Below, one piece after another: positions 1 to 64,000 of a stretch of DNA of 64,000 nt. How positions within the stretch are numbered: the first letter of the stretch is position 1; every line of letters begins with the position of its first letter. The stretch covers positions 1,821-65,820 of IMG/VR virus record IMGVR_UViG_3300045988_120893; one strand, 5' to 3'. Origin of the DNA: a virus. The notes beneath the pieces were generated by a model. That model was not told the DNA's origin, did no database searches, and was given only the letters and a program-made list of their open reading frames with translations. The translations under genes and the position numbers were made by a program.

Positions 1-965
1 TTATCTCTCTCAATGTCTTTCAGCTTGTTTCTCACATCATTGAAAGAATATCCGGCGGTATAGATACGGCTCTGTATGTCTGCACGGGCCTTTCCGATTC
101 TGTCTTTTTCTTCTGCTTCCAGTGAAATCATATTTCCTTTGATATCAGCTATTTCCGTGGAAATACGGTTCTTTTCCTCATACATGGAAGCTGTGTTTTC
201 AATAGCTGTTTCCGTATCTGAAATCTCTTTCTCCAATTCAGCAAGTCGAATTTCCTCTTTAGAAAAGTCTACTTCCTGAATGGAACTCTGCTCCTGGTCG
301 ATTCTGATAGGGATTTCAGCCTGTTTCTTCTTGTATCCCTTGATCGCTTCTTTCGTTACCTTTCGGAACTCTTCCAGCGATTTCTTTCCGACTTTTTCTT
401 TCAGTGCAGCATATTCCGGAAGGTTCAGAACATCCGAATCTGTTATATTAGCAATATGCTCTGTGAGGTATTCCCTCTGTTTCTTCCACGGCATTGCCGG
501 AAATGTGGCCGGATTGATAAGCATGTAGAACACGCTTTCATCCATGATTCCAGCGACTTTTTTCTTGTGCTCCGTTGCCGTTGTCGGGACACCATCCCAG
601 AAGAACTCCGTCTTGTCTCCCTCATATGTCTTTTCGGAATCTCCTGTATGTCTGACCCATTTCTGCTTCTGGACTTTTCGGATGGTTGTCTCTTCTCCGT
701 CAATTGAAAGCACGATTTCAGCTACAACATCCACATGGTCGATATTGACACCGTTCTTGTCATATCTTCGTGGGTGGAAGTGCTTTCCCTCAACATTACC
801 GGTGCTGCTCTTCCCGAAAAGAACCCATGACACCATATCGGCTATGCTGCTCTTTCCGGTGTAGTTCTTCGCATATACACTGGATTCTTTACCAAAGGAC
901 AGCGTGATGTCCTTAAATACTTTGAAATTTTCCGCATGTGCGGATTTTAAAATTATATGTTTCAT
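1..965 (-). CDS. SMC/SbcC/RecF-like AAA ATPase, N-terminal part (runs off window start)
   Basis: Own translation from ATG 963-965: MKHIILKSAHAENFKVFKDITLSFGKESSVYAKNYTGKSSIADMVSWVLFGK..., with Walker-A-like NYTGKSS then a long E/K-rich coiled-coil-like stretch. I checked the frame codon by codon and it is open to base 1. It is absent from the track because there is no stop in the window. Track ORFs 76-864(+) are its antisense shadows. Confidence 0.6.
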   Translation of the reverse strand, partial: MKHIILKSAHAENFKVFKDITLSFGKESSVYAKNYTGKSSIADMVSWVLFGKSSTGNVEGKHFHPRRYDKNGVNIDHVDVVAEIVLSIDGEETTIRKVQKQKWVRHTGDSEKTYEGDKTEFFWDGVPTTATEHKKKVAGIMDESVFYMLINPATFPAMPWKKQREYLTEHIANITDSDVLNLPEYAALKEKVGKKSLEEFRKVTKEAIKGYKKKQAEIPIRIDQEQSSIQEVDFSKEEIRLAELEKEISDTETAIENTASMYEEKNRISTEIADIKGNMISLEAEEKDRIGKARADIQSRIYTAGYSFNDVRNKLKDIERD

Positions 966-985
966 CCTTTTTCCCCTTTCTATTA

Positions 986-1309
986 TTATTTGAAAGCGTT
1001 TACATTTGTGCTAACAACAAGATATATAAACGCTTTGTTTGTTGGCGGAGTGTTCAAATTGTAGTTCCTCCGGAAATATTTCTTTTTCATATCTTCCGGT
1101 GCCGTGCTCCACCATTTTTGTATTGCATAACGGATTCCTGAAAGTATGTTATCCGTTGTAGTTAAAAATCTGGATGCTAATTCTATGTATAAGTCCTTCA
1201 TCCAGATTCTATTGTTTCCTTCCCCAATGATTTCAAGTGCAGCATCCATATATCTTGCACCACGTATGGATTCATCAAAACCAAGGAGAAGGAGTTTTTC
1301 ACTCTTCAA
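986..1309 (-). CDS. Spo0A C-terminal (DNA-binding effector) domain-only protein
   Basis: Track ORF 986-1396. GFDESIRGARYMDAALEII..LYIELASRFLTTTDNILSGIRYAIQKWW..PPTNKAFIYLVV aligns by eye with the Spo0A effector domain (G.P..IKGY.YLR.AI..LY.DIAKKF.TT.SRVERAIRHAIE.AW..KPTNSEFIA). Start moved to TTG 1307-1309, 8 nt after AAAGGAG, because the upstream codons are the conserved leader repeat. Confidence 0.7.
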   Translation of the reverse strand: MKSEKLLLLGFDESIRGARYMDAALEIIGEGNNRIWMKDLYIELASRFLTTTDNILSGIRYAIQKWWSTAPEDMKKKYFRRNYNLNTPPTNKAFIYLVVSTNVNAFK

Positions 1310-1331
1310 TAGTCTCACTCCTTTCCGTTTT

Positions 1332-1403
1332 GGAATTTCACCCCGCAAATTTTCAGCCGTCGGCGGTCGCTGTTGCCAGACTATACCCCATGGCAACCTG
1401 GGG
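1332..1403 (-). repeat. Conserved leader element, left copy (inverted partner of 10002-10073)
   Basis: Minus-strand read CCCCAGGTTGCCATGGGGTATAGTCTGGCAACAGCGACCGCCGACGGCTGAAAATT (1403->1348) is identical over 56 nt to 10002-10057. Similarity continues about 16 nt further (GCGgGGTGaAATTCC). It lies between promoter A and the Spo0A-like gene. Confidence 0.85.
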
Positions 1404-1409
1404 AAATTA

Positions 1410-1467
1410 GTTTCTGTGTTCTTCTGTGTTTCAAATATATAATAATACAGAATTTTGGAAACGTCAA
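1410..1467 (-). promoter_or_regulatory. Early promoter A plus ACAGAA motif
   Basis: Minus strand: TTGACG (1467-1462), 17-nt spacer, TATTAT (1444-1439), then GAAACACAGAAGAACACAGAAAC (1432-1410). Confidence 0.55.
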
Positions 1468-1513
1468 TATAAAAATGATAAAATTATACAAAAATATATA
1501 AAGAGGTTTTCAC

Positions 1514-2911
1514 ATGAAAAGAGTAGGGATATATTGCAGGGTATCTACAGACGGACAGAAAGAGAATACATCTATACCTGAGCAGAAGGACAGGTTGCTT
1601 GCGTTCTGCAAGGCTAAGGGGTGGGTTTGTGTCGATATGTTCATTGACCCTGGGTACAGCGGCGCTTCTCTGGAACGTCCAGCCATGGAAAGGATGATAA
1701 AATCAGTTGTGAATAAAAAGATTGATGTAGTATTAGTAACCAAACTAGACAGGCTTTCAAGATCACAGAAAGATACACTATATCTTATAGAAGAATTGTT
1801 CCTTCCGAACAATGTAGACTTTGTGTCTGTAGCTGAGTCATTCGATACGACTTCAAGCTATGGCAGGGCCATGATTGGTATATTGTCAGCGTTCGCACAG
1901 CTGGAGCGGGAATTGATTTCGGAGAGGACTTTCAGCGGACGTGTCGGAAGAGCAAAGGAAGGGAAATGGCATGGTGGCGGCACCCATCCGATCGGATACG
2001 ACTATATTGACGGAGAGCTGGTTGTGAATGATTCAGAAGCAGACCAGGTAAGGAAGGTCTATGATCTGTATGCTTCCGGTGTTCCGATAACTTCGATCTG
2101 TGAGAGGATGGAAGGAGAAAAAACGAAACACGGTGACTGGCACCATCCGGAGACTGTTGCGAACGTATTAGACAACCCTCTGTATTCCGGAGCGATACAT
2201 TTTGATGATGCAACGAATCCTGGTATTCATACCGCCATCATTCCGAAAGACCTATGGGAAACTGTCAGGGACATAAGAAGCCGTATAGGAAGATATCCAA
2301 TGAGGGAAAGCCGGTACATTCTTACCGGTCTTGTTTACTGCAATAACTGCGGTGCCAGATACTTTGTTAAAAAGAACCCGAACGGCAATAAGTTCTACTG
2401 CTGCCATTCAAGAGCAAAGGTAAATAAAAAAATGATAAAAGACCCATCATGCAAGAATAAGAACTGGAGCATACATGAGCTTGAAGAGAAGGTATATAAG
2501 GAGATTAAGAGACTTGCGAAAAATCCGAACTTAATCCGGAACATGAAAAAAGAGCTGCCAAGTGGCAACTCTTTTCATAAAGCCCATGAGGAGATAGACG
2601 GTATCAATATAGAAATTGGTCGTCTTATGGACTTGTACCAGCGAAACGACCAGATTATACAGGTCGGGGAAATTGCAGAAAGAATCGACGAATTATATCA
2701 GAGAAAAGTGGCACTTATGAAGGCATCTCCTGATGAGGGTGTGGTGCGAGGTTTTAGTAAGGAGCGTGCGGTCATGGTGGTCTCTGATCTTCAGGCGGCC
2801 ATGCGTGAAAATAATAATATTGATTTCGTCAGGTATTCTTTGCTTCAACTGATTGACCGTATTGAGGTGGATGGGGAGAATGTTCATTTCTTGTGGTCAT
2901 TTGCTGATTGA
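1514..2911 (+). CDS. Large serine recombinase (integrase/resolvase family)
   Basis: 465 aa. N-terminal MKRVGIYCRVSTDGQ catalytic-Ser motif and LDRLSRS. C-terminal recombinase region with Cys cluster (CNNCGARYF..YCCHSR) and coiled-coil tail. AAAGAGG RBS before the ATG. Confidence 0.9.
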   Translation: MKRVGIYCRVSTDGQKENTSIPEQKDRLLAFCKAKGWVCVDMFIDPGYSGASLERPAMERMIKSVVNKKIDVVLVTKLDRLSRSQKDTLYLIEELFLPNNVDFVSVAESFDTTSSYGRAMIGILSAFAQLERELISERTFSGRVGRAKEGKWHGGGTHPIGYDYIDGELVVNDSEADQVRKVYDLYASGVPITSICERMEGEKTKHGDWHHPETVANVLDNPLYSGAIHFDDATNPGIHTAIIPKDLWETVRDIRSRIGRYPMRESRYILTGLVYCNNCGARYFVKKNPNGNKFYCCHSRAKVNKKMIKDPSCKNKNWSIHELEEKVYKEIKRLAKNPNLIRNMKKELPSGNSFHKAHEEIDGINIEIGRLMDLYQRNDQIIQVGEIAERIDELYQRKVALMKASPDEGVVRGFSKERAVMVVSDLQAAMRENNNIDFVRYSLLQLIDRIEVDGENVHFLWSFAD

Positions 2912-3020
2912 TAGGGGAATGTTTGTTCTTACCATTAAGAATTATATAACATATGTAAGTTATCTGTCTTTATCCAAAATTAAAATTTTAATGGAATTTC
3001 GACCTTTTTCTTACAATTAA

Positions 3021-3053
3021 AAAAGGGCAGAAAATTTATTTTCCGCCCTTTTC
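3021..3053. terminator. Bidirectional intrinsic terminator between recombinase and partition operon
   Basis: AAAAGGGCAGAAAAT/TT/ATTTTCCGCCCTTTTC: 11-bp stem with one mismatch, A-run on one side and T-run on the other. Overlaps the last codons of ORF 3036-3404. Confidence 0.5.
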
Positions 3054-3404
3054 TTCCCTTTTGATTTCCTCATGTTTTTTTACAACGAAATCCCTGAAAG
3101 CCTGGTTCGCATAACGCTTTTTATCTCCGTATTCCAGGCATAATGCGTTAAATGCTTCATAAAGGTCTTTTTCAATGTATATGGTATCCTTTACATAGTT
3201 TTCCTTAAATCCTCCGTCTTTTGGAAGAGGATCATATTCTTCTTTCCGCTTTTTCAGTTCTTCCGCAATCTCTTTCAATTTGCTGTCTTCTGATTCTCCG
3301 TCAACAATGCTTTTCACGACATCCGGACGTGATTTGTTCGTTTCCTTCTTCTGCTTCCCTATTTCAGCTAATCTCTTCTTAATCAGATCATTCGACACGC
3401 TCAA
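3036..3404 (-). CDS. Small partition-partner candidate (RHH/ParG-like C-terminus), hypothetical
   Basis: 122 aa. Overlaps the parA stop by 17 nt. K/E-rich N-terminus. C-terminus TIYIEKDLYEAFNALCLEYGDKKRYANQAFRDFV looks like strand-helix-helix. Function inferred only from position. Confidence 0.4.
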   Translation of the reverse strand: MSVSNDLIKKRLAEIGKQKKETNKSRPDVVKSIVDGESEDSKLKEIAEELKKRKEEYDPLPKDGGFKENYVKDTIYIEKDLYEAFNALCLEYGDKKRYANQAFRDFVVKKHEEIKREEKGGK

Positions 3405-4161
3405 CCATCTCCTTAACTAACTCAATGTAATCCTCTAATGCTTCTGCTTCTTTTTTGTATCTCATGCTTGTGCCGGTAAGTGCAAATTCTTTCAGTTTCG
3501 CCCTTCTCCTTATAACAGTGTCAAACACCATGGAACCGTAACGGCTTCTTATGTTTTCTTCCACTGACCGTTCCAGTGCATTACGCATATCTCTACACGT
3601 CAGTATGATACCTGCTATCTCTGCCCTTGTATGTCCATTTCCCTTTGCTTCCTTGATGTTATCAACGAATCGGTCTAACGCATCCATTCCGAACGCATCA
3701 GGCATTACAGGAATCATAATGTGGTCTGAACACACGATTGCATTCAGCACCAGGTCGCCAAGGTTCGGCGGGCAATCCATCAGAATATAATCATATTCAC
3801 TTTCAACAAGTCTCAGTGTGTTGTCCAGCTCCCGGATAGGGTTCTGAACCTTCTCCGTGTAGATATACCGACTGAATGTTACAAGCATATCGTCAGCTGG
3901 CAGCAGGTCAAGATTCTCCTTTGCACGGATGATATATCTGTCTGGCCGCTTCTCCTTGATGGCTTCAAGAACGGTATTGCCGCTGTTCTCATATATGCTT
4001 TTCTGCGTCACCATCTGCGTTGCGTTCCCCTGGCTGTCAAGATCGACAAGGAGAACCTTATACCCTGCGCCTGCCAATATGTCCGCCATAATAACTGTAG
4101 ACGTTGTTTTCCCTACTCCGCCCTTCTGAATTGCTACCATAATCCGTGTAGCCACTGGCAT
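3388..4161 (-). CDS. parA: ParA/Soj-type partition ATPase
   Basis: 257 aa. Deviant Walker A KGGVGKTT, DLDSQGN, Walker B-like YILMDCPP. Confidence 0.9.
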   Translation of the reverse strand: MPVATRIMVAIQKGGVGKTTSTVIMADILAGAGYKVLLVDLDSQGNATQMVTQKSIYENSGNTVLEAIKEKRPDRYIIRAKENLDLLPADDMLVTFSRYIYTEKVQNPIRELDNTLRLVESEYDYILMDCPPNLGDLVLNAIVCSDHIMIPVMPDAFGMDALDRFVDNIKEAKGNGHTRAEIAGIILTCRDMRNALERSVEENIRSRYGSMVFDTVIRRRAKLKEFALTGTSMRYKKEAEALEDYIELVKEMVERVE

Positions 4162-4186
4162 CCTGCTCCCTTATTCATTTTTCTGT

Positions 4187-4216
4187 ATCATACCATCATT
4201 CGTTATGTGTTATCAA
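4187..4216 (-). promoter_or_regulatory. Candidate parA promoter
   Basis: Minus strand: TTGATA (4216-4211), 18-nt spacer, TGgTATGAT (4195-4187), followed by ACAGAAAAA. Confidence 0.4.
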
Positions 4217-4259
4217 CTGTTGTTTTCTGTACTTTCAATATTCATGTTACGCACAATTC

Positions 4260-4907
4260 TTATCCTGCTGCCTTGATGATCGCCTTTTTTATTTCTTCTC
4301 CTTTTTTGGCTCCGATTCCTTTGATTTTCAAAATCTCTTCCACCATCAGGTCTGCAAATTTTTCTACTTCTTTCTTTTTTGCTTTCCTGTTTGCTATAGC
4401 TCCGAAGATCTGTTTGTTTAATTTTGCGATTTCGTGAAGGTTATTTGTGCTTTTTTCGAAACTTTTTTGTGAAAGTTTCTTTTTTATCATTTCTTTCTCA
4501 ACTTCCTCCTTAGCCATAGGAAGTTCAATATCAATACCTGCTTCTTCTTTAATTATTCCTTCGTATGTGGACCAGTTCACAAGTTCATCCGTCATAAGAC
4601 ATTCCGTTTTCAGTACATATCTGTCAATGAAACGTTCAAGATCTTCTTTTTTGAACTCAAATTCATCCATAAGTACCAACAGGCTCATTGCTTCTATGTT
4701 TTTAATCGTGTTCTTTTGAAATTCGTCAATGGTAACTTCGGCAGCTTTCAGCATTTCATTTTTTGACAATGGCAAACTGAACTTATGTACGTTCCTGAAT
4801 TTTATTTCTTCCTCTATCGCTTCTGCTCCGCCTTTTTTGCAAAGTAAAAGTGCTGCATTTAATCCTCTGCAGTATGCCTGGTTCATTTCTTCTGCGTTCA
4901 TTCTCAT
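4260..4907 (-). CDS. Hypothetical protein
   Basis: 215-aa ORF, non-repetitive composition, ATGA overlap with the upstream ORF. No motif recognised. Confidence 0.55.
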   Translation of the reverse strand: MRMNAEEMNQAYCRGLNAALLLCKKGGAEAIEEEIKFRNVHKFSLPLSKNEMLKAAEVTIDEFQKNTIKNIEAMSLLVLMDEFEFKKEDLERFIDRYVLKTECLMTDELVNWSTYEGIIKEEAGIDIELPMAKEEVEKEMIKKKLSQKSFEKSTNNLHEIAKLNKQIFGAIANRKAKKKEVEKFADLMVEEILKIKGIGAKKGEEIKKAIIKAAG

Positions 4908-5176
4908 TTTCTTCCCACCTCCATCATTAAATCATTCCTGGGTGCTGTTCTTCTGATTCTTACCGGCTTCTTCGACATTTCATCCACTATGCTAAGCGGC
5001 ATGATCGAAACCTGGTAGCCTTGTGCTTTGTTCGCAAGTGCCAATCCACCACTTAGAAGATATGCACAAAAGGCATGGTAAATCTTGTTTTCTTTCTTTA
5101 TTTTTTCCATCTCTTTCTCATTTGAAGAAATCTTTTTAAATTTTTTTCTGTTCTTTGCTTTTTCCCACCTATCCAT
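4904..5176 (-). CDS. Hypothetical protein
   Basis: 90-aa ORF in the same operon, translationally coupled to the next gene. Confidence 0.45.
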   Translation of the reverse strand: MDRWEKAKNRKKFKKISSNEKEMEKIKKENKIYHAFCAYLLSGGLALANKAQGYQVSIMPLSIVDEMSKKPVRIRRTAPRNDLMMEVGRK

Positions 5177-5209
5177 CTTCTTCCCATCCTTTCTTTCAAT
5201 TACTTTCTT

Positions 5210-5707
5210 TTAGCTTTTTTTCTTGTTTTTGCATATCGTTACGGCAATCGTTTCTTTTGTTGTTCCCATCTCTTCCGCTATCTGTTGATGTGTCCATCCG
5301 GCATCTCTTAATGCTAATATTTTCCCGATATCAAGTTTGTTTCGTTTCTTCTTTTTTTCTTCTGGCTCCTGCGGATCCTGTGTCCCTTCTGATTCATCTG
5401 ATTCTGTCTCTTCCTTCACTTCTTCCTGTGCTTTCTCCAGAAAGTCGCCCATCATTGATGTTGGCACAACTAATTCCGGTTCTGTACTCACTTCTTCCGG
5501 TTCTGTGACAACTTCATGGTTGTTCGCATAATCCAGAATCTTATTCACGCAATCGGGATGGTAATCACGTTCCCACTGCTCACGTAAGAAGTCAGATACA
5601 ATATCTCCGGTTTCCGTATCAACCCTGTTCGCTATGAGCCTTATATTTTCTCCTTTAATTTCTTTCTTGCAAAAATCACACATAATAATTTTTTTAACCA
5701 TTTTCAT
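5210..5707 (-). CDS. Zn-ribbon/HTH DNA-binding protein (putative regulator)
   Basis: 165 aa. N-terminal CDFC...HPDC, acidic T/E/P linker, C-terminal HTH-like KILALRDAGWTHQQIAEEMGTTKETIAV. Confidence 0.55.
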   Translation of the reverse strand: MKMVKKIIMCDFCKKEIKGENIRLIANRVDTETGDIVSDFLREQWERDYHPDCVNKILDYANNHEVVTEPEEVSTEPELVVPTSMMGDFLEKAQEEVKEETESDESEGTQDPQEPEEKKKKRNKLDIGKILALRDAGWTHQQIAEEMGTTKETIAVTICKNKKKS

Positions 5708-5720
5708 ATACTCCTTCCTA

Positions 5721-6041
5721 TCATTCTCTCACATAAGAACGATATGCTGCTTCTTTCCGTTTCCTTATCTCCGCAACCCTCTGACTGCTTGCAAGTTCCG
5801 GATTGTCATGCTGCAGTTTCTGCCTTGCCCTTCTGACACTTTCAAATGGCGGAAATCCATAGTCCTTCATGTGGAGAAGGAACCTTGGAATTGACATACT
5901 ATCAATATCAACTCCGTTCTTCTGTCCATAACGCTTCAGCACCATGTAATAAAGGTAATTATCATCATCCCTTGATTTTCGGTCAGATTCCAATATTTCC
6001 TTCACTGTTTCCGTTGTTCCTTGTAATCTTTCTTTCGACAC
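5721..6041 (-). CDS. Hypothetical protein
   Basis: 106-aa ORF upstream of the Zn-ribbon/HTH gene. No motif recognised. Confidence 0.5.
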   Translation of the reverse strand: MSKERLQGTTETVKEILESDRKSRDDDNYLYYMVLKRYGQKNGVDIDSMSIPRFLLHMKDYGFPPFESVRRARQKLQHDNPELASSQRVAEIRKRKEAAYRSYVRE

Positions 6042-6086
6042 ACATTTTTCTCCTTTCCGGACTTTAATCTAATTCAATGGATTGTG

Positions 6087-8186
6087 TTACTTGTGAGGTT
6101 TTGTTTCGTTGTTTTCATTTGAGGTTTTTTCGAGGACTTCTTTTATTCCCTCTATGACATAAAGGAAGCATGGTAGGGCAATTCCGTTCCCCCAGAGCTT
6201 ATAAGCTGCGCCATCGGAATACGGATTTTGCAGCCATTTTATGATCTGTTTGTCCGTCTTTGGTTTCTTTGCTCCTGTTACTATCTTTCTATGTGTTTCA
6301 AAAACTTCTCGCCAAAAGGCTATATCATGACCTGTCGGTTCTTCTGTTTCCAGACCATCAAGCCACCAGTCCGGGAAGCCTTGCAATCTTGCACATTCAA
6401 TCGGTGTCAGCCGTCTTACTATGTAGGATGGTTCAACAATCAGATCAGTAGCATCTTTGTAATCTCTGCTTTTTAGGCAGCTTGCTTTTCCTGATTCATC
6501 ATATTTACCGAACGCTTTCATTTCAAATCCACATTGCTGTGCTACCGGATTGATATAATTCAATGATTGACCGCCGTTTGACTTTGCTTGTAATGTACCG
6601 CTCTTTTCTTCTATTGGAACATTATTTCTGCAATCGTAGGCTACTGCGTGTTGCTCTGTCGCATTCAGCGTGTACATAGTTTCTGATTCCTTATATCCAT
6701 CTCCACGGTGTGATGGTCGAGAGCCGTTACCTTCCACAACGCATATACCGCCTTGATTGCAAGCAGGATTACCACCATTGAGGTCTAATGTTCTTGCCGT
6801 GTCAGCTTCGTATATTCCGCTATGTGGATTATCGGATTTCATTGAATTTGAGCCATAAGAGCATATTCCATAAACTTTCTTTTGTGGCTCAAATAGCGTC
6901 TGTGGAACACCACAGCTCAATGTTGCTGATTTGTTTATCTGAAGCAATGCACCTTTACCGCCGCCCTCACATCCACTGCGTATCTGCATAGTGACTGGTG
7001 GATTGTCATTTTGAGGTTCAAATATACATTGTGTTCCTTTGTAATCTGTCCCAGTTAGAGTATTTGCAATCTCTTTTCCTACTGTGCAAGCATATTGTCT
7101 TTCATTCATACAATATGTTTCTTTCGGCAGACAATACAACCCTGTCTTTGCTCCTGATCCACCGCCTAATCCTTGTAATGTTACCGACTTTGTTGCGTTC
7201 ATCTGTATTCTGTCAGCAACTCTTCCAAAATCAACGGCATATTGTTCTTCTTTCGCCACGCAAAACTGGTTATCGCCCATGTTCGCTCTTAATGATCCAG
7301 TTTGGTTATCGTATGTATGTCCACCGGTTCGTGTTGCTGCCCCAGGTTCAAAACCTATGCAATGTTCGCTTGATGCATCAGTGCCTTTCGCAATATCTCC
7401 GGAAGTTGCTTGCCACGATTTTCGGCTCTCCGTAAAATTCCTTGACAAGCCTTTGCGCTTAAATAGTATTTCTCCGGCACATTGTCCTGCAAAATCTGCG
7501 ACAAGAGCGATTCGTCTACGTCTTTGGGGGACTCCCCAAAATTGAGCATCGAGAACTCTCCAGGCAATGGACCACCCATCACCCACGATGCATCCCTCTG
7601 TATTCCATTTTCCTTTCGGAGGTCTAGGAATAGTGGCGGTCTTGTCAACGACTTTCGCTGTTTCTTCAAGTACGGCTCGAAAATCTTCTCCTTTGTTGCT
7701 GCTGAATGCTCCTGTGACGTTCTCCCAGAGCATGAATCTAGGTCGAATATGCTCATCTGTCCTTCCACTTCGTAATCTTGCCAATTCATCAGCTTGTCTC
7801 ATCTCCTTTACTATTCTGATCTGCTCCATGAATAAACCGGAGCGTGTGTATTGCATTTCAGAACCACACTCCGGGCAAGTGTCCGTATCTTCATTGGCTA
7901 CCGATTTGTAACCACATTTTGGACACTCTTTGCTCATTCCTTTTCGTTTTCCTGCAACGGACATATCTTGACATGGGCTTCCGCCTGTTATGAGGTCTAC
8001 CGGCTCAAGGTCAGAGCCGGATATTGAGGATATATCTCCGTAATGTTTCATGTGGGGAAATCGTTTCGTGGTAACTCTTATTGGAAACGGTTCGATTTCA
8101 GAAGCCCATATCGGCTCCATTCCGCAAAGTGTGGCGGCTAATTCAAAGCCACCTGATCCTGAAAATAAACTTCCTATTCGAAACAA
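6087..8186 (-). CDS. DNA (cytosine-5) methyltransferase, large form
   Basis: 699 aa. Motif I FSGSGGFE, IV GGSPCQDMS, VI LWENVTGAF, VIII FWGVPQRRRRI, C-terminal RRLTPIECARLQGFP and WGNGIALP. About 360-aa variable region between VIII and IX. CxxC..CxxC insertion after motif IV. Confidence 0.9.
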   Translation of the reverse strand: MFRIGSLFSGSGGFELAATLCGMEPIWASEIEPFPIRVTTKRFPHMKHYGDISSISGSDLEPVDLITGGSPCQDMSVAGKRKGMSKECPKCGYKSVANEDTDTCPECGSEMQYTRSGLFMEQIRIVKEMRQADELARLRSGRTDEHIRPRFMLWENVTGAFSSNKGEDFRAVLEETAKVVDKTATIPRPPKGKWNTEGCIVGDGWSIAWRVLDAQFWGVPQRRRRIALVADFAGQCAGEILFKRKGLSRNFTESRKSWQATSGDIAKGTDASSEHCIGFEPGAATRTGGHTYDNQTGSLRANMGDNQFCVAKEEQYAVDFGRVADRIQMNATKSVTLQGLGGGSGAKTGLYCLPKETYCMNERQYACTVGKEIANTLTGTDYKGTQCIFEPQNDNPPVTMQIRSGCEGGGKGALLQINKSATLSCGVPQTLFEPQKKVYGICSYGSNSMKSDNPHSGIYEADTARTLDLNGGNPACNQGGICVVEGNGSRPSHRGDGYKESETMYTLNATEQHAVAYDCRNNVPIEEKSGTLQAKSNGGQSLNYINPVAQQCGFEMKAFGKYDESGKASCLKSRDYKDATDLIVEPSYIVRRLTPIECARLQGFPDWWLDGLETEEPTGHDIAFWREVFETHRKIVTGAKKPKTDKQIIKWLQNPYSDGAAYKLWGNGIALPCFLYVIEGIKEVLEKTSNENNETKPHK
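7355..7789 (-). CDS. Alternative-frame ORF embedded in the methyltransferase gene (possible overlapping gene)
   Basis: 144 codons, ATG start, same strand, different frame, covering MTase motifs VI-VIII. Translation is balanced and protein-like (GQMSIFDL..GRTSQEHSAATKEK..LSQILQDNVPEKYYLSAKACQGILRRAENRGKQLP). See finding. Confidence 0.35.
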   Translation of the reverse strand: MNWQDYEVEGQMSIFDLDSCSGRTSQEHSAATKEKIFEPYLKKQRKSLTRPPLFLDLRKENGIQRDASWVMGGPLPGEFSMLNFGESPKDVDESLLSQILQDNVPEKYYLSAKACQGILRRAENRGKQLPEILRKALMHQANIA

Positions 8187-8722
8187 AATACCAACCCTCC
8201 TGCTTTTTTTCTATTACCATTAGCACATTCAGATGCCTTTGAGTAATTCGTATTATTTTGCCTAGCCGCTTCCAATAATGTTTCATACTTTCCTATGAGT
8301 ACACCATCTTTATATACGGCTGTTTTTTTTCTTCCAAAATTCCGTTTTGCTCCCATGCTCCTATAATCTGTTTTTTCGTGAACCTTTTTTGCACGTTCTT
8401 TTGTAACTTCATTTTCTTGCTGCTCTTTATAAGTTGCCCATTCAAGATTTTCAACCCTGTTATCATCTCGTATTCCGTTTTTATGATTTACAGTAGGCTT
8501 GTTGTACGGATTCGGAATAAATGCTTGTGCAACAAGCCTATGTGCTTTTAGTGTTTTTCTTACTCCATCAATACTTATCACATAATATAGATATCCGTAT
8601 TTATCTGTCGATGGACGCAAAAACTTATTTCTTCTATTGCTATATAAACGTCCGTCATTTGTAATTGAATACAACCCGTCAAAGAGCGAACCCATCTTAA
8701 ACTGTTTTCGTGTTTCTTCCAT
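8174..8722 (-). CDS. HNH homing-endonuclease-like protein (NUMOD4 + HNH)
   Basis: 182 aa. YSITNDGRLYS (NUMOD4-like), LKAHRLVAQAF..VNHKNGIRDDNRVENLEWATYKEQ (HNH_3-like). AT-rich. 13-nt overlap with the MTase start. Confidence 0.8.
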   Translation of the reverse strand: MEETRKQFKMGSLFDGLYSITNDGRLYSNRRNKFLRPSTDKYGYLYYVISIDGVRKTLKAHRLVAQAFIPNPYNKPTVNHKNGIRDDNRVENLEWATYKEQQENEVTKERAKKVHEKTDYRSMGAKRNFGRKKTAVYKDGVLIGKYETLLEAARQNNTNYSKASECANGNRKKAGGLVFCFE

Positions 8723-8973
8723 TGACTTCTACCTTTCTATGATTTCAAAGTAATCTTCTTTTGTTCCGATCCAGCTCTCATTGATGAACATGGACCGGTT
8801 ATCTTTTTCTGACATGAAGTATGCACCGTGAACCGGATAAACATCTCCATCTTTTTTAATATCCCTTAGCGACTTTAGCACTTATCCACAGCAAAATAAT
8901 CACTGTCATTGAAGTAGGATTGAGGGTTTAGTTACTTTTCGTTTGATTCTTGTTGGTTAATCACCATTCCTTT

Positions 8974-9231
8974 CTAGTAGTATTCAGTCGGCAGAAGTAC
9001 TGTTATGAAGTCCTGCCCGGAGAACAGATCATAGTTTATGATCCATATGGTTCCGAACGGAAGCTCATAGGCTCCGAACTCAACTATAAGGTCATTGTCT
9101 GGCTTCCCATCATCCGAATCATAGTCACTGTTCCGGAACCTATCCAGAGCATCCTTGATATCTTCCGAATATCTCAGAAGGTATCTTTTTGCTCCTGCCG
9201 TGAAGTAAACAGTATTGCAACTACTTTTCAC
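8974..9231 (-). CDS. Conserved mobile-element protein, '...IWI..TVLLPTEYY' family (paralogue of 43108-43401)
   Basis: Track ORF 8974-9309 starts at a TTG that is really the -35 TTGACA. GTG 9229-9231 after GGAAAGGGTG is more likely. C-terminus GAYELPFGTIWIINYDLFSGQDFITVLLPTEYY parallels GAYETSEGRIWIKTDHMPDRTITTVLFPDEY. Confidence 0.5.
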   Translation of the reverse strand: MKSSCNTVYFTAGAKRYLLRYSEDIKDALDRFRNSDYDSDDGKPDNDLIVEFGAYELPFGTIWIINYDLFSGQDFITVLLPTEYY

Positions 9232-9252
9232 TGTGAACACCCTTTCCAGTAT

Positions 9253-9309
9253 ATTTCTGTATTCTATTGTGTTCAAACACAGAATACAGAATATTTTCTT
9301 TTTTGTCAA
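9253..9309 (-). promoter_or_regulatory. Early promoter D overlapping a palindromic ACAGAAT operator
   Basis: Minus strand: TTGACA (9309-9304), 17 nt, TATTCT (9286-9281). 9254-9293 is an imperfect palindrome (TTCTGTATTCTatTGTGTT caa AACACAGAATACAGAA). Confidence 0.5.
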
Positions 9310-9380
9310 TAACTAATATTCAGATAGTTTGTTTTTAGTCCATGTTAGTTCAAGTTGTAGTCTAGGTTTCCACTTCCCCA

Positions 9381-9564
9381 TTTTTCCATATATTAGGTGT
9401 CCCATCTTGTTTCCGCTTAAATTAAGGGTACGTAGTACCTGGTATGTAATACCGGAGTATTTGGACTTCATAGGAAGATAGATTTCAGATCTGTCCCACA
9501 TCCATTTTCCATTTCTTAGGTGTCCCACCATGTTTCCACTTAAATTAATGGTACGTAGTACCTG
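9381..9564. repeat. Two ~60-bp direct repeats with palindromic core in the divergent control region
   Basis: 9381-9440 and 9504-9564: TTTTCCAT.T.TTAGGTGTCCCA...TGTTTCC.CTTAAATTAA.GGTACGTAGTACCTG. Core GGTACgtaGTACC is a perfect palindrome. Confidence 0.8.
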
Positions 9565-9646
9565 CATAGGAATATGCGGTACCTGGAAAGATGAAATTCA
9601 TTGATTGTATAGAATAAAAAAACTTACAAAAATTTACAATTTTATA

Positions 9647-9704
9647 TTGACATTACTCTTTGTGTGTGGTAATATATATACAACAACAGAACAACACAGA
9701 AATC
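9647..9704 (+). promoter_or_regulatory. Early promoter B plus ACAGAA motif
   Basis: TTGACA (9647-9652), 17 nt, TGgTAATAT (9667-9675), then CAACAACAGAACAACACAGAAATC (9681-9704). Confidence 0.6.
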
Positions 9705-9707
9705 AAA

Positions 9708-9737
9708 ACCCGCCCCGGAGGTAACGAGGGCAGAAAG
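9708..9737 (+). promoter_or_regulatory. 30-nt conserved pre-ATG element, copy 1
   Basis: ACCCGCCCCGGAGGTAACGAGGGCAGAAAG ends 10 nt before ATG 9748. Same 30-mer with one change at 42907-42936, again 10 nt before an ATG. GCCC/GGGC can pair around CGGAGGUAACGA. Confidence 0.6.
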
Positions 9738-9747
9738 AGAGGAAATT

Positions 9748-9990
9748 ATGATTATTAAATATGATTGTTTTGAAGAAACAATGTTCGCTGGTTCAGCCAG
9801 CGAAATAAAGGCCCTTTACAACAGCATGTATAGAGCTTGGGAAAAATGCAGTACAAATTTAATGCCTATATTTTCGGATAAGGCAAAATTTAATATGAAG
9901 AAAAGACTCTACGGAGTCATTGTGAATTACACAGAAAAGACCTTCTGTGTAATCAACGGAGAATCTGTACTCCGTTATATAGAAGAATAA
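9748..9990 (+). CDS. Hypothetical early protein
   Basis: 80-aa ORF, first gene behind promoter B. Confidence 0.5.
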   Translation: MIIKYDCFEETMFAGSASEIKALYNSMYRAWEKCSTNLMPIFSDKAKFNMKKRLYGVIVNYTEKTFCVINGESVLRYIEE

Positions 9991-10001
9991 TAGTATCTCG
10001 A

Positions 10002-10073
10002 CCCCAGGTTGCCATGGGGTATAGTCTGGCAACAGCGACCGCCGACGGCTGAAAATTAGCGTGGTGCAATTCC
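10002..10073 (+). repeat. Conserved leader element, right copy (inverted partner of 1332-1403)
   Basis: 10002-10057 is identical to the reverse complement of 1348-1403. Intergenic between 9748-9990 and 10143-11084. Confidence 0.85.
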
Positions 10074-10142
10074 GATAAGTAATAAAAGAAATGAAAACAG
10101 CTGGCCTATCGGCTATACGGGGAGAAAGAATGAGGTAGAAAT

Positions 10143-11084
10143 ATGAAATATGAAGAATTTAAAACAAAGGTAGAAGAAAAATTCATGGAGTATATTCCAG
10201 ACAGATATCAGCATCTGAAACTGGAAATTATACCAGTAAACAAAATAAATAAAGAAATAGACGGAATCCGTCTTGTAGGTAAGGGAGTGACGGTTGTACC
10301 TATTATTTATGTCAACCAGATCTACGAATACTACAAAAGATGTGGTTCGTTTGATATGTCTGTAGAATATGCAGCTAAAATAATGGCAGAGCATATGGAT
10401 GAGAAATTTCCTAAGCTGGCTGAACTGTCATTTGAAAAGGAATATGCGAAAGATAAAATAGTATTCCAGCTGATAAATACAGAGCAGAACCGGAAGATGC
10501 TGGATGACATTCCACACAGACAGTTCCTTGACCTCTCTGTTATATACAGGTTAGTTGTATCTGTAGACGACGGAAAAATAGGAAGTACCGTCATAAATAA
10601 CGATTCAGTAAAATTGTTAAATATGACGGAAGAGGAACTGTTCAATAATGCGGCAAGGAATACAATAGAGATGTTTCCTGCAGATGTAAAGACTTTAGAA
10701 GAGGTTCTTAAAGATATTGCAATAAAAGATGGTATGCCGGAAGAAATTGCAGGAAATATGTTTTCAGATAGTTTACCATTCTATCTCATATCAAATGATA
10801 TAGGAATAAATGGTGCGTCTGTAATGCTATATGAGAGAGTACTTTTTGACATTGCGTCAAGATTAAAAGAAAGTACATTATACATACTTCCTTCCAGCAT
10901 ACATGAAGTTATTGCTGTTTCTGCATCAATCGACATGGAACTGGATGAAATAGCATCCATGGTAGCAGAGGTAAACAGTGATGCTGTTTTGTTGGAAGAA
11001 AGGCTCTCTAATAATATATACATTTACGATAAGGAAAAGAGAAAAATTTCTCTTGCGACAGACACAAATAAGAAATTAGACTAG
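10143..11084 (+). CDS. Hypothetical protein (family seen on Firmicutes mobile elements)
   Basis: 313-aa ORF with GGTAGAAATATG start context. N-terminus MKYEEFKTKVEEKFMEYIP. No catalytic motif recognised. Confidence 0.6.
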   Translation: MKYEEFKTKVEEKFMEYIPDRYQHLKLEIIPVNKINKEIDGIRLVGKGVTVVPIIYVNQIYEYYKRCGSFDMSVEYAAKIMAEHMDEKFPKLAELSFEKEYAKDKIVFQLINTEQNRKMLDDIPHRQFLDLSVIYRLVVSVDDGKIGSTVINNDSVKLLNMTEEELFNNAARNTIEMFPADVKTLEEVLKDIAIKDGMPEEIAGNMFSDSLPFYLISNDIGINGASVMLYERVLFDIASRLKESTLYILPSSIHEVIAVSASIDMELDEIASMVAEVNSDAVLLEERLSNNIYIYDKEKRKISLATDTNKKLD

Positions 11085-11178
11085 TTCATACTAGTTCAGT
11101 ATATCATAAGGTGGCATCTTCATGGATGTGGGGATTCCATCTTATGTATTATTATGTATAAAGACAGGAGATGTTATT

Positions 11179-11592
11179 ATGAATAATTTAAGAAATATAA
11201 GAAGAAAAAAGGGATTATCCCTTGCGGAAATAGCAAAACAGACGGAAATTCCGTTAAGAACACTGGAAATGTGGGACAGCAACAAGCGGATCCCACAGTC
11301 TTACCACCGGATTAAGGAACTGGCCGTACTGCTGGAATGTACCATGGACGATATTATGACTTATAAGGAAGATTGCGTTTATGAAGGAAAAGAAGTACAT
11401 GTGGACCTTTCGACAGCAGAAAGAGACACGTTTTTTGTTGTATATGATGATGCTTATAACGATATTATTTCTGAATATATCACAAGGGACAGTGCCATGG
11501 ATCTTCTGGAACAGATGAAAAAGGATAAGGATATAACGGACTTCGTCAATAACCGCATCCAGTTCTACCAGGGACAGGGGGATGGTGTATGA
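11179..11592 (+). CDS. XRE-family helix-turn-helix protein
   Basis: Track ORF 11122-11592. Start moved to ATG 11179 after ACAGGAG. MNNLRNIRRKKGLSLAEIAKQTEIPLRTLEMWDSNKR is a classic XRE HTH. Confidence 0.75.
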   Translation: MNNLRNIRRKKGLSLAEIAKQTEIPLRTLEMWDSNKRIPQSYHRIKELAVLLECTMDDIMTYKEDCVYEGKEVHVDLSTAERDTFFVVYDDAYNDIISEYITRDSAMDLLEQMKKDKDITDFVNNRIQFYQGQGDGV

Positions 11593-12020
11593 CGGTTAAG
11601 GAGTTAGTTGAGCTTGATAATTTCATTGGAGATATCACCATAACGACCAGGGATACCGGAAAAGACGGAAAAAACCTGTTCAGAGTGAACACATTCCATA
11701 TTGGGCATAGTGAGGGAATCGTTCCACATTATCATGACGATAAGGACGTATATAAGAGCGTAAATATCAATACATTCGATTCTGGTAAAGATTACTACAA
11801 GATAGTAACAGGGAAAATACCGAAGGAATGGCTGAATCTACAGGTTCAGTCTTTTCGTGTATGGAGATCACACCGGAGTTCAGAAGATTATCACTATAGC
11901 CATCATTCACTGGAACACATTCTGATAGATTGCTATTGTGATGGATACGTGCATCAGGAAAAGGAAAAGAATGTTGACGAACAGTTACCAGGGCAGATGA
12001 ACATTGAGGATTTTTTATAG
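11589..12020 (+). CDS. Hypothetical protein
   Basis: 143-aa ORF, ATGA-coupled to the HTH gene. Confidence 0.5.
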   Translation: MTVKELVELDNFIGDITITTRDTGKDGKNLFRVNTFHIGHSEGIVPHYHDDKDVYKSVNINTFDSGKDYYKIVTGKIPKEWLNLQVQSFRVWRSHRSSEDYHYSHHSLEHILIDCYCDGYVHQEKEKNVDEQLPGQMNIEDFL

Positions 12021-12035
12021 AAAGGTGAAAAAAGT

Positions 12036-12335
12036 ATGGATAGAGAGGAAATTATGAGAAAATTGGAAGAGGTTAAATTAAACAATGGAAACATCATTAC
12101 AATGAAATGTAAGGAAACGGATGGAATTAAATTATATTTCTATCCAGGTCTTGGCTGGGTAAGCCGTGAGAGACTTTCCCAGCCGGACGTAACCGTTGCT
12201 GAGGAAGTTAAGGACTTCCTCCACAATAAGGATAACATCTGCAACTGTGCAGAGTGTCCTTACAACGGTTCTGCCGACGGCGGCAAGTACCCTTGCGGCC
12301 AGCAGACCTGTTGGGTGGAAGTCCACTGCTGCTAA
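12036..12335 (+). CDS. Hypothetical Cys-rich protein
   Basis: 99 aa. C-terminus CNCAECPYNGSADGGKYPCGQQTCWVEVHCC. AAAGGTGAAAAAAGTATG start context. Confidence 0.5.
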   Translation: MDREEIMRKLEEVKLNNGNIITMKCKETDGIKLYFYPGLGWVSRERLSQPDVTVAEEVKDFLHNKDNICNCAECPYNGSADGGKYPCGQQTCWVEVHCC

Positions 12336-12345
12336 TCTAGCATAT

Positions 12346-12384
12346 AAAAAATCCCCTGAGTATTTACACCCAGGGGATTTTTTT
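12346..12384. terminator. Bidirectional intrinsic terminator (convergent early operon / lysis operon)
   Basis: AAAAAATCCCCTG-agtatttacacc-CAGGGGATTTTTTT: 8-bp GC-rich stem flanked by A-run and T-run. Confidence 0.8.
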
Positions 12385-12413
12385 ATTTCAGGTGGAAAAT
12401 CCACATGACCGCC

Positions 12414-13184
12414 TTATTTAATCAGCTTTTTCATTTGAGCGTATGATTTTGGGCCATAGATGCCGTCCACTTCCAGCTTGTATTTCTTCTGGAATTTTCT
12501 TAGTGATTCTCCGGTTCTCCGACCGAACTCACCATCAGTAACAAGTTTCTTTCCTTCTGAATCTTTGAATTTTAATTTATTGAGGTTTTTTTGCAGTTTT
12601 TTGGTCTCTGCTCCTTCACTTCCGAATCTAAGTGTAGGATTCGCAACCGGAGATTTCTTTGCTGGAGTGGTAGGTCGTGGGTTTCCGCTGACTACGGCAA
12701 CAGTGTGTCCTTTCGTTTTCGTGACAAGAATGTCACCATTGAACAATTCCGTTGAGCTTGTGACAGCAAATGCAGGCTCGAATTTCCCTGTCCTTCCAAG
12801 GACATATGCTTCATTCGCCGTGCTGAAGTCTCCTGGATCAGTTCCGAACGCTTCTATGCAGCAGGCTCTGATGGTAGAACTGCAGTCTGCTTCTGTCGGT
12901 ACACTGATCTTCTTGATTGCACCACATTCTTTGACTTTGTTGACGATTCCATAACGTCCGTTCTGGTCGTATCCAATGTTGTTATTGTCACATGCATCAT
13001 TCATGGCGGATGCTATCTTATTTGCGTCCTGCACTGATTTTGGACGAATACAAATCCATCCTTTGCTGTGCATGTAATACGGCTGTTTGCTGACTTCAAT
13101 ACCGGTCTGGTCGCCTGCTGCTCCGCCGGTTATTCGTCCGTTTTCATCAATCCTCGCTGATCCTACTATAAGTCCCATAATCAA
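12414..13184 (-). CDS. Endolysin with C-terminal peptidoglycan-binding domain
   Basis: 256 aa. C-terminal PG_binding_1-like LQKNLNKL..DGEFGRRTGESLRKFQKKYKLEVDGIYGPKSY. Catalytic N-domain not classified by eye. Last gene of the lysis block. Confidence 0.7.
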   Translation of the reverse strand: MIMGLIVGSARIDENGRITGGAAGDQTGIEVSKQPYYMHSKGWICIRPKSVQDANKIASAMNDACDNNNIGYDQNGRYGIVNKVKECGAIKKISVPTEADCSSTIRACCIEAFGTDPGDFSTANEAYVLGRTGKFEPAFAVTSSTELFNGDILVTKTKGHTVAVVSGNPRPTTPAKKSPVANPTLRFGSEGAETKKLQKNLNKLKFKDSEGKKLVTDGEFGRRTGESLRKFQKKYKLEVDGIYGPKSYAQMKKLIK

Positions 13185-13375
13185 TCATCCTTTCGTATAA
13201 TGTTTTTGAACACCTGGTGTAACCCGGTGCTCGCAAGACCGCTGAACAGCCCGCCAAGGAGAACCTCCGGTGTAAATTCTCTGTTAATCCATGTGTTAAG
13301 AACTACACCAAGGACGGCCATGATTAGCGGAATGAACGCATTAATCTTATCTGTTGTGACTACGTTCTTCATCAC
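13181..13375 (-). CDS. Holin (possibly N-terminally longer)
   Basis: 64 aa. Hydrophobic AFIPLIMAVLGVVLNTWI and LLGGLFSGLASTGL, charged tail. 4-nt overlap with the lysin. The upstream in-frame stretch encodes another TM segment (see finding). Confidence 0.65.
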   Translation of the reverse strand: MMKNVVTTDKINAFIPLIMAVLGVVLNTWINREFTPEVLLGGLFSGLASTGLHQVFKNIIRKDD

Positions 13376-13461
13376 ATAACCGATGCAAAGGCAGATTCCT
13401 ACAATGATAGGTACTGCATACTGAGTAATGAATGAAATGTCGATGGCTCATGCACCTCCTT

Positions 13462-13737
13462 TCAAATCTGGTCGTGTGCTTTCCGGTTCAAATGTTTCTC
13501 GATCTTTTCAACAGCTTCCGTGACAGGACCATTGCATCCCTGTTCTTTCAATCCTTTCAGGCAAGCAAGGATTCCGTAAGTCAGAATGCATTGCTCTTCC
13601 TTCAGGATGTCAATGTCAATGTCCTGCTGTTTCTGCTTTTGGAGCCATTGGAATAGTACAAAAACAATTCCTATGATGGTCCCTAATGCAGTAATGACAG
13701 CCGCTGCTTGTATGATTGTCTCTGTTGTAATATACAT
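13462..13737 (-). CDS. XhlA-like membrane protein of the lysis cassette
   Basis: Track ORF 13462-13755. ATG 13735-13737 after GAGGTG is preferred. One TM (AAAVITALGTIIGIVFVLF) plus a helical C-terminus. Same position as PBSX xhlA. Confidence 0.5.
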   Translation of the reverse strand: MYITTETIIQAAAVITALGTIIGIVFVLFQWLQKQKQQDIDIDILKEEQCILTYGILACLKGLKEQGCNGPVTEAVEKIEKHLNRKAHDQI

Positions 13738-13751
13738 ATTTTCCACACCTC

Positions 13752-14951
13752 TCACATACCTGATACTGCGTCAGCGATAGGAACGTATTCAACACAGTCA
13801 TCAATGTATATATTCTTATCGTTGTCAATAACAACAAGTTTCCCACCTACAGGATGTATAACAGATGCATAGCCATCATCAGGAATTGGTGCATAGTGCC
13901 ATTTCATACCGTCAGGGCTGTTATAGATGTAATATCTGTCGGCGGCAAAGAAAGCACCTTCTCCAAATTTCATGCTGTGTGTGTGTCCTCCAAGTGTTTG
14001 TGCTCCTGAATATCTCCACTGACCATGAATCGTCATGACTGTAAATTCTCCAGGATATGCACCTACGAATAATCCTTTGCCGTAAGCGGCTGAATTTGGA
14101 ACCTTTTCGTTAGAATTTAACTTCGCTTCTTTAACCTGGCTGTAAAAATTTGTTGAAGGAATAGCATAGAAAAGATAATCAATTGTTGAACTGCTTGAAA
14201 TATAATAAGTAAGTCCTACGAACATCTTTTCAATATAGTCATAGCATAATGTATGAACATATTTGTTAAACTTTTGAACGATTGTCGCTCCGTTATCTTC
14301 CGTGATATAGAAAGCTCCCGCATCCTGACTGGTACCTGATGTTTCGTTAGAAGCACCGATTGCAAATATACCGTCACCATATGCGATTGAACGTACTACA
14401 TAATTTACAGGGAGTGCCGCCCCAACAGTCCAGTTAATACCGTCAGTCGATCTTGCAATTTTCTGGTCTCCGTCTACTGTTACTTCACATATGAACACAC
14501 CGTTTCCAAAGCAAAGATTATAACCTGCGCTGAACGTCTGATTTCTTAAAGTCCAGTTCAACAAATCTGTTGAAGTATAAATATTTCCGGAACTATCAAT
14601 AACTACATGAACACCGTTACCGGATGCCATTGCATCCGCATAAAATCCAAGAGTTCCAACTTTCGTTAGTGCTGTGACAGGTTTTGGACGTTTTACTGTC
14701 TTAATAGATTCAATAATTTCAGACAGCCACTCTTCTCCATGGTTGATTTGTTCCGTTGATAATTCAGCAAGGACAGAAGGTGTCGGGTCTACAAATTCTC
14801 CTGTAGAAGAATCATAATACTTCCCAATCAAATCTCCTGAATTGAACTGTTCCTCTGAAATAGGAATCATTGTTGGTGCTGTGATAGTAGAAGCAGATGA
14901 TATCGTATTCGTTACAATATTTGAGCTGTCAATCATAGCATAATAATACAT
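13752..14951 (-). CDS. Distal tail / receptor-binding protein, beta-propeller-like
   Basis: Start at MYYYAMID (ATG 14949-14951 after AAGAGG). Recurrent G.G.F blades (GNGVFICE, GDGIFAIG, GKGLFVGA, GEGAFFAA). Confidence 0.55.
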   Translation of the reverse strand: MYYYAMIDSSNIVTNTISSASTITAPTMIPISEEQFNSGDLIGKYYDSSTGEFVDPTPSVLAELSTEQINHGEEWLSEIIESIKTVKRPKPVTALTKVGTLGFYADAMASGNGVHVVIDSSGNIYTSTDLLNWTLRNQTFSAGYNLCFGNGVFICEVTVDGDQKIARSTDGINWTVGAALPVNYVVRSIAYGDGIFAIGASNETSGTSQDAGAFYITEDNGATIVQKFNKYVHTLCYDYIEKMFVGLTYYISSSSTIDYLFYAIPSTNFYSQVKEAKLNSNEKVPNSAAYGKGLFVGAYPGEFTVMTIHGQWRYSGAQTLGGHTHSMKFGEGAFFAADRYYIYNSPDGMKWHYAPIPDDGYASVIHPVGGKLVVIDNDKNIYIDDCVEYVPIADAVSGM

Positions 14952-15020
14952 AATTACCTCTTTCTGCGTGCCATGGCTATGCACGGCACGACTTTAAAAC
15001 ACGTTTACGGTTACATTAGG

Positions 15021-15764
15021 TTATCCGAGTGCAATCCATTTCAGGTCAGTTGCAGCTCCAGTGTTAATCATGGAGAATCCTGTGTCTGTAATGGTAAAAG
15101 CGTTTGCACGTCTGGAAAGTGTGTTTCCGATTCCGTTCGCACTGTCGGAGATCTGATGTGTGGTTACACCTGTAATATCCGGGGAAACATACACACCCAT
15201 GTTGAAGTTACTCAATCCTGTGCCAAAATTGTAGACTATTACAATCTTAGGCCTGAAAGTTGTTGTTCCTTCTATCGTTGATTGAATTGTGTATTCGTTC
15301 ATGCTTCCGGTAGCCACCTGTAACCCTGTGGAAATCTGACCGATTGCAGAAGCAAGTTCTGAAAATGTCGGGTTTGACGGAATTGTAATGCTGTCATCTA
15401 CGCCAGTGATAGCATTAGCAATAGCCGTTTTACCATCACTGGCAGACTGAAAAACCTGATTGATTGCTGCCACAAGGTTATTCGGTGTATTATCTCCTAT
15501 GGAAAGACCTGTTTCATCTCCTATGAATAGGTCAAGCCTTCTGTTCCCTATCGACACCTTTTCTGCAAGCATTGTACAGTTTGCCGTTTCACTTGCGTCC
15601 TCAAACTGCTGCGTTTCAAAGTTGTATACCTTTCCGACAACGCTAGTGTCATATGAAGAAAGTGGGATATACTCATTTACATTGTAATCCGTTAATTCTT
15701 CTTCAAGCTGAATCACCTCTTCGCAAACGTGTGTTGCGGCATTAAGTATTGCGTAATAATACAT
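15021..15764 (-). CDS. Tail-fibre-region protein, hypothetical
   Basis: 247 aa. Shares the MYYYA(I/M) N-terminus with the downstream gene. Confidence 0.5.
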   Translation of the reverse strand: MYYYAILNAATHVCEEVIQLEEELTDYNVNEYIPLSSYDTSVVGKVYNFETQQFEDASETANCTMLAEKVSIGNRRLDLFIGDETGLSIGDNTPNNLVAAINQVFQSASDGKTAIANAITGVDDSITIPSNPTFSELASAIGQISTGLQVATGSMNEYTIQSTIEGTTTFRPKIVIVYNFGTGLSNFNMGVYVSPDITGVTTHQISDSANGIGNTLSRRANAFTITDTGFSMINTGAATDLKWIALG

Positions 15765-15800
15765 AAATCTACCTCATATCTTTCTTTCATGGTGTATTCG

Positions 15801-16706
15801 TTAAAATACGATTTTAATAAGGTTACTATTAATTCTTTCAATTACTCTGTAAGTATTTTTTGTGTGTTCTTTTGCTTTTGTAGATATTCCACCAGAAACA
15901 GGTCTGCAGTACCCATTAACTTCACAGGTCCCATCATCACGAACAACAAGCACTCCATTCATCCCAATAGCATCCCACTCTTTCCTATCTGATCTTGGAA
16001 TATATTTTTGAGTTGGATCATAGTCTGGATTTTGTACGAATGAGCCATTATCAACGATTAAGGAACCGTATTCATCCTTTAACCATCTTCCCTGCCAATC
16101 TTCATCTGCGTTTCCTATAACACCTGGAAACGAACTTACAGCTCCCAAAACAAAATCAGATTCTGTAATATCTTTGTCAATCAGCTTTATTTTTTCGCCA
16201 TCCAGTGTTACAAAGTACCCTCTTCTGTCCTCTCCTGTTGGATTCCCATCTAACCATTCGAAATACTCCGCATAATCCGCACCGGATGTAGAGTATTCTC
16301 CCATAATAAATAGATTTCCGTTTGTTCTAAGTCGGAGTGCGTTTGACCTACTTGTTTCGGATGTTCCATTTCCTACTGCGAACAAATCACCTACAGAGGT
16401 GCTGTCTTCTACAGAACCAGTAATATTGCTGTCATTCGCCCATTTCCCAAAGATCGTGTTGAAATGCTTCGCAAGGTTTCCTTTCCCATAGGCAGCAGAA
16501 TAATTTCCGTTTGCTTCAGATTCGGAATCCACAGCCTGAACAGAGCCTGTTCCGGCACCTTTCACAGAACCTACTTTTGCAAGATCGTTTTCTACTGTCG
16601 ATTCGTTGCTATCTCCTGTGAATACGGCAGCCGCATGTGTTATTGGGAAAAACCTTTCTTTTGTTTCTGTTGATTTGTTAAGAAGTTTCAGCCATTTCAA
16701 AGACAT
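15801..16706 (-). CDS. Tail fibre/appendage protein with Peptidase_G2-like intramolecular-chaperone domain
   Basis: 301 aa. NALRLRTNGNLFIMGEYSTSGADYAEYFEWLDGNPTGEDRRGYFVTLDGEKIKL matches the remembered ..GADYAEyFEW.DGN..EDR.G.FVTLdG.KI motif. Confidence 0.6.
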   Translation of the reverse strand: MSLKWLKLLNKSTETKERFFPITHAAAVFTGDSNESTVENDLAKVGSVKGAGTGSVQAVDSESEANGNYSAAYGKGNLAKHFNTIFGKWANDSNITGSVEDSTSVGDLFAVGNGTSETSRSNALRLRTNGNLFIMGEYSTSGADYAEYFEWLDGNPTGEDRRGYFVTLDGEKIKLIDKDITESDFVLGAVSSFPGVIGNADEDWQGRWLKDEYGSLIVDNGSFVQNPDYDPTQKYIPRSDRKEWDAIGMNGVLVVRDDGTCEVNGYCRPVSGGISTKAKEHTKNTYRVIERINSNLIKIVF

Positions 16707-16807
16707 GTCTTATCTCCTTTCTTTGTTCACTATTGAGCAATCACCTCCCAATAGTATTATATTACAATATCAGGTAATTGTATTCCCTTTTTGAAAATTT
16801 TTCCACT

Positions 16808-17419
16808 TTACAATATCCTAAACTCTACATAGGTTCCACTTGGCAGTTTTGAATCAAATGTAACTACTATTGCAGATGCGGAATACTGTACGATTGATTC
16901 TATGTTGATGGAACTATTGCCGCAACATTTAATAAACCTGAAACTGTTTCCACCCATGTACGAACAGACAAACTTATCTGCATAAATATCCGTATGGTCA
17001 AAAGAAACTACAGTGATTTCAAACGGGTCTGTAGTTCCTCCTTCGAATGATATTCCTACAGAAATTGTGTCTACGTCTGTATGTAATAATGTCGGGTCTT
17101 TCTTCTGTAATTCTGATAGCAGGTTATTTACCTCTGATTTTGTGTAAACATCTGTGGATTCCGCTTTATTTGTGTTTAGAAGGTTGTAATTTGCTGTTTC
17201 CTGCTCAGAAACGGCATTGATTTTTGCGAGGATAACAGGGGAAATTTCAGCTTCCGTGCTTGCCGACTGGTCGTAATCTTCCGTATCCAAAAGCACTTCA
17301 TCAAGCGTTGTTCCGTTCTGGTAATCTGTATACACCGTCTTTGCATGAGCAAAGGCAAAGACCTTAGTGTATACGTCATTGATTTTTTTCTTTACCCATC
17401 CGGTTTTATAAGATGCCAT
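16808..17419 (-). CDS. Tail-fibre-like protein sharing a module with 19612-20466
   Basis: 203 aa. TEDYDQSASTEAEISPVILAKINAVSEQETANYNLLNTNKAESTDVYTKSEVNNLL is nearly identical to aa 42-97 of the 284-aa fibre. Confidence 0.6.
   Translation of the reverse strand: MASYKTGWVKKKINDVYTKVFAFAHAKTVYTDYQNGTTLDEVLLDTEDYDQSASTEAEISPVILAKINAVSEQETANYNLLNTNKAESTDVYTKSEVNNLLSELQKKDPTLLHTDVDTISVGISFEGGTTDPFEITVVSFDHTDIYADKFVCSYMGGNSFRFIKCCGNSSINIESIVQYSASAIVVTFDSKLPSGTYVEFRIL
17121..17287. repeat. 167-nt direct repeat, copy 1 (partner 20183-20349)
   Basis: Hand alignment to 20183-20349 shows the same length with only about a dozen mismatches. Confidence 0.85.
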
Positions 17420-17451
17420 GGTACCTCCTGTTCTGTGATGTCATGTCACGT

Positions 17452-17583
17452 TTACTTATAATCTTTTCCTGTGATTTCCTTGTATTGCTCTTTTGTAATA
17501 AGGCCTTTTTTAACCGCAATCTTAACAAGAACAATATTCCAGAGTCCTTTTTCATAATTCGACTTAATTGTTTCAAAATCCAT
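17452..17583 (-). CDS. XkdX-family small protein
   Basis: 43 aa, below the track cutoff. Own translation MDFETIKSNYEKGLWNIVLVKIAVKKGLITKEQYKEITGKDYK matches the XkdX pattern (..W....V...V.KG.IT.E.Y..ITG..Y). Confidence 0.65.
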   Translation of the reverse strand: MDFETIKSNYEKGLWNIVLVKIAVKKGLITKEQYKEITGKDYK

Positions 17584-17584
17584 A

Positions 17585-17965
17585 TTAGATCACCTCGCTT
17601 TCTTCATCAGGAAGTGCCATCATTACCTGTGCTTCCAGCGCAGCCGCAATCCGTTCTTCGGCTGTCACAGATTCCTCTTCCTTCGGTTTGTTCATTTCAT
17701 CTTCGAATGCCTCGATTGCGTCAAGGTGCTCCTGCTGTGTTGTGCATCCTGTGAAGTCACATCCCATCTTTTCATACATGTCAATGAATGATGTGTACTC
17801 CGTGCAGAATGAGCCGTTGATTTTACCTCCGCCGATTACAAGGTTAAGTCCATCCAGCTTCGCCATCGGGTACTTGTCTGCCCATTCTTCGGCTGTATAG
17901 ACTTTCCCTGTCGGTACGATAACCGGACTTACTTCGTCCCATATTTGATATTTTTTGTATAGCAT
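17585..17965 (-). CDS. Hypothetical protein in XkdW position
   Basis: 126-aa ORF immediately upstream of the XkdX-like gene. Confidence 0.5.
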   Translation of the reverse strand: MLYKKYQIWDEVSPVIVPTGKVYTAEEWADKYPMAKLDGLNLVIGGGKINGSFCTEYTSFIDMYEKMGCDFTGCTTQQEHLDAIEAFEDEMNKPKEEESVTAEERIAAALEAQVMMALPDEESEVI

Positions 17966-17983
17966 TTAAAAAAAACTCCTTTC

Positions 17984-19600
17984 TTATTTTACTTCAACTA
18001 CAAGGGTTGGAAATGTGTATCCACTTACATTAGAAATTAATGGAAAAATCAAATAACTATCATCTACAATTCCTATACCACTATCTGGAAAATATCCGTA
18101 TTCTGATTTCCATTCTAAATTCATTGTTCCAGAGTATGTGATTCCATCTTCTAATATTGACATTAAATAATCTGTCGTTTCATCTTCATTTTTCACACCA
18201 TATGTACATAACGCAAGATTTTTAATCGGTCTATGTGTGCAACCTCCTTTTGCGATAATTCGTCCGAAAGACGTTTGGGTTAAATCAATATCGTACGAAA
18301 CAGTTTCATCCGTTGCATATACAACCGTGTATTCTCCAAATTCACATGAATTACTATCATTAGTGTTCGAACCTATAATTAGGTTTCCGGCTGAAATTTT
18401 GGTTAAATCTGAACTGTATGCCTCTACTTGATAAGTTTCTTTCCCCTCATAAGACTGACCCCCAACATATACAGCATATTCTCCAACACAGAATGCATTA
18501 ATATTCATTTTTGCAACGGAAAGTGATGCAAGTGTTGTCTTTGTAAATGTATCATTAGAAAATCCTTCTACGCTAGTTGTACATATTCCTGTTGTACTCC
18601 ATCCTATTAATCCACCTGCACATATTGAATGCGTTGGCGATGATGTTGAAGATCCATGCGATCTTTTTTTCGACAAAGATGTCAGAGACGATTTTGTTAA
18701 GTCATTATTGTATTTTTCTACAGTAGTTATTTGATCACTACATTTGCTTCCTCCAATAAATATTGTAGCTGTACCATCATGCAGCGATGCGGCAGAATTA
18801 ATTCTTTGTCTTACGTCGGATAAATTAGGTGCAGAAGCCCTTGTCAAATCCTTATCTATTGCATCAACTATATTAGTTACATCAGACTGAATGTTTGTAT
18901 ATAAACCTCCGCCTGCGAAAAGAACGTAATCTTGTACATAACCCCTGCTACCCCATGCATGATTCGCAGACGACAAGCCTGTTAGATATCCATTTAATTT
19001 CACTTCCGCCCTGGAACTGTAAGCAAGTTTCGCTTTTTCTCCTACTCCTACATATGCTCTCCATATTTTTTTCGCAAGTTCTTTTTCTTCATACCCAACA
19101 AGAACTTCCTGAAATGTATCATGCACAAGATTGCTGAATGTACATATGTCACTGTTGGAATTAACCGAACTGTCTTTAGCATATTTGAACGTTATAGAAT
19201 CCCCAGCACTCATGTCATAACTGAGAGAACCGCTTGTTACGCCACTTACCGCATTAACCCTTGTAGTTGTCGTACCGCCTATTGTCGTTGTAATCGTCAG
19301 TTTGTCATAGTTTGACTCACTGCTGCACGTATAATTGAAGGATACCTTCCCATCAGATTTCAGTGTGAGAACCGTCTGGGCTGTAGACGAATTTACTGCC
19401 TTGTTGTTAGATGTCCAAGTGCCGGAACTTCCAGCAAAGTAATATGTGCTGTTCGTAACATTGAAGTATTCTCCAATATTGTCTACCGTGATGGTTACTT
19501 TTTCTCCTGTTGTCTCGTATATTGGAACTCTTGTTGGAACTCCGACATATCCTTTCAATATCTTCTTAGCTTTTCCATTTACACCTATATATGCTCCCAT
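17984..19600 (-). CDS. Large tail fibre / receptor-binding protein
   Basis: 538 aa, S/T/G/N-rich beta-type composition, AT-richer than neighbours. Sits between the two fibre-module copies. Confidence 0.55.
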   Translation of the reverse strand: MGAYIGVNGKAKKILKGYVGVPTRVPIYETTGEKVTITVDNIGEYFNVTNSTYYFAGSSGTWTSNNKAVNSSTAQTVLTLKSDGKVSFNYTCSSESNYDKLTITTTIGGTTTTRVNAVSGVTSGSLSYDMSAGDSITFKYAKDSSVNSNSDICTFSNLVHDTFQEVLVGYEEKELAKKIWRAYVGVGEKAKLAYSSRAEVKLNGYLTGLSSANHAWGSRGYVQDYVLFAGGGLYTNIQSDVTNIVDAIDKDLTRASAPNLSDVRQRINSAASLHDGTATIFIGGSKCSDQITTVEKYNNDLTKSSLTSLSKKRSHGSSTSSPTHSICAGGLIGWSTTGICTTSVEGFSNDTFTKTTLASLSVAKMNINAFCVGEYAVYVGGQSYEGKETYQVEAYSSDLTKISAGNLIIGSNTNDSNSCEFGEYTVVYATDETVSYDIDLTQTSFGRIIAKGGCTHRPIKNLALCTYGVKNEDETTDYLMSILEDGITYSGTMNLEWKSEYGYFPDSGIGIVDDSYLIFPLISNVSGYTFPTLVVEVK

Positions 19601-19611
19601 GCTTCCACCGC

Positions 19612-20466
19612 CTATTCCACATAAACGAAGTACAGGGCACCATCAGCAAGCTCCGATTCTCCGGCAACAAGGTCATCCGTTCCATAGGATATATTTGCTG
19701 TGCTTCCTGCTCCTGATGAATCACGAAGGTAACATTCTTCGAATCCATTCACGGGCTCATAATCCGTTAGTGTGTCAACATCAACGGTTGTGATGTTGAA
19801 TGTCCCTCCTCCTGATGAACCGCTTCCTTTTAGGTATTTAGCTCCCGTATCCGTCATTCCAATCACATACATTGTGTTATTGTCATTTTCATCAATTTCT
19901 AATTTAATAAATACATTTGATGTTATTCCTGACACGTTGAAATCAATGGAGATACTGACATTATCTATTGTTAAATAATAAAAAAGTGAACCCTCACTAA
20001 TATGTACAGGGAAGTAATACGTCCCCTTTGTGTATGCATTATATCCTTTGTTTGATAACCTTATCATCATATCGTTTTGAAGAATATATCCGCTCCCACC
20101 GCCTTGATAATTGTAGTCAACACTTCCGCAAAAAATATAGTTATCATTGATCGGCAATACAGAACTTCCACCAGAAGCCACCAGGTTATTTACCTCTGAT
20201 TTTGTGTAAACATCTGTGGATTCCGCTTTATTCGTGTTTAGAAGGTTGTAGTTTGATGTCACCTGTTCAGAAACGGCATTGATTTTTGCGAGGATAACAG
20301 GGGAAATTTCAGCTTCCGTGCTTGCTGTCTGGTCGTAATCTTCCGTATCTACCATAGATTCAAACTCTTCATCTATCAGGTCCATATTATTATTGATAAC
20401 GGATATGTCTGGTGCGTCAGAATCGGAAGGCTTAGTAAGTCCAAGATTTGTTGTCTGTGTTGCCAC
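19612..20466 (-). CDS. Tail fibre protein (XkdV-like N-terminus)
   Basis: 284 aa, GTG start after GAAAGGAG. N-terminus MATQTTNLGLTKPSDSDAPDISVINNNMDLIDEEF is typical of a prophage fibre N-terminus. Confidence 0.65.
   Translation of the reverse strand: MATQTTNLGLTKPSDSDAPDISVINNNMDLIDEEFESMVDTEDYDQTASTEAEISPVILAKINAVSEQVTSNYNLLNTNKAESTDVYTKSEVNNLVASGGSSVLPINDNYIFCGSVDYNYQGGGSGYILQNDMMIRLSNKGYNAYTKGTYYFPVHISEGSLFYYLTIDNVSISIDFNVSGITSNVFIKLEIDENDNNTMYVIGMTDTGAKYLKGSGSSGGGTFNITTVDVDTLTDYEPVNGFEECYLRDSSGAGSTANISYGTDDLVAGESELADGALYFVYVE
20183..20349. repeat. 167-nt direct repeat, copy 2 (partner 17121-17287)
   Basis: See copy 1. Confidence 0.85.
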
Positions 20467-20470
20467 TTAA

Positions 20471-20644
20471 TCAACTCCTTTCTACCAAAGAGCCCCATGT
20501 TTTTTCTGTTTTTAACGTGTTCCACGTATAGTTTTTCTTCAAGTAGTCCCACGTTACCAGGGAAACAGTCAATTTGAACTGTTCCCCTGTATTCACTGGG
20601 TTTTTACTTAATTTAATTTCTTCGATCTTGTGTATCGCAGCCAT
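20471..20644 (-). CDS. Small Ig-like-unit protein, hypothetical
   Basis: 57 aa, below the track cutoff. Own translation MAAIHKIEEIKLSKNPVNTGEQFKLTVSLVTWDYLKKNYTWNTLKTEKTWGSLVERS resembles the last unit of the upstream protein (IQIVPNPVDTGKTFTISVTV). Confidence 0.45.
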   Translation of the reverse strand: MAAIHKIEEIKLSKNPVNTGEQFKLTVSLVTWDYLKKNYTWNTLKTEKTWGSLVERS

Positions 20645-20657
20645 GATTCATACCTCA

Positions 20658-21554
20658 TCAATCGTCATCTGTTACAGTTACGGAGATAGTGAAGGTCTTA
20701 CCTGTATCAACAGGATTAGGAACGATCTGAATGTATGTGATGACAGGGGCTGATGTGCTCATTCGTACCGTTCTTGTTACTGTTGATGATTTCCCTGCTG
20801 AATCCGTTGAAACAATCGTGATTGTATTAATTCCGGAAGTAAGATTAACAACCTTAGAGAAGGAACCGTCAGAATTTACGGTTGTTGTCTCTCCGTTGAT
20901 GGTAAGTGTTACCGGGGAAGATGTGACATCATTCGTTGTACCTGTCACAGTAACCGTTGACTTATTCGTGACAAGTCCTTCTGTCGGGTTTGTAACCGTA
21001 AGAACCGGTGGAACGGTATCTACAGTGAATGTTGTCGCACTTGTTTCTTTTTCGTTCCCATCGTTGTCAGATGCGTGTATCGTCAAGCTGTGTTCTCCAT
21101 CCGTAAGATAGCTTGACGGAGTGAATGAGCAGCTATAACCGTTAGTGATTGCTGTTTTCGTGATTCCTGATGTATAGGTGGTATCATCAATTTTCACAGA
21201 GATAGAATCCGGATCCACTCCTGAATGGCTGTCTAAAACAGTGAATTTGATTTCCGGTGTGTTATTTGTGATGGTAGATCCAGATGTCGGGCTTGTCAGA
21301 TTGATTGTCGGGGCTACTGTTTCTTTTACTACCAATTTCAGTTTTTCCCCGAATGTGCTGTCTGTCGTTGTTATTGTTGTTGTGTTTCCGGCATCATCCT
21401 CAGCTGTAATCGTTACTGGGTAATAATGCCCCGATTGTGTGTAAGATGTTTCTGAAGGTGCCGTTATGGTAGCTTCATACTTACCTGTATCGCTGTTAAG
21501 CACAAGTGTATGAGTTTGTCCGTTTATGATTGCACTTACTGTTTTTACTGCCAT
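20658..21554 (-). CDS. Ig-like-repeat structural protein
   Basis: 298 aa, T-rich, with repeated beta-sandwich-like units (TITAEDDAGNTTTI, LTIHASDNDGNEKETSATTFTVD, ITIVSTDSAGKSSTVTRTV). Confidence 0.6.
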   Translation of the reverse strand: MAVKTVSAIINGQTHTLVLNSDTGKYEATITAPSETSYTQSGHYYPVTITAEDDAGNTTTITTTDSTFGEKLKLVVKETVAPTINLTSPTSGSTITNNTPEIKFTVLDSHSGVDPDSISVKIDDTTYTSGITKTAITNGYSCSFTPSSYLTDGEHSLTIHASDNDGNEKETSATTFTVDTVPPVLTVTNPTEGLVTNKSTVTVTGTTNDVTSSPVTLTINGETTTVNSDGSFSKVVNLTSGINTITIVSTDSAGKSSTVTRTVRMSTSAPVITYIQIVPNPVDTGKTFTISVTVTDDD

Positions 21555-21570
21555 ACAATTTTTCTCCTTT

Positions 21571-22074
21571 CTATTCCGTTATGTCTGTACCTAATTCAAC
21601 TGTATCGTCTATCATGTCCAGAACCGCTCCAATGGTAACGAATCCGCTTGTGTTCAGATTGATTTCAATTTCTGCATCCGTTGAATTTTCGAATGTTGAT
21701 GTAAATTCCACAAGATACCCAGGAGAATCTGTATTTGACGGTATAGGCTTTGACACATCCGACTGTGCAATCGCAAATAATATTTCTCCTTCCTGTGGAT
21801 CTGTCGCATAGAACCCAAGCTGATACAGATTATATCCGTCTGAAAGAGAAGTATTATCCAGCAAAGATTTAATGCTGAATCTATTTTCACTTACTTTTAC
21901 CTCTTCCATGGACAGTGTTTGTTCGATACTGGTTACATAAGTCTGGTCTTTCAAATTTACGACCGGTACAGTTCCGGAACCGGAAACGCATTTCGTAAAT
22001 GATATTGTTGCACCAGATACGGTTTTTGCTTCAAGCGCAAGGCCTTTGTTTGTTTTTGTGCAGGACCAAGCCAT
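21571..22074 (-). CDS. Tail-collar-fibre-like protein
   Basis: 167 aa. TNKGLALEAKTVSGATISFTK..GSGTVP..LYQLGFYATDPQEGEILFAIAQ resembles the tail-collar fibre N-domain pattern. Confidence 0.45.
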   Translation of the reverse strand: MAWSCTKTNKGLALEAKTVSGATISFTKCVSGSGTVPVVNLKDQTYVTSIEQTLSMEEVKVSENRFSIKSLLDNTSLSDGYNLYQLGFYATDPQEGEILFAIAQSDVSKPIPSNTDSPGYLVEFTSTFENSTDAEIEINLNTSGFVTIGAVLDMIDDTVELGTDITE

Positions 22075-22865
22075 TAGTTCATCACCTCCAGGTTGATTTT
22101 TTCATATTCATGCAGCCCAAAGCCTGAATATGATTGAGATGCAATGCTTTCCGTCTCAGCCGTCCTTATAACGTAATTCAGGTGTGCGGGAAGTTTCCTG
22201 TCCAGTTCTTCTTTCAAAACTGACAGATTCGATATATAACCATGAATATTGATTGTAATTGTATTCGTGGAAGCATTTTCCTGAATGTCGCTTTCTTTCC
22301 CGGTATAAGCATAAACTATCTGTCTTATCCTGTAAGGGGTTATCGGCTTATTCTTATACATGATTGACATTAAGGATTGTCTTCTCTGCTGTATCGTCTT
22401 TCTTTCATCAGGTGTGATTCCGTATTCATCTTCCCAGAGCCTTATTCCCCATGTGACTGTCTGTGGGAACATCTGTGATATGAAATCACCATCAGCAAAT
22501 CCAAGATCATAAGATAGTGTCTTTCCGATTGCTTCAAATACATAAAGTGACAGCTTCGACCTGTCGTAAACCGGTGCAACCGTATCAAGCATCCTGTTTC
22601 CAAGCTCATTTGTCAAAATTTTCTGTCTTACATCTTCGGTATTTCCATCAGATACACGAACTTTCAGCATAAGTGTGTCCTTAAAACGAATATCTGAGGA
22701 ATCAACGACAACTGTGTTTCCTGAATCGTCTGTAGCAGTAATGGACACATTATAGTTTGCTGAATTATTAGGTGCAGGTATAGACCTGCTGAATTTAGTC
22801 TCACTTTCTTTTTCAAGATTATACTGTTTGCCATTTACTTTTGCATTAACTTCCGTGACCGACAT
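22074..22865 (-). CDS. XkdU-like baseplate/tail protein (DUF2313-type)
   Basis: 263 aa. Ig-like N-extension then TVTWGIRLWEDEYGITPDERKTIQQRRQSLMS, typical of DUF2313. Confidence 0.6.
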   Translation of the reverse strand: MSVTEVNAKVNGKQYNLEKESETKFSRSIPAPNNSANYNVSITATDDSGNTVVVDSSDIRFKDTLMLKVRVSDGNTEDVRQKILTNELGNRMLDTVAPVYDRSKLSLYVFEAIGKTLSYDLGFADGDFISQMFPQTVTWGIRLWEDEYGITPDERKTIQQRRQSLMSIMYKNKPITPYRIRQIVYAYTGKESDIQENASTNTITINIHGYISNLSVLKEELDRKLPAHLNYVIRTAETESIASQSYSGFGLHEYEKINLEVMN

Positions 22866-22875
22866 GATACACCCC

Positions 22876-24021
22876 CTAATCTGCTTCTGTGAGAGTCACC
22901 ATCTCAATGTCTGTGACAGGATAAACACCGCTATTGAGTTTTATATTTGCCTGGCCTCCGTTCATGTACAGAAGGTTAAAATCATAGACTCCTTCGATAT
23001 CTCCAAGTATGTTAGTGACCTTCTGGTACCTGATTTCTCCGTCGCTGATGCATGACGAAAAGTATTCTTTCAGTTTTGATGTAAAGGCGGAAGTAACGGA
23101 AGTGATTGTTCCGGAAGTCAGAACAACGGTTGCACTTATCGTTACAGAAAGGGTTGTAGGTGGAACAACAGAAAGTTTTGCTCCGCATGGTGCAATCCTT
23201 AGGCTGTCGTCATTCGGGGACATTATGTGGTTGTAAACATCCGTGCATAATTGCTGGCTTGCTGGTTCTCCGTTACCGTCAAGTAACACAATGGTAACGA
23301 TTCCAGATGTATCCTTTGATCGTATGACGCTTGCTTCTCCGGTTCCTGGTACTTCCTCCGCCCATCTCTTATAATCTGATGGGTTTCCAATATTAGAATC
23401 CCCCTGTGTCTTGTCATAGTCACTGATCCTCTCAATCAGGCTTTCGTCAGATTCTTCATCAATGCCGCCAGTGAAAGGATTTGCGTTGGTTATTCCTGTT
23501 ACATCATCATAAGCTGTAGAGTTAATCACAATGGTATTTGCGGCGGTATTGCCTGTCGAACCTGCAACAGAAGCATGTGCAGACACTGTGACAGTTCCGC
23601 TTTCCCCTATCTCACATTCTTCTGATGTCACATAATCCTGTGATGCGATATCGTTCTTCGATTCGGTAGAGCACATATACCCGGCTGGTATTGTTGTACC
23701 TGGTGTCCCTGTGAATGTGATTTCACCTGTGGCATACAGTGCTTCTTTCCTTGTGAGCCCCCTAAGCTGTGCGTGCAAGTCCACATATTCCCCTGTAGAG
23801 AACCTAGGCCAGATCAGGTTGATCGCTTCCGGAAGGTTGTATCCCCTGAGCTGTGAGACGATATATGCGGTTGGCCTTGTGAAATTCCAGAGATGCTGCC
23901 CTTCGCTCTTGTCGTATTCGTCCGGAATCAGGGACATCATTGCTTCGTGGATATCGTCCTCATCATTCACAGACAGGAAATCAGGTATCTCTAATTCGTC
24001 TAATTCGTCTATTGCCGCCAT
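22876..24021 (-). CDS. Baseplate J-like protein (XkdT-like)
   Basis: 381 aa. YDKSEGQHLWNFTRPTA..FTGTPGTTIPAGY pattern and position after the XkdS-like gene. Confidence 0.7.
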   Translation of the reverse strand: MAAIDELDELEIPDFLSVNDEDDIHEAMMSLIPDEYDKSEGQHLWNFTRPTAYIVSQLRGYNLPEAINLIWPRFSTGEYVDLHAQLRGLTRKEALYATGEITFTGTPGTTIPAGYMCSTESKNDIASQDYVTSEECEIGESGTVTVSAHASVAGSTGNTAANTIVINSTAYDDVTGITNANPFTGGIDEESDESLIERISDYDKTQGDSNIGNPSDYKRWAEEVPGTGEASVIRSKDTSGIVTIVLLDGNGEPASQQLCTDVYNHIMSPNDDSLRIAPCGAKLSVVPPTTLSVTISATVVLTSGTITSVTSAFTSKLKEYFSSCISDGEIRYQKVTNILGDIEGVYDFNLLYMNGGQANIKLNSGVYPVTDIEMVTLTEAD

Positions 24022-24034
24022 GATGCACCTCCTT

Positions 24035-24505
24035 CTATGCTGCTATCGTTGCTTCTATGCTTATCAATTCGCTTTCCATACCGACAACATCAATCCTTAC
24101 GATTACTTCTGATGTGCTTATCCACTCAAAGTCAATATTCTGCACATACTGAGTTCGCCCGTATGGGTCACATTCTAATGCTTCTGATATTTCTGCTTCC
24201 AGCATACTTTCAATTTCTTCCTGGTCCTCTAAATTGAATATCTCGTCATAATCAATTCCGATATCGTCTGTATAGGAATCATGCTTGTACCTTTCGGTCG
24301 CAATGACATTTTCACACCACTGCTGCCAGGCTGTTATGCCATCAGCATCTATGATTTGACCGGAGCCGTTGAAAATAAATTCCCCTGATTCATAATCAAA
24401 AAGTGCGGATGTCTTATAACCTATGGTTTCTTCCTCTTCTTCCTCAGAAAAATCTTCATAATCCAGGTCGTCGATATCGTCAGGGAAAAGGTTATCTTCA
24501 TCCAT
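24035..24505 (-). CDS. XkdS-like baseplate protein (DUF2634-type)
   Basis: 156 aa with acidic N-terminus. Call rests on PBSX gene order. Confidence 0.5.
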   Translation of the reverse strand: MDEDNLFPDDIDDLDYEDFSEEEEEETIGYKTSALFDYESGEFIFNGSGQIIDADGITAWQQWCENVIATERYKHDSYTDDIGIDYDEIFNLEDQEEIESMLEAEISEALECDPYGRTQYVQNIDFEWISTSEVIVRIDVVGMESELISIEATIAA

Positions 24506-24521
24506 GTGTCACACCCCCAAT

Positions 24522-24803
24522 CTATGACATGTCAGCACGAACGATCTTATCTACAACAACCGGCTCTCCGTCAAAGGTCCATACAACAAGAACACGGTCT
24601 CCACTTGATACATTGATTGAACTGCATATGGAGTAATCGTCCGGATAGAATACATTATCAGGAAGTGAATAGAGTTTCAGTTTTTTTCCATGAATGATAG
24701 TTCCAATCTCCGCATTGATGTTCGTATTCCTCTCAGAAATGGAGTTCATGCGATCCTGGATAACCACAGCAAGCCTGTGGGCTCCTTTACTGCTGTTGCT
24801 CAT
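24522..24803 (-). CDS. XkdR-like protein (DUF2577-type)
   Basis: 93 aa. Call rests on PBSX gene order. Confidence 0.5.
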   Translation of the reverse strand: MSNSSKGAHRLAVVIQDRMNSISERNTNINAEIGTIIHGKKLKLYSLPDNVFYPDDYSICSSINVSSGDRVLVVWTFDGEPVVVDKIVRADMS

Positions 24804-25825
24804 GCTTTTGCCACCTCCATTGTCATTACATGATTGGTTGCATCATGCTCTATTCCATTTACAATGTAATAGTTATTGAGGAAACCTGTGTTGATTCGTA
24901 CTTTATGCCCTTTCTTAATCCATGGGTTGTCCACGACTTCAACAGTTACTTCACGTTTTGGATGTCCGTTGCTTTTTATCGTGTTCTTTGCTTCTTTTTT
25001 TATGGTTTCTAATTTTTCGTCTTTTGAAATTACTATGATGCTTTGCAGTGTACCGTATTTTTTAGTGTCTCCGTCTACATGAGTGACAGCTAAATAGTTT
25101 CCGGTCTCTTCTTCTGAGTCTCCGTTCTTTTTTGTCTCTTCTTTCACGATTCGAACCCTTGTAATCATATCATCCATAGTTTCGAGATAAGATTCATAGA
25201 GTGCGTTATCCCCTTTCTCTATCTTGTATATGGTTTTATTAGAGCCTTTCGTTTCAATCACCATCACGCCTTTTTCGCACCGGATGACATAACCTACACC
25301 GGTCTTTTTTTTGGCTTTATTAAGTATGGAAATGAAAATATCTGATATGTATTCATCACGGTACACCAGCTTTTCGTGTGTGATGCTTTTATAGTTGTAT
25401 CGTATTTTGATTCCCCATTTTTTCGCCAGGTCAGTTATGACATTCTTTGTTGCGGAACCTTTAGGGCGGTATAAGTTGTCCTTGCTGTTCTGCAGGTATA
25501 TCAGCTTGTCATAGCACAATAGAGTTATATCCCTGGTATCGTTGGATGTTTCGAATTTCCGCTCCCAGACGAATCCACGGAATACCTCTTTATATCCTCC
25601 ACCGGTATTGGCATACACATATACTTTTTGCCTGAGTTTTATGATGCTGCTCAGTTTTTTCTTCCCTACTTTTACATTCGCTATGGTAATAGATACCTTT
25701 TCAGCAATGTTTTCCTTTTCATTCGATACCACAAGGTCTGTGGTAATGTCTTTGAACATGTACTTTGTCCCGTCGGAAGTATACAGGTTCATTTTATACT
25801 CCGGCTTTGCCATAGATGCCGCCAT
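24800..25825 (-). CDS. XkdQ-like baseplate hub/late-control-D-like protein
   Basis: 341 aa. Call rests on position after the LysM protein, as in PBSX. Confidence 0.55.
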   Translation of the reverse strand: MAASMAKPEYKMNLYTSDGTKYMFKDITTDLVVSNEKENIAEKVSITIANVKVGKKKLSSIIKLRQKVYVYANTGGGYKEVFRGFVWERKFETSNDTRDITLLCYDKLIYLQNSKDNLYRPKGSATKNVITDLAKKWGIKIRYNYKSITHEKLVYRDEYISDIFISILNKAKKKTGVGYVIRCEKGVMVIETKGSNKTIYKIEKGDNALYESYLETMDDMITRVRIVKEETKKNGDSEEETGNYLAVTHVDGDTKKYGTLQSIIVISKDEKLETIKKEAKNTIKSNGHPKREVTVEVVDNPWIKKGHKVRINTGFLNNYYIVNGIEHDATNHVMTMEVAKA

Positions 25826-25842
25826 GATACCACCTCAATTCA

Positions 25843-26598
25843 TCATGGAATCTTCAACTTTGTCCCTGGATAGATCCAGTGGCCGTTACTGGATGATTTT
25901 TTTCCGTGTTTTTTTGCTGCTTTTTCAATCGTTGATTTATTCGCATTGTATATCTTTCTCCACTGGGAGCCTTTTTTGTAATACTTTTTGGAGATGTTCC
26001 AAAGGCAGTCCCCTTTTTTTACAACGTATGATTTACTTGAACTTCTTTTTGATGTCCTTTTTGTCCCGCTGGTTTTGTTTTTCTTCTTTTTAACCCGGTC
26101 TACTTCAATGTCAACAGCCTGAACTAATTCAATAGAATAATAGATATTACCATTCGAACCCTCATACGTCTCAGCATAGGAATTGATGTATGCGTACATA
26201 TTGATAGGTGTAGTGGTAATTGAAACTTTTATTTTTTTGCCGTTCCTTCTCCAGTATTCGATCTGTTTTCTTATGCTGCTGGGGCTTTTGTACTTAATGA
26301 CGTATTTCTCGTTTTTCAGGCTTGGTCCTGGAAAGAAACATTCCCATCCGACATAGGATACGTCCTTTCCATTCGGTATTTTAGACGTTCCTTTGTTTAT
26401 GATCTGGTACTCCTGGAAATATCCATCTGCATTATACGTGATCTTCTCAGGATTGACAGGAATTGTTATCGTTGTGCTTTTATTTTTATTATTTTTCCCA
26501 TACAGCTTTATTTTCAATTTCCTCGTCTTATTTGCAGAGCCGAATTTTTTTTCTATTTTCTTACTTGTGCTGGAAATCTTAACTTCCAAATATGCCAC
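25843..26598 (-). CDS. LysM-domain tail protein (XkdP-like)
   Basis: 251 aa. C-terminal LysM YVVKKGDCLWNISKKYYKKGSQWRKIYNANK..IYPGTKLKIP. Confidence 0.75.
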   Translation of the reverse strand: MAYLEVKISSTSKKIEKKFGSANKTRKLKIKLYGKNNKNKSTTITIPVNPEKITYNADGYFQEYQIINKGTSKIPNGKDVSYVGWECFFPGPSLKNEKYVIKYKSPSSIRKQIEYWRRNGKKIKVSITTTPINMYAYINSYAETYEGSNGNIYYSIELVQAVDIEVDRVKKKKNKTSGTKRTSKRSSSKSYVVKKGDCLWNISKKYYKKGSQWRKIYNANKSTIEKAAKKHGKKSSSNGHWIYPGTKLKIP

Positions 26599-26604
26599 CC
26601 CCCA

Positions 26605-29600
26605 TCATGTTGCCAGAGGAATATTTTGGAATGCTTCTGAGAGAGCTTCCGCAATCGCATTGCTGATTCTGTCTGTGTTGCTTTCAACGTCTGCTGCCAC
26701 TCCGTTTCCTCCGCCGATGATCTCGATTGTGATACCTCCTACATTGACCTCAATCTTTCCTCCGGTTCTTCTCTGTGGTTCGTCAGAAATGGATACAGAA
26801 TTGTAACTGTTGTTTGCTGTGTTCATCATCTGACGCAACTTAGAACTTCCTCCGACGATACCTCCATTGGCAAATGCCGGGATTCCCATTGCATCTGCCG
26901 CCTGTTTCAGAAGATATTTACCCCTGTTCCTTCTTTTTGCTCCAAGCGGTATAACCATCTCAGGGCCATCCTCTCCGATCAGTGATAAGGTCGCACCGTT
27001 TACATATCCGCCATTCGCAAATTGACGTTTGCTTCCTCCACTGATATCTATACTTCCAATAGAGTTACTGATTTTATCTTTGATATTCGATACAATATCT
27101 CCAATGCCGCTAACACTACTAAGTCCCATAGAGACATTGACAGAACCGGTTACATTAAGTCCTGTTACGGCATCCTTCGTTTTTGATTTAGATTCCGATT
27201 TAGGATTGCTTGTGTCCGTGCTGTTCTCTTTCATGGTAATGTCGGCAGAACCGTTAATGGAAAGTCCAGTTACTGAGTCTTTTGTCTTTGATTTTGCTTT
27301 GGATTTCGTGTCGCTGGTATCCGTGCTTTTCTCTTTCATGGTAACGTTAGCAGACCCGGTTACTTTCTGGCCTTTTACAGCCTTTTTTGTTTTGCTTTTA
27401 GACTTTTCTTCAACGTCTGTTGTATCTACTTTTTTCGCTTTTACGGTAACGTTTCCTTTTTTGTCAATTTTAAGAACTCCTGCTTTTTCAAGTGATTTGA
27501 CAGCTTTCTTTGTTTGCTTGTCAAGATTTTTTGTGTTGATGCCGCCTTTTTTTGTGATGGTTACTTTTCCTTTTTTATTGATCTTGATAAGACCCTGCTT
27601 TTCAAGGTTCTTTGCCGCTTTCTTAGCCGACTTATCTAACTTCGTGGTATCAACTTTTTTCGGTTTGATTGTTATTTTTCCGTTCTTGTCAATCTTGATG
27701 ACACCGCTCTTTTCAAGCTCCCTTACGGCTTTTTTGGTGTCCTTGTCCAGCCCGGATGTATCAATCTTTCCATTTTTTGTTTTGATTTTGACTTTTCCAT
27801 CTTTTGTGATTGTGATTTTTCCTTTTTCTTTCAATGTCTTAATAACATCTGTTGTCTTCTTGTCCATGTCGGAGAAGTCAATATTCTTTTTTGATGCTTT
27901 CACTTTAAGGTTTGTGTCTACATCTATAGTTGCGTTTTTTAGTCCTTTTTCCCTGGTGCTCTTGACTTCTTCAAGCCCTTCCTCGATACCTTTTTTCAGA
28001 GCAGCAGGAAGCAGCTTCCCTTTTTTATTTAACAGCTTTTCTGCGTGTGAGCTGTCAGTCTTAGCCATTTCCTTACCGATCATCTCATAGTACGAATTTT
28101 TGTCGCCTGACATGATTTTTATATTCTGGATGTCACTTAACGAGTCCTCAATCCACTGTGGAACCTTTTCTCCCGCATCCTGGCAAGATTTTTTCAGTGA
28201 CTTTAAATCCTGTTCCTGTGGTTTCAGGGAATCATAGAATCCCTTCATTTGTTTCTGCACTTCTTTTGTGACACCAGCATCTTCAAGGAACTTCGCATGT
28301 GATTCATCCAATGCTTTCTGCGAATCATCCGTCCATTTGATCGACTGCCTGTTACGGTACATGAACTTCGTGCTGCTGTTCATTCCAACGGCTTCTCTTT
28401 TTAAGTTGCTGTCGTCACTGATATAGTTTTCAAGACCTTCTATTTCAGTTCCGTAATTATCTTTCAGGATGTCTAAGGAAACAGTTACACTTGATTTTAT
28501 GGTTGCAGCCTTCCCGCTTCTCCATTTATCTTCAATTTCTTTCAGCTTTTTCTTGTAATTTGCTTCGCTGATTTCGCCCTCTTCAAACTCAACGTCAATC
28601 TCTCCCCTTGCTTTGACATATGCATCGTCATACGCTTGCAGATTTGTTTCATTTTGGCTGTTCAGTTCATCTATAAGGGAAGAGTATGATTCGGCAGTGA
28701 GGTCCTTGAACTGGTATTTCTGCTTGATTAGGTCGTAAGAAGCGTCTGCTTCAGCTTTTGAAACCTTTTCAATTCTTTCCTGAACCTTGTCCTGGATGGC
28801 TTCTATCTGTCCGACAATTTCATCAATCTTCTTTTGTTCATCAAGGTCGATCTTTCCATCGTCAAATGCATCCGCTATAACCTTGTTGAGTTTTTTCGTC
28901 TTTTTGGCAAGGTCTTTTTCAAGTCCGGAGTACGTTTTTTCCATATTCTTCGTCATTTTCGCCATGCCCTTTGTGTCATCTCCGTATAGAAGCTGGAAAG
29001 CGGATCTTGTGCTTTTCTTGTTGGTTACAAGAAGCTCCTTTGTTGCTGATGCGTAATCTTTCAGTGCTGTTTTGTACTCACTTATGTCTGATTTCGACAG
29101 CTTTCCACCGCCTTTTATCATTGCTGAGGAATAATCAATCGTGTACTTGTTGTCTTGAAGTGTCTGCTGTATCGTGTCAAGTTCATCAAGGCTGTTATTG
29201 AATTTTTCAACATTGTTAATTACATCTTTCCCTATGATTTTCTTAACACTTCGTGATAATTCGTCTGCTGACAACGACCACTTTCCGAAACGTTTGTTCA
29301 TGTCTTTCCTTGCGAGTTCGTCAAGCTCTTCATTTAATTCCGCATATGATTTTTTACATCCAGAAATGGAGTCCGCAACCTTATTTCCTCCAAATATCGC
29401 ACCTAACCCACCGATACCGGCTCCTATCAGTGCTCCAGGAACTGCGCCGGCTCCGCCGAAAAATGCACCTATGGCGGCTCCTGCGGCGGCTCCTGCTGCT
29501 GCACCACCACCTACCATCGCCACTTTCGTTCCAGCTCTGTATTTGTTCCTTTTCTTGTCCCATTCGTTGTCTGCGGTCTTTGATGCAATGTAATCATTGC

Positions 29601-31419
29601 CTGCACTTATCAATCCTGCCGCACCGGCAATACCTCCAGCTGTCGCTCCAAGTCCGATAGCGGATAATGCCCCGGCACCCATGGAAGCACCACCAGCAAG
29701 GTTTCCAACTCCCATTCTGATTGCCTGATTCGCACCGAAACCGAGTAACCCTGTACCTGCAGATGCGGAACCGATAACGCCCCTAAGTCCTATTCCGTTA
29801 AGTATTCCGCCGCCTGTCAGTACACTTCCTGTTGCTCCTCCTGTTCCGTTCCAAAGTCCTCTAAGACCGGAAATAGCAGATAAAATTCCTGATGTAAGTT
29901 TCAATGCCAGCCCTGTTTTGATGATGTTCCCAAGGACTCCTCCCCTTCCGTTGAATAGGGATTTGAAACCTTCAATGAATACATCTTTGATGGTTTTCAT
30001 TATTTTTTTTCCGTCAAAGCCTTCAGCGAATCCTTTTCCAAAGTTGCTTCCAACGTCAGATGCTTCCTTGAACACTTCCATCCCTGTTGTGTCCACTCCA
30101 AGAAGTGATAAGATGCCTTTTCCAAGTGCCAATGTTGCATTTGTCAGGCCTTCTCCAAGAAGTTTTCCGAAACTCTTGAATTTTCCTTCTATGTATGGTT
30201 TTCCGGATGAATCCCACCATCTGCCGAACGGTTTTGATATCAATTCATCCCAGGCAATTTTCATTTTTCCGAATAACGAAGCATTTTTAAATTCTTTCGT
30301 TTCCGTCAGCTTCATCAATTTATCTATGGTACTCTCCAGCTTTCCTGCTGCCCAGTTGGAGAGGGTTTTTCCAATTTCTTTTAATGTGTCACCGAATTTT
30401 GAAAGTCTTTCTTCATTTGCGTCCAAGAATTTAACGATAGATCCGAAACCTTTCTTCGCCCCATCCTGCAATCCTTGTCCCCATTTTCTTAAAACGTTGA
30501 TTTCAAATGTATCCTCAATCTGTGATTTAAGTCCTTCTACCGTTTCATTGGCAGTCTTGTTCATCATACCTTCGTATTCTTTCATACCTTCCATGAGTGC
30601 TTTAATTGCCGCTTCTGAGCCGATAGCACCTTTTTGAAGGTCGTCAGAAAGTTTCTTGATACCTGCATCACCAGAACCATAGCCTAGACCTTCTGCTAGA
30701 TATCTCTTTGCTGATATTCCAGCTTCTGCCAGCTGATTCAATTCTTCTGTCGATAATTTACCTTTTGACTTGATCTGTGCCAATGCCAGTACAATACGGT
30801 TAAGGCCTTCATCACCTTTTCCAGTTGCTGCTGCGGCATCACCGATTGTAGTCATGTCTTTTACAATGTTTTTTGCATCCCAACCCATAGCAATCATCTT
30901 CTGTGCCTGTGAGATGGTATTGGATGTTTTGAACGGAGTTTCTTTTGCGAATTTGTCCAAATCATCCATCATCTTCTGCCCCTTCTTATCCCCAAGAAGA
31001 GTGGAGAAACCAATCTTAGCGGAGGAATACTGGTCGGCCAGATTGATAGGTTCCATGATTCCTTTTTTGAAAGCCAAAGCACCGCCGACTGCTACAGCAA
31101 GTGTTTTAATTGAGAACAGCATGTTTTTGATTGCTCTTAACGGTCTGGTCGCATAGTCTACGATCCTAACACCGGCTCTCCATGTCCTTCCTGCGAAACT
31201 ACGTAATCCTGACGTGACGCTTCTCAGTGTAGAAGATGCATGGTCTACAAGGCTTAACGTTGGATGTGCTGTAGAACCGCTAAGGCTTTGTATCTGCTGT
31301 CTTAATCGTGCTATTTCCTGCAGTGCCCTATCAAGGTCTGCTTGCATGGCACTCATTCCAGGGCCTGTGTTGTTCTGGAACTGAGCGACAATATCAATGA
31401 CGATTGATTCATCTGCCAT
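26605..31419 (-). CDS. Tape measure protein
   Basis: 1604 aa, follows the chaperone pair. Gly/Ala-rich hydrophobic segment (GGAAAGAAAGAAIGAFFGGAGAVPGALIGAGIGGLGAIFGG), coiled regions, internal tandem repeats. Confidence 0.9.
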   Translation of the reverse strand: MADESIVIDIVAQFQNNTGPGMSAMQADLDRALQEIARLRQQIQSLSGSTAHPTLSLVDHASSTLRSVTSGLRSFAGRTWRAGVRIVDYATRPLRAIKNMLFSIKTLAVAVGGALAFKKGIMEPINLADQYSSAKIGFSTLLGDKKGQKMMDDLDKFAKETPFKTSNTISQAQKMIAMGWDAKNIVKDMTTIGDAAAATGKGDEGLNRIVLALAQIKSKGKLSTEELNQLAEAGISAKRYLAEGLGYGSGDAGIKKLSDDLQKGAIGSEAAIKALMEGMKEYEGMMNKTANETVEGLKSQIEDTFEINVLRKWGQGLQDGAKKGFGSIVKFLDANEERLSKFGDTLKEIGKTLSNWAAGKLESTIDKLMKLTETKEFKNASLFGKMKIAWDELISKPFGRWWDSSGKPYIEGKFKSFGKLLGEGLTNATLALGKGILSLLGVDTTGMEVFKEASDVGSNFGKGFAEGFDGKKIMKTIKDVFIEGFKSLFNGRGGVLGNIIKTGLALKLTSGILSAISGLRGLWNGTGGATGSVLTGGGILNGIGLRGVIGSASAGTGLLGFGANQAIRMGVGNLAGGASMGAGALSAIGLGATAGGIAGAAGLISAGNDYIASKTADNEWDKKRNKYRAGTKVAMVGGGAAAGAAAGAAIGAFFGGAGAVPGALIGAGIGGLGAIFGGNKVADSISGCKKSYAELNEELDELARKDMNKRFGKWSLSADELSRSVKKIIGKDVINNVEKFNNSLDELDTIQQTLQDNKYTIDYSSAMIKGGGKLSKSDISEYKTALKDYASATKELLVTNKKSTRSAFQLLYGDDTKGMAKMTKNMEKTYSGLEKDLAKKTKKLNKVIADAFDDGKIDLDEQKKIDEIVGQIEAIQDKVQERIEKVSKAEADASYDLIKQKYQFKDLTAESYSSLIDELNSQNETNLQAYDDAYVKARGEIDVEFEEGEISEANYKKKLKEIEDKWRSGKAATIKSSVTVSLDILKDNYGTEIEGLENYISDDSNLKREAVGMNSSTKFMYRNRQSIKWTDDSQKALDESHAKFLEDAGVTKEVQKQMKGFYDSLKPQEQDLKSLKKSCQDAGEKVPQWIEDSLSDIQNIKIMSGDKNSYYEMIGKEMAKTDSSHAEKLLNKKGKLLPAALKKGIEEGLEEVKSTREKGLKNATIDVDTNLKVKASKKNIDFSDMDKKTTDVIKTLKEKGKITITKDGKVKIKTKNGKIDTSGLDKDTKKAVRELEKSGVIKIDKNGKITIKPKKVDTTKLDKSAKKAAKNLEKQGLIKINKKGKVTITKKGGINTKNLDKQTKKAVKSLEKAGVLKIDKKGNVTVKAKKVDTTDVEEKSKSKTKKAVKGQKVTGSANVTMKEKSTDTSDTKSKAKSKTKDSVTGLSINGSADITMKENSTDTSNPKSESKSKTKDAVTGLNVTGSVNVSMGLSSVSGIGDIVSNIKDKISNSIGSIDISGGSKRQFANGGYVNGATLSLIGEDGPEMVIPLGAKRRNRGKYLLKQAADAMGIPAFANGGIVGGSSKLRQMMNTANNSYNSVSISDEPQRRTGGKIEVNVGGITIEIIGGGNGVAADVESNTDRISNAIAEALSEAFQNIPLAT
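27115..27880. repeat. Tandem coding repeats inside the tape measure gene
   Basis: About 34-aa units (KxGxIKIDKxGKxTIKxKKVDTxxLDKxxKKAxKxLEK) x about 4, then about 29-aa units (KSKTKxxVTGxxxxGSxxxTMKExSTDTS) x 3. Confidence 0.8.
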
Positions 31420-31437
31420 TCCTATTCCCCCTTTCCG

Positions 31438-31641
31438 CTATGATTGTAATAGTGGGCAGTGTATCTTCCCTATTTGTTTTTTTGCATGGAAGGTATCTCC
31501 CTGAATATCACGGATGGCACATGCGAACATGAACGCTTTTGCACCATCCGTCTTTTTCATTACCTCATCCGGCATTACTCCGAACTCACAGAATATGTGT
31601 TCAAGAAGCTGTGCCATGGATGAGGCTTCTATCAGTTTTTT
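31438..31641 (-). CDS. -1 frameshift extension of the tail assembly chaperone (G-T-like product)
   Basis: After a slip at A_AAA_AAC the -1 frame reads LIEASSMAQLLEHIFCEFGVMPDEVMKKTDGAKAFMFACAIRDIQGDTFHAKKQIGKIHCPLLQS, ending at TAG 31438-31440 just before the TMP start. Confidence 0.6.
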   Translation of the reverse strand, partial: KKLIEASSMAQLLEHIFCEFGVMPDEVMKKTDGAKAFMFACAIRDIQGDTFHAKKQIGKIHCPLLQS

Positions 31642-32153
31642 GCATATTCAGTTAAGTCCATGTCGTAACCGCTCAGCTCGTCAATAGCATCATTCAGGAC
31701 GTTCTTTTCTCCTGCCATAAGGACAGCATCAATGATTTCCCAGTTCTCCATGATGTCAATTCCTTTTGCTTTCAGACCACGTTTTAATGATGGGTTATCC
31801 CACATTTTTTCCCTGTCTGCTTCCACTGTAGCCTGATAGATCTTACGGCTCTTGAACTCTCCGTAACGGATATCTCCCTCGATCTTAGGCAGTCTCTTAC
31901 CTTCCGGATTGTTATACATAGGTGTGGACAGCTTGCGGATCCTTTGAAGCTCAGGCTCCCCAAGAGGGCGGATGTGGAATGAGAAAAGCGGCTTTCCTCC
32001 ACGTTTGATTTCTACCAGTTTCTGTGTCTGTTCATCATCCTTGTAATCTGCGGCTGAAAGAAGGCTGTTAATTAAGTCTTCCTCTGTGCGGTCAATAACT
32101 TCCTGTGAAGGAAGTCCTGTTGCTTTCGTTTCTTCATTGTTGTTTGCGGCCAT
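31632..32153 (-). CDS. Tail assembly chaperone (XkdN-like)
   Basis: 173 aa, between tube and TMP genes, with the frameshift site at its 3' end. Confidence 0.7.
   Translation of the reverse strand: MAANNNEETKATGLPSQEVIDRTEEDLINSLLSAADYKDDEQTQKLVEIKRGGKPLFSFHIRPLGEPELQRIRKLSTPMYNNPEGKRLPKIEGDIRYGEFKSRKIYQATVEADREKMWDNPSLKRGLKAKGIDIMENWEIIDAVLMAGEKNVLNDAIDELSGYDMDLTEYAKN
31635..31641 (-). other. Slippery heptamer A_AAA_AAC
   Basis: gtttttt on the plus strand, immediately 5' of the chaperone stop codon TGA (31632-31634). Confidence 0.6.
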
Positions 32154-32185
32154 AATGAATCCTCCTATTATTTTTAAAATTAAAA

Positions 32186-32659
32186 TTAAACGGTTGCTAC
32201 TCCTGTGAGCTGTTTCAGTCTCTTAGGGATTGAGTTCACACGGAAGTTCAATGCACGTTTCAGAACATCTCCAGGTGTAAGGTTCTGGATATCCCAGGAG
32301 CCATCAGGTACACAGTTGGCGTATGTGATATCCTGCTGCTGTGAATCATATTCACGGTCTAATGTTCCACGGAAATCCCAGCTTGGTTTCTTACCTGATG
32401 CGATAGCATCAAGTACAGGTCCGATAGTGATATCATCCGTTACAACAGCTTCCGTGAGTGTAAGACTTACGGAAATATTACCAGGGATTGCATAAGTCAG
32501 CCTGTCTCCTACAGGGTTGAAGTCAATGTTTCCAAAGTTCATCTGTGCCTGGAATGTGTCTACGTTCGCCATAAGTACGGATTTACCGTCTACTGTCACA
32601 TATAACCTTCCATCATGTCCGGTCATTACTTTTCTAGGGTCAAGTGTTCCTGTTGCCAT
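32186..32659 (-). CDS. Tail tube protein (XkdM-like)
   Basis: 157 aa, directly after the sheath gene. N-terminus MATGTLDPRKVMTGHDGRLYVTVDGK. Confidence 0.7.
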   Translation of the reverse strand: MATGTLDPRKVMTGHDGRLYVTVDGKSVLMANVDTFQAQMNFGNIDFNPVGDRLTYAIPGNISVSLTLTEAVVTDDITIGPVLDAIASGKKPSWDFRGTLDREYDSQQQDITYANCVPDGSWDIQNLTPGDVLKRALNFRVNSIPKRLKQLTGVATV

Positions 32660-32678
32660 TATTTATTCACTCCTTCCG

Positions 32679-34082
32679 TTATTCTGCTGTGAATCTGAAC
32701 TGATATGTGAGGTAGATCTTCTCTAAGCTGTCTTTGTCGTTTGCTTCAATAACAAAGTAGGCATAATCAGAACCTCTTGTTTTTGTTGTGTCTTCTGAGA
32801 ATACAGCACCGTCCATCAGTTTACTTTCCTTAATCATTGCGTCAAGTACATCCTGACCTCTTAACACGCAATCTCCGACACCGATATCATCACAGTCAAC
32901 TTTGCCTATAAGCGGTGCAAGCGCTCTGTCAATTCTATCGAACATCTCGAAACGTGTGGAAGTCCTTCTGATCTTCTTCCATCCGTCGTCCTGATTCTCA
33001 CCAGGAATGACAAGTGTATTGACAGCCGAATCAAACCACACCTGCCCCTCATCATTCGGAGAAAGAAGAACCATTCCACTGCTGATTGCCTGCTCATACT
33101 GAGAATTTTTCAGGACTTCAAGAGTGTTCACCGCTCCCGGAATGACTGTATGTGTTGCCGACTGGTTGCTTTCCATAGATCCAATGATTCCGGCCTGTAC
33201 TGCGATTGCTTTGTATCCATCAACCTTATTGCTGTCAGCATCCTCATATCCGCTTCCGAAGTAGATAATCTTTTCGTCATTGAAAGAAGATGCATGTGAT
33301 TTTCTCGTGTCAAAATCTACGGTTGTAGGCTCTCCCAATGCACATACACCCAATGCACATTCAAGGAAGATACGATTGATGTACGACTTAACCAGTGCGT
33401 GAACGGCGGTGTCTACCGTATCAATCACAAGCATATTCCACTTGAACGGCTCGAAAGCTGTAAATGCTTCTGAGTAAGACTCCGTGTTGACGGTCGGGTC
33501 TGTTCCTTCTGAAAGCTGTGTCCCTGAAACGTTAGGAACCGTTCCGTCAGCAGATTTTGTCGCTGTAAGGTAAATGGAATTAGAATTGATAGCTTCTACA
33601 AGGTTTGCACTGTCTGATGCACCAGACGCAAATTCAATCGTTTCCACTAATTCTGCTCCGTTGTATAAGAGCAGCTGTTTAACTCCTGTTTCCCCTAACT
33701 TTTCTTTCACTGTGATGCTGAACGGAATGGATGTAGGGTACTTTGTCTTGATATTCACAAGTGTAGTTTCAGATTCAGAAATGGCAACCTCTCCATTTGT
33801 TCCGCCTGATCCAAGACGGTACACATGTACTTTTGTAGCACCGCCATCAAAAAGTGCAAGAACTGCGTCCGCTGTTCCTTCTGTTCCGTATGTATTTTTG
33901 AAGTCTTCAATATCATCTCTGGAATAGGATGATACTGTTGCAAGTGGACCATTCATTGCATGAATTGCGATAGCGAACACACCATAGACTGCGCCAGGTG
34001 TATCACTGGAACCTACATTCTCATATCTTCTGTAAACTCCTGGACGTATTTTTTTCTCTCCTAAGTTATAAAAAGATCCCAT
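32679..34082 (-). CDS. Contractile tail sheath protein (XkdK-like)
   Basis: 467 aa. N-terminal ..KIRPGVYRRYENVG.. typical of sheath proteins. Position supports the call. Confidence 0.8.
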   Translation of the reverse strand: MGSFYNLGEKKIRPGVYRRYENVGSSDTPGAVYGVFAIAIHAMNGPLATVSSYSRDDIEDFKNTYGTEGTADAVLALFDGGATKVHVYRLGSGGTNGEVAISESETTLVNIKTKYPTSIPFSITVKEKLGETGVKQLLLYNGAELVETIEFASGASDSANLVEAINSNSIYLTATKSADGTVPNVSGTQLSEGTDPTVNTESYSEAFTAFEPFKWNMLVIDTVDTAVHALVKSYINRIFLECALGVCALGEPTTVDFDTRKSHASSFNDEKIIYFGSGYEDADSNKVDGYKAIAVQAGIIGSMESNQSATHTVIPGAVNTLEVLKNSQYEQAISSGMVLLSPNDEGQVWFDSAVNTLVIPGENQDDGWKKIRRTSTRFEMFDRIDRALAPLIGKVDCDDIGVGDCVLRGQDVLDAMIKESKLMDGAVFSEDTTKTRGSDYAYFVIEANDKDSLEKIYLTYQFRFTAE

Positions 34083-34084
34083 GT

Positions 34085-34309
34085 TTATTTAACCTCCTTT
34101 TTTTTGAATTTGTTTACGATTTCTTTTGCTTCGTTGACGGTAAATTTGTCCTTGCCTGACGAAGCAAGAGCAGCTTCCACAATATCCGCATTTGCCCCTA
34201 CGGATTCAGGGGCGGATGCAAACTCTTCTATTGTGTAAGTAGGCTCATTTTTAACAGGCGTTTTCATTTCTGACTGTTTTGTCTGCGTTTTGACATTGTT
34301 ATTCGCCAT
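34085..34309 (-). CDS. Small hypothetical protein
   Basis: Track ORF 34085-34330. Start at MANNNVK (ATG 34307-34309) after GAGAGG avoids overlap with the upstream gene. Confidence 0.45.
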   Translation of the reverse strand: MANNNVKTQTKQSEMKTPVKNEPTYTIEEFASAPESVGANADIVEAALASSGKDKFTVNEAKEIVNKFKKKEVK

Positions 34310-35195
34310 ATTTAACCTCTCTTTCTGCATTGATTCCTTCTATGCGTATGTTATTTAATTTTTGATGTATCTTTTCCGTAAGTACACCATAAGTTGTTCC
34401 TACAACAACCTGTCCAACCCTCATAGGGTCTGCTGAAAGGTTCACGTTTGACTTATCAATCAGCATAGGTGAACCATCATCAAGCATTATTCTCGTTGCA
34501 TGTACCAGAAGCTGTATGATCTGCTTTGCGAAAGATGCCCTCACATTATCGCTTGGTGCCATGATGTGTATGTGGATTTCCGCTCCAATCCAGTCAACGG
34601 AATATGTGCTTTTCATCCTCTTGCTTTCACTTAAATTTGAGACTCTGCAATAAATAGCTGGGGATGTATCTAAAGGTTTCCATGTTTCCGGTAGTTTGTC
34701 ATTCCCGATAACATGAGCATAAGGGTATAAAGTTTTTATCCAGAGGTTTGTAGAGGAAATCGGGTCTGGGGATTCCGTTGTATATTTTGGATATGCAATG
34801 ACATCAAACACCAGAGTCGTTCCGATTATTTCATCATCATTGCCCTGCATGAATGGGTTGCAGTTCCTCCACTGGGAAGATATTGTGATTTCTTCATTGC
34901 TGAAGAAACAGCCATCAACCGCCGTTTTCACTGCGTTTTCCAAGTCTTCAAGCTGTACCGAATCGGAATTGTTTTCACACATGACATCAATCATAAGCTG
35001 TCCGGAAACTTTCCTCTCCGGGTCTGCCTGCATATCAAGGTCAAATATAATACGTGGATATTGCGATTCTCCCCAGTCCACGTCCGTATCGTCCGGTGCT
35101 TTTGTCTGGAATATTGCCGGTATACCCGACCATGAGGTCAGATTTCCTGTCAATTCTTCGCAATCACAAAGATATTTGTAAATAATTCCTTCCAT
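34299..35195 (-). CDS. Tail-completion/neck-region protein, hypothetical
   Basis: 298-aa ORF between the gp10-like gene and the sheath gene. Confidence 0.5.
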   Translation of the reverse strand: MEGIIYKYLCDCEELTGNLTSWSGIPAIFQTKAPDDTDVDWGESQYPRIIFDLDMQADPERKVSGQLMIDVMCENNSDSVQLEDLENAVKTAVDGCFFSNEEITISSQWRNCNPFMQGNDDEIIGTTLVFDVIAYPKYTTESPDPISSTNLWIKTLYPYAHVIGNDKLPETWKPLDTSPAIYCRVSNLSESKRMKSTYSVDWIGAEIHIHIMAPSDNVRASFAKQIIQLLVHATRIMLDDGSPMLIDKSNVNLSADPMRVGQVVVGTTYGVLTEKIHQKLNNIRIEGINAEREVKYGE

Positions 35196-35211
35196 TCCGT
35201 ACCTCCAAAAT

Positions 35212-35664
35212 CTACATGTAAGGCTCCCTGTATATTTGCCTTATCCTTTCCATTGCCTGTTCCTGAATCTTTTCCTTGTATGGCCTTGGTGCTATTCTTC
35301 CACCGCCATATTCGAGTATTGCACCCAGAAGATGTCCGTTGTCTGTCCTTGTCCTGTTCTCAATGTAAGATCGAACAGAAACTTCCGAACCGGCTCCTGA
35401 CGTTATCTCCTGTCTAGGTTGCCATCCATTCCGGAAAGTTCCGGTTCTTACTGCTGGTGGTTCTCCAGGAGCGGATGCAGTATAGTATTGTGATGTTCCT
35501 GGTACACGGTATCTACTACCGCTTCTCTGCCCTCTAAGGACAATCTGGGAAGCATTTCTCAATTCATTAGCCGCCCTCATTCCCCTTGACCGTACACCTA
35601 ATGAAATATTCTGTGCTATCTCTTCGAAAGTGGATTCTATCTGTGCATTATAGTTTTCAGCCAT
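35212..35664 (-). CDS. HK97 gp10-family tail-component protein
   Basis: 150 aa. SAPGEPPAVRTGTFRNGW matches the GEPP...TG.L..S signature. Confidence 0.65.
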   Translation of the reverse strand: MAENYNAQIESTFEEIAQNISLGVRSRGMRAANELRNASQIVLRGQRSGSRYRVPGTSQYYTASAPGEPPAVRTGTFRNGWQPRQEITSGAGSEVSVRSYIENRTRTDNGHLLGAILEYGGGRIAPRPYKEKIQEQAMERIRQIYREPYM

Positions 35665-36025
35665 CTTTCAGGTCTTTCCTTTCCTCAACAAAGTACCGCA
35701 TCATATGATTCAGTTCTCCGGGGTTTCCGGTTCCCTGCACATAGAAATATCGGTCTTTCTTTCCTGGTTCTGATAGCACAAGATAATTCGTTGCTATTGC
35801 TGAGTTTGCAATTCCCTGTTGTACGATTTTGTGTGTGATCGGGTGTGATTTCTGCTTCCACTGTTCGATTTCTTTCTGGCTTGCTGTCGCAAGTATGCCT
35901 GTGATCGTCCCTGTGGCTTCATATGCGGTTTTTTGAACTCTTCCCTTACTGTTTACTGCCTTTCCAAGTTCCATCACTGAGAACCGCTTAAAACCCTGTC
36001 CTGGTCTCATGTTAGGCATAAGCAC
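35657..36025 (-). CDS. Head-closure / head-tail adaptor protein
   Basis: 122 aa. Call from size and position. ITHKIV...YFYVQG pattern. Confidence 0.5.
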   Translation of the reverse strand: MLMPNMRPGQGFKRFSVMELGKAVNSKGRVQKTAYEATGTITGILATASQKEIEQWKQKSHPITHKIVQQGIANSAIATNYLVLSEPGKKDRYFYVQGTGNPGELNHMMRYFVEERKDLKDG

Positions 36026-36030
36026 ACCCC

Positions 36031-36525
36031 CTATCTGAATTTGTTCGGATTGGACAGCATGTCGTAATGAAAATACATGTCATCTCCGTTCCTTCCGCCT
36101 AAAGCGTTCGGATTGCAGATAGGGACTGCTGCCTGTGCATCTTTCTTCAAGTCATCATACATGGCCTTCCAACGTTCGTACCTTTCACTCAGTGAGTAGG
36201 ATAATCCGTCTGTGCTTGTGTTGACCTCATAGGCCATCTTCATGACGATTGCTTTCAGACACTTCACTTTCGCCTTTTTCCAGGAAGAGGTACTGCCAAT
36301 CATGGCAGCATACTCTTCATCACATAGAGGACAGGTAACATCCCCAAGGTCAACGATTGTGTCGCCAAGCTCAAAACGCATCTGGTCTACACCTTTATCG
36401 CATATCTTAGACGGGTCATATGAATATGTTCTTTTTGCTGTGGTTGGTTCTGTGGGTGTTTCAGTGGGTGTTTCAGTGGGTGTATCGGTGGTTGTATCGG
36501 TGGTTACTTCTGTTGCATCATCCAT
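36031..36525 (-). CDS. Head-tail connector (gp6-like), hypothetical
   Basis: 164 aa. N-terminal TDTTTDTPTETPTETPTEPTT tract. Call rests on position after the capsid genes. Confidence 0.45.
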   Translation of the reverse strand: MDDATEVTTDTTTDTPTETPTETPTEPTTAKRTYSYDPSKICDKGVDQMRFELGDTIVDLGDVTCPLCDEEYAAMIGSTSSWKKAKVKCLKAIVMKMAYEVNTSTDGLSYSLSERYERWKAMYDDLKKDAQAAVPICNPNALGGRNGDDMYFHYDMLSNPNKFR

Positions 36526-36541
36526 GACTTACACCCCCTGT

Positions 36542-36964
36542 TTATTCTTCCGGAGGTTCGACAAGTTCGTTTACTAAGGAATCTACACGTTCTTTCACGG
36601 CATCCTTCACTACCTTTCTTCCGTCTACTGCATCCATCAGGATAAGAAGGTCGTTTGATTCAACAGAAGATATGATTTCAGCAATTTTTGCTTTTTCTTC
36701 TGTTGTTTTCACACCGATCTGCAGAACGTCAGTGAATACCGTAAGTTCAGATTCCGTTACAGTTACATAATAGTCTTCGCTTTCGAGATGGATAGGAATT
36801 GTGAATTTCACTTCTTCCGCCTGTACCTCTCCATCATTCATGATAGCGATTGTTCCACGTTTCGCCTGCGCTTCTGGATTCTCTACGACATCCGCCGGTA
36901 CTTCTTCTCCGATAAGATATCTTTTTCCAGAAAATGTGCAAGGAATCTGTGCAATAAGTCTCAT
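36542..36964 (-). CDS. Hypothetical head-associated protein
   Basis: 140-aa ORF directly downstream of the major capsid gene. Confidence 0.5.
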   Translation of the reverse strand: MRLIAQIPCTFSGKRYLIGEEVPADVVENPEAQAKRGTIAIMNDGEVQAEEVKFTIPIHLESEDYYVTVTESELTVFTDVLQIGVKTTEEKAKIAEIISSVESNDLLILMDAVDGRKVVKDAVKERVDSLVNELVEPPEE

Positions 36965-36985
36965 AATGCACCATCCTTTCCGTGA

Positions 36986-38014
36986 TTAGACAGCTTCCTT
37001 ACCGAACACCGCAAGGTCATCACAAGTTTTCTTCATGTCGAATGACATTAATCCCTCAATGAACTCTGAATGGGTTCCCCACTCTCCTTCATGCTGGAGA
37101 ACAGGCATGTAGTTTCCATCTCCAAGCATATCCCATGTGAAGATGTATCCAGCACTAGGTTCTTCAATAGATGGAGCAGAAGGTGCATAAGTAAGAAGAA
37201 ATGCATCAGGATCACAGATAAACTCCATGTTCTCTGACTGTCCAAGTTTCGCATTGTTCCAGATAGAACCGAATACAACGATCTTCTCTACTCCGAACAG
37301 CTGTGAAAGTACGTTCTCTGTGACTGCTGCCGGATTCGCTGTAGTTCCGCCGTATTTGATTCGTTCAAGAATCGCCGGATGCTCTTTCAGTGCGTTAAAC
37401 ACATTGATTCCTAATCCTAATTTGTTAGGTGTCCGTCCGGTTTTCTCTTTCATCTCAGTTTTACGAGAATCAAAGAACTTGATAGGCTCTGAGTTGTCAT
37501 CAGAGAATTTGATGAACTGATTTCCTGATGCGCTTGCGGAAACACCGCTCCACTCATTTGTCCATGCACCGGATTTGAAATAAGCATTTGCGAAAAGTCT
37601 GTCCTGATGGATGTTAGCCTGCTGTGCCATTGTCTTTGTCTTCATGATACGTGGGTCTTTCAATCCGTTTGGTCCCTGTCTTCTCACGTCGTCTGTTCTC
37701 TTAATCAGGTCAATACCCATAATCATCTGATCCACCTGACAGTTATAGGTATCTGAGCTTTCTCCTACGATTGCAGGGTCAACCTTTCCGTATGCCGGTT
37801 TTCTCTCCCATGAATCACGGAGTAAATCCTCTCTGGAAAATTTGTAGTAGTTGTCGCTTGATAACTGAACCTGGCAGATTGGGAAAAGTTCTTTCGCCTT
37901 TCCTGCTCCTGTCTGGAAGAATGACATAGCCATGTTCGTAAGCATTGTATGTGGTCTGAATGTTCCTTTTGCGATTCCTACATGAATCGCACCTGTAGAA
38001 TTGAATCCTGCCAT
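36986..38014 (-). CDS. Major capsid protein
   Basis: 342 aa, preceded by decoration-like and scaffold-like genes, with strong RBS context. Resembles the gpE-type capsid family by eye. Confidence 0.7.
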   Translation of the reverse strand: MAGFNSTGAIHVGIAKGTFRPHTMLTNMAMSFFQTGAGKAKELFPICQVQLSSDNYYKFSREDLLRDSWERKPAYGKVDPAIVGESSDTYNCQVDQMIMGIDLIKRTDDVRRQGPNGLKDPRIMKTKTMAQQANIHQDRLFANAYFKSGAWTNEWSGVSASASGNQFIKFSDDNSEPIKFFDSRKTEMKEKTGRTPNKLGLGINVFNALKEHPAILERIKYGGTTANPAAVTENVLSQLFGVEKIVVFGSIWNNAKLGQSENMEFICDPDAFLLTYAPSAPSIEEPSAGYIFTWDMLGDGNYMPVLQHEGEWGTHSEFIEGLMSFDMKKTCDDLAVFGKEAV

Positions 38015-38032
38015 TGTCTTTTATCTCCTTTC

Positions 38033-38452
38033 TTATGATGCTGGTTTCTGGTATTTGTTGATGATGATGTGGCAATATTCTCCGGATTTTGCCGCTGTCT
38101 TAGCAATGCCAATGACAAAATTACCGGCTGTTGCCACTACTGCACATCCGTTAGCGTCAGATGCAAGCTCTGCTCCCTTAGTGATTTCACCGCCAGCCTT
38201 CACAAATCCAATGTCCTTAATCTGTACGGTTACATCTTCGCCTTTTGCAACTTTTCCTGATTCTTTACCTGTGATATCATTCGCCCCATCTTCTATGATA
38301 GTGATACCGACTGCAACCTCTCCGGCTTTAGCAAGCACTACATCACCATTTGAATCATACTTCGCAATCTTGCAACGTGCATCTTCAATTTCCGCTCCTG
38401 CTTTCTCTACGATAGTAGGGGACTGGTTGATCTGTGTTCCGATATAATTCAT
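38033..38452 (-). CDS. DUF2190-type head decoration/cement-like protein
   Basis: 139 aa. G/A/V-rich beta pattern (KAGEVAVGITI..GEDVTVQIKDIGFVKAGGEITKGAELASD..G). Confidence 0.55.
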   Translation of the reverse strand: MNYIGTQINQSPTIVEKAGAEIEDARCKIAKYDSNGDVVLAKAGEVAVGITIIEDGANDITGKESGKVAKGEDVTVQIKDIGFVKAGGEITKGAELASDANGCAVVATAGNFVIGIAKTAAKSGEYCHIIINKYQKPAS

Positions 38453-38471
38453 AATCTGTAACTCTCCTTTC

Positions 38472-39563
38472 TTAGTTCATGTAAGATTCGTCATAAGCCG
38501 CAATAAGTTCCGGGTTCTGCTCCCATGCCTTGGCGATTGACTCATGGTAGCTCATTGTTACGTCAGACTTTCTGATTTCAGCCGCAAGTGCTTCAATCTT
38601 TCCCTCTGCTTCGCTCTTACCTACGGAAACATAGGAAACACCATTGCTTCCGCTCTTGCCGATTTCAGCGAACATACCGCTTTTCTCTACGATTGCTACC
38701 TGTTCATCAAGTGCGTTCACATAGGATTTATAAACTTCCTCTCCTGCTGCTTTCATGTCGCATAATGTCTTAGCAAGTTCCTCTGGCTTCTTGCCAATGA
38801 TTTCATACTTCTTAGCAACATCTGTGAACTCTTTCATCTCCATGCTCTTTCTCAGCTGTCTTACAGCTTCAAGTTCTGCTTCAAGAGATTTTTTAACATC
38901 TGGTTTCATTTCCGGATCGTCCTCTCCTTCCGTTGGCATCATTCCATCTGTTTTCTTCTTACATGATGGCTTGCCACAGCTTGCCTGTACCGGCTCAGGG
39001 TCATTCATGTCATCTTCTGCTTTCTCCGTCTTACAAGCCTTTGCAATCAAAGCATCTAACTGTGACGCTTCCTCAGAGGTTAAAAGGCTCTTATCGACAT
39101 TTTCTAAACTGATTCCCATATCATCACATCCTCCTTTACTGTTATTTTTAGTTAATGGGTAATCTATTGCGTCATGTGTTGATTTCTCAACCTGACCACT
39201 AATAGAAGATAGGTAATCTTCCATTGTGTCCGTAAATTCATTTGTGCTTTTTTCAAGCATCTCAATTCTTTCCTGGTCGGAAAGTGTTGTGTCGGCCATG
39301 ATAGAGTCATAGGACTTAGCAAGACATTCCGTGAAATAATTGAAATCGTCTGATGACTTCTGTATGTCAAACAACGGTTCGTCATCTCCTAAAATAGCCT
39401 TTTTCAGTGCTGATACGATTGATTTAAATATTGGCTGTTTCTCAATATCTTCCTCATAGTCGGCACTCTTGCATAGTTTGATATATGCGTCAGGATTTGC
39501 ACCTCTACGCACAAAATCAACACTATTCAGGTTCATTTTCTTTAACTTGGTTGGTTGTTTCAT
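38472..39563 (-). CDS. Scaffolding / prohead-processing protein candidate
   Basis: 363 aa. N-terminal LNSVDFVRRGANPDA, then acidic helical regions. Call rests on position upstream of the capsid gene. Confidence 0.45.
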   Translation of the reverse strand: MKQPTKLKKMNLNSVDFVRRGANPDAYIKLCKSADYEEDIEKQPIFKSIVSALKKAILGDDEPLFDIQKSSDDFNYFTECLAKSYDSIMADTTLSDQERIEMLEKSTNEFTDTMEDYLSSISGQVEKSTHDAIDYPLTKNNSKGGCDDMGISLENVDKSLLTSEEASQLDALIAKACKTEKAEDDMNDPEPVQASCGKPSCKKKTDGMMPTEGEDDPEMKPDVKKSLEAELEAVRQLRKSMEMKEFTDVAKKYEIIGKKPEELAKTLCDMKAAGEEVYKSYVNALDEQVAIVEKSGMFAEIGKSGSNGVSYVSVGKSEAEGKIEALAAEIRKSDVTMSYHESIAKAWEQNPELIAAYDESYMN

Positions 39564-39578
39564 TGGTTACTCCTTTCT

Positions 39579-39764
39579 TTACAAGTCAATGGTTCCATTT
39601 TCTGATTCCAATTCTTCATCTTCTGCTTTGTTCATTTCCTCAATAGCTTTGATAACTTTGAATGATGCACCTTTTACAGGTACCATCTTTCCGTCATCGT
39701 CATACTCCCATGAATCCATATTGTCTCTTAATACTTGTGGTAATGTTGCTGACATCGTAATCAC
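39579..39764 (-). CDS. Small hypothetical protein
   Basis: 61-aa ORF between the polyvalent protein and the scaffold gene. Confidence 0.4.
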   Translation of the reverse strand: MITMSATLPQVLRDNMDSWEYDDDGKMVPVKGASFKVIKAIEEMNKAEDEELESENGTIDL

Positions 39765-39768
39765 TCCT

Positions 39769-42507
39769 TTACTTTAATATTCCAGCCGCTTTCATGAGTG
39801 CTAAACACTCCGGACTAGGATTAGATGATCCATTAAATTCTGCAAATGCTTCTGCGAATAGTTCTTTTGCATTTTTCGTAGCATATTTGCTGATTTTAGA
39901 TGCAAAATCCTTTGTATTTGGGTGGTTCCCACCATATATTTTTCCTGTTGCTTTCTTAAAAACTTCCTTTTCCCATTTGCCGGATCTCTTATTCATGATA
40001 AAATCAATTTTTTTACTACCATCAAAATTTGATATTGTCTCATTTGCTGCAACTCCAACTGATTTTTTTGCTTGTATTCCACCGATAACATGACCATATT
40101 CATGCCATACAATATCTTTTGCTGTCGTTCCCTTTGGATGGAAACCAATATCACAATCCGCTTTGTATTGCTGTTCTAATGCTTCCAGTCCGTTTCCGTA
40201 CAGCTTGGAAGATAACTTTAATGTCATTCGTCCTGTACCATCTGTTTCAATGCAAGCGTACATTCTACCGGATGATGACATCTTGATTTCTTGTACAGCT
40301 CCTTTTGTTTCAGGATATTTAGACTGAATATCTGCCACTTGCTTATTGATGTGATTGATTGTATCAATATCAAGTTTGGTTCCGTAACTTGCTTTTTCAA
40401 ATCCAAGTTCTTTTACTGCATATTCGGTTGCCGCTTTCTTAGTTTTTGCAGGTGTGAAATTGCTTTCTTGTGGTTTTTCTTCCTTTGGCTTCTCTGCCTT
40501 AGGTTTTTGAGGTTTCGGTTTTTGAGGTTTCGGCTGTTTATTGCCCGGCGCTGGCTTTGTACCGCCAAGACCGTATGCCCTGCCGATTGTTTCGTGGGAT
40601 AGAGCGGATTCTCTTGCTATTGCCATTGCTCCGGCTCTTGTGTTTGGGTTAGCGGAAAAGGTTCTCGCTTGCTTGTCTGGGTGTCCGATCCATGAGCTAT
40701 TCATGAAACCTCCGCCTGTTGCAAATCTACCAAGGCGGTCATGATAAGGGTTGAATTTTAATATTTCATCAAAACTCTTTGATACTTTACCGCTTTTGTA
40801 ATATACCCAGTAATTATCTCCTAGATGCTGTTCATATCTTATCCCTTTTTTCTTGAAGTCTGACAAGATAGTGTTTTGTTTGTCTTTAGGTATCTGTGTA
40901 TATAAAATATCTCTCTTACGATTAAAACTATCGTTTTTATCGTTGTTTAATCTGATATTGTGCTGATGTTCTACATAATCAACAAAATCATTTTTATTCT
41001 TTACATCTGAATAACTTTCAACTTTCTTTTTAGGTTTCTTTTCAGTTGTTTTCTTTTTATTGTTAGCGGATGCCATTTGTGAAGCACGTTCTTTCGCTCT
41101 TTCTTTCTCCCTAGCTATTGCGTTATCGTGGGCTTTACTCTTTCCTGGGGCATATGTGAAAGAAGCATAATTTCCACCGCTCCCAGATGTGAACCGTCCA
41201 AGCCTATCGTGATATGGATTGAACTTCAAAACTTCCGAAAAGGTCTTAGCAACTGTTTCAAATGGTTCATTTTCTGACTTCGTAACCGGCTCATTTACCG
41301 GCTCACGGACTGCCTTGCCCTCGATAGAGAACATATTGTATGTACCATTCTTGATTTTCTCCCATGTATCATCATCATCCACATGAAATCCTATCCACCA
41401 TCCAACCGGAACTGTTCCTTCTGGAATACCTATTGCTTTCATCTTCTCCGGAGTGAAAACACAGGACTCAACCATCTTGGCTTTCTTTCGGAGCGTTCCG
41501 ATATGTTCCTCTCCCGCATCCCTGAATCTAAGTACATAATCATATGCACCTTTCTCCAGCTCGTCCGGTTCCACGATATCTCCTTGGTGGTCTACAATCG
41601 TTTCTCCGTCCGTCCGTTCTGATACCAACGCCCAGCCGAATACAAGACGCTGATCTTCGTCTGCTTTGGCAATATTGAATGTTGGCTTTTTCATACTATC
41701 CTCCTCCGACTTTGTTATATCCTCATCACTCGAAGGTTTTTTATTTGTTACCGATTTGATTTGATGAGATTCAAATACTGCGTACACATCAGAAGGTTTC
41801 TCTTTGGAACTTCCATCTCTAACATTCTTGTACACAACACCATCATATCCGTTAGATTTTGCGTACTTTGCTATCTGATCTGTTGATGCATTAGAAGAAT
41901 CCACCTTCTTACGCTGTAAAAAATCGTAAAATTTGTTTATTCCTTTTCCTTGTAGTTCCGGTGGAAGTTCTATTGCGTTCCATGCATTGCTATGACAGTC
42001 AATAACCAATGGGTTCTTAGCGTTCAGATAGCAAGTGTAAACCTGCTTTTCTCCGCCCATGCTATTATCAACGCTGTAATATTTATCAATCATTTCTTTA
42101 TTTGTGGAAAAGAAATGTGCTGCACCACTTACATTGTTAGAATAAGATTGACTTGAATCAAATACAGTAAATCCACCATCCGGTGTTCCATGATAGACTT
42201 CCAGAAGATTCCCGTTATCATCTCTCATTTTAGAGTCTTTAAAAAAGTTCTTCTGTTCTTCTGACAGCTTATTTCCTGTACTGCTTACTTCTGCCTCTCC
42301 AGCCTGTCCACTGCTTTCTGAAGAAGTCGCCGCCGCCGCTCTTTCCTTTTCCCTGGCGATAGCGTTATCGTGTGCCTTGCTCTTTCCGGGTGCATAGGTA
42401 AATGATGCATAGTTTCCGCCACTACCGGAGGTGAACCGTCCTTTACTGTCGTGGTAGGGGTTGAACTTTTCTATTGTTGAAAATGTCTGTGCTTTCAGTG
42501 GCATCAT
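39769..42507 (-). CDS. Polyvalent head-associated multidomain protein (FNPYHD..GRF repeats, enzymatic domain, XkdF-like domain, HExxH metalloprotease)
   Basis: 912 aa. KFNPYHD(S/R).GRF(T/A).G occurs three times. LLEVYHGTPDGGFTVFD..GYDGVVYKNV domain. DEDQRLVFGWALVSE..DHQGDIVEPDELEKGAYDY (XkdF-like). WHEYGHV..ELFAEAFAEF (HExxH). Confidence 0.75.
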   Translation of the reverse strand: MMPLKAQTFSTIEKFNPYHDSKGRFTSGSGGNYASFTYAPGKSKAHDNAIAREKERAAAATSSESSGQAGEAEVSSTGNKLSEEQKNFFKDSKMRDDNGNLLEVYHGTPDGGFTVFDSSQSYSNNVSGAAHFFSTNKEMIDKYYSVDNSMGGEKQVYTCYLNAKNPLVIDCHSNAWNAIELPPELQGKGINKFYDFLQRKKVDSSNASTDQIAKYAKSNGYDGVVYKNVRDGSSKEKPSDVYAVFESHQIKSVTNKKPSSDEDITKSEEDSMKKPTFNIAKADEDQRLVFGWALVSERTDGETIVDHQGDIVEPDELEKGAYDYVLRFRDAGEEHIGTLRKKAKMVESCVFTPEKMKAIGIPEGTVPVGWWIGFHVDDDDTWEKIKNGTYNMFSIEGKAVREPVNEPVTKSENEPFETVAKTFSEVLKFNPYHDRLGRFTSGSGGNYASFTYAPGKSKAHDNAIAREKERAKERASQMASANNKKKTTEKKPKKKVESYSDVKNKNDFVDYVEHQHNIRLNNDKNDSFNRKRDILYTQIPKDKQNTILSDFKKKGIRYEQHLGDNYWVYYKSGKVSKSFDEILKFNPYHDRLGRFATGGGFMNSSWIGHPDKQARTFSANPNTRAGAMAIARESALSHETIGRAYGLGGTKPAPGNKQPKPQKPKPQKPKAEKPKEEKPQESNFTPAKTKKAATEYAVKELGFEKASYGTKLDIDTINHINKQVADIQSKYPETKGAVQEIKMSSSGRMYACIETDGTGRMTLKLSSKLYGNGLEALEQQYKADCDIGFHPKGTTAKDIVWHEYGHVIGGIQAKKSVGVAANETISNFDGSKKIDFIMNKRSGKWEKEVFKKATGKIYGGNHPNTKDFASKISKYATKNAKELFAEAFAEFNGSSNPSPECLALMKAAGILK

Positions 42508-42661
42508 ACACCGCCTTTCGTTCGTGGGTGTTTCCGTGGGTTACTGTGAGGTTTAATGTTATCGTAATATATCTCTTATCAGAATAATACATTATTTCTT
42601 TTTTCGCAATTCTTTCATTAGAAATTTTTTGAAAATTCTGTAAGAAATTTCGTTATAGGTA

Positions 42662-42722
42662 TTGTAAATACTCTTTGTGTGGTATAATGTATTTGTAATG
42701 AACACAGAACAATACAGAATAA
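42662..42722 (+). promoter_or_regulatory. Early-type promoter C plus ACAGAA motif
   Basis: TTGTAA (42662-42667), 15 nt, TGgTATAAT (42680-42688), then GAACACAGAACAATACAGAATAA. The ACTCTTTGTGTGG spacer is homologous to promoter B. Confidence 0.6.
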
Positions 42723-42744
42723 AGAAAGGAAATAGGTGGTAGAT

Positions 42745-42897
42745 ATGATTGATTCTAAAAGTCAAGATAATGTTAATGATGTAGAGAATGAGGAATATGA
42801 ATGTGATAACTTCTATATTCCGTCATGTACGAATGGAGATTATTCTCCTTCATGTCCTTGGAACGCACCAGGGATGAGCATTTCAGATTTTATTTAA
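42745..42897 (+). CDS. Small Cys-containing peptide, hypothetical
   Basis: 50 aa, below the track cutoff. AGGTGGT RBS. Own translation MIDSKSQDNVNDVENEEYECDNFYIPSCTNGDYSPSCPWNAPGMSISDFI. Confidence 0.45.
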   Translation: MIDSKSQDNVNDVENEEYECDNFYIPSCTNGDYSPSCPWNAPGMSISDFI

Positions 42898-42906
42898 CAA
42901 ACAGCA

Positions 42907-42936
42907 ACCCGCCCCGGAGGTTACGAGGGCAGAAAG
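42907..42936 (+). promoter_or_regulatory. 30-nt conserved pre-ATG element, copy 2
   Basis: ACCCGCCCCGGAGGTTACGAGGGCAGAAAG, 10 nt before ATG 42947. One mismatch to 9708-9737. Confidence 0.6.
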
Positions 42937-42946
42937 TGATGATATT

Positions 42947-43108
42947 ATGAGAGAATCAGATTATGCCATATGGAAACATGAAACACTGGATCAGATCAAA
43001 AAAGAACATCCGTACTGGACAGAGGAACAGGTACAGGAGTTCTTTGAAAAAATCGAATCAAAGTTACGGAAAAGAGGTTTCTTTGATATCGTGGATGAGT
43101 GGGTGTGA
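42947..43108 (+). CDS. Small hypothetical protein
   Basis: 53 aa, below the track cutoff. MRESDYAIWKHETLDQIKKEHPYWTEEQVQEFFEKIESKLRKRGFFDIVDEWV. Its stop overlaps the next ATG (GTGATGA). Confidence 0.45.
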   Translation: MRESDYAIWKHETLDQIKKEHPYWTEEQVQEFFEKIESKLRKRGFFDIVDEWV

Positions 43109-43401
43109 TGAATATGAGCAAAGTGAATATTGGTGAAGTATTTGTAACGTCCGGAATCAATGAAAAGATGTATAAGTCAGAGACGTTTTCCAGGGATGTT
43201 GTGTTGAGCCTTCACAAGTTCGAAAGTGCAGACTGGGGAGATACATCAGAGGATGACGCACTTTTGAATGACAGAAACGTTCAGGATGGCACTGGTGACA
43301 TTATGGGAGCATATGAAACATCAGAGGGAAGAATCTGGATCAAGACAGACCATATGCCGGACAGAACAATCACAACAGTTCTGTTCCCGGATGAATACTA
43401 A
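43108..43401 (+). CDS. Conserved mobile-element protein, '..DWGD..IWI.T...TTVLFPDEY' family
   Basis: Track ORF 43099-43401. ATG 43108 is coupled to the upstream stop. ESADWGDTSEDDALLND..GAYETSEGRIWIKTDHMPDRTITTVLFPDEY. Paralogue at 8974-9231. Confidence 0.6.
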   Translation: MNMSKVNIGEVFVTSGINEKMYKSETFSRDVVLSLHKFESADWGDTSEDDALLNDRNVQDGTGDIMGAYETSEGRIWIKTDHMPDRTITTVLFPDEY

Positions 43402-43414
43402 GGAGTGATACAGA

Positions 43415-43663
43415 ATGAAAATTGAAGTGTTCTATACTGGTGGCGGAATCTGGTTAGCAGAAACCGTCATCAATGACAAAGGCGATTATGCCGTTGTAAA
43501 TAACGAATGTCCTGAGATTCTTAGTATTTACCACAAGGCAGAAGAGAAGTATATGGAAGATGATATGTACTTAAGCAAGCCGTGGGATGAATTGAGTGAT
43601 GAAATGGCATTGACACACGCAATGATGTTCCAGGCATTGAGGAAGAAAGGTGCGTTAAGATAG
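43415..43663 (+). CDS. Hypothetical protein
   Basis: 82-aa ORF with AGGAGTG RBS. Last gene of the plus-strand cassette. Confidence 0.5.
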   Translation: MKIEVFYTGGGIWLAETVINDKGDYAVVNNECPEILSIYHKAEEKYMEDDMYLSKPWDELSDEMALTHAMMFQALRKKGALR

Positions 43664-43689
43664 GGGCGGATAACCGCTCCTGTTTTTTT
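43663..43689 (+). terminator. Intrinsic terminator of the plus-strand cassette
   Basis: GGGGCGG-ATAA-CCGCTCC (7 bp, one G.U) followed by TGTTTTTTT. Confidence 0.7.
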
Positions 43690-43693
43690 ATGC

Positions 43694-43730
43694 AAAAAGT
43701 CCCACAGCAGAATGAACCGCCGTGGGACTT
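43694..43730 (-). terminator. Intrinsic terminator after the minor head gene
   Basis: Minus strand AAGTCCCAC-16 nt-GTGGGACTTTTT. Confidence 0.55.
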
Positions 43731-43817
43731 GTCAGAAAGGAAAAAAGTAGGATGATAAATGAAAAAAACATTCATTTCACTTGTACTTTAACATATTCTG
43801 GTAAATTATTCAATACT

Positions 43818-44771
43818 TTAATCTCTTATGACCGGCGGTGTAATCTCCTCATAGATGATACTGCATCTGCAATGTGGGTGTGCCGGTGGTGTCCTCTTGA
43901 TTCCTATGTCTGTAAGTTTCGTCTTGAAGTCAAAGTCATCCATCAATCCATATCCTTCCCCATTTTCATATGCTTCCCTTGACTGCCTTTCAAGCTCATT
44001 ACAGGTATCACAGTCCCTTTTATCATCTGCCGTACACCAGATCTTCACGACTTCCCCCATAAGCCCCTGTGCCTGTGCCTGTTCGATTCCGAACAACGAA
44101 CCTTGGTTATAAGCAAATGCAAGCTCTGTCCGTGCTATCATGTAACCTCTGTACCGGCTCTGCCTTGCTGAATACCGTATAGACTTATCCAGTGCCTTCT
44201 TGTGGCTCAGACCGCTTTCTATCATCTTCTCATAATATCTCATATTCGCCATGGACTGCTGCCAGTTCAGACCTACCATTGGACGTATTGCCCTGCTTAG
44301 GTTGTCCACGTTCATTCCGGTCTGTGATGCCATCTTAATCACTTCACGCAATCCACGCACCTGTTCCCTGGTTACGTTCGTCACAAACTCCGCCGCCCTG
44401 TTTTCGTTCCATGAGATCACACCCGCCTGCATTGGGTCAAAGACAAATGGCGGCTTTTTAAATTCAAGAAGTTCATTCGCCGTTACCATTGCTTTACTCC
44501 ATAGAGGGGCAAGATGCATCTGCACAAATCGGTTATAGTCCTGCATCCAGTCATTATACACACTGATGTCAAGGTCGCCATTAAGAATTGCTTCCCTTAG
44601 TTCCTTGTATGTGATAGCTTTCCCCTGTGCGTTCCAGGTGTTCTGCAGAAGGTAAACAAGTTCCGGTTCGTTCGCATCCAGGAACGATTTCAGCTTGTCC
44701 AATACCTCAGATGCACCCGGTGTATATGCCTTATATATCGAGCGTAAGAACGCCTTAGAGTATTTTCCCAT
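43818..44771 (-). CDS. Minor head protein, Mu F / SPP1 gp7 family
   Basis: 317 aa. C-terminal signature CDTCNELE...TPPAHPHCRCSIIYE. Confidence 0.8.
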   Translation of the reverse strand: MGKYSKAFLRSIYKAYTPGASEVLDKLKSFLDANEPELVYLLQNTWNAQGKAITYKELREAILNGDLDISVYNDWMQDYNRFVQMHLAPLWSKAMVTANELLEFKKPPFVFDPMQAGVISWNENRAAEFVTNVTREQVRGLREVIKMASQTGMNVDNLSRAIRPMVGLNWQQSMANMRYYEKMIESGLSHKKALDKSIRYSARQSRYRGYMIARTELAFAYNQGSLFGIEQAQAQGLMGEVVKIWCTADDKRDCDTCNELERQSREAYENGEGYGLMDDFDFKTKLTDIGIKRTPPAHPHCRCSIIYEEITPPVIRD

Positions 44772-44789
44772 ACCATCATCCTTTCTTCG

Positions 44790-45587
44790 TTATATGTCCG
44801 TTAGCTGTTGCTCCATGTGTGTCATGTCTTCATCTGACATTTCCCTATGCTCAAAGTTGTTGAATCTGTTCGATCTTTTATTGTTCGTGTTGTTGCCATG
44901 ATTATTGTTAGAAATAGCACCAAAAACCCATTTTTTCATACACAAATAATGCGATTTTGCTTTATAACCTTTCATTTCTATGTATTCATCAAGAAAAACA
45001 ATCGCTTTTTTCATTTTTTCTTCTCCATATTCCATACACAGTTTTCCGTATTCATCATCTGTAAGGAGTACATGTTTATATTCACCATATTTATGTTTAG
45101 GTGGCTTTTTAGCCTTTGTTTTTTGCTCCTGATTTTCTGAATGCGGTATATATGTATTTAGAATATCAGTAGTAATATCATCTAGTATATTATGGGAACT
45201 TTGTTCCCTACCCCGGTGAACTTTGTTCCCTACCCCCGGTGAACTTTGTTCCCTACCCCGGTGAACTTTGTTCCCTACCAGTGAACTTTGTTCCCCACAT
45301 GGGTTCAATGCCAGGTATTCACAATATCTTATGTTGTTTACTGTCTTTTCTCTTTTTGCAAGAAGTCCCCTGTCCGTAAGGGAATTAAGGCATTTTTGCA
45401 CACTTCTTGTTGTGGAGTTCGTCCAATTAGCAAGATATTGTCTGCTTCCTGTGAACCATTGATTTTCTGTCTGGGAGAAACCGTAAATAATAGCATATAT
45501 AAGAAGTTCATTTCCTTTTAGGCACAAATCAGAAACCATGAACCCCTGAATCACTATGTAATTGTCACTTTTTATATTATTCTGCAT
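44790..45587 (-). CDS. Replisome-organizer-like protein (N-terminal wHTH, DnaD-like C-terminus) containing iterons
   Basis: Track ORF 44790-45599. ATG 45585-45587 after AGGTGGGTG. LKGNELLIYAIIYGFSQTENQWFTGSRQYLANWTNSTTRSVQKCLNSLTDRGLL and YGEYKHVLLTDDEYGKL..FLDEYIEMKGYKAKSHYLCMKKWV. Confidence 0.65.
   Translation of the reverse strand: MQNNIKSDNYIVIQGFMVSDLCLKGNELLIYAIIYGFSQTENQWFTGSRQYLANWTNSTTRSVQKCLNSLTDRGLLAKREKTVNNIRYCEYLALNPCGEQSSLVGNKVHRGREQSSPGVGNKVHRGREQSSHNILDDITTDILNTYIPHSENQEQKTKAKKPPKHKYGEYKHVLLTDDEYGKLCMEYGEEKMKKAIVFLDEYIEMKGYKAKSHYLCMKKWVFGAISNNNHGNNTNNKRSNRFNNFEHREMSDEDMTHMEQQLTDI
45196..45297. repeat. Five tandem ~22-bp iterons (candidate origin)
   Basis: GAACTTTGTTCCCTACCCCGGT at 45196, 45218, 45241, 45263 (shortened) and 45283 (partial). 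Lies inside the organizer gene, where it encodes GNKVHRGREQSS repeats. Confidence 0.8.
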
Positions 45588-45608
45588 GGCATCACCCACC
45601 TAACACCA

Positions 45609-45902
45609 TCATATTTTCGTCAGCATAATAGACAATATTTTACTAGCCATTTCCCCTAATTCCGGGAAATACCCAACAATATCAATGGCATATGCCGGTG
45701 GATATCCTAATTCATTTTCATAGATTTTCTTTGCAGCTTCAAGATTGTACTTCTCCCCGATCTTTGACAAGATCAAGTGATACAGGTATCTGTGTTCAAT
45801 TTCAAATTTTGCACATACTGCATTTATCGTATCTTTGTTTTCGGAATACCATTTTGTCCTTAAAGTAACTTTTGTTTTACTCTGGATATATTCTTTCTCC
45901 AT
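45609..45902 (-). CDS. Hypothetical protein
   Basis: 97-aa ORF upstream of the organizer-like gene. Confidence 0.5.
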   Translation of the reverse strand: MEKEYIQSKTKVTLRTKWYSENKDTINAVCAKFEIEHRYLYHLILSKIGEKYNLEAAKKIYENELGYPPAYAIDIVGYFPELGEMASKILSIMLTKI

Positions 45903-45926
45903 GTTTCTACCTCATAGTCTTTCCAT

Positions 45927-46069
45927 AAAAAACAAATCCCCCTTCTAACAGTGTTGACGGCACCGTAAAAAGAGGGATTTATTTGTGGCAAGTATTTAGT
46001 TTTCTTGTAACAAGCACCGTCAATACTTGCCACTGGTACTATATTACCATATTTTCAGAATATTTACAA
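45927..46069 (-). promoter_or_regulatory. Promoter plus structured leader ending in a terminator-like hairpin (attenuator or small RNA)
   Basis: Minus strand: TTGTAA (46069-46064), 17 nt, TGgTAATAT (46049-46041). Then a 12-bp perfect hairpin GTGGCAAGTATT..AATACTTGCCAC (46033-45985). Then AAATCCCTCTT..AGAAGGGGGATTTGTTTTTT (45980-45927). Confidence 0.5.
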
Positions 46070-46136
46070 TACAATGTTCATAATGTGAATAACTTTGTTG
46101 ATAACTTATGTATTGTACTATCCAACAACTACCCAG

Positions 46137-46640
46137 TCATCCGACAACATAGTAATCATCTGCGAGCATATCTTCTTGTGACGCGAGCCATCCTATCACA
46201 AGTGAACCGTCTGCTGCTTTCATGTCGATATGAGGGCATACATGCACCGAACCATAGGGATCTACATATGGGCCTGTCAGCTTTTCCTGAACGTCCTTTT
46301 TCAGCTGGTGGAAGTACGGATAGGAACCATCCTGCATATAGATGAACATTCCTTTTCCGTTCCATCCTTTCCTTGCGACCTTGAATCCCATCTTCATCAT
46401 TTCCAGAGCACCGCCAAAGGTCATTCCACCATTACATGAGCGGTATGCCCTTTCAAATACATCCTTCGGCGACCATGACACGTAATCATCTGAATCTACA
46501 TAGACAACCATATAACCTTCATCCTCCGGATTCTCATTCTCCGGCATCTTCCACCCACGGAACGCATTGTAATCACCCCTTGTCATTGGCTTTGCCTTAA
46601 TCAGTTTTGTCCCTATGTATTTCGCAAATTCTATTTCCAT
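46137..46640 (-). CDS. DUF2829-domain protein (Tad2-like) with extra N-terminal domain
   Basis: Track ORF 46137-46673. ATG 46638-46640 after GAAAGGAG. MTFGGALEMMKMGFKVARKGWNGKGMFIYMQ...PHIDMKAADGSLVIGWLASQEDMLADDYYVV matches the DUF2829 pattern. Confidence 0.65.
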   Translation of the reverse strand: MEIEFAKYIGTKLIKAKPMTRGDYNAFRGWKMPENENPEDEGYMVVYVDSDDYVSWSPKDVFERAYRSCNGGMTFGGALEMMKMGFKVARKGWNGKGMFIYMQDGSYPYFHQLKKDVQEKLTGPYVDPYGSVHVCPHIDMKAADGSLVIGWLASQEDMLADDYYVVG

Positions 46641-46642
46641 GG

Positions 46643-46909
46643 CTATTCTCCTTTCGCAACAAAATTCTGCCACTTCTTGTAGGCATCAAAATATGTTTCG
46701 TTCCTGTCTCCGTTATGAGTGATCTCATAGTACATGCCATCTGGTACATTCGTGCTTGCAAGTGCCTTGTGGTTATGTAATGTCTTGCAGTACCAGACGA
46801 TATACACATCATCCGGTGTGATTTCTGCCTTGTCCGTCTTTTCGCAATGGTTATTGAAATAATTTGCCACTTCATTTTTGCATAAGAACATAAATTCTTC
46901 ACTTGTCAT
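46643..46909 (-). CDS. Hypothetical protein
   Basis: 88-aa ORF downstream of the portal gene. Confidence 0.5.
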   Translation of the reverse strand: MTSEEFMFLCKNEVANYFNNHCEKTDKAEITPDDVYIVWYCKTLHNHKALASTNVPDGMYYEITHNGDRNETYFDAYKKWQNFVAKGE

Positions 46910-47023
46910 TGTATCGCTCCTTTCAAAATACTCCTGTAGCTTTCATATTCGCCCATATTTCAATTTTTATTGTTCATGTATATATTTCTTAGGCAAATGA
47001 CAAAAAACGTCTTAAATCAAAAA

Positions 47024-48451
47024 TCAGAGCCTGCCTAAACTCTTCTTTGCTTCCTCAGCTTCCTTTTCGTCTGCCAGTTCGTCAGGGTCTTTCTCTTTAT
47101 TCTCTTCCTTCGTCTGCTCCCTTTTATGCTCTTCTGACGGCTGTACCTTCACGCCATCAGACTGTCCCTGTGTTTCCCCTTTCCGTTCTTCTGTCGGTAC
47201 ACTGGTTTTCCGCTCCGGAAGGTTCCCAATCTGGCGAACATAGTCTTCCATTTCATCATCCGGTGTAAGCAGACCGCTCCCTGCCATCTGCTGTAAGAAG
47301 GCTCCAATCTTTTCTAAGTTCGCATCCTCAATATCCCCATGACGCATCTCCGGGTAGTCCGTTATGCCTTTGAAATGGTCTCCGTTAATGTCAATCAGCC
47401 TTGGGATTGCCTGATTGTTAAATACTTCACATATGACATCAAGATAGGTTCCTACTGCGAGTGCGAACATCTTCGTCTTGTTATCCACCAGGGCAAAGGA
47501 ACCGACATTCTCATGCCCGATCTGCAAGAAGTCAGCAAGAACGCTCATGGCGATCTTCGTGTCATATCGGTTGATGATGGCATTTGTGTCAAACTGTCTC
47601 CTGCTTCCGCTGGATAATAGCTGCAGTTCCCATCCATCAGGAAGAACTAACCCCTCTCTGCTGTCCCTTCTTACACCGGTAATGATGGCTTCTGCATTCG
47701 CAAGGGCCTGTTTCATATCGTCATCATCTTTGTCCCATATGTCCATGCCTTCCGGCGCTTTCAGTACCGGGAAACCTGCAAGGTCTCTTTCGATCCCGAT
47801 ACCCTCGATTTCCTGTATTCTCTTCTTGAAATACCAGTCCTTGTATGCGGTTCTTAGGATGGACCTTCCTTCCGGATTGTTCTTTCTGCTCCTGGTAACG
47901 AAATGTAGTGCCTTGTCTTTAGGTATGAATAACATTCCATAATCCGGCGGCGGCATCTGCACCATCCCTTCCAGGTCATCCGTACCCTCTTTGTACCTCC
48001 ATTCATACAATGTTTCCTGTGAACGTATAGGAAGACGTTTCCACCCGATAAGACCATCATCATATTTTGATGACAGGTCTTCGTCTTTTGTCTTTCCCAT
48101 TCTCCGTTTGTATACAATCTCATGGTAGCTCCATCCGTAAGTGATGAATGAAAGGATCTCTGACAGTGTGTCTGTCCATGTGCTTGTCATGTCATACATG
48201 CACTGTTCCACGAACTCAGCGGCTTCCTTGTCCTTCGCACTGTTCCCTGCCGGGTCAATGGTAAACTCACACTGCCGCATGAGATTTTCAACAGCAAAAA
48301 GAATCCCTCCGATGGTGGAATCGTTGTCTGCCATTTCCTTGTAGACTTCCACACCACGTATTCCCCTAAGCTCCGGAAGAAATTCTTCGTACATGATACC
48401 GTTAAGGCTTCGTCGGGAACCGATTCTACCTATTTCTCCTTTTTTTATCAC
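47024..48451 (-). CDS. Portal protein (Mu gp29 / DUF935-like)
   Basis: 475 aa, between terminase region and minor head gene. EVYKEMADNDSTIGGILFAVENLM.. and an acidic C-terminus. Confidence 0.75.
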   Translation of the reverse strand: MIKKGEIGRIGSRRSLNGIMYEEFLPELRGIRGVEVYKEMADNDSTIGGILFAVENLMRQCEFTIDPAGNSAKDKEAAEFVEQCMYDMTSTWTDTLSEILSFITYGWSYHEIVYKRRMGKTKDEDLSSKYDDGLIGWKRLPIRSQETLYEWRYKEGTDDLEGMVQMPPPDYGMLFIPKDKALHFVTRSRKNNPEGRSILRTAYKDWYFKKRIQEIEGIGIERDLAGFPVLKAPEGMDIWDKDDDDMKQALANAEAIITGVRRDSREGLVLPDGWELQLLSSGSRRQFDTNAIINRYDTKIAMSVLADFLQIGHENVGSFALVDNKTKMFALAVGTYLDVICEVFNNQAIPRLIDINGDHFKGITDYPEMRHGDIEDANLEKIGAFLQQMAGSGLLTPDDEMEDYVRQIGNLPERKTSVPTEERKGETQGQSDGVKVQPSEEHKREQTKEENKEKDPDELADEKEAEEAKKSLGRL

Positions 48452-48456
48452 TGGTT

Positions 48457-49326
48457 TTACAACTCCTTTCTTAAACGTGAAGAAATATAATCTTCAATAT
48501 CGCCTTGTTTTGTATGTCTACTGATTGTACTTCTTCCAACTCCTATCATTTTTGCCCAATCAGTAGCATTTTTAGTTACTCCATTTACAGTAATATGCAT
48601 TGTGGTTCTTCTATTATTCGCTTGTTCCTTTGATGTGGTCCATCTGCAATTACTAGGTTCGTAATTACCATCATTATTTATGCGGTCAATCGTTAGATCA
48701 TCAGCATATCCATGAGCCATTGCCCAGTCATAGAATGCTTGAAAGTCATGTATCCATTCATCACAGACAGTTATTCCACGTCCACCATAATTAGCGTAGT
48801 GTTCATCTTTTGTGTTATAGCATCTTTTTTTCATGGTTGCCCAAATGTTATAAAGTCTAGTTTTATGCAATCCATGTTTATAACTAGCACTATCTTTTCC
48901 ATATGGATAATTTATTTTCTCACGATTTGATATTGTTCCTTGTAAACAACCACAACTTTTAGTTCTACCTTTCGTTATTACCGAACTTCTTAAGCTAGTT
49001 GTTTTACCGCAATCACAAATACATTCCCAAATTGTTTCCCCTTTTTTACTTTTCCCACATGGCTTTATAACAGTCAGCATATTAAATTTTTTACCAGATA
49101 TATCTTTTGTTCTATTTTTGCCATGTGATTTTTCTATTCTTGTACACCCACAACTTTTAGTAAGATTTCTCTTTAAACTATTCGCAAATACTTCTGTATA
49201 ATTGCCACAATCACACTTACAAAGCCATTTTGCGTGTCCATTTTTTGAAGATTCGCATTCAGACACAACAACAAGCCTACCATACCTTTTACCTATCAAA
49301 TTTTCTTTCTTCATAATATAACCCAT
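48457..49326 (-). CDS. HNH/AP2-like endonuclease-type DNA-binding protein with duplicated Cys modules
   Basis: 289 aa. Two LxGKxFGxLxV..W.C.CDCG...SCGC units, YNIWATMKKRCYN..YGGRGITVCDEW, IDRINNDGNYEPSNCRWTTSKEQANNRR, C-terminal HTH. AT-rich. Confidence 0.65.
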   Translation of the reverse strand: MGYIMKKENLIGKRYGRLVVVSECESSKNGHAKWLCKCDCGNYTEVFANSLKRNLTKSCGCTRIEKSHGKNRTKDISGKKFNMLTVIKPCGKSKKGETIWECICDCGKTTSLRSSVITKGRTKSCGCLQGTISNREKINYPYGKDSASYKHGLHKTRLYNIWATMKKRCYNTKDEHYANYGGRGITVCDEWIHDFQAFYDWAMAHGYADDLTIDRINNDGNYEPSNCRWTTSKEQANNRRTTMHITVNGVTKNATDWAKMIGVGRSTISRHTKQGDIEDYISSRLRKEL

Positions 49327-49371
49327 TCCTTTCTAAATGGATTATATTACAATAATTTCCATTTCTCAAGT

Positions 49372-51927
49372 TTAATGATTCCAATATGATTTTTTCTTAT
49401 TTCCTACTTCCGTTGGTGGAGCGGAATGTGTATTCATTTTTTCAAGCTCGTCATATCCGTTTGCACTGGCATCTGCCATATCTTTAAACTTCCTGTCTGG
49501 AAACCCGTCCATTTGAGCTAAATATGCTTGCGTCCACGGTGCATTAAGAACATCTACATTTCCTTTTTCTGAACCCTTTATTCCAATCCATTGAGCGGAC
49601 AAAGGCTCTGCTCTTGTCTCTTTGCTGCCGCTCTCCCTTACCATACTTACACTAAATCCAGATAGCATTTTTATATATTGTTCACTTTGGTCTTTACCAC
49701 TTTGCCCAGGATCTTGCGACATTCTTATTTTAATTTTTCTCCCAAATGAAGCTTTGTCTGCTTTTGCAGTATTAAGGACAGTCTGGCGCACATCACTTGA
49801 GTTCATTCTGCGATTAATTACATCACCAATAACAATTCTTCCGTTCTTGCGTTTACCGATAAGAACACCAGCTGTATAGGCTGGACCATCCTCAGGATTA
49901 TTGTTCTTTTTGTCCTCAGTACCGGCCAAATCCCATGCACGTACCCATCGAATAACATCATCTGGCAATTCATCAATGATTGTAGCCTTATTTCTAGGGA
50001 AGTACATACCGGCAGCAGGCCTAATCTTCCAGTTCCCGCCTAAAAGCCGTTCCTGCTCTACAAGAGGAAGTGATTTCAAGTTGGCAAGGTAAGACGGGTC
50101 ATTCCTCATGAGTATAGCGTTGTCGGAGAGCATGGACAGTATGAATGTGGCACTCTTCGGCGTGATAAGGTCAACATATTCTGTTCCGTTCCATCTGTAA
50201 AACTGTTTTGTTTCTGTGCATACATACAGAACACCGCTTTCACCATGTTCATGTATATACAGATTTCCTGTCTCACTGTCCTTTATGAAAAGTTCGTCCG
50301 GGTGCCTGTGCTTCTTATTTACTTCTCTTATCTCGCCATCAAACTGACGCTTCAAGAGCTCCATCCGGTTATCTCCCCAGATTACTTCTCCATTTATGCG
50401 GATAAACCATCGTATCTTCCCAGACCGCTCCGGTATCGCATAACCCGTGTCCTGGTTAATCCACCATGAGATAAATTCTGCAACCCAGCTGTCAGGGTCA
50501 GGGTTGGTTGTGGCTCTGATATATCCGGGTACACCGGAATCAGAACGGTTTCGGGAGAACATATACCAGAAAACATCCTCATTGAAATGTGTCAGCTCGT
50601 CAAAACAATTTTTATTGACTAACCCACTTTCAGTGATATAATGATTAGTGGTAGAAACTGTTAAATCAATAACCCATCTTTTACCTAAAGGAGTGATTTT
50701 ACATGAATGATATTCAATATCAACCCCTTCCGCAATCTGTTCTTCTCCCGTATACGGGTGGACATACCGTAATTTATGGTGGATATGTTTATGAACTTTG
50801 CCCTGACCATCCAAAAGCGAATCCTTTCGGTTTTGTACCACAACACCGTCTAGTATTAGAACGTCACCTTGGACGTTATCTCCTTTCAAGTGAACAGGTA
50901 CATCACATTGATATGGACCCCCTGAACAATGACCTCTCAAACCTTCAAATTCTTTCACGTTCTGAACATCTTGCGATACATCGTAAATTTGAACGTGAGC
51001 AGCGTTATCCTCCTTTAACTCATGATATTGTTTCTGATGCTCTTGCAGATGGTGGTCTAAAAGCCGCTGCAAAGGCTCTCGGTTGTTCGACTGAAACGAT
51101 TCGCAATAACTTCCCTTATCTTGTTGCGCCTTACAAAAGGAAATCTCCTGCAAACCTTGATCTTGATAGTTGGGTTGACAAAATAAAACCTCTTGCTGCT
51201 GATAAAAATATTGGTTATCGTGAGGCTGTTGCTGTTCTTGGCATATCTGCAAGGAGCATTCAACGTGTTTGTGAACGTCATAACATTGAGTGGGTGAAGA
51301 AATCAAAGGTTGGTGAGATTCATACAAAGTACACATATCGGAATAGGAAACCCAGCCACAAGAAGTAAGGATTTTATGCGTTGTTGAATGAATCTGCTTT
51401 TCTCCATATTCATTTTCAATTTCAACACAATCTTCTAATCTTCTATTACCTATTGCTGTAACAGGCATAGGTCCTTGTAAAGTTTCTACCATATCCCCTA
51501 TCTGTATATCTGATAGGGGTTTTTTAGTGCCATCTGCCATCCGTATTAAAGTAGATTCTTCACAACATATTAGTGGAATCTGTGAGCCTTGCCAGCCCAA
51601 ACAATCCTCGTACCGCTCCAAGTGTCCGAAAGATACCTTTGCACCGCTCGGAAAAACAAATTGAGGGTTCGGGGTCTTTTTCGGTGTGGCTTGAAACTGT
51701 GGAAGAAAACCCATGGCAGAATCCCAAAGTCCACCGTTGGTAAATATCTGCGTGTTATTCCTACGGAAGATAACAGAATTGAATCGGGGGTTTCCGCTAT
51801 GCCGTAACTGTTCCATGAGCAGAGCATAAGTTTTCCCTCCACCGGCGGCTCCACCGAATATTACAATATCTGCGATTGACGATAAGAATTGTTCTTGTCT
51901 CGGCTGTGGCTTGATTACAGTTGACAT
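49372..51927 (-). CDS. terL: Terminase large subunit interrupted by an intein
   Basis: 851 aa. Walker A GGAAGGGKT (aa 25-33). IPLIC|C...intein...KN|CFDELTHF (Walker B-like). C-terminal nuclease half (RAWDLAGTE, SQDPGQSGK). Confidence 0.85.
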   Translation of the reverse strand: MSTVIKPQPRQEQFLSSIADIVIFGGAAGGGKTYALLMEQLRHSGNPRFNSVIFRRNNTQIFTNGGLWDSAMGFLPQFQATPKKTPNPQFVFPSGAKVSFGHLERYEDCLGWQGSQIPLICCEESTLIRMADGTKKPLSDIQIGDMVETLQGPMPVTAIGNRRLEDCVEIENEYGEKQIHSTTHKILTSCGWVSYSDMCTLYESHQPLISSPTQCYDVHKHVECSLQICQEQQQPHDNQYFYQQQEVLFCQPNYQDQGLQEISFCKAQQDKGSYCESFQSNNREPLQRLLDHHLQEHQKQYHELKEDNAAHVQIYDVSQDVQNVKEFEGLRGHCSGGPYQCDVPVHLKGDNVQGDVLILDGVVVQNRKDSLLDGQGKVHKHIHHKLRYVHPYTGEEQIAEGVDIEYHSCKITPLGKRWVIDLTVSTTNHYITESGLVNKNCFDELTHFNEDVFWYMFSRNRSDSGVPGYIRATTNPDPDSWVAEFISWWINQDTGYAIPERSGKIRWFIRINGEVIWGDNRMELLKRQFDGEIREVNKKHRHPDELFIKDSETGNLYIHEHGESGVLYVCTETKQFYRWNGTEYVDLITPKSATFILSMLSDNAILMRNDPSYLANLKSLPLVEQERLLGGNWKIRPAAGMYFPRNKATIIDELPDDVIRWVRAWDLAGTEDKKNNNPEDGPAYTAGVLIGKRKNGRIVIGDVINRRMNSSDVRQTVLNTAKADKASFGRKIKIRMSQDPGQSGKDQSEQYIKMLSGFSVSMVRESGSKETRAEPLSAQWIGIKGSEKGNVDVLNAPWTQAYLAQMDGFPDRKFKDMADASANGYDELEKMNTHSAPPTEVGNKKKSYWNH
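50615..50642 (+). promoter_or_regulatory. Near-consensus promoter for the antisense HNH gene
   Basis: TTGACT (50615-50620), 16 nt, TGaTATAAT (50634-50642). AAAGGAG lies 9 nt before ATG 50703. Embedded antisense in the intein block F/G codons. Confidence 0.6.
50703..51368 (+). CDS. HNH homing endonuclease encoded antisense inside the terL intein
   Basis: 221 aa. GGYVYELCPDHPKANPFGFVPQHRLVLERHLGRYLLSSEQVHHIDMDPLNNDLSNLQILSRSEHLAIH (HNH_3-like). Two HTH-like modules (LKAAAKALGCSTETIRNNF; YREAVAVLGISARSIQRVCERH). Confidence 0.8.
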   Translation: MNDIQYQPLPQSVLLPYTGGHTVIYGGYVYELCPDHPKANPFGFVPQHRLVLERHLGRYLLSSEQVHHIDMDPLNNDLSNLQILSRSEHLAIHRKFEREQRYPPLTHDIVSDALADGGLKAAAKALGCSTETIRNNFPYLVAPYKRKSPANLDLDSWVDKIKPLAADKNIGYREAVAVLGISARSIQRVCERHNIEWVKKSKVGEIHTKYTYRNRKPSHKK

Positions 51928-51964
51928 GGCATCACCCCCTTTTACATCCTGTTTTTATCATGGT

Positions 51965-52498
51965 CTAAACTTCCAAATCGTCAAAATCATCTTCATCCTG
52001 CCTGTGGTTCTCCGGAAGATAAATCTGGACAGCGTTCATTGCCTGTCCGCCATCCCGGTTCTCAATAACCTCTCCGACATCTCCACGGCTGATACGTTCC
52101 AGCTTGCTTGCAACATCAACCATCTTCGAAACGTCAGATGCCTTGATATCTTCCACCGGAATCTTATTCAATGCCTGTGCAGCCTTCACTATCATTGCGG
52201 ATGCCACTGTTGCATGGTTCTTCCGCATTTTTTTTATGTCTTTGATCTGCTGCAATCTGTTCAGCCTGTCCACCTCTGCATCCCAGGCTGTCACACGTTC
52301 TACCCAGTGGTTCTTTTTGCTCCAGATTCCAAGATTAGGCTTTGTCTTACCAAGAGCATCCGCTACCTTCTGGATGGATCTCTCTGCACCCATATCCCTG
52401 TATAAAGCAAATGCTTCCCATTGCTTAGGTGTTTCCCCCGGCTGCCGCTCCCATGGTTTCAAATCTTCTGGTGCTTCCTGTGTTTTTTTTCTTGCCAT
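51965..52498 (-). CDS. terS: Terminase small subunit
   Basis: 177 aa. HTH-like RSIQKVADALGKTKPNLGIWSKKNHW. Immediately upstream of terL. Confidence 0.7.
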   Translation of the reverse strand: MARKKTQEAPEDLKPWERQPGETPKQWEAFALYRDMGAERSIQKVADALGKTKPNLGIWSKKNHWVERVTAWDAEVDRLNRLQQIKDIKKMRKNHATVASAMIVKAAQALNKIPVEDIKASDVSKMVDVASKLERISRGDVGEVIENRDGGQAMNAVQIYLPENHRQDEDDFDDLEV

Positions 52499-52502
52499 GC
52501 TA

Positions 52503-53132
52503 TCACTCCTTTCCTATCCTGATAAGTTCGTTTCTTTTTAATCGTGTGACGGTAAATGATGGTTCCCATGTGGCAAACCGTTCATCCTGTGGTATTCTGT
52601 CCGCTTCTCCACGGTCTATAAGGTCCACTGAATCACAAAGCATCTGTACCCCCATCGGGAATATCTCTTTCCATAAATCGCTATAACTCCATGACCGATC
52701 TATGAATACCGGTTTCTGCATGAGAATGTCTCCACCATCAACTTTGTTATTAAGCCAGTATACGGATGCCCCGGTGATAGCGTCACCCATTGCAACCGCC
52801 CACCTTACTGCATCCTGCCCCCGGTGTCGGGGAAGCAAGGAAGGATGGAAACCTATCCCACCATACCTTGCCTTTTCAATTACTTTTTCGGATATAAACC
52901 AGTGAGAATGTGCGGCAACGATTAAGTCTGTGTTATCCGGTATATCATTTGACGTTAGCTTATCCATATCGGATATAACCGGGATACCTAATTTCATTGC
53001 TGGACCTATGACTTTATCAAAATATTTTTCTTGTGGAGGTGGGGCAACACCTACGATGGTATGCCCACGATCATATAATTCTTTCAAAACGACTTTCCCA
53101 AAACTACGCTGGCCGCATAGGAATATATTCAA
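52503..53132 (-). CDS. Formyltransferase-family enzyme (Fmt/PurN/ArnA N-domain-like)
   Basis: 209 aa. LIVAAHSHWFIS, GGIGFHPSLLPRHRGQDAVRWAV, VDGGDILMQ correspond to the N/H/D catalytic regions of Formyl_trans_N. Confidence 0.7.
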   Translation of the reverse strand: MNIFLCGQRSFGKVVLKELYDRGHTIVGVAPPPQEKYFDKVIGPAMKLGIPVISDMDKLTSNDIPDNTDLIVAAHSHWFISEKVIEKARYGGIGFHPSLLPRHRGQDAVRWAVAMGDAITGASVYWLNNKVDGGDILMQKPVFIDRSWSYSDLWKEIFPMGVQMLCDSVDLIDRGEADRIPQDERFATWEPSFTVTRLKRNELIRIGKE

Positions 53133-54286
53133 CTAATATCACCATACTTTCCGATATATTTGAATCCTTGTACAGCTCGGAAGTGACCTCCATAACCAAC
53201 ACCATTCATCTTTGAGCCTTTTTTACGGCGGCTTTTCTGAATGCTCATTGCACTTTTCTTTTTGTTGTCACCATAAAGCATTGCACTTGTTTGTATCCAA
53301 TTCTTGCTACGTCTTAAAGCCATGCATAGCTGCGGATGTGAAGTATGGAAGAATGTCGCATATTTCCGGTTGCAACGTCCATTTCCGTCCATGTGATAGC
53401 TGCATACCCATTCAAGGAAACGGAATCCTACACCTGCACCCTGCCACTCAGGCATGGTTACAAGCCTTGTGGCACGATACGCATTAGCTGTGAACATAGG
53501 TGCAACGGCAACATGGCAAGCAAGCTCACCATCAACAGTACCTACAAAATATTCTGCTGCTGGCGGCATAGGTAAATCTAAATAGTAATGCGGTTTAAAA
53601 AACTTCCAGTAACTTGAGTCCGTCTTGAAAATTTCAAGCCGTATTTTCGGTCTTTGCCTGGGATTCCCCCTTTCAAAACGCTTTGAAGCGGTGTCAAATA
53701 CCCAATCCGGCTGTACCCAATCTAATATGTCATAGTGAGGTGTCAGCAATACCACTTTTCCATTTGGATTCGTTCTTCTCCATGCCTTTTGAAATGCCTG
53801 CGAACCGATTTTCGCAATCTGGCGGTCTACAACGGAAGTGAACTCGTCAACAACCGCTTTTTCCGGCTTTTCGCAAATCAGCCTTGCAAGTCCCGCCCGG
53901 AACTGCTCACCATTAGAAAGTACTCTGAACGTCCTTAGCCATGCTGGAACATCACCAAGACCTACATTAGCCAATGCCCCCGTTACCTCGTTAAAATCAC
54001 CATCAGGAGCGATTTCGTCAATGATTGGTTTGTTTGGATGCCATCCCTTTGTGTAGTCGTGTATAAGGTTCTCACCATCAAATATTGTTTTCCCTATGGA
54101 AGTCTTTCCGCTCCCAGATGGCCCGACTACAACACCAATCTGCCAATCACCGGATAAGTCCATGGTGGCTTCAAGGTCAAAGTTACATCCGTTTTCGGCA
54201 TTGAAAAGGCTTTTTACCCTTGCCGCCCTGTAACTGTTAAAATCATCAACACGGTTATGTACTTCAATCTTTGTCAGTTTATTCAT
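53129..54286 (-). CDS. ABC-type ATPase fused to a GNAT-like acyltransferase domain
   Basis: 385 aa. Walker A GPSGSGKTS, signature-like LSNGEQFR, Walker B AVVDEFTS. C-terminal half has MPEWQGAGVGFRFLEW (GNAT motif-A-like). Confidence 0.6.
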   Translation of the reverse strand: MNKLTKIEVHNRVDDFNSYRAARVKSLFNAENGCNFDLEATMDLSGDWQIGVVVGPSGSGKTSIGKTIFDGENLIHDYTKGWHPNKPIIDEIAPDGDFNEVTGALANVGLGDVPAWLRTFRVLSNGEQFRAGLARLICEKPEKAVVDEFTSVVDRQIAKIGSQAFQKAWRRTNPNGKVVLLTPHYDILDWVQPDWVFDTASKRFERGNPRQRPKIRLEIFKTDSSYWKFFKPHYYLDLPMPPAAEYFVGTVDGELACHVAVAPMFTANAYRATRLVTMPEWQGAGVGFRFLEWVCSYHMDGNGRCNRKYATFFHTSHPQLCMALRRSKNWIQTSAMLYGDNKKKSAMSIQKSRRKKGSKMNGVGYGGHFRAVQGFKYIGKYGDIS

Positions 54287-55032
54287 GTAGTCACAACCTT
54301 ACATTCGTAACCATCTGAATAGAGACGTTCATATACTTCTTTCTGTTCCGCTTCGTCCTTGCATATTACAATAACTCCATACTGCTCTTTATAGTTGAAA
54401 TTTGTTGTGGTTGTTATCTGAGGATCGTCTGTAGATGGAAATGTAGACGGTTCTGTGGTTATTTCTGTGGGTTGTTCTGTTTGTGTTTCTGTGGTATCTT
54501 CTGTGCCTGTGCTTTCCGGCTCTGTGTGTTTCTTCCCATGGTCAGTATCGCTTGAAAAACTTTCAATGACCCTGAGTGCTTCATCATCATTGATTAAATC
54601 GTCTATCTCATGGTACTCATATCCTGTCAGCATAACGTCAATGTCTGTGTTGTTGATGTCATTCAGGATATCAATGAGCAAATCTTCATCAATACTGCTC
54701 AGTTCTGAAATGCGGTTATCAGCTACCAGATCCGCCCATTCTTCCGCTTCGTTTGCATAATCCTGATAATCTACAGGCACATGAGTTTCTTTCAGAAGTA
54801 TTGCGGCTTGCAACCGCCCATGTCCGGACACGACAAAACCGCTCCTCTTACTTACGGTAATCGGTTTTCTCCATCCCTGAGCCTTAATGACCTGTGCCAG
54901 TATCTCAATCTGACGTTCCGGATGCATATTCGGGTTACGTGGGTTTGGTATTACTTTCATAATTTCTACGATTTCGTCATGTGAGCAGTAGACCGGAATA
55001 TCTCCAATCATTGCTTTGCATTGAATACTCAA
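54283..55032 (-). CDS. ParB N-terminal-domain (ParB-like nuclease) protein without methylase domain
   Basis: 249 aa. NPRNPNMHPERQIEILAQVIKAQGWRKPITVSKRSGFVVSGHGRLQAA. T/E/P linker. C-terminal YGVIVICKDEAEQKEVYERLYSDGYECKVV module. Confidence 0.7.
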   Translation of the reverse strand: MSIQCKAMIGDIPVYCSHDEIVEIMKVIPNPRNPNMHPERQIEILAQVIKAQGWRKPITVSKRSGFVVSGHGRLQAAILLKETHVPVDYQDYANEAEEWADLVADNRISELSSIDEDLLIDILNDINNTDIDVMLTGYEYHEIDDLINDDEALRVIESFSSDTDHGKKHTEPESTGTEDTTETQTEQPTEITTEPSTFPSTDDPQITTTTNFNYKEQYGVIVICKDEAEQKEVYERLYSDGYECKVVTT

Positions 55033-55044
55033 TATTCATCCGTC

Positions 55045-55263
55045 CTATTCTTCACTAGTACCATCACTAGGTTGTTGTTCTACGATTCCATATATCCTGA
55101 TTTCATCTTTTCCGGATTCCGTTTTTTCTGCAGGGACAAGCTCTATCTTTCCTACATTCTGAACGCTTTCTGACAGCTGTATTTTTTCTATAAGCTGGTA
55201 TCCTGTATAACCAGTAGCCTTATTCGTGTAATTCCTTGCCGCTGCAAGTGTAAGAAGGTCCAT
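55045..55263 (-). CDS. Small hypothetical protein
   Basis: 72-aa ORF between the two ParB-like genes. Confidence 0.4.
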   Translation of the reverse strand: MDLLTLAAARNYTNKATGYTGYQLIEKIQLSESVQNVGKIELVPAEKTESGKDEIRIYGIVEQQPSDGTSEE

Positions 55264-55277
55264 GGTTCCTCACATCC

Positions 55278-55484
55278 TTACTGTTCATACCAGATTTCGT
55301 CATCCTCGCTGTAACAGAAGATTTTCCTTGTGTCCATCTCATAAAACTCAGATGCGTTTCCTATTTTTCTTCCATCAAATTCACGTATAGGCTTTTCATC
55401 CGTGCTCTTTCCGTAAAGTTCAAGGCATTTCCTGTTCACGTATCTTCCGTATCTTCTCAATGTCACCATGGCATCAAGGGTCAC
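55278..55484 (-). CDS. Small hypothetical protein
   Basis: 68-aa ORF between the two ParB-like genes. Confidence 0.4.
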   Translation of the reverse strand: MTLDAMVTLRRYGRYVNRKCLELYGKSTDEKPIREFDGRKIGNASEFYEMDTRKIFCYSEDDEIWYEQ

Positions 55485-55488
55485 ATCC

Positions 55489-56265
55489 TTATTTTTTTAT
55501 GGGTCTCGGCTTTCTTAGTTTGAATATATCGCTTTCCATGTCATTTTCCCTCGCCCATGCAGTAATCAGTTCCATGTATCCGTATTCTTTTTGTTCCCTT
55601 ACACACGTACATCCCATATTCCCAGTCTCATAGACATAATGGCTTATGATGCTGTCACAAATAGGGTCTTCTTCACCAACAATAAATCTATGCTCTCCAA
55701 GGTTCCAGATATCTCCGGCTTTAGAAAACATGGATGGTACTTTTATTTCTTCCGGAGTTTCCTCTTCTTCCTCTCCTTCAAGATCAGAAAGTATATTGTC
55801 TATATCTTCTGAATCATATCCGGTAAGTGCAAGCATATCTTCATTCTCGAATGAATCTATCATCTCTGATAGAATCTGATTATCAATTTCAGAAAGTTCC
55901 GCAAGCCGGTTGTCAGCAATAAGGTCAGCGTATTCTTCGTCCTGGCTGGAATATTCCTGATAGTCCACCGGAACATTCGACCATCCGGCAAGTTTGGCCG
56001 CCTGCAATCTTCCATGTCCTTTGACGATACATCCGCTCCTGTTCGAAACAGTGATAGGCTGTCTCCATCCTGTTTTCTCTATGATGCTTTTGAGAAGTTC
56101 GATCTGTTCTTGTGGGTGTTGGTTTGGGTTGAGTGGGTTCGGTTTGAGGTTCTTTGTAGGCACGATGTCGTCGTGCGAACAGAAGATAGGGATACCATCA
56201 TTTGATACTGCTTTTGGCTCTGCTGAGGTTCTGTAATCAATATCTTCTATTTTTTTACCATCCAT
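55489..56265 (-). CDS. ParB N-terminal-domain protein with a degenerate methylase start
   Basis: 258 aa. NPLNPNQHPQEQIELLKSIIEKTGWRQPITVSNRSGCIVKGHGRLQAA. Then GDIWNLGEHRFIVGE resembles the start of ParB-fused N6/N4 methylases, but no DPPY-type motif follows. Confidence 0.65.
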   Translation of the reverse strand: MDGKKIEDIDYRTSAEPKAVSNDGIPIFCSHDDIVPTKNLKPNPLNPNQHPQEQIELLKSIIEKTGWRQPITVSNRSGCIVKGHGRLQAAKLAGWSNVPVDYQEYSSQDEEYADLIADNRLAELSEIDNQILSEMIDSFENEDMLALTGYDSEDIDNILSDLEGEEEEETPEEIKVPSMFSKAGDIWNLGEHRFIVGEEDPICDSIISHYVYETGNMGCTCVREQKEYGYMELITAWARENDMESDIFKLRKPRPIKK

Positions 56266-56296
56266 AATTCCTCCAATCTAATCAAATTAAAAGTTA

Positions 56297-56317
56297 CATA
56301 AAACGCATAAAACGCAT
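56297..56317. repeat. 9-bp tandem repeat in the promoter region of the ParB/packaging operon
   Basis: CATAAAACG CATAAAACG CAT (minus strand ATGCGTTTTATGCGTTTTATG), downstream of TGtTATAAT in the 56266-56430 intergenic region. Confidence 0.5.
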
Positions 56318-56430
56318 TTTTTCAAGTAAATTATAACATTATTTCAGAATAATTCTACTATTAGTATTGAATTTTGCAAAAAAAGAGACGTACTTAACAA
56401 AATGTCAGCACACCCCTTTCTTATTCATAA

Positions 56431-56826
56431 CTAGTCCTCACTTTCTTTGTATGGTTCTGGTAGCGCTTTCCATGCGACAACTTCATCATAATCCTCATAA
56501 TCTTCAAAATAGTTACCATCGTCTTTATAAAATGTTGTTTTATCAACATTTCCATACTTTGAAGTAATCAATACTTCTTGTCCATCATCAGGCAAAGGAC
56601 ATTCATATATAAAAAAATATTCTGAATAGTATTCTTCCTCTTCTTCTGTCATTGGCCTTGTTTTCACAGGAATCCAACCACTGCTCCCGACATTTGTGTC
56701 TGGAGCAAATTCTTCTGCTACTTCCTGAACGATTTTCTTTATATCATAAAGTTCAATTACCACTTCATCACTTATGCCAAATTCTTTTTCCAACCTCTCT
56801 AAAATCTTCTCAAATGCTTTGTTCAT
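56431..56826 (-). CDS. DUF551-like protein
   Basis: 131 aa. GWIPVKTRPMTEEE...VVAWKALPEPYKE matches the WI.v..rlP...aWmPLPepY pattern. Confidence 0.5.
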   Translation of the reverse strand: MNKAFEKILERLEKEFGISDEVVIELYDIKKIVQEVAEEFAPDTNVGSSGWIPVKTRPMTEEEEEYYSEYFFIYECPLPDDGQEVLITSKYGNVDKTTFYKDDGNYFEDYEDYDEVVAWKALPEPYKESED

Positions 56827-57098
56827 TCTGATTCTCCTATCATCTCAAATCTCATTTGCTGTTTCACATCAGGATATTTTTCACGATCTACCTCTGATAG
56901 AAACATACTTAATGGCCTGCACCATACTAAATTAGGTTTATAGAAACTCTTGTAAATCACCATCGGTTCTTCTGTTTCGCTGTGTACTGCAATACCAGTA
57001 ACGACATATATTCCACCTTTAAAATGTCTATACCGAAAACCGACAATTTCATCTTTAATGTAATCAACTTGATCTTGCACTTTCATTCGTTTGTTCAT
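56823..57098 (-). CDS. DUF1653-like protein
   Basis: 91 aa. YRHFKGGIYVVTGIAVHSETEEPMVIYKSFY...WCRPLSMFLSEV. Confidence 0.6.
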   Translation of the reverse strand: MNKRMKVQDQVDYIKDEIVGFRYRHFKGGIYVVTGIAVHSETEEPMVIYKSFYKPNLVWCRPLSMFLSEVDREKYPDVKQQMRFEMIGESE

Positions 57099-57114
57099 TA
57101 TTCTTCACTCTCCT

Positions 57115-57432
57115 TTACATCTCATTTGTTCGTCTCTCGTAACTTGCATAGTCATCTAAACTACGGAAATTCATTCTCATATGACTATTTTCCCAATGTG
57201 GATGTTTCCAAAATTTCTTCTCGCATGATGCTGAGCAAAATCTTGTACGCATATCTCCACTACCATCCTCTGTTACTACTGTCCTTCCGCATTGTGAACA
57301 ATTAAAAGTTATTGACGGATATAATAATGTGACTTTATGTGTTTTCCTGAATATATCTCCGCACTTTCTGCAACAGTACTTTTGTGTTACTGAAAGTTGA
57401 GTAAATTCTTTACCACAATTTAAACATTGCAT
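57115..57432 (-). CDS. Zinc-ribbon protein, hypothetical
   Basis: 105 aa. CLNCG..CCRKCG..CSQCG..CSASC. Confidence 0.5.
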   Translation of the reverse strand: MQCLNCGKEFTQLSVTQKYCCRKCGDIFRKTHKVTLLYPSITFNCSQCGRTVVTEDGSGDMRTRFCSASCEKKFWKHPHWENSHMRMNFRSLDDYASYERRTNEM

Positions 57433-58307
57433 TCATTCATCTCCTTATATACTTCTCTTATTACATCATCAAAAAACATAGGAAATCCCTTTTTATTCAT
57501 TATTGCTGTAACTTCCGTCTGTTCTAACGACCATATCATCATCACTTCTTTGCATTGTTCGATACTTCTTTTTAAATTATTTTGTGTTAGCATTATTGAG
57601 CATATATAATGTAATCCGTCCATATATATTTGCCACTGTTCATCGTCCGACAGTGGCTTTTTTGCCTTACTAGAATAATCATTTATCAGACTTTCCCAAA
57701 ATCGATCAAAGTTACTATCCACTAACTCATTTTTTCGCATATATGTGGCATGATAATCTTCTTGCAACGATATTATTAAATTTTTTAATTTTATTTGATG
57801 CATATTGTCACATGCAAAAACAAAGTTAGCTATCTTAATCCACGCTTTACGCTGTAATAAAATATCTCCCCACGCATCTTCATATATAAATTTTTTACTC
57901 CTGCTCTTACCAATATATTTGTTGCATAGAGTATTTAAGTCCGCACAAAAGTCCGTATCATTATTTGTCATGGATGGCGAAAAATAATCCATATGTTTTA
58001 TATAACAATCATTATCAAGTATAAAATACTGACATTTTATTTTTTTTTCTCCAAACGCAACACTCCCAAAAGGTTTTATTCCTTTTAGAATTTTTAGTTT
58101 TTGTAATTTAACACCACTTTCTGCGACTTTTAAAACTTCATATTTTGTCCCAAAGTCTCCTATCTTATTTGGAAGATTATCTAGGATTTTGAAGTTTTCA
58201 ACAAGTAGTCTCTTGACTGTGTTCATATCCAAACCCAATGCTTTTAATTTCTCTGTTTTTTCAACAATTTCGTCAATTAGTTTTTCTTCGTCACTCATTA
58301 TCTCCAC
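57420..58307 (-). CDS. Hypothetical protein (AT-rich islet)
   Basis: 295-aa ORF, visibly AT-richer than its flanks. No motif recognised. Confidence 0.55.
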   Translation of the reverse strand: MEIMSDEEKLIDEIVEKTEKLKALGLDMNTVKRLLVENFKILDNLPNKIGDFGTKYEVLKVAESGVKLQKLKILKGIKPFGSVAFGEKKIKCQYFILDNDCYIKHMDYFSPSMTNNDTDFCADLNTLCNKYIGKSRSKKFIYEDAWGDILLQRKAWIKIANFVFACDNMHQIKLKNLIISLQEDYHATYMRKNELVDSNFDRFWESLINDYSSKAKKPLSDDEQWQIYMDGLHYICSIMLTQNNLKRSIEQCKEVMMIWSLEQTEVTAIMNKKGFPMFFDDVIREVYKEMNECNV

Positions 58308-58677
58308 CTGCCTTTAACTGTTCTTCCAGACAGTGTTTCAGTGCATACATAACCGTGTAATCAAGTACGTTGATTTCATCTGGTTTATTCTTTTTTCTAT
58401 AATCGTACTTAAAAATTTCACTTCTCAAAGCACTTGCCAGTTTCAACGGCTCTAACGGATTGTTAATATCATCAAGATACTGCATCTCCATTTTCTGTTT
58501 GTACTCTCTAAGCTCTTTCAGCTCTTCCAGACACTCTGCAAACTGTTCATGTTCTTCCACGCATTTATTAATCTTTTCAATGCTATCACATGTTAATCTC
58601 CCAAAATACTTATCTAGTAGAGATCTCTGTCTTTCAACTATTTCTCTTTCATGTTTAATTAATTCATCAATCGTCAT
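58291..58677 (-). CDS. Hypothetical protein (AT-rich islet)
   Basis: 128-aa helical E/K-rich ORF overlapping the next gene by 17 nt. Confidence 0.5.
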   Translation of the reverse strand: MTIDELIKHEREIVERQRSLLDKYFGRLTCDSIEKINKCVEEHEQFAECLEELKELREYKQKMEMQYLDDINNPLEPLKLASALRSEIFKYDYRKKNKPDEINVLDYTVMYALKHCLEEQLKAGGDNE

Positions 58678-58797
58678 ATACCCAATCCCTTTCCCTCTTG
58701 TAAGTGGACATTCTCTACAATGAACTTTTCCTGATTCATCTTGCGCACTGTACTTATCGCATATTTCCTGTTCTCTCTTATTGGTTATCAGTTATGC

Positions 58798-59382
58798 TCA
58801 CTCCTTCACATAATTATTCATGTATGTATCTATCTTGCTTAGGTATGCAAGTCCATACTTGTTGTTTATTTTTATTTCCCATTCTGGCATCAGTTCATCC
58901 GCTGATACGGATGCTTTCCCAGGTGTTGTCCATGACATTCCATGCCAGATAACGGATGCTTTTTTTCTTTTGTCCCTGATCCACATATTTCTTGCGGCAG
59001 ACCAGAACGCCCATGGCACAAGGAAGAACCGCTCCAGATTAAACGATACAAGCACTGCTCCGAATCCTGCACCAGACTCTCCGACAAAATCATTAAGGAA
59101 CTTTGCCTGGTGGTCTTTCACCTCATTAAAGCTGATTCTACTGCTTTTCGTGTGTTTCGCTTCGATTGCTACCGGTATACCCCGATATCTACCCATGAAG
59201 TCAACAGGTGCTTTCCTGTCAACCTTGCAGCTTATTACCTTGCCCTGTCTGTTTCTCAAAGGGATAAACTCTGTTGGTACTTTCTCAACTACCGCTATCC
59301 CTGCCGACCTGTACCTGGCATTGGAATACTCCACAAATTCTTCAAAAGCCATGCCACGTCCAGCGTAACTAATGTTTTTCAT
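58798..59382 (-). CDS. recU: Holliday-junction resolvase RecU
   Basis: Track ORF 58798-59415. ATG 59380-59382 after GGAGGT. GRGMAFEEFVEYSN..IAVVEKVPTEF..VDFMGRYRGIPVAIEAKHT...DHQAKFL parallels B. subtilis RecU (NRGM.LE..Y..IAVIHKKPT..DYNG.Y.G...FEAKET..HQ). Confidence 0.8.
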   Translation of the reverse strand: MKNISYAGRGMAFEEFVEYSNARYRSAGIAVVEKVPTEFIPLRNRQGKVISCKVDRKAPVDFMGRYRGIPVAIEAKHTKSSRISFNEVKDHQAKFLNDFVGESGAGFGAVLVSFNLERFFLVPWAFWSAARNMWIRDKRKKASVIWHGMSWTTPGKASVSADELMPEWEIKINNKYGLAYLSKIDTYMNNYVKE

Positions 59383-59672
59383 TTTTTTACCTCCAATGCT
59401 TTTTCTATATCCCAACCTCTTTTTATTCTCCCATACAGTGTATGGTAGTTAATTCCAACTATATCTGACAACTGTTTAAGAGTTTTACTTTCTCCGTTAT
59501 ATTCATAAACCAGATTGTAACTCACATTATTTGCTTGCTCCTTCATCGTTGCCCATCGGCAGTTTCCACAATCACATTTACACAGAAACCTCATTCTGCC
59601 ATCATATGGCCTATCGCATTCTATGATAACAACGAGTTTTCCAAATCGTTCTCCTATCAAATCTTTTTCCAT
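59379..59672 (-). CDS. Shortened paralogue of the HNH/AP2-like protein 48457-49326
   Basis: Track ORF 59379-59837. ATG 59670-59672 is preferred because the upstream part overlaps the SLT gene. MEKDLIGERFGKLVVI..RFLCKCDCGN|CRWATMKEQANN joins the first Cys module directly to the NCRW..KEQANN end. Confidence 0.5.
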   Translation of the reverse strand: MEKDLIGERFGKLVVIIECDRPYDGRMRFLCKCDCGNCRWATMKEQANNVSYNLVYEYNGESKTLKQLSDIVGINYHTLYGRIKRGWDIEKALEVKK

Positions 59673-59676
59673 TCTT

Positions 59677-60357
59677 TCACATCTCTCTTTCTGATTTTTT
59701 AGAAAATTTTTCATATCTTTCAAGCACTCCCTGGCTGTAAGAAGTGGAATAAACTTCATCTCTCCATAGCCTTTTCGCACAAGGCTCTCCCATGTTGTAT
59801 GCCATGAGTGCAAGGTTTTTGTATTCATATTTTTCAAGATATTCTCTGATTATTTCAATTCCGCAATAGGTGTTGTCGTATGGGTTCGTGAAGTCCTTTT
59901 CTCCATACTTTTCTTCAAAATAACCATGGACGCTTTCATTGATCTGCATGAGTCCATAATCTTCTGTGACACTTACGGCCATTGGGTCATAATTGCTTTC
60001 CTGCTCTATGATTGCGATAACCAGGCAATAGAAATCATCATCATATCCGCATTCTTTATAAATGAATTTTTGAAGTTCGTCGCTTAATGGAATATCAAGA
60101 TTCTGTGGTAATATTTCCGGTGGTGGCCCAGTGTGGATTTCTTCTTGTGGTTTTATTTCTTTTTCCGTGGATTGTTCTGTGGGTGTTTCCTTTGGTTCTT
60201 CTGCTTGTGTTTTTTCCTGATGTTCTTCTACCTGTTCCTCTTGATAGGTATTTTTCTCTTTCGCACAATACCTGTCTTCCATGACAAGGAACAAAGTGAA
60301 CATGGGTATAAGTATAACCATTCCAACACATATCATGTAATTTTTAAATTTTCTCAT
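59677..60357 (-). CDS. Membrane-anchored lytic transglycosylase (SLT domain)
   Basis: 226 aa. N-terminal TM (MICVGMVILIPMFTLFLVM), T/E/P linker, AIIEQESNYDPMAVS..DYGLMQI. Confidence 0.75.
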   Translation of the reverse strand: MRKFKNYMICVGMVILIPMFTLFLVMEDRYCAKEKNTYQEEQVEEHQEKTQAEEPKETPTEQSTEKEIKPQEEIHTGPPPEILPQNLDIPLSDELQKFIYKECGYDDDFYCLVIAIIEQESNYDPMAVSVTEDYGLMQINESVHGYFEEKYGEKDFTNPYDNTYCGIEIIREYLEKYEYKNLALMAYNMGEPCAKRLWRDEVYSTSYSQGVLERYEKFSKKSEREM

Positions 60358-60412
60358 AGGCTGCTCCTTCCATCTTCTTTGGTGGGACTCATGTGTCCCA
60401 CCATGTTTCTTC

Positions 60413-61708
60413 TTATATTAGTTTTTTTAGCCTTTGGATTGTTGATTTCGGTATCCCTGTCACTTCTACCAGCTTCCGTACAGACAGTTCAGGATTTTCA
60501 TTCATTGCTTTTCTTATGATCTCAACCTTTTCAATAACTGCTGCCTTGTCGTCCGCTATCTTCTGTTCCATGGTACGCATACCGGCTTCTCTTCGTTGTT
60601 CTTCTTTCCTTTTCAGCTCTCTTCTTCTTTTCTCCGCCGGATTTATGATAGTCTCTAAATGAACCATTTCATCCTGCGTGATATCCAGCCAGCTTATAAG
60701 TTTTGCATTGCTTATGTTATATCCCGCTCCCGGATATCCTCTTTTTATTGCCTGTTCATTTGCTTCCTTGTTGCTCCTTGCTTCATATGCTTTTTCTGCA
60801 CTTTTCGTTGCCGTTTTAAGTTCTTTTTCTTGTAATGGGGAAGTAAAAGTTTCATTCAGTTCTTTTGTCTGCCTGTAGGCTTCTTCCTTATCATCACAAA
60901 AGCAGCACATCCAGTACCGGTACAGGAAGCATATTGTTTCCCTGTATCCTGTAACATTGTACTCCCTCAATTCCACCAGTTTTGTTATGTCAAGCAATCT
61001 GGCATGGTTCAGTGAGTACACGTTGAATAGCTGTATAATCTTTCTTTTCCTGCCGGGTTTCTTTTCCTTCTTAGGTGTCAGATCTGGTAGATAATCATAC
61101 TGTATATCCCTGATATTATACCTATAGTCATGCCTGTAATCGACATGTACTATGGCATTGTTTTTTGAATTTATGCTTCCGGCTATCCTGAAAACCCTTG
61201 ACGCATCAACTGCTCTCGGATCTCCTCCAACGTCCTTTAGCTGTTCAAGAAGATATCTCTGTATGCTGTTCCATAACGGAAGTGCCTTGTATGGAACCGG
61301 TTCTATCAGCCATATCAGAACCAATCCCCTTCCGCTGTGTATTATGAGGTTCGGTTCTGGTATGCTCTGTCGGAAACATTCCAGTTCCAGCTTTCCAATA
61401 ACCCACTTCGGGTCATAGTTCATGTTATAACAGTCGATATCCACATACAGATTCCGTAACTGCCTTATATTTTCGATTCTTCGTTGTGGACGGTAGAAGG
61501 TATTTTGGCTGCAATATACATCCTCTTCGCCAATGCAATTAGACAGTTCTTCAATCAGTTGCTCTTTCTTGTAATGCCGCTGAACAAATTTTCCATCTAC
61601 TTTTTTGGCTATGGTTATGTAGCCGTCAGCACTGTCATGCTGGAACAGTATTTGATTCCTAGCTTCTTCTATCTGAGAATCATATTTCAATGCACTTGTG
61701 CTATTCAA
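60413..61708 (-). CDS. Replication initiator, primase-polymerase (AEP)-like
   Basis: 431 aa, TTG start. LYVDIDC (hhhDhD), HSGRGLVLIW (sGrGlH.hW-like), RVFRIAGSINSK. Helical K/E-rich C-terminus with HTH-like end. Confidence 0.55.
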   Translation of the reverse strand: MNSTSALKYDSQIEEARNQILFQHDSADGYITIAKKVDGKFVQRHYKKEQLIEELSNCIGEEDVYCSQNTFYRPQRRIENIRQLRNLYVDIDCYNMNYDPKWVIGKLELECFRQSIPEPNLIIHSGRGLVLIWLIEPVPYKALPLWNSIQRYLLEQLKDVGGDPRAVDASRVFRIAGSINSKNNAIVHVDYRHDYRYNIRDIQYDYLPDLTPKKEKKPGRKRKIIQLFNVYSLNHARLLDITKLVELREYNVTGYRETICFLYRYWMCCFCDDKEEAYRQTKELNETFTSPLQEKELKTATKSAEKAYEARSNKEANEQAIKRGYPGAGYNISNAKLISWLDITQDEMVHLETIINPAEKRRRELKRKEEQRREAGMRTMEQKIADDKAAVIEKVEIIRKAMNENPELSVRKLVEVTGIPKSTIQRLKKLI

Positions 61709-61960
61709 TTTTTTTCTTCCTTTCCACTAGAAAGGAATGTATAACTGTGGTATACTTAGACAAAATAAATAAGGGTTATACAAACCTTTCGAAAAAATCT
61801 TCCTACAGGCGGCCAAACCAACAGGAGGATTTTTTTTGCCCTTTTTTTCTCATATTCTATCATATTAGTGCAATTTTTGATAGATTATAGTTGTTTTGAT
61901 AGAAAAATCGTTAATATTGTTACATTTTTGTGTGATATATAATTAGGTAACATACATGCG

Positions 61961-62701
61961 TTAAAAAGGTGCTTTATTTACTGTTATTACTGTTCCTTTC
62001 TCTGCCGCATATGCCTTGTAACATATGCTTTCTTTGTTTACTTCCTGCATCTCTTCCAGAAAAGCCGTTCTGTCTGAATTGTGACCACTTAAATGTAACA
62101 TGCATACATTGTATAGGCTCATGCTTTTATTCGCTTCCACAAACCTTTTTGCGGTGTCAAATGACATGTGGCTTTTCATTATTCTGTTCCTAAGTGATTC
62201 GGGTATAGTCCCTGATGCTACATTATCATCAAGAATCTTCTGTGAGTAATTTGATTCGACCATGATGTGATTCACACCTGAGAACACATACTTGCAGTAT
62301 TCCGTATCTGTTAGAAATACCATGGCTCCCATTTCAGGATGTCTGATAAGAAATCCGTAACATTCAACATCATGCTCCACAAGAAACGCATCTACCATGA
62401 AATTCCCGAATTTTCTCCTCATTCTGTCCTTCCATTCCCCCACAAAAAATACGTACTCGAATTGTTCTGCAACTTCCCTCGTCATTCCTGTAGGTATTCC
62501 TGCATCCACATATTCTTTCACATATTTGCAATGATCTTTATGTGCATGGCTTGTTATGCATCCTTTGATTGTTCTGGTATCCTCTATATGCTCCTTTACC
62601 TTCTGGAACGGAATACCTGCTTCTATAACAAGGCTTTCCGTTCCGTTCGTGAGAAGGTAACAGTTCCCGGAGCTTCCTGATCCAATAACGATAAACTCCA
62701 T
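61961..62701 (-). CDS. Metallo-beta-lactamase-fold hydrolase
   Basis: 246 aa. GSGSSGNCY..., HAHKDH (HxHxDH). Adjacent to recT, as in many phage recombination modules. Confidence 0.75.
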   Translation of the reverse strand: MEFIVIGSGSSGNCYLLTNGTESLVIEAGIPFQKVKEHIEDTRTIKGCITSHAHKDHCKYVKEYVDAGIPTGMTREVAEQFEYVFFVGEWKDRMRRKFGNFMVDAFLVEHDVECYGFLIRHPEMGAMVFLTDTEYCKYVFSGVNHIMVESNYSQKILDDNVASGTIPESLRNRIMKSHMSFDTAKRFVEANKSMSLYNVCMLHLSGHNSDRTAFLEEMQEVNKESICYKAYAAEKGTVITVNKAPF

Positions 62702-62716
62702 GGCTTACCTCCTTGT

Positions 62717-63838
62717 CTACATAGGGAACTCAGATGGAAGAACGTCTTCTTCCGGTGTCGGTTCTGTCTTTTGTTCTGTTTTCTGTTCTGTTTTCTGCTC
62801 TGTTGTAGGTTCTGTTGTAGGTTCTGCTGGAACATCTTCTACAGGTGTTTCCTTTATTTCATCCGGTTCCATGGTATAGACAACGCTGTTTGCATTTTCT
62901 TCAATCTCCGCATGAACCTCTCTGTATGTATCATCCATCATGTTATATGATGTAGAAGCAATTCCGCTGTCAAAGTCTTTAGGTATCTTCTTTGTTACGT
63001 TGTTACGCATCTTGCGTATAATCATCTGCTCTCTGCTCTGCGGTTCTCTCCATGCAGGGGAAATATAAGGTGAAAGTTCTTCACAGTCAAGAACTGCGTC
63101 CAGATCTCCAAGACTTTTTACTTTAACCATTATTTCTTTTTTCCTTGCTTCGATCTGTGCTTTCTGTTTGTTGTCTGCATCATATCGGCTTTTCACGATT
63201 CCAAATGTTTCATTCATAAGGTTGTTGCTGATATGTGCCGTAAGGTTCCTGATAACATCTTTCCTCTCTGCAATGTAATATTCTACCGTGTTATCCGTCT
63301 TGATAATCGGATATACAACACGGATAACCTTTCCCTGTCCGGTCGGCTGCCACTGCGGGGCTGTCATTTCCAATCCGTTATACATAGGGTACTTGAAGAA
63401 ATCTTTCTCCCTTACTTCCCAGTGCTGGCATACTTTCTTCACGTCACGTCCAAACCTTGCAAGAATAGCGTCGTTTCCGTCTCCCTCGATTCCTAACTCA
63501 ATCTGTTTCTCCCATTTTGCATTTTCTCCTTTCCCCGCAATATTTACATTCCTTACCTGGAAGTAGCACTCTCTAGGTGATGCATTAGCGTTCAGCTTCA
63601 GGCTCGCAACCTTAATAAGAAGGTCATTCATGTTAGATGTATTTATTTTTGAAATGTCGCTTCCGCTGTTGTGAAGCATGGTACTTATAGCACCTAGTGC
63701 GGCCAATACGCATTTTGCTGAATACTGGTCGAACTCTGCACCACCTTCCTGCATCTGTTTCTCAATAACTCCCATGTACTGATCTGTAACGTAAGAAAGC
63801 CTTGTCGAAAATTTTTCTTCTACAATTTCATTTGACAT
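62717..63838 (-). CDS. recT: RecT-family single-strand annealing protein
   Basis: 373 aa. SPRECYFQVR...QIELGIEGDGNDAILARFG core is RecT-like. C-terminal EPTTEPTTEQKTEQKTEQKTEPTPE tail. Confidence 0.65.
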   Translation of the reverse strand: MSNEIVEEKFSTRLSYVTDQYMGVIEKQMQEGGAEFDQYSAKCVLAALGAISTMLHNSGSDISKINTSNMNDLLIKVASLKLNANASPRECYFQVRNVNIAGKGENAKWEKQIELGIEGDGNDAILARFGRDVKKVCQHWEVREKDFFKYPMYNGLEMTAPQWQPTGQGKVIRVVYPIIKTDNTVEYYIAERKDVIRNLTAHISNNLMNETFGIVKSRYDADNKQKAQIEARKKEIMVKVKSLGDLDAVLDCEELSPYISPAWREPQSREQMIIRKMRNNVTKKIPKDFDSGIASTSYNMMDDTYREVHAEIEENANSVVYTMEPDEIKETPVEDVPAEPTTEPTTEQKTEQKTEQKTEPTPEEDVLPSEFPM

Positions 63839-63873
63839 AAATAATCCTCACTTTCATATTTTTTCAATTTTTA

Positions 63874-64000
63874 TTAACAACCGTAACCGTAACCGTCACC
63901 GGAACCGTCACCGTAACCTTCACCGGAACCGTAACCGGAACCGTCACCGTAACCGTAACCGTAACCAGAACCGGAACCGTAACCGGAACCGTCACCGTAA
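63874..64000 (-). CDS. Gly/Tyr-rich repeat protein, C-terminal end (runs off window)
   Basis: Own translation ..YGDGSGYGSGSGYGYGYGDGSGYGSGEGYGDGSGDGYGYGC, stop TAA at 63874-63876. Built from GGTTAC/GGTTCC/GGTGAC hexamer repeats. Confidence 0.5.
   Translation of the reverse strand, partial: YGDGSGYGSGSGYGYGYGDGSGYGSGEGYGDGSGDGYGYGC

What the first reader, a model, noticed from the sequence alone, without database searches (positions are those of the whole stretch)
7355..7789. Protein-like 144-codon ORF out of frame inside the methyltransferase catalytic core (possible dual coding)
Seen: on the same strand as the MTase, shifted by one nucleotide, an ATG-initiated ORF spans the DNA that encodes MTase motifs VI-VIII. 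For example, TTTTGGGGAGTCCCCCAAAGACGTAGACGA reads FWGVPQRRRR in the MTase frame and FGESPKDVDE in the other. The alternative translation (MNWQDYEVEGQMSIFDLDSCSGRTSQEHSAATKEK...FLDLRKENG...SWVMGGPLPGEFSMLNFGESPKDVDESLLSQILQDNVPEKYYLSAKACQGILRRAENRGKQLPEILRKAL) is compositionally balanced, unlike the other overlapping ORFs in the track. From memory, segments such as GKTSPEHS..TKEK and LSQILE....KY.LS.KAC.GILRRA..RGK.LP occur in annotated proteins of Firmicutes mobile elements. GKTSPEHSAATKEKTS is exactly the shifted reading of the family-conserved WENVPGAFSSNKGEDF. That would mean the second frame is open and annotated in many relatives. I cannot verify this memory here. At an unbiased stop rate of 3/64 per codon, a 145-codon open stretch has a chance of roughly 1e-3, so length alone is not decisive.
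Basis: partly seen in the sequence, partly recalled or inferred. Interest (0 to 1): 0.65.

Follow-up and report, generated by a model that had tools for sequence, protein, structure and literature searches.

The report
Hidden gene inside phage DNA methyltransferase
A second protein-coding gene lies out of frame inside a phage cytosine DNA methyltransferase gene, is conserved in relatives from gut Clostridia phages to coliphages P1 and P7, and is annotated in none of the 15 phage records examined.

Summary
The ORF is real: window 7355-7789, minus strand, 144 codons, ATG start, +1 frame of a 699-aa C5 methyltransferase (6087-8186). It is not a chance ORF.

- **Stays open.** In 23 representatives the +1 frame has no stops; the other four alternative frames do. 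Given the methyltransferase protein and its codon usage, chance openness is 5e-5 for the window.
- **Synonymous change suppressed.** It falls from about 0.6 to 0.09-0.2 exactly over the overlap.
- **Selected frame switches.** Over the last ~45 codons the alternative frame is the conserved one: 63% versus 38% amino-acid identity across 73 representatives.
- **Translation signals.** The start codon and a ribosome-binding-like site are conserved.

The product has a disordered N-terminal part, often carrying a QxSLF motif that resembles a sliding-clamp-binding motif. It ends in a confidently predicted helical hairpin, LSQIL..KYYLS.KAC.GILRRA..RGK.LP..L..AL.

All 15 GenBank phage records examined have the same +1 ORF, unannotated, inside the methyltransferase CDS. 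They include P1, P7 and phages of Vibrio, Mycobacterium, Caulobacter and a cyanobacterium.

Function is inferred only. The most likely role is a partner of the methyltransferase it is embedded in; the closest precedent is the M.EcoHK31I beta chain. No expression data were available.

The parts
6087..8186 (-). Host gene: C5 cytosine DNA methyltransferase, 699 aa, motifs I-X in normal order, with a CxxC..CxxC zinc-ribbon insert at aa 85-112 and a long multi-module target-recognition region
   Evidence: Pfam PF00145 1e-37; TIGR00675 4.6e-36
7355..7789 (-). Embedded +1-frame ORF, 144 codons plus stop (stop codon at 7355-7357)
   Evidence: conserved open in all relatives; P(open) = 5e-5
7787..7789 (-). 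ATG start of the embedded ORF. It is formed by a methyltransferase codon ending in AT followed by G, and is kept as ATG (GTG in two) at its clade-conserved position in 23 representatives.
   Evidence: distant phages also have ATG or GTG near the 5' end of the open stretch
7803..7806 (-). GGAG Shine-Dalgarno-like motif 13 nt upstream of the ATG, lying in the methyltransferase codons for K-E-M-R. Relatives have GAGG or AGGAG at 6-13 nt.
   Evidence: inferred as a ribosome-binding site, not shown
7745..7759 (-). QMSIF (embedded-ORF aa 11-15), a Q-x-[SD]-[LIM]-F motif resembling the beta sliding-clamp-binding consensus QL[SD]LF. It is encoded where the methyltransferase frame is a variable insertion.
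   Evidence: 25 of 128 unique locus ORFs (0.05 expected in shuffles) at a fixed distance from the hairpin; 87 of 120 and 79 of 144 database proteins; also QLDLF in mycobacteriophages and QMSMF in cyanophage Pan4
7511..7744 (-). Predicted disordered, Ser/Lys/Thr-rich middle of the embedded protein (aa 16-93). It overlaps the folded methyltransferase core (motifs VI-VIII).
   Evidence: pLDDT about 50; methyltransferase pLDDT 80-90 here; methyltransferase position 3 is still the most variable
7376..7510 (-). Conserved C-terminal module of the embedded protein (aa 94-138): SLLSQILQDNVPEKYYLSAKACQGILRRAENRGKQLPEILRKAL. It comprises a short helix and a two-helix hairpin and contains a near-invariant Cys.
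   Evidence: pLDDT about 90; 63% mean identity versus 38% in the methyltransferase frame; entropy by alternative codon position 0.79/0.73/1.29
7317..7457 (-). Methyltransferase linker between motif VIII and the target-recognition region (aa 244-290). It is predicted disordered, and its sequence is largely dictated by the embedded ORF.
   Evidence: pLDDT below 50 from aa 244
7716..7724 (-). Methyltransferase motif VI (ENV)
7518..7526 (-). Methyltransferase motif VIII (QRR)

Best explanation
This is a genuine, ancient overlapping protein-coding gene in the +1 frame of a phage C5 DNA methyltransferase gene.

It most likely starts at its own ATG behind a Shine-Dalgarno-like site, inside the region that encodes the methyltransferase K-E-M-R segment. 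It gives a protein of about 15 kDa. The first ~95 residues are disordered and are encoded over the folded catalytic core (motifs VI-VIII). The last ~45 residues form a conserved helical hairpin and are encoded over the methyltransferase's disordered linker between motif VIII and the target-recognition region. Each stretch of DNA therefore carries one structured and one unstructured reading.

Inferred function, about 45% likely: the small protein is a partner of the methyltransferase in which it is embedded. The hairpin would bind the enzyme or its DNA substrate. In the clades that carry the N-terminal QxSLF motif, that motif would tether the complex to the replication sliding clamp. The model here is the M.EcoHK31I beta chain, which is also encoded out of frame inside the alpha gene.

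In some relatives a slippage-prone poly-G tract just downstream joins the small ORF in frame to the target-recognition and motif IX-X part. The result is a split enzyme: a catalytic half, plus a half made of the small domain and the recognition region.

Shown here: the conserved ORF, frame-specific purifying selection, conserved start signals and the predicted fold. Inferred: translation, binding partners and biological role.
For: (1) The +1 frame is stop-free in 23 of 23 representatives, while the other alternative frames are not. The exact null given protein sequence and codon usage is 5e-6 to 0.2 per representative, with summed log10 P = -54.7.

(2) The fraction of synonymous differences is 0.55-0.70 along the gene. 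It drops to 0.30-0.45 over the start and N-terminal part and to 0.09-0.21 over the C-terminal module, then returns to 0.63 straight after the alternative stop.

(3) The most variable codon position switches from methyltransferase position 3 to position 1, which is the alternative wobble, over alternative codons 96-140. In 73 representatives from several bacterial phyla, amino-acid identity is 63% in the alternative frame, 38% in the methyltransferase frame and 36% in the third frame.

(4) A conserved ATG or GTG lies behind GAGG, GGAG or AGGAG.

(5) AlphaFold2 gives pLDDT of about 90 for the hairpin and about 50 for the N-terminal part. The methyltransferase is confidently folded up to aa 243 and disordered afterwards.

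(6) All 15 GenBank phage records checked have the match in the +1 frame of the annotated methyltransferase CDS, with an open stretch of 135-192 codons. They are P1, P7, Vibrio CP-T1, mycobacteriophages Omega and NihilNomen, Caulobacter BL94, Pseudanabaena Pan4, and Sinorhizobium, Aeromonas, Pseudomonas, Roseobacter, Enterobacter, Streptococcus and Monoglobales phages.

(7) The QxSLF motif is enriched at a fixed position.

(8) Fusions of the small domain to the recognition and IX-X half are numerous. Both halves show dN/dS of about 0.1 between L083 and L086.

(9) No unusual RNA structure is present (z = -0.18) and the window has no Rfam match.

(10) The precedent for an embedded out-of-frame methyltransferase subunit is M.EcoHK31I (PMC2836561).
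Against: - No expression evidence (ribosome profiling, proteomics, genetics) could be consulted, so translation is inferred from evolution only.
- The product matches no Pfam, NCBIfam or PDB family, so the function has no direct support.
- The window's Shine-Dalgarno-like motif sits rather far from the ATG (13 nt).
- The clamp-binding-like motif is missing in large clades (L006-L061 type, P1/P7, CP-T1).
- Unlike M.EcoHK31I alpha, this methyltransferase carries all ten motifs in its own frame, so nothing obvious is missing that the small protein would supply.
- Similarity of the hairpin to the segment after motif VIII in E. coli Dcm is not significant (hhalign E = 0.084).
- The fused 'Form B' loci are all from metagenome-assembled genomes. 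They could be inactive phase variants or assembly errors at homopolymers.
Confidence: 0.85

Rival explanations
1. The embedded gene is real, but its product acts independently of the methyltransferase. It could inhibit host defences that attack cytosine-methylated DNA, or act as a small DNA-binding regulator. On this view it is embedded only to guarantee co-inheritance and co-expression.
For: The protein is small, basic, mostly disordered and ends in a short helical hairpin, as in many phage anti-defence and regulatory proteins. The methyltransferase already has all ten motifs. The hairpin is conserved across hosts of several phyla, which also fits a universal target such as DNA.
Against: Repeated in-frame fusions of the small domain to the recognition half of the same enzyme exist. 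There is no match in PADLOC-independent libraries or the PDB. PADLOC itself was not searched. A host-specific defence target would not predict 63% identity across phyla.
Confidence: 0.3
2. The hairpin is not made as a separate small protein. It is added to methyltransferase polypeptides by programmed ribosomal or transcriptional slippage, so the relevant products are trans-frame fusions. These would be the catalytic domain plus hairpin, or the hairpin plus the recognition region.
For: Poly-G tracts of 7-11 G lie 90-110 nt downstream of the hairpin in several lineages, and their length tracks the fused or split state. Hundreds of database proteins carry the small domain fused to the recognition half.
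Against: The upstream ~95 codons are kept open against expectation (N-terminal part alone P = 0.0006-0.25 per representative). Start codons and Shine-Dalgarno-like motifs are conserved, and an N-terminal motif is conserved only in the alternative frame. The window and most relatives have no homopolymer tract. The alternative stop lies 3-10 codons after the hairpin in most loci.
Confidence: 0.1
3. The conservation reflects a nucleic-acid element (RNA structure, internal promoter or protein-binding site), or is a passive by-product of methyltransferase constraints and codon bias. On this view it is not a second protein.
For: Part of the N-terminal similarity (GKTSPEHS..TKEKTS) is a passive echo of WENVPGAFSSNKGEDF. 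Embedded ORFs in conserved genes are often spurious. One antisense frame is also stop-poor.
Against: Variation has three-base periodicity centred on the alternative frame's wobble position. Amino-acid identity in the alternative frame is far above both other frames at equal nucleotide identity. Openness is far beyond the codon-usage null. RNA folding is unremarkable and there is no Rfam match. E. coli dcm has 4 stops in the equivalent +1 stretch.
Confidence: 0.03

Closest known systems
M.EcoHK31I alpha/beta (C5 methyltransferase whose beta chain is encoded entirely in another reading frame inside the alpha gene; Lee et al. 1995, as described in PMC2836561 and PMC3404938)
   Same: Both have a second polypeptide encoded out of frame and entirely inside a C5 methyltransferase gene. 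The sizes are similar (176 aa versus 135-190 aa). The N-terminal part is dispensable or acts as a linker.
   Different: EcoHK31I beta supplies motif IX, which alpha lacks, and is required for activity. Here motif IX is in the main frame (RRLTPIECARLQGFPD) and the small protein has no significant motif IX similarity. EcoHK31I is a single restriction-modification enzyme, whereas this ORF is conserved across thousands of phage methyltransferases.
M.AquI alpha/beta and artificially split C5 methyltransferases (PMC3404938)
   Same: The 'Form B' relatives (L068, L083, L086, L087, L128) split the enzyme between motif VIII and the recognition region. PMC3404938 reports this as the best split point for fragment complementation.
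   Different: The window's enzyme is not split. In Form B the C-terminal half carries the ~140-aa out-of-frame domain at its N-terminus, overlapping the catalytic half by about 140 codons. M.AquI has no such long overlap as far as the cited texts say.
Lambda Rz/Rz1 (own knowledge): a gene embedded in the +1 frame of another phage gene, with the two products forming one complex
   Same: Both involve a +1 embedded gene in a phage. There is a functional link between host-gene product and embedded-gene product; here that link is proposed, not shown.
   Different: The proteins and process are unrelated (lysis versus DNA modification). Rz1 is experimentally proven and this ORF is not.
Sliding-clamp-binding motif proteins (QL[SD]LF consensus; E. 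coli MutS QMSLL, Hda N-terminal motif; eukaryotic DNMT1-PCNA; own knowledge)
   Same: There is a short Q-x-[SD]-[LIM]-F motif near the terminus of a disordered region. It is attached, directly or through a partner, to a DNA methyltransferase.
   Different: Binding is untested. The motif is absent in many clades. The match is to a five-residue consensus only.
dcm-vsr overlap in E. coli
   Same: A second gene overlaps a C5 methyltransferase gene on the same strand.
   Different: Per the annotated coordinates, vsr overlaps only the last ~20 nt of dcm. By own knowledge, it encodes a folded endonuclease. There is no similarity to the protein found here.

Membership tests
Dual-coding (overlapping) protein gene | The alternative frame is kept open in relatives beyond what the host protein and its codon usage predict | tested here: met
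   23 of 23 representatives are stop-free only in the +1 frame. The exact null is 5e-5 for the window and summed log10 P is -54.7. 75 of 80 genome loci carry the short embedded ORF, and the other 5 have it extended.
Dual-coding (overlapping) protein gene | Synonymous-site variation of the host gene is suppressed over the overlap only | tested here: met
   The fraction of synonymous differences is about 0.6 in the flanks, 0.09-0.45 inside the overlap, and back to 0.63 after the alternative stop.
Dual-coding (overlapping) protein gene | Purifying selection is visible in the alternative frame itself (wobble periodicity; amino-acid identity above the other frames) | tested here: met
   Entropy by alternative codon position is 0.79/0.73/1.29. 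Identity is 63% versus 38% and 36%.
Dual-coding (overlapping) protein gene | Conserved start codon and ribosome-binding site | tested here: met
   ATG or GTG is retained at its clade-conserved position in 23 representatives, behind GAGG or GGAG. AGGAG or GGAGG lies 6-10 nt upstream in Pan4, Roseobacter, Pseudomonas and Vibrio phages.
Dual-coding (overlapping) protein gene | The product is detected (ribosome profiling, mass spectrometry, genetics) | not testable with these tools
   No expression data are available here.
M.EcoHK31I-type beta subunit | Encoded entirely inside the methyltransferase gene in another frame | tested here: met
M.EcoHK31I-type beta subunit | Carries motif IX, which the large chain lacks | tested here: not met
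   The main frame has motif IX (VRRLTPIECARLQGFPDWW) and motif X. The small protein gives no DNA_methylase match at E <= 1.
M.EcoHK31I-type beta subunit | Required for methylation; binds the large chain | not testable with these tools
   This needs biochemistry.
Split (M.AquI-like) C5 methyltransferase | The enzyme is made of two polypeptides divided after motif VIII | tested here: not met
   The window ORF is continuous over 699 aa. The feature is met only in relatives L068, L083, L086, L087 and L128.
Sliding-clamp-binding proteins | A QL[SD]LF-like pentapeptide in a disordered terminal region | tested here: met
   The window has QMSIF at aa 11-15 in a region with pLDDT of about 50. The motif is enriched 25 versus 0.05 expected. 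This shows the motif only, not binding.
Sliding-clamp-binding proteins | Binding to DnaN | not testable with these tools
   This needs a binding assay or a complex prediction.
Canonical post-motif-VIII segment of Dcm-type methyltransferases (hairpin as a displaced ancestral segment) | Significant sequence or profile similarity to that segment | tested here: inconclusive
   The best hhalign alignment falls on Dcm 284-337, right after motif VIII, but E = 0.084 and probability is 0.7%. There are no PDB methyltransferase hits at E <= 10. phrog_16143 'DNA methyltransferase' is hit by 61 of 91 members, but what that family contains is unknown.
Phase-variable homopolymer switch | A long homopolymer tract at the frame junction | tested here: not met
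   No run of 7 or more G is seen by eye in window 6400-8400. The scripted scan covered relatives only, and found tracts in L003, L063-65, L083, L086, L087, and mycobacteriophages Omega and NihilNomen.

The most novel reading that the evidence does not exclude
Dmt-like phage C5 methyltransferases, including that of phage P1, may be two-component machines. The hidden +1-frame protein would be a universal adaptor whose hairpin binds the enzyme. Where the QxSLF motif is present, it would dock the enzyme on the replication sliding clamp, making this a bacterial-virus counterpart of DNMT1-PCNA coupling. Poly-G slippage would toggle between a free adaptor and an adaptor fused to the recognition half.
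Probability: 0.2. Interest if true: 0.9.

Novelty: new variant of a known kind. Interest (0 to 1): 0.8.

Why it matters
Long same-strand overlapping genes with strong comparative support are rare in DNA phages, and standard annotation discards them. This one is deeply conserved: it occurs in phages of Firmicutes, Proteobacteria, Actinobacteria and Cyanobacteria. At least 567 loci matched in a scan of one genome per species (185,579 genomes), and 4714 protein representatives matched a profile of it. It also sits inside dmt of phages P1 and P7, so it can be tested directly in E. coli.

It explains a recurrent annotation artefact. Gene callers sometimes report the small ORF instead of the methyltransferase, or report 'hypothetical proteins' that are the small domain fused to the recognition half.

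If the small protein is a subunit or adaptor, the biochemistry of a very common class of phage anti-restriction methyltransferases has been studied without one of its parts.

It is also a clean natural example of the rule that, in dual-coding DNA, a structured reading pairs with a disordered one.

Tried and rejected
- **Library searches on the small protein.** Pfam and NCBIfam gave no hits. A PDB profile search gave only chance hits. Foldseek of the model against the PDB gave nothing below E = 2.
- **Homology to the Dcm post-motif-VIII segment.** The alignment fell in the right place but was not significant. A database search with E. coli Dcm returned only close relatives of at least 74% identity, so it was no use for building a better profile.
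- **Chance or codon bias.** Rejected.
- **Database hits coming only from frameshifted pseudogenes.** Rejected.
- **RNA structure or known RNA family.** Rejected.
- **The long antisense ORFs in the window as an equal oddity.** They are not conserved.
- **An apparent exception, L041.** It seemed to lack the ORF. In fact it carries the hairpin further downstream, after an insertion.
- **Obtaining the M.EcoHK31I sequence or the original paper.** Neither is held.
- **Literature searches for a prior description of this embedded ORF.** Nothing was found. The library lacks most subscription journals, so prior description cannot be excluded.
- **Nucleotide search of the window against GenBank phages.** No match.
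Full report
**1. Observation**

The window has a 699-aa ORF on the minus strand (6087..8186) that is a C5 cytosine DNA methyltransferase. It matches Pfam DNA_methylase at 1e-37 and TIGR00675 at 4.6e-36. Motifs I-X are in normal order, and a zinc-ribbon insert lies at aa 85-112.

On the same strand, ORF 7355..7789 has 144 codons and an ATG start. It begins 397 nt into the methyltransferase gene, so it is in the +1 frame. Each of its codons consists of methyltransferase positions 2, 3 and the next position 1. The region is part of a temperate phage or prophage. Nearby genes include a serine integrase, a ParA-like gene, an HNH endonuclease overlapping the methyltransferase start, and an endolysin.

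**2. Is it more than chance?**

I fetched relatives by querying with the methyltransferase frame only, so that the sample was not biased towards the alternative frame. This gave 58 viral loci.

- In 55 of 56 loci that hold the segment, the +1 frame is open for 132-147 codons with conserved boundaries. The methyltransferase segment is only 50-62% identical. The one apparent exception, L041, carries the module further downstream.
- Among 23 representatives below 90% nucleotide identity, only the +1 frame is stop-free in all. The +2 frame and the antisense frames have up to 17 stops.
- An exact dynamic-programming null fixes the methyltransferase protein and draws synonymous codons from the gene's own usage outside the overlap. 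It gives P(open) = 5e-5 for the window and 5e-6 to 0.2 for the others. The summed log10 P is -54.7, although the representatives are not fully independent.
- The first ~90 codons alone, where the methyltransferase frame dominates, have P = 0.0006-0.25 per representative.
- E. coli dcm, a C5 methyltransferase outside this family, has four +1 stops in the equivalent stretch.

**3. Which frame is under selection?**

I used a codon alignment of full-length methyltransferases. I measured the fraction of codon pairs that encode the same amino acid but differ in the codon used. This fraction is 0.55-0.70 along the gene. It falls to 0.30-0.45 over the start and N-terminal part of the embedded ORF and to 0.09-0.21 over its C-terminal third. 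It returns to 0.63 immediately after the embedded stop.

The most variable codon position is methyltransferase position 3 in the flanks and in the first ~95 embedded codons. Over embedded codons ~96-140 it switches to methyltransferase position 1, which is the embedded wobble position.

I then took 73 representatives below 85% nucleotide identity. They were drawn from viral contigs, genomes and GenBank phages of several phyla. Over the 44-codon module:

| Reading | Mean pairwise identity |
|---|---|
| Embedded (+1) frame, amino acid | 63% |
| Methyltransferase frame, amino acid | 38% |
| Third frame, amino acid | 36% |
| Nucleotide | 63% |

Entropy by embedded codon position is 0.79, 0.73 and 1.29. 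This is the signature of protein-coding selection in the embedded frame. Here the methyltransferase reading is essentially a passenger, apart from a short ILFE.E motif. The RNA of this stretch folds no better than shuffles (z = -0.18), and the window has no Rfam match.

**4. Translation signals**

The embedded start is ATG (GTG in two) at its clade-conserved position in the 23 representatives. It is created by a methyltransferase codon ending in AT followed by a Gly codon. It is preceded by GAGG or GGAG from the K-E-M-R codons, where Arg is almost always AGG or AGA. Distant phages have AGGAG or GGAGG 6-10 nt before their first ATG or GTG. In the window, GGAG (7803-7806) lies 13 nt from the ATG, which is rather far.

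**5. The product**

AlphaFold2 with 91 homologues predicts residues 1-94 as disordered (pLDDT about 50). Residues ~95-143 form a short helix plus a two-helix hairpin with pLDDT of about 90.

A model of the methyltransferase's first 340 residues is confident up to aa 243. It is disordered from aa 244 on, exactly where the hairpin is encoded. Structured and disordered readings are therefore complementary.

The conserved module is [CS]LLSQ[VI]LE...[IV]P.[KR]Y[YF]LS.[KT]AC.GIL[RN]RA.KRGK.LP..L..AL, with a near-invariant Cys.

A second embedded-frame-specific motif, Q-x-[SD]-[LIM]-F, lies about 100 residues upstream of the hairpin. It occurs in 25 of 128 unique locus ORFs, against 0.05 expected in shuffles. 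It also occurs in 87 of 120 and 79 of 144 database proteins. Examples are QMSIF in the window, QLDLF in mycobacteriophages Omega and NihilNomen, and QMSMF in cyanophage Pan4. By my own knowledge it resembles the beta-clamp-binding consensus QL[SD]LF. It is absent in the L006-L061 clade, P1/P7 and CP-T1.

The protein has no Pfam, NCBIfam or PDB match. Its only library hit is phrog_16143, labelled 'DNA methyltransferase', for 61 of 91 members; what that family contains is unknown.

**6. Distribution**

- A word-indexed protein search found 1098 clusters.
- A full profile search found 4714 representatives at 50% identity, 652 of them below 1e-30.
- A scan of one genome per species found at least 567 loci, mostly Clostridia.
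- tblastn against GenBank phages found 133 records.

In all 15 records inspected, the match is in the +1 frame of the annotated methyltransferase CDS. The open stretch is 135-192 codons, and no record annotates it. The records are P1 dmt, P7 dam/dmt, Vibrio CP-T1, Mycobacterium Omega and NihilNomen, Caulobacter BL94 and Pseudanabaena Pan4. The remaining eight are Sinorhizobium NV1.1.1, Aeromonas BUCT552, Pseudomonas UF_RH7, Roseobacter CRP-822, Enterobacter CobraSix, Streptococcus Javan105 and Monoglobales CHVD 5762.

**7. Fused forms**

Many database proteins of 200-712 aa carry the small domain at their N-terminus. It is followed in frame by recognition modules, motifs IX and X, and, in circularly permuted enzymes, motif I.

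In DNA, these come from loci where the methyltransferase frame stops shortly after motif VIII and the +1 frame runs on. I call this 'Form B'. It accounts for 5 of 80 genome loci: L068, L083, L086, L087 and L128. The junctions differ between lineages. Several lie at poly-G tracts: G8 in L083 and L086, G11 in L087, G9 in L063-65, and G7 in L003, where the frame is continuous.

Between L083 and L086, both the catalytic-only part and the recognition-only part have dN/dS of about 0.1. These genes are therefore not decaying. They may work as split enzymes, since the best split point for fragment complementation lies between motif VIII and the recognition domain (PMC3404938). Alternatively they may switch reversibly. 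All Form B genome loci are from metagenome-assembled genomes, so homopolymer errors cannot be excluded. One such protein, however, is identical in three independent samples.

**8. How it most likely works**

Shown: a conserved, separately startable +1 ORF under its own purifying selection.

Inferred: it is translated into a ~15 kDa protein that is co-expressed with, and acts with, the methyltransferase. There are four reasons to favour a partner role (about 45%).

- It is strictly co-inherited with this methyltransferase family across phyla.
- Its conservation across hosts points to a universal target: the enzyme itself, DNA or the clamp.
- It repeatedly fuses to the recognition half.
- M.EcoHK31I sets a precedent. 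Its beta chain is encoded entirely in another frame of the alpha gene and is required for activity (PMC2836561).

The clamp-tether idea rests on a five-residue motif only (about 20%). An independent role, such as anti-defence or regulation, remains a serious rival (about 30%). Trans-frame products made by slippage are possible in the poly-G lineages. They do not explain the conserved upstream start, the open N-terminal part or the N-terminal motif (about 10%).

One further idea is that the hairpin is an ancestral post-motif-VIII segment displaced into another frame. The best hhalign alignment to E. coli Dcm does fall on that segment, but it is not significant (E = 0.084).

**9. Comparison with known systems and novelty**

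This is not a member of the M.EcoHK31I beta type in the strict sense, because motif IX is in the main frame here. It resembles that system in gene architecture. It is not an M.AquI-type split enzyme in the window, though some relatives are.

Full-text searches found no description of this embedded ORF. The library is incomplete, so prior description cannot be excluded. I rate it a new variant of a known kind: an embedded out-of-frame gene in a C5 methyltransferase gene, or more broadly phage overprinting. It has an uncharacterised protein family and an unexpectedly wide, ancient distribution.

**10. Limits**

- No expression or biochemical evidence was available.
- The representatives are phylogenetically related, so the combined P-values are overstated.
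- The functional model is inference.

Noticed in passing
L001 4823-6268; L003 4826-6554; L062 3826-5246; L063 2307-3884; L082, L125, L127 (locus coordinates): Many relatives are circularly permuted C5 methyltransferases. The protein starts just before motif IV and ends with motif I (..MASLFDGIGGFPL..WASEIEEFPIAVTK). The embedded ORF is present in both permuted and normal versions.
   Followed up: partly
L083, L086, L087, L063-L065, L003, L149, L156: 90-111 nt downstream of the 'AC.GIL' anchor: Poly-G tracts of 7-11 G lie exactly where the methyltransferase frame and the embedded frame can merge. Tract length tracks whether the enzyme is continuous or split, which suggests phase variation or programmed slippage.
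   Followed up: partly
L160 (phage P1 OP279344.1, dmt): In this P1 isolate, dmt carries an intein-like insertion of about 340 aa inside catalytic motif IV (GGTPC|FTAGH...VVHN|CQAF). P7 dam lacks it.
   Followed up: no
P0187 (605 aa, database protein): An HNH/NUMOD-like endonuclease domain is inserted in frame between 'RLQGFP' and 'GWTDIG' of motif IX of a Form B protein.
   Followed up: no
window 7851-7934 (-), methyltransferase aa 85-112: A CxxC...CxxC zinc-ribbon insertion lies between motifs IV and V of the methyltransferase (weak DUF7129 and rubredoxin-like hits). It is absent from most relatives.
   Followed up: no
L001 5001-5438 and 5486-6268: The metagenome gene caller reported the embedded ORF plus a 260-aa fragment, although a full 481-aa methyltransferase ORF is open. 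This is a systematic annotation hazard for the family.
   Followed up: yes
window 6998-7435 (+) and 7084-7545 (+): Two long ORFs of 145 and 153 aa lie antisense to the methyltransferase. The corresponding frames carry stops in most relatives, so they are shadow ORFs.
   Followed up: yes
L149 1583-2887; L156 1122-2239: In Omega-cluster mycobacteriophages the methyltransferase is annotated as two CDS (motifs I-VIII, then a C-terminal part). The embedded ORF lies inside the first, and in NihilNomen (L156) an HNH endonuclease gene follows.
   Followed up: no
window 8174-8722 (-): An HNH homing-endonuclease-like gene ends 13 nt inside the start of the methyltransferase ORF. The methyltransferase start in the ORF list is TTG, so its true start is uncertain.
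   Followed up: no

Follow-up and report, generated by a model that had tools for sequence, protein, structure and literature searches.

The origin of intein endonucleases is a long-standing question, on which the locus described here bears directly. The window, a stretch of 64,000 nt from a viral record in IMG/VR, carries a terminase gene (terL) that is interrupted by a long insert, and the opposite strand of this insert encodes an HNH endonuclease. This raises the question of whether both belong to one mobile element, how the two strands are kept readable and whether comparable arrangements are known. Based on the evidence below, the insert is likely to be a composite mobile element in phage terL, consisting of a class-1-type intein and an antisense HNH_3 homing-type endonuclease gene with its own signals.

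Boundaries and predicted splicing domain of the terL insert

The terL precursor ORF is located on the minus strand (49372..51927; 851 aa in the ORF list) and matches the Pfam families Terminase_6N/6C and the PHROG family phrog_979 (E 3e-138). On this strand it is composed of an N-extein (51568..51927; TerL residues 1-120, ending in ..GSQIPLI), an intein of 320 codons from Cys1 to Asn320 (50608..51567) and a C-extein (49372..50607), which extends from CFDELTHF in the Walker B region, with the +1 Cys at its start, through the nuclease domain. Intein-less TerLs align across the gap left by the insert, and the insertion is in-frame and scarless. The relatives L003 and L094, with and without the intein, respectively, have flanks that are 93-95% identical and differ by an exact insertion of 960 nt, or 320 codons. 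In L003 it sits between ..CCGCTTATC and TGCTTTGAC.., which corresponds to 50608..51567 in the window, and the first intein residue is the first Cys of 'CC' (C-C-E-E-S-T-L-I). The alignment and the indel thereby place the insert exactly where the sequence-only reading had placed it, with an exit after ..QIPLI and re-entry at CFDELTHF. Contigs with the element resemble otherwise complete phage genomes.

The ends of the intein were modelled with AlphaFold2 as the two parts of a Hint domain. The N-part (51328..51567, minus strand; intein residues 1-80, with block A CCEESTLI and block B S-T-T-H) is beta-rich and has a pLDDT of 80-95. The C-part (50608..50865, minus strand; residues 235-320, with LRYVHPYTGEEQ, TPLGKRWVIDLTV and NHYITESGLVNKN), part of which is also retained in mini-inteins, averages 86-90 over residues ~260-320, is lower or mixed over 235-259 and falls below 50 at 250-256. 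A Foldseek search with the intein model retrieved the solved gp41-1, DnaB and Prp8 inteins, with gp41-1 at E 3e-5, and the NpuDnaB and Mtu RecA inteins matched with TM scores of 0.73-0.75, normalised to the target. With the intein as a tblastn query, the Hint N-part matched the N-parts of phage UvsX and TerL inteins. Residues C1, S61, H64 and N320 do not vary in either intein alignment, and the +1 Cys is nearly invariant (at least 90% of 16 sequences). Block B reads S61-T-T-H64, an SxxH motif with Ser for the usual Thr of TxxH, in which both S and H are invariant, and the penultimate intein residue is a Lys instead of the usual His. Variants of block B and of the penultimate residue are tolerated in some inteins. 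Pfam intein models gave weak matches below their cut-offs, among them Hom_end_hint (E 0.023), which starts from residue 121. As judged from sequence and model, the insert is a class-1-type intein with a predicted Hint domain formed by its first ~80 and last ~85 residues. Protein splicing is probable, because the host gene terL is essential and the frame is kept open.

An antisense HNH gene and coding on both strands

Between the two Hint parts, intein residues 81-234 (50866..51327, minus strand) form an open frame of filler. The pLDDT of these ~154 residues is below 50, a Pfam search with the middle part of the insert in the terL frame gave no match, and identity among relatives in the sense frame is only 0.23-0.24. 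This middle part is predicted to be disordered, and the claim that it lacks an endonuclease motif in the terminase frame was borne out. When both strands were searched with HMMs, an endonuclease family was found on the antisense side, where an ORF of 221 aa (50703..51368, plus strand) matches Pfam HNH_3 (E 2.3e-10; 40.4 bits vs a cut-off of 24.8) and PHROG HNH families down to E 1e-16. The AlphaFold2 model of this protein has a pLDDT of 87 and places an HNH core at residues ~45-95 and two helical HTH-like modules at ~107-192. H67, H68, N80 and H93 are invariant among 56 homologues.

The sequence-only reading had described an HNH core with two HTH modules. The core stands firmly on the profile matches, whereas the modules are weaker, as HTH_28, HTH_23 and NUMOD1 match below the Pfam cut-offs; they are nevertheless helical and confidently modelled, and their best fold match is the bipartite HTH domain of Tc3 (probability 0.92, E 0.03). 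A fold search with the whole HNH chain gave no significant match, probably because the chain is flexible and multi-domain. I-HmuI is the only solved structure reached by the HNH family profile (E 0.11, borderline) and ranks fourth in the fold search.

The notion that the ORF precisely fills the endonuclease slot of the intein had to be abandoned, since its ends overlap both Hint parts. The last ~13 HNH codons overlap residues 68-80 of the Hint N-part, and the first ~55 codons, together with the 5' UTR and the promoter, overlap the structured Hint C-part. A 12-bp palindrome, CCCGTATACGGG (50747..50758), codes for P-Y-T-G on both strands; it occurs once in the window, and its core is retained in 11 related loci.

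The openness of the terL frame across the HNH gene is not expected by chance, as had been argued from the absence of stops. Synonymous shuffling of the HNH gene of the window predicts 10.4 stops in the terL frame, but none is observed, and none of 5000 shuffles left the frame open. Across the HNH genes tested, 6.7-11.3 stops are expected and 0 observed (P <= 2e-4 per gene). The remaining two antisense frames of the window gene contain 8 and 16 stops, and 34 of 47 more distant HNH_3 genes, used as a control, have stops in every antisense frame. Of the substitutions, 49% affect the third position of HNH codons and 23% the second, which corresponds to position 3 of terL, and identity averages 0.58 in the HNH frame vs 0.31 in the sense frame. 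Because substitutions concentrate at third codon positions of HNH, the pattern indicates that the HNH frame is under purifying selection, and the terL frame across it appears to be only kept open. A fixed relative phase as a physical necessity was considered but not supported, as simple reasoning from codons suggests that other phases could avoid stops too.

The expression signals that had been proposed for the HNH gene were recovered and lie within intein codons. A scan identified a putative sigma-70-type promoter (50615..50642, plus strand) that agrees at 11 of 12 positions and has a TG extension. Its layout is TTGACT-16-TG-n-TATAAT, with the -35 TTGACT at 50615-50620, the TG at 50634-50635 and the -10 TATAAT at 50637-50642, and it is antisense to the LVN and NHYIT codons of the intein (block F). 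TGnTATAAT is present in 11 of 12 close relatives and in exact form in 17 of 36 sequences of a wider, more divergent set. A putative Shine-Dalgarno sequence, AAAGGAG (50687..50693, plus strand; GGAG at 50690..50693), is positioned 9 nt before the ATG and antisense to the codons of Thr412-Pro413. GGAG(T) is found 7-10 nt upstream of the HNH start in 11 of 12 relatives and an SD-like motif in 27 of 42 members of the wider, more divergent set, and the ACT/CCT codons opposite the Shine-Dalgarno are fixed in 10 of 11. Among 106 columns with an invariant residue, only nine use a single codon in 90% or more of the sequences. Five of these nine are T412 and P413, which face the Shine-Dalgarno, and N428, H429 and Y430, which face the -10. 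The predicted -10 and Shine-Dalgarno of the HNH gene are conserved at synonymous sites of the intein.

Relatives, mobility and alternative explanations

The arrangement is not confined to the window. Both reading frames are intact and in the same relative phase in the 52 further distinct loci examined. In a comparison of the window with 11 relatives, both frames are intact throughout. A long antisense ORF covers the HNH gene in 35/35 IMG/VR loci with a full-length HNH homologue, and those ORFs that were compared with family models proved to be TerL. Four GC-rich loci (L072, L076, L079 and L085), whose ORFs were mis-picked by motif patterns, were left out of the detailed anatomy.

The window and L002 share 61% identity in the extein, 91% in the Hint parts and 85% in HNH. 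In the extein tree, intein-containing alleles are nested among alleles without it. The patchy distribution of the intein and its higher conservation relative to the host gene indicate that the intein, with its HNH gene, has probably spread horizontally. Part of the conservation of intein over extein could also come from the double coding constraint instead of transfer. HNH-less mini-inteins occupy the same TerL site in P0110, P0115 and P0070, a partly deleted version among them. They keep the last ~52-70 residues (from LRYxHPYTG, in P0115 from somewhat earlier), and P0110 lacks the first part of the 235-320 stretch. A second TerL intein with an antisense HNH_3 gene was found at the P-loop site. 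This intein is canonical, recognised by Pfam and unrelated, and its HNH_3 gene has the opposite domain order, so that at least two such inteins exist.

All relatives are metagenomic. No near-identical DNA was found in cultured phages, and none of the cultured phages of the GenBank phage set has the element; when this set was searched by tblastn with the intein, the only matches were short ones to the N-terminal Hint region of other inteins. An HNH profile scan of one genome per species found no relatives, and the source annotations of the relatives examined held nothing informative. In 11 loci fetched via the TerL protein, gene callers list terL only and miss the antisense HNH ORF. Antisense-HNH inteins are probably under-counted in phage genomes, because one of the two genes escapes the gene callers.

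The HNH gene could be functional without being the homing enzyme of the intein. It might encode a packaging nuclease acting with the terminase or a weapon against competitors, or its antisense transcript might regulate terL. HNH genes beside terminase genes are common in phages, according to PMC3592412, and the gene is under clear purifying selection. It also runs head-on to a genome in which nearly all ORFs of 150 aa or more are encoded on the minus strand, so that antisense effects on terL are physically possible. However, the HNH gene is gained and lost together with the intein and is missing at the terL site of the intein-less close relatives L094, P0006 and P0010. Its combination of HNH_3 with HTH modules, and I-HmuI as nearest solved relative, point to a homing-enzyme family, and the patchy distribution of an insert that is more conserved than its host gene also speaks against a role other than homing. 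The packaging-associated function in particular was given less weight, since gene and intein co-vary, and we consider explanations of this kind improbable.

It is far less probable that the HNH ORF is the decaying remnant of an earlier invasion, persisting by inertia while the terL frame alone is maintained. The mini-inteins and the partly deleted version show that the nuclease region can be lost. However, 42/42 distinct HNH ORFs of the lineage are intact, although the most divergent among 12 compared sequences share only ~37-43% identity. The substitution pattern in HNH codons, which by itself largely refutes a relic, is joined by the invariant catalytic residues and by start signals conserved at synonymous sites. 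Even less credit can be given to an insert that is not spliced as protein, leaving terL a pseudogene or interrupted by a group I/II intron with an antisense endonuclease gene: such genes occur in some group I introns and the Pfam intein scores are below their cut-offs, but the insert matches no Rfam family at E <= 1, which together with its in-frame position and the selection for openness led us to reject an intron, and it is exactly 3n and, contrary to expectation, free of stops in every relative, begins with Cys and terminates in an Asn that is followed by Cys, has ends that fold as a Hint domain in the model, and resides in an essential gene on otherwise complete-looking contigs.

The composite of mini-intein and free-standing-type HNH gene under dual-strand constraint, as originally suggested, is thus the preferred reading, and it is strengthened by the 52 further loci, the purifying selection on HNH, the conservation of -10 and Shine-Dalgarno at synonymous sites and the mini-inteins at the same site.

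Proposed working of the element and known systems

In the composite element, terL would be translated straight through the region antisense to HNH, resulting in an 851-aa precursor with a disordered linker of ~154 residues. The Hint domain would excise itself and join ..QIPLI to CFDELTHF.., restoring the Walker B region in a TerL of 531 aa with the expected junction peptide ..QIPLICFDELTHF... The HNH gene would be transcribed off the opposite strand by the host RNA polymerase. Its 221-aa product, with the HNH core and two HTH-like, putatively DNA-binding modules as in I-HmuI, may cut or nick the intein-less terL of co-infecting relatives, and recombinational repair would then copy intein and HNH gene into the cut allele.

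A single insertion site harbors a natural series, comprising a bare mini-intein, an intein whose antisense HNH gene is predicted to be expressed independently, and a version with a partial deletion. Together with in-frame HNH_3 inteins elsewhere, this series supports an invasion of splicing elements by free-standing endonuclease genes, and the locus provides a system for testing it. That antisense HNH genes represent a recurrent modular route of free-standing endonuclease genes into inteins is a wider proposal, which we regard as doubtful. It draws on the two unrelated TerL inteins with antisense HNH_3 genes, on the constant phase of all cases examined and on the position of the promoter within splicing-block codons. 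If the arrangement is adaptive rather than accidental, timing and dose of the nuclease would be uncoupled from the late, abundant TerL, since a host-polymerase promoter would fire early and head-on to late transcription; terL expression might, in addition, be adjusted by the antisense transcript. The locus is also an unusually clean natural case of two-strand coding, as one strand is selected for protein sequence and the other just for openness, with signals placed in conserved codons.

The sequence-only reading presented an intein with an antisense, separately promoted endonuclease gene as lacking a known precedent, a suggestion that was not upheld. According to bioRxiv 10.1101/2025.01.02.630785, antisense LAGLIDADG genes had already been described by Gorbalenya (1998) and Gogarten et al. 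(2002), in the Synechocystis DnaX and Chloroflexus SpoVR-like inteins. The preprint itself (Gosselin, Arsenault & Gogarten) adds LAGLIDADG and VSR-like nucleases encoded antisense, and EndoVII-like nucleases encoded out of frame, in actinophage inteins, TerL included. This 2025 preprint lists HNH in-frame only, and no report of an antisense HNH version in inteins was found in the literature. What appears to be new is limited to the HNH type, the putative promoter conserved within intein codons and the breadth of occurrence in metagenomes.

The element shares with these antisense-endonuclease inteins a nuclease ORF that runs antisense between the splicing blocks, a sense frame that is open without a recognisable fold, TerL among the hosts, a patchy distribution suggesting continued transfer and a proposed origin from a free-standing endonuclease gene invading an intein. 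In contrast to the LAGLIDADG and VSR-like cases, its nuclease is an HNH_3 enzyme with HTH modules, and unlike the actinophage inteins it resides in uncultured, apparently non-actinobacterial phages. The dCTP deaminase intein of cyanophage CL131, for which splicing was shown experimentally, likewise pairs a Hint domain (HintN) with HNH_3 (PMC6293099). There, however, the intein polypeptide itself contains the nuclease as a domain, whereas in the window it is a separate protein from the opposite strand and the in-frame translation is disordered filler. In the 'fractured genes', a free-standing endonuclease gene is located between the halves of a split intein (Dassa et al. 2009, as cited in bioRxiv 10.1101/2025.01.02.630785). 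As in these genes and in collaborative homing with introns, splicing element and endonuclease are separate co-travelling genes, but terL in the window is unbroken and its frame runs through HNH antisense into a single contiguous precursor. The phage group I intron enzyme I-HmuI (PDB 1u3e) resembles the HNH protein, at the borderline score given above, in a beta-beta-alpha-metal HNH core followed by helical modules, which bind DNA in I-HmuI and putatively do so in the HNH protein; I-HmuI is sense-encoded within its intron and nicks, whereas the HNH gene of the window is antisense within an intein. Compared with the antisense inteins of the 2025 preprint, the locus adds quantitative evidence for selection on two strands and a putative promoter and Shine-Dalgarno embedded in conserved intein codons.

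Boundaries and fold of the terL intein

The packaging module of the window lies on the minus strand and includes terS (51965..52498), the 851-aa terL ORF (49372..51927) and the portal gene (47024..48451). Searching a large protein collection with the TerL query yielded two groups, many TerLs of ~480-530 aa without an insert and TerLs of ~770-850 aa that carry one, and alignment with the former fixed the insertion point between ..GSQIPLI and CFDELTHF. Decisive for the boundaries was a pair of relative IMG/VR loci, L003 with and L094 without the insert, whose terL flanks are 93-95% identical and whose sole difference is one 960-nt block between ..CCGCTTATC and TGCTTTGAC.. in L003. This block starts with TGC TGT GAA GAA TCG (C-C-E-E-S), ends with AAC AAA AAT (N-K-N) and corresponds to 50608..51567 in the window, exactly the interval proposed by the sequence-only reading. 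Owing to this exact difference the intein start is assigned to the first Cys, with C-C-E-E-S-T-L-I fitting block A. The last intein residue is Asn, and the next Cys belongs to the Walker B region of the host protein.

In an AlphaFold2 model of the 320 intein residues, positions 1-80 (pLDDT 80-95, 10-residue block means) and ~260-320 (block means 86-90) are confidently predicted, and residues 81-234 fall below 50. Among solved inteins the model matched gp41-1 at E 3e-5 as well as NpuDnaB and Mtu RecA at TM 0.73-0.75 (target-normalised), with both halves spanned. The Pfam Hint models matched the N-terminus alone, with scores under their cut-offs. Rfam, with its group I and II intron families, gave no match in the intein region.

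The portal gene directly follows terL in the relatives L001-L003, L011 and L094. In the window a 289-aa minus-strand ORF (48457..49326) lies between them; it matches PHROG phrog_374 'HNH endonuclease' (E 6e-97) and no Pfam family, and appears to be an additional homing-type HNH gene, free-standing, that entered the terL locus. The two minus-strand ORFs just upstream of terS are unusual company for packaging genes: one is formyltransferase-like (52503..53132; Pfam Formyl_trans_N, E 1e-20), and the other (53129..54286) has a weak match to an ABC-ATPase.

The antisense HNH gene and selection on both strands

Opposite the intein, and wholly within terL, the plus strand harbors a 221-aa ORF (50703..51368) that scores 40.4 bits with Pfam HNH_3 (cut-off 24.8) and matches PHROG HNH endonuclease families at E 1e-16, which bears out the HNH gene claimed for this position. 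Comparison with the DNA of 11 intein-bearing relatives, whose extein identity to the window ranges from 89% down to 50%, showed that the antisense ORF is intact in 12 of 12 sequences (218-288 codons), always between block B and block F and in unchanged relative phase. The terL frame is likewise open in all 12. When synonymous codons were shuffled within each HNH gene (5000 shuffles per gene), 6.7-11.3 stops were expected in the terL frame and none was observed; an open frame arose in at most 1 of 5000 shuffles per gene. The proposed maintenance of a stop-free terL frame beyond chance thus holds. The other two antisense frames contain 4-27 stops.

HNH codon position 3 is opposite terL position 2 and HNH position 2 opposite terL position 3, which allows a clean test of the selected frame. 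Of the pairwise differences, 49% fell on HNH position 3 and 23% on HNH position 2, and mean amino-acid identity was 0.58 in the HNH frame versus 0.31 in the sense frame. Thus the HNH protein is under purifying selection, whereas the sense frame across the intein middle is only kept open. Over the first ~55 HNH codons, situated beneath the structured Hint C-part, third-position differences are fewer (0.46 per codon versus 0.61-0.63), consistent with a second constraint there.

Nearly all ORFs of at least 150 aa between 3388 and 63838 are on the minus strand and the HNH gene is among very few plus-strand genes, so that its transcription would be directed head-on against the remaining phage genome. 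The expression signals claimed for it were recovered: a scan predicted a promoter (TTGACT-16-TATAAT with TG extension, 50615..50642, plus strand) with 11 of 12 positions matched, and GGAG is located 9 nt 5' of the ATG. The -10 element is antisense to the N-H-Y-I-T codons of intein block F, the Shine-Dalgarno motif to a Thr-Pro codon pair. TGnTATAAT and GGAG(T) 7-10 nt before the start are each kept in 11 of 12 close relatives. Among 106 columns with an invariant degenerate residue in 11 distinct TerL genes, the commonest codon accounts on average for 56% of sequences; 90% is reached in just nine columns, five of which are T412, P413, N428, H429 and Y430. As codon choice at the neighbouring invariant residues D443, E444, T446, H447 and F448 is free in the third position, nucleotide-level conservation at these five codons exceeds the need of the protein. 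In a wider, more divergent set the -10 is relaxed to TATA[A/G]T, with the exact extended motif in 17 of 36 and a Shine-Dalgarno-like motif in 27 of 42.

Mobility and distribution

In an extein tree of the window and 120 TerLs, alleles with the intein are interspersed with those lacking it; for instance, the relative TerL P0003 falls within a clade that has no intein, and the sister of P0005 is P0114, which likewise has none. Between the window and the relative L002, exteins are 61% identical, Hint parts 91% and HNH proteins 85%. Three TerLs (P0110, P0115, P0070) carry mini-inteins of ~145-165 residues at the same Walker B site without an HNH gene, keeping the first ~78 and, with LRYxHPYTGxEQ, the last ~52-70 residues. 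In P0115 part of the sequence that faces the HNH core persists (ILQLNDVVIRNQADL), suggesting that the nuclease gene was deleted. Both strands of a 12-bp palindrome, CCCGTATACGGG (50747..50758), code for P-Y-T-G, within 'LPYTGG' of HNH and 'HPYTGE' of the intein. The window contains its 10-bp core only once, 11 related loci have this core in the corresponding position, and HPYT is still present in the HNH-less mini-inteins.

A profile from 56 HNH homologues recovered 80 IMG/VR loci. All 35 loci with full-length HNH matches have a covering antisense ORF (617-1459 aa), and of 19 tested with family models all encode TerL except L069, which had no match. Of 47 more distant control loci matching only the core, 34 show what would be expected of free-standing genes, stops in each of the three antisense frames, and ten have the same phase open. 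Five of these ten (L039, L049, L063, L065, L066) represent a separate second lineage of antisense-HNH inteins, in which a canonical intein, scoring over the threshold of Pfam Intein_splicing, interrupts the TerL P-loop (GGxG|C...). In the products of their antisense HNH_3 genes (about 2500-3360, plus strand; host ORFs minus) the HTH modules lie on the N-terminal side of the HNH core, opposite to the domain order in the window. One relative phase is common to all 42 distinct first-lineage ORFs and to the second-lineage and further cases: in the window and 52 further distinct loci, HNH codon position 1 is opposite host codon position 1 in every case examined, and no reason for the absence of the other two phases was found. 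The element was absent from cultured phages in the GenBank set searched.

In locus L041, a 1459-aa TerL-like open frame (953-5329, minus strand) has Hint-type Pfam matches at ~residues 437, 874 and 1343 and probably contains multiple inteins, among them one with the antisense HNH gene.

Proposed mechanism and relation to known inteins

The terL intein with an antisense HNH gene is a real and robust feature. Its anatomy, boundaries, dual-strand selection, conserved signals and patchy distribution are observed, and a mobile element of two independently expressed parts is the best-supported reading. Although it contains a disordered linker of ~154 residues, the precursor would splice via Cys1, Asn320 and Cys+1; the host polymerase would transcribe the HNH gene head-on to phage gene flow, and the enzyme, which has I-HmuI as its only solved relative, may target intein-less terL near the Walker B codons.

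Inteins with an antisense endonuclease gene, of which the sequence-only reading knew none, have in fact been published in several cases. Antisense LAGLIDADG genes are described for the Synechocystis DnaX intein and a Chloroflexus intein (Gorbalenya 1998; Gogarten 2002; both as cited in bioRxiv 10.1101/2025.01.02.630785). Actinophage inteins, with terminase large subunits among their hosts, harbor antisense LAGLIDADG, antisense VSR-like and out-of-frame EndoVII-like nucleases, and invasion of inteins by free-standing endonuclease genes has been proposed (bioRxiv 10.1101/2025.01.02.630785). A full-text literature search, in which subscription journals were mostly uncovered so that absence is not proof, returned no report of an opposite-strand HNH gene in an intein. 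The value of the present case lies in the quantitative evidence that both strands are selected, in the embedded promoter, and in how unexpectedly abundant and recurrent antisense-HNH inteins are in uncultured phages. The antisense nucleases of the actinophage inteins are LAGLIDADG or VSR-like, and HNH is listed in frame only in that survey, whereas the window intein carries an antisense HNH_3 gene. Likewise, a cyanophage HintN and HNH_3 intein has been shown to splice (PMC6293099), but its HNH is in frame only, unlike the antisense HNH_3 of the window.

Follow-up and report, generated by a model that had tools for sequence, protein, structure and literature searches.

The window, a stretch of 64,000 nucleotides of viral DNA, carries just upstream of its terminase genes a cassette that may well be a late-expressed, ATP-dependent system for acyl or formyl modification of phage DNA (or nucleic acid), acting in anti-restriction; this explanation is preferred here with middling confidence. 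The conserved core, redefined from 171 loci compared across phage, viral-contig and genome collections, is a mini-domain, an ABC-type ATPase fused to a GNAT domain (ABC-GNAT) and an FDH/Fmt-like formyltransferase (FT). A new chemical marking of phage DNA is likely because the cassette lies in the slot of DNA modifiers and appears to have replaced Mom in Mu-like phages. A sequence-only reading had proposed a novel DNA-modification module; the conserved unit, the methylase-type ParB and the com-mom slot support this in part, while the DNA substrate, the acyl or formyl group and the anti-restriction role are what we infer. The cassette is a very widespread and unstudied three-part phage system, and no paper describing the family was found in the literature.

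Gene order upstream of the terminase

The six minus-strand reading frames described in the sequence-only reading were all confirmed, with their coordinates and their overlapping starts and stops. The features are:

55489-56265, minus strand: ParB-A, 258 amino acids (Pfam ParB_N, E=1.9e-6)
55278-55484, minus strand: small ORF, 68 or 63 amino acids, no family matches
55045-55263, minus strand: small ORF, 72 amino acids, no family matches
54283-55032, minus strand: ParB-B, 249 amino acids (N-terminal part of phrog_498, E=7e-39)
54286-54402, minus strand: mini-domain, amino acids 211-249 of ParB-B (phrog_28816, E=3e-14)
53129-54286, minus strand: ABC-GNAT fusion, 385 amino acids (full-length match to phrog_11143, E=2e-152)
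53657-54286, minus strand: ABC-type ATPase domain, amino acids 1-210 of ABC-GNAT (Pfam ABC_tran, 1.2e-6)
53129-53656, minus strand: GNAT domain, amino acids 211-385 of ABC-GNAT (Pfam Acetyltransf_7, Acetyltransf_1)
52503-53132, minus strand: FT, 209 amino acids (Formyl_trans_N, E=1.2e-20)
51965-52498, minus strand: terS (phrog_6299, 3e-33)
49372-51927, minus strand: terL (phrog_979, 3e-138; Terminase_6N, Terminase_6C)

Read directly in the sequence, the ParB-B stop overlaps the ABC-GNAT start by 4 nt (ATGA), ABC-GNAT overlaps FT by 4 nt (TTGA), and 4 nt separate the FT stop from the ATG of terS. No terminator-like site was found on the coding strand of the gene run. The cassette genes appear to be translationally coupled and, in the window phage, co-translated with terS and terL, which lie directly downstream on the same strand and define a pre-packaging late-operon context. 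The gene order before the terminase is not due to chance, and it recurs in the 171 loci.

ParB-A had been described as starting like a ParB-fused methylase with no catalytic motif. This holds, since its C-terminus opens with GDIWNLGEHRF, its match to the ParB-methylase family phrog_498 covers only positions 14-207 of 633, and comparison with Pfam and PHROGs gave neither a methylase domain nor a DPPY motif. With 51% identity to ParB-B over 152 amino acids it is a paralogue of that protein, and whether it belongs to the cassette is uncertain. Two ParB proteins had been assigned to the module; ParB-B is part of it through its mini-domain, but ParB is optional and ParB-A is only a paralogue. The idea of a replaced methylase domain is only partly right: ParB-B has the mini-domain instead, but the phage still carries a C5 DNA methylase at another site (6087-8186), so that the claim is overstated. 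That methylase also counts against modification of DNA by the cassette. The two small ORFs are annotated as genes in the source contig, have no matches in Pfam, PHROGs, NCBIfam or PADLOC, and show no conservation alongside the cassette. The window phage also encodes further anti-defence genes, among them one that is Tad2-like.

Domains of the cassette proteins

The small C-terminal module noted earlier on the second ParB_N protein is a mini-domain of 38 amino acids (consensus F.YK.QYGVIVIC.DE.EQ..Y..L...GY.CKVVTV.), predicted to be an adaptor with a beta-alpha-beta fold. It always extends to the last residue of its protein, just ahead of the ABC-GNAT start. In 155 of 171 loci it immediately precedes ABC-GNAT, fused to ParB or as a free protein of 40-60 amino acids. 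A profile of the mini-domain found 1060 clusters with a C-terminal position in all, and its sole recurrent fusion partner is ParB_N, which argues for a DNA substrate. None of its Lys, Ser or Cys residues is invariant; the C-terminal Lys is Arg in many members and the Cys varies.

In ParB-B the mini-domain follows a ParB/Srx-type N-domain (amino acids ~20-150, GHGRLQAA) and an acidic Thr-rich linker. The protein also matches phrog_620 (2e-32), the N-terminal part of PADLOC MTase_II (4e-22) and TIGR00180 (2.7e-5), and its N-domain belongs to the subfamily that phages elsewhere join to DNA methylases. The cassette thus shares with ParB-fused methyltransferases of the phrog_498 type the N-domain subfamily and the pre-terminase position, and ParB-A retains the motif with which the methylase part opens, but ParB-B carries the 38-amino-acid adaptor of ABC-GNAT and no methylase domain. 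ParB-B is proposed to be the DNA-targeting subunit. Experiments on the thymine dioxygenases of phage DNA (5mYOX) have shown that ParB-like proteins activate these enzymes, the activator lacking a classical DNA-binding domain (PMC13229309). A ParB-like protein as partner of a modifying enzyme is the proposed similarity, whereas the chemistry of the cassette is unrelated and its ParB is linked through a fused adaptor and is dispensable in many relatives.

ABC-GNAT is a member of phrog_11143, a PHROG family without assigned function. The motifs of a complete ABC ATPase fused to a GNAT domain are present as claimed: Walker A (GPSGSGKT), signature (LSNGEQ) and Walker B (VVDEF, D147-E148), as well as a D-loop and the H-loop His (H184), and the ATPase motifs are invariant in an alignment of 66 sequences. 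The GNAT domain has the CoA-binding motif PEWQGAGVG, an invariant FHTSHP, a basic insert (amino acids 339-366) and an invariant C-terminal strand, GYGGHFRAVQGF; Acetyltransf_7 and Acetyltransf_1 match 17 of 17 family members in Pfam. The Foldseek check suggested earlier was run on AF2 models: the ATPase domain (pLDDT 82) has only ABC nucleotide-binding domains as its top matches (E about 1e-8), and the matches of the GNAT domain (pLDDT 83) in the PDB are all GNATs (Naa60, GCN5, RimI, SpeG; probability 1.0, TM about 0.5). No membrane partner was found.

ABC-GNAT is basic across the family (pI 9.4) and the catalytic motifs of ATPase, GNAT and FT are all invariant, two points in favour of DNA modification. 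The nearest structural neighbours of the GNAT domain count against it, being protein and polyamine acetyltransferases and not nucleic-acid enzymes, as does the lack of TmcA and NAT10 among the 50 Foldseek matches listed. TmcA and NAT10 are ATP-dependent RNA cytidine N4-acetyltransferases that, like ABC-GNAT, combine a P-loop ATPase and a GNAT acyltransferase in one polypeptide, but the ATPase module of TmcA is RecD-like; the cassette has an ABC domain and neither DUF1726 nor a tRNA-binding domain. The GNAT domain is generic, neither specifically TmcA-like nor Mom-like; no similarity to Mom could be detected (hhalign against Mu Mom, probability 0.2), a further point against DNA modification.

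The FT had been described with its His and Asp regions intact, and the folate loop HPSLLPRHRG, catalytic His96 and Asp132 are conserved as in FDH (ALDH1L1) and Fmt, but as a correction the FT lacks the catalytic Asn that would stand two residues ahead of the His, as does the FDH hydrolase domain. That domain is the closest solved relative (2e-28), followed by Fmt (2e-18). Unlike these enzymes, the FT in the window is a single catalytic domain of ~200 amino acids, without the tRNA-binding C-terminal subdomain of Fmt and without a carrier or dehydrogenase domain.

Distribution and the Mom position

A survey of gene neighbourhoods, proposed in the sequence-only reading, showed co-occurrence of mini-domain, ABC-GNAT and FT across the 171 loci and supports a conserved functional unit. 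FT is the next gene after ABC-GNAT in 124 of the 149 loci with room for it and is dispensable in a sister subfamily. In Streptococcus phages a variant without FT is followed by an ASCH protein, which favours DNA, the ASCH family including N4-acylcytosine amidohydrolases (PMC6972931). The cassette is found in at least nine bacterial phyla with 50-83% identity, which points to a universal substrate, and the phages have Gram-positive, Gram-negative and actinobacterial hosts. The ParB-fused form is usually placed just before the terminase, as in the window (at most 4 kb upstream in at least 31 of 47 loci, counted for DNA), often with adjoining methylase genes. ParB is absent in 92 of 171 loci, counted against DNA, and among the 54 loci with a free mini-domain, 48 have the core and the terminase far apart.

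The free form is found where the late operon of Mu-like and Bacteroidota prophages ends; in the Mu-like ones the mini-gene, ABC-GNAT and FT close the prophage behind the genes for the tail fibres, which is the place of mom in Mu. In phage Mu, Mom makes N6-carbamoylmethyl-adenine and its translation is activated by Com. A gene for a Com zinc-ribbon protein overlaps the start of the free mini-gene in 28-29 Mu-like/Bacteroidota loci (PF10122 above threshold in 6 of 7 tested), including an unannotated ORF ahead of the cassette in Burkholderia phage phiE255. This overlap, like that of com over mom, and the lack of a Mom homologue in any of the 171 loci both support DNA modification, and the cassette appears to stand in for the Mom gene in Mu-like phages. 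Unlike com-mom it has three proteins, none of the Mom family, and seems to need ATP and probably folate; the window copy is in a ParB and terminase context, not that of Com. On the other side, lysogenic-conversion morons, too, are typically placed behind the tail fibres at the end of a prophage, and Com control is a sign of tight late regulation rather than of DNA chemistry.

Possible chemistry and alternative explanations

In the preferred explanation ABC-GNAT would dimerise on ATP, as ABC domains do, and its basic GNAT domain would use a CoA thioester to acylate an exocyclic amine of a base. The mini-domain would be an obligatory small subunit which, when fused to the ParB N-domain as in the window, might hold the enzyme on the DNA shortly before it is packaged. 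The FT would use 10-formyl-tetrahydrofolate, either to formylate the product of the GNAT step or to make formyl-CoA as donor for GNAT. The latter is preferred because FT is closest to the FDH domain, which passes a formyl group to a phosphopantetheine thiol, and lacks an acceptor-binding domain of its own. Relatives without FT would simply acetylate, and the modification would shield phage DNA from host nucleases. Against this, no N-acylated DNA bases in phages were reported in the literature searched.

Acylation of something other than nucleic acid is possible, though unlikely: the GNAT domain would acetylate or formylate a phage or host protein (candidates are a virion protein, the ParB partner or a defence protein), a metabolite or a signalling molecule, with ATP and formyl-folate as co-factors, for instance to counter host defence. 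The folds of Naa60, GCN5, RimI and SpeG, the further anti-defence genes of the window phage and the occurrence of ParB/Srx folds outside DNA biology (PMC12704722) are consistent with this, but the only candidate acceptor conserved alongside the cassette is the mini-domain, which has no invariant acceptor residue, the very high conservation across phyla does not suit a lineage-specific host protein, and the slot shared with methylases and Mom favours DNA. RNA is a rather improbable substrate. ABC-GNAT would then acetylate cytidine in tRNA or rRNA as TmcA/NAT10 do and the Fmt-like enzyme would formylate aminoacyl-tRNA, reprogramming translation or shielding tRNAs from anticodon-nuclease defences late in infection. 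The ATPase-GNAT logic, the rank of Fmt after FDH, a basic pI suited to any nucleic acid and the ASCH neighbours in Streptococcus phages, ASCH proteins being reported erasers of tRNA ac4C (bioRxiv 10.64898/2026.02.27.708502), agree with RNA; the ABC-type ATPase, the lack of tRNA-binding domains in both proteins, the lack of TmcA and NAT10 among the structural matches listed, and the ParB fusion and com-mom slot do not.

A lysogenic-conversion moron making N-formyl or N-acetyl amino sugars for O-antigen or wall polymers, or serving ABC transport, is highly improbable. Sugar N-formyltransferases and ArnA are related to FT (E 1e-10 to 1e-12), the free form is at the prophage end, and "ABC transporter" is a historical annotation (PMC2920897), but the linked genes include none for a permease, glycosyltransferase or flippase, no membrane partner is predicted, and such different hosts share the cassette at the identity given above; neither the ParB fusion, the apparent co-translation with terS and terL nor the Com control fits. 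Least credible of all is an accessory role in packaging, with ParB and the ABC ATPase helping the terminase to recognise or process DNA ends: the core is far from the terminase in most free-mini loci and the intact active sites of GNAT and the folate enzyme would have no role there, although terS and terL are immediately adjacent in the ParB-fused class.

The gene cluster upstream of the terminase

The cluster has the six minus-strand genes, in the order and at the positions that the sequence-only reading had described, upstream of the terminase genes terS and terL.

Genes of the cluster (coordinates of the window, strand, description)
55489-56265, minus: ParB-A, ParB N-domain protein passing the Pfam ParB_N threshold
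between ParB-A and ParB-B, minus: two small ORFs
54283-55032, minus: ParB-B, ParB N-domain protein with ParB PHROG matches and a C-terminal mini-domain
53129-54286, minus: ABC-GNAT, ABC-ATPase::GNAT fusion, 385 aa, full-length member of PHROG 11143 (E=2e-152)
52503-53132, minus: FT, formyltransferase-like protein, 209 aa, Formyl_trans_N (E=1e-20)
51965-52498, minus: terS, directly downstream of FT
49372-51927, minus: terL, 851 aa, terminase gene downstream of FT

The start and stop overlaps noted at 54283/54286 and 53129/53132 are real: ATGA is shared by ParB-B and ABC-GNAT and TTGA by ABC-GNAT and FT. The FT stop is followed after 4 nt by the terS ATG, which is preceded by AGGAG, and no terminator-like site was found on the coding strand of the cluster.

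ABC-GNAT belongs to a family labelled function unknown. It had been read as a complete ABC-type ATPase fused to a GNAT-like domain, and motifs, Pfam and structure matches agree on this. In an alignment of 66 homologues the ABC motifs GPSGSGKT (Walker A), LSNGEQ (signature), VVDEF (Walker B) and SVVD (D-loop) as well as the H-loop His H184 are all invariant, placing the protein in the ABC superfamily; no canonical Q-loop Gln was recognised in the ABC domain, and the Pfam match to ABC_tran has E=1.2e-6. The CoA-binding motif of the GNAT superfamily, PEWQGAGVG (WQGAGVG), is also invariant, and GNAT families of Pfam match 17 of 17 members. Family-specific invariant blocks in the 66 homologues include FHTSHP and GYGGHFRAVQGF, and the fusion protein is basic throughout the family (median pI 9.4), with an insert of basic character separating the final two strands of the GNAT domain. 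When the AlphaFold model of the whole protein (pLDDT 82) is searched with Foldseek, the top matches are all ABC nucleotide-binding domains. The GNAT fold was seen structurally only after the C-terminal domain had been re-modelled alone (pLDDT 83); the best 50 PDB matches listed are then all GNATs, with Naa60, GCN5, RimI and SpeG among them. Searched as a profile against PDB, the GNAT domain gave marginal matches only (E approximately 0.4).

Among solved proteins, the 10-formyl-THF dehydrogenase (FDH) hydrolase domain matches FT best (2e-28), followed by Fmt (2e-18), and sugar formyltransferases and PurN are more remote. FT scores 74.5 on Formyl_trans_N (PF00551, cut-off 26.1). On the Fmt model TIGR00460 the score is 88.5 against a cut-off of 201.5, covering profile positions 1-203 of 315; the protein stops at aa 209 and has no C-terminal beta-barrel tRNA-binding domain of the Fmt type. 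The folate loop HPS-LP-RG and the catalytic His and Asp are invariant across 63 cassette-linked FTs (His96 and Asp132 in the window), so the His and Asp regions are intact as first described, but the catalytic Asn is absent. Its position, two residues before His, is Gly in the window FT and is not conserved in the family, a pattern that matches the FDH hydrolase domain.

ParB-A and ParB-B are paralogues (51% identity over 152 aa) with different tails, and GHGRLQAA, a putative nucleotide-binding motif of the GxxR(xxA) type, is present in both. ParB-A scores 28.2 on ParB_N (PF02195, cut-off 26.3); ParB-B is weak in Pfam and reaches 1e-32 to 1e-39 on ParB PHROGs. They had been taken for ParB-like proteins lacking a methylase, which agrees with their matches to the ParB-methylase family phrog_498: these cover the N-terminal third only, ending at profile position 207 or 187 of 633. 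Neither protein has an N6_N4_Mtase match in Pfam or a DPPY motif, and they are thus not ParB-methyltransferase fusions. In PADLOC the matches were limited to the ParB section of a methylase model and a 37-residue ABC-signature match to mad3, giving no defence-system membership. Nothing ties ParB-A to the core genes described below.

The C-terminal 38 aa of ParB-B constitute a mini-domain (phrog_28816) with the consensus F.YK.QYGVIVIC.DE.EQ..Y..L...GY.CKVVTV and a predicted beta-alpha-beta fold. A word-index search with this domain gave 18 matches only, and an exhaustive profile search was used instead, resulting in 1060 clusters at 50% identity. The mini-domain is always at the extreme C-terminus, in proteins with a bimodal length distribution (40-130 and 176-260 aa), and ParB_N is its sole recurrent N-terminal partner. 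A role as acyl acceptor or carrier was rejected because the domain has no invariant nucleophile.

Distribution and configurations of the cassette

Gene neighbourhoods were classified at 171 loci, drawn from phages in GenBank, contigs in IMG/VR and genomes in GTDB. The mini-domain is found in an ORF ending at the ABC-GNAT start in 155 of these, and FT directly follows ABC-GNAT in 124 of the 149 loci with enough sequence. For this reason mini-domain, ABC-GNAT and FT are the core of the cassette, with ParB as an optional, fused module that would serve for targeting. At 59 loci, as in the window, the mini-domain forms the C-terminal end of a protein with a ParB N-domain; at 92 loci it is a free protein of 40-60 aa, for example phiE255 gp28 and an "acr candidate" of Porphyromonas.

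The two forms have different locations. For the ParB-fused form, at least 31 of 47 loci have a terminase, of varying family, within 4 kb downstream. The fused cassette constitutes genes 1-3 ahead of the terminase in Gordonia phages, and in a Clostridia prophage it has methylase and ParB-methylase genes beside it. In the free-mini form the cassette comes after the tail-fibre genes and closes the late operon, in many cases at a prophage boundary.

The family includes over 6600 clusters of proteins at 90% identity; the viral contigs that carry it number at least 596, and so do the species genomes. Among the hosts are Bacillota, Bacteroidota, Pseudomonadota, Actinomycetota, Verrucomicrobiota, Planctomycetota, Spirochaetota, Chloroflexota and Acidobacteriota. 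Across all these phyla ABC-GNAT has 50-83% identity, and its conservation is unusually high for a phage protein.

A sister subfamily, with ParB and ABC-GNAT ahead of the terminase but without FT, was found in Pasteurella phage Pmp13, Lactococcus phage P335 and the Streptococcus phages phiNIH1.1 and Javan141. ABC and GNAT are separate ORFs in phiNIH1.1 (L086 3387-5391), Javan141 (L093 2965-4967) and P335 (L005 4345-6838), all without FT. The split ORFs are followed by an ASCH-domain protein in both Streptococcus phages examined, and the P335 protein in this position (Orf26, 236 aa) has no Pfam match. The ASCH family includes N4-acylcytosine amidohydrolases (PMC6972931), and ASCH proteins have been reported as tRNA ac4C erasers (bioRxiv 10.64898/2026.02.27.708502).

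In Bacteroidota prophages (L174-L176, genes at 6001-7740) the cassette adjoins tail-fibre genes and Mtd_N-type genes (targets of diversity-generating retroelements) at the prophage edge. Their 41-aa mini-protein is identical in 289 blocks of the contig collection; in every case ABC-GNAT comes next, and then a short FT of 162 aa without the N-terminal approximately 50 residues. In a Mu-like prophage of Sulfurimicrobium a nucleotidyltransferase gene (L091 9825-10427, NTP_transf_8 1e-46) follows FT as the last prophage gene.

Relation to known systems and possible function

A Com-type zinc-ribbon ORF ends within or beside the mini-gene start at 28-29 free-mini loci, and PF10122, the family of the translational activator Com of phage Mu, is above threshold in six of seven such ORFs tested. 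In phiE255 an unannotated ORF of this type (L002 5632-5865, NC_009237 approximately 21308-21541, PF10122 3.4e-16) sits between the tail-fibre assembly gene and gp28 and overlaps the gp28 start. The Com-preceded loci, including phiE255, share the slot of the Mu com-mom operon, at the end of the late operon with Com overlapping the first gene, whereas the window has the ParB/terminase form without Com. No Mom homologue was found in the 171 loci with jackhmmer. Because of the pre-terminase ParB form, the Com-preceded form and the lack of a Mom homologue, the cassette stands in, by slot, for two classical DNA-modification functions that act before packaging, the ParB-fused methylases and Mom. ParB-like partners of phage DNA-modifying enzymes have experimental precedent (PMC13229309), and ParB fusions to methylases and acetyltransferases have been catalogued (PMC12704722).

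The GNAT domain itself is generic. Kinship to TmcA or Mom, with which the system had been compared, is not borne out by Pfam, hhalign or Foldseek. The cassette proteins do not match the Mom family PF25680 (Mu Mom itself 2.4e-75), hhalign of the cassette GNAT against Mu Mom gives a probability of 0.2, and Mom and TmcA/NAT10 are absent among the best 50 Foldseek matches listed (PDB; BFVD viral structures). TmcA/NAT10 has a RecD-like helicase module, GNAT_acetyltr_2 and a tRNA-binding domain, whereas the cassette ATPase is ABC-type and no TmcA-type Pfam domains were found. No DpdA or preQ0 synthesis genes were seen among approximately 40 window ORFs scanned or beside the cassette in the annotated relatives inspected. 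The cassette matches no characterised system. Acyl or formyl modification of DNA, as first proposed, is in part supported, by strong evidence from context.

Judged from the sequences, the cassette probably performs a late, tightly controlled acyl transfer onto DNA before packaging. The chances that DNA is the target appear about evenly balanced, and any specific chemistry would be much less certain. A tentative, somewhat doubtful proposal is that N-formyl or N-acyl groups are placed on exocyclic amines by the ATP-driven ABC-GNAT with a formyl-folate partner as donor supply, possibly through formyl-CoA. This would be a new class of enzymatic DNA base modification that would have repeatedly displaced Mom and ParB-methylases across most bacterial phyla as anti-restriction. 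ABC-GNAT would dimerise on ATP and acylate the base amine from a CoA thioester, and the mini-domain would be a small subunit able to tether the enzyme to the ParB clamp. FT would take its formyl from 10-formyl-THF and supply formyl-CoA to the GNAT, while relatives lacking FT might use acetyl-CoA. Alternatively, FT could formylate the product of the GNAT step. The FDH domain of ALDH1L1 hands formyl to a phosphopantetheine thiol; supply of formyl-CoA is favoured because FT resembles this domain and has no acceptor-binding domain.

Other targets have to be weighed against DNA. The GNAT folds that come closest among the matches listed belong to protein and polyamine acetyltransferases, which would suit acylation of a protein or small molecule, a rather unlikely reading. 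Acylation of tRNA or RNA is suggested by the TmcA and Fmt analogies and by the ASCH link; against it stand the ABC type of the ATPase, the lack of tRNA-binding domains and the contexts with ParB and Com, and we regard it as improbable.

Modification or transport of envelope amino sugars is very improbable, since there are no membrane partners, the hosts span all types of cell envelope and the cassette is coupled to late genes. The label "ABC transporter" is unsupported because no permease gene was seen in the window or in the annotated or Pfam-scanned neighbourhoods inspected, and the transporter reading was rejected. An accessory role in packaging was likewise rejected as hardly credible.

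No description of the cassette was found in the full-text literature on ParB/formyltransferase phages, COG2401, ABC-ATPase-acetyltransferases, Mu-like com/mom or acylated DNA bases. The one comment found, a suggestion from 2010 (PMC2920897), takes phiE255 gp29 to be an ABC transporter and gp30 to be a formyltransferase with no known role, and database labels of cassette proteins are "unknown function", "ABC transporter", "GNAT family N-acetyltransferase" and "tRNA-methyltransferase". If DNA is modified, a chemistry of acyl or formyl transfer using ATP, CoA and folate would join the short list of phage DNA modifications and would account for a set of genes that thousands of prophages carry (gut Bacteroidota and Firmicutes; Burkholderia, Pseudomonas and Gordonia). 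Base-labile marks of this kind would escape standard DNA preparation and sequencing, and might affect restriction, CRISPR targeting, the host range in phage therapy and metagenomic sequencing. The hypothesis is directly testable because there are cultured carriers: phiE255, Komp_PAO1_1, more than 10 Gordonia phages and Porphyromonas prophages. Were the target not DNA, the analysis would still have defined a system of three subunits, brought out a new adaptor domain for tethering to ParB and added a second client of Com.

Other features of the window phage

The 64-kb window belongs to a metagenomic contig of 65.9 kb (ENA ERZ27229705 k119_372428). Its phage is temperate and tailed and encodes a serine integrase.

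Further genes (coordinates of the window, strand, description)
1514-2911, plus: large serine recombinase (the integrase), near one end of the contig
3388-4161, minus: ParA-like partition ATPase, near the same end
6087-8186, minus: C5 cytosine DNA methylase, 699 aa, Pfam match split in two by a large insert
8174-8722, minus: HNH_3/NUMOD4 endonuclease gene, following the C5 methylase
46137-46673, minus: Tad2-like (Thoeris anti-defence 2) domain protein, PF11195 (E=5e-25), among head-morphogenesis genes
48457-49326, 59379-59837 and 57115-57432, minus: HNH-endonuclease-like genes, one of them 289 aa (phrog_374, 6e-97) and between terL and the portal gene

With its C5 methylase the phage already methylates DNA. 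The earlier idea that a methylase has been replaced therefore fits the architecture of the ParB fusion but not the phage as a whole.

Homing endonucleases appear to have colonised the genome heavily. An insertion of approximately 310 aa in terL splits the Terminase_6N match in two, and by eye its two ends resemble those of an intein (CCEESTLIRMADG... / ...GLVNKN|C); Pfam found no Hint domain in it, leaving the intein reading unconfirmed. Its Q/H-rich middle is exactly antisense to an HNH_3 endonuclease ORF of 221 aa (50703-51368, plus strand). Possible readings of the insertion, which is open on both strands, are an intein, an intron and the insertion of a homing endonuclease. The phage may be a plasmid-prophage or may integrate.
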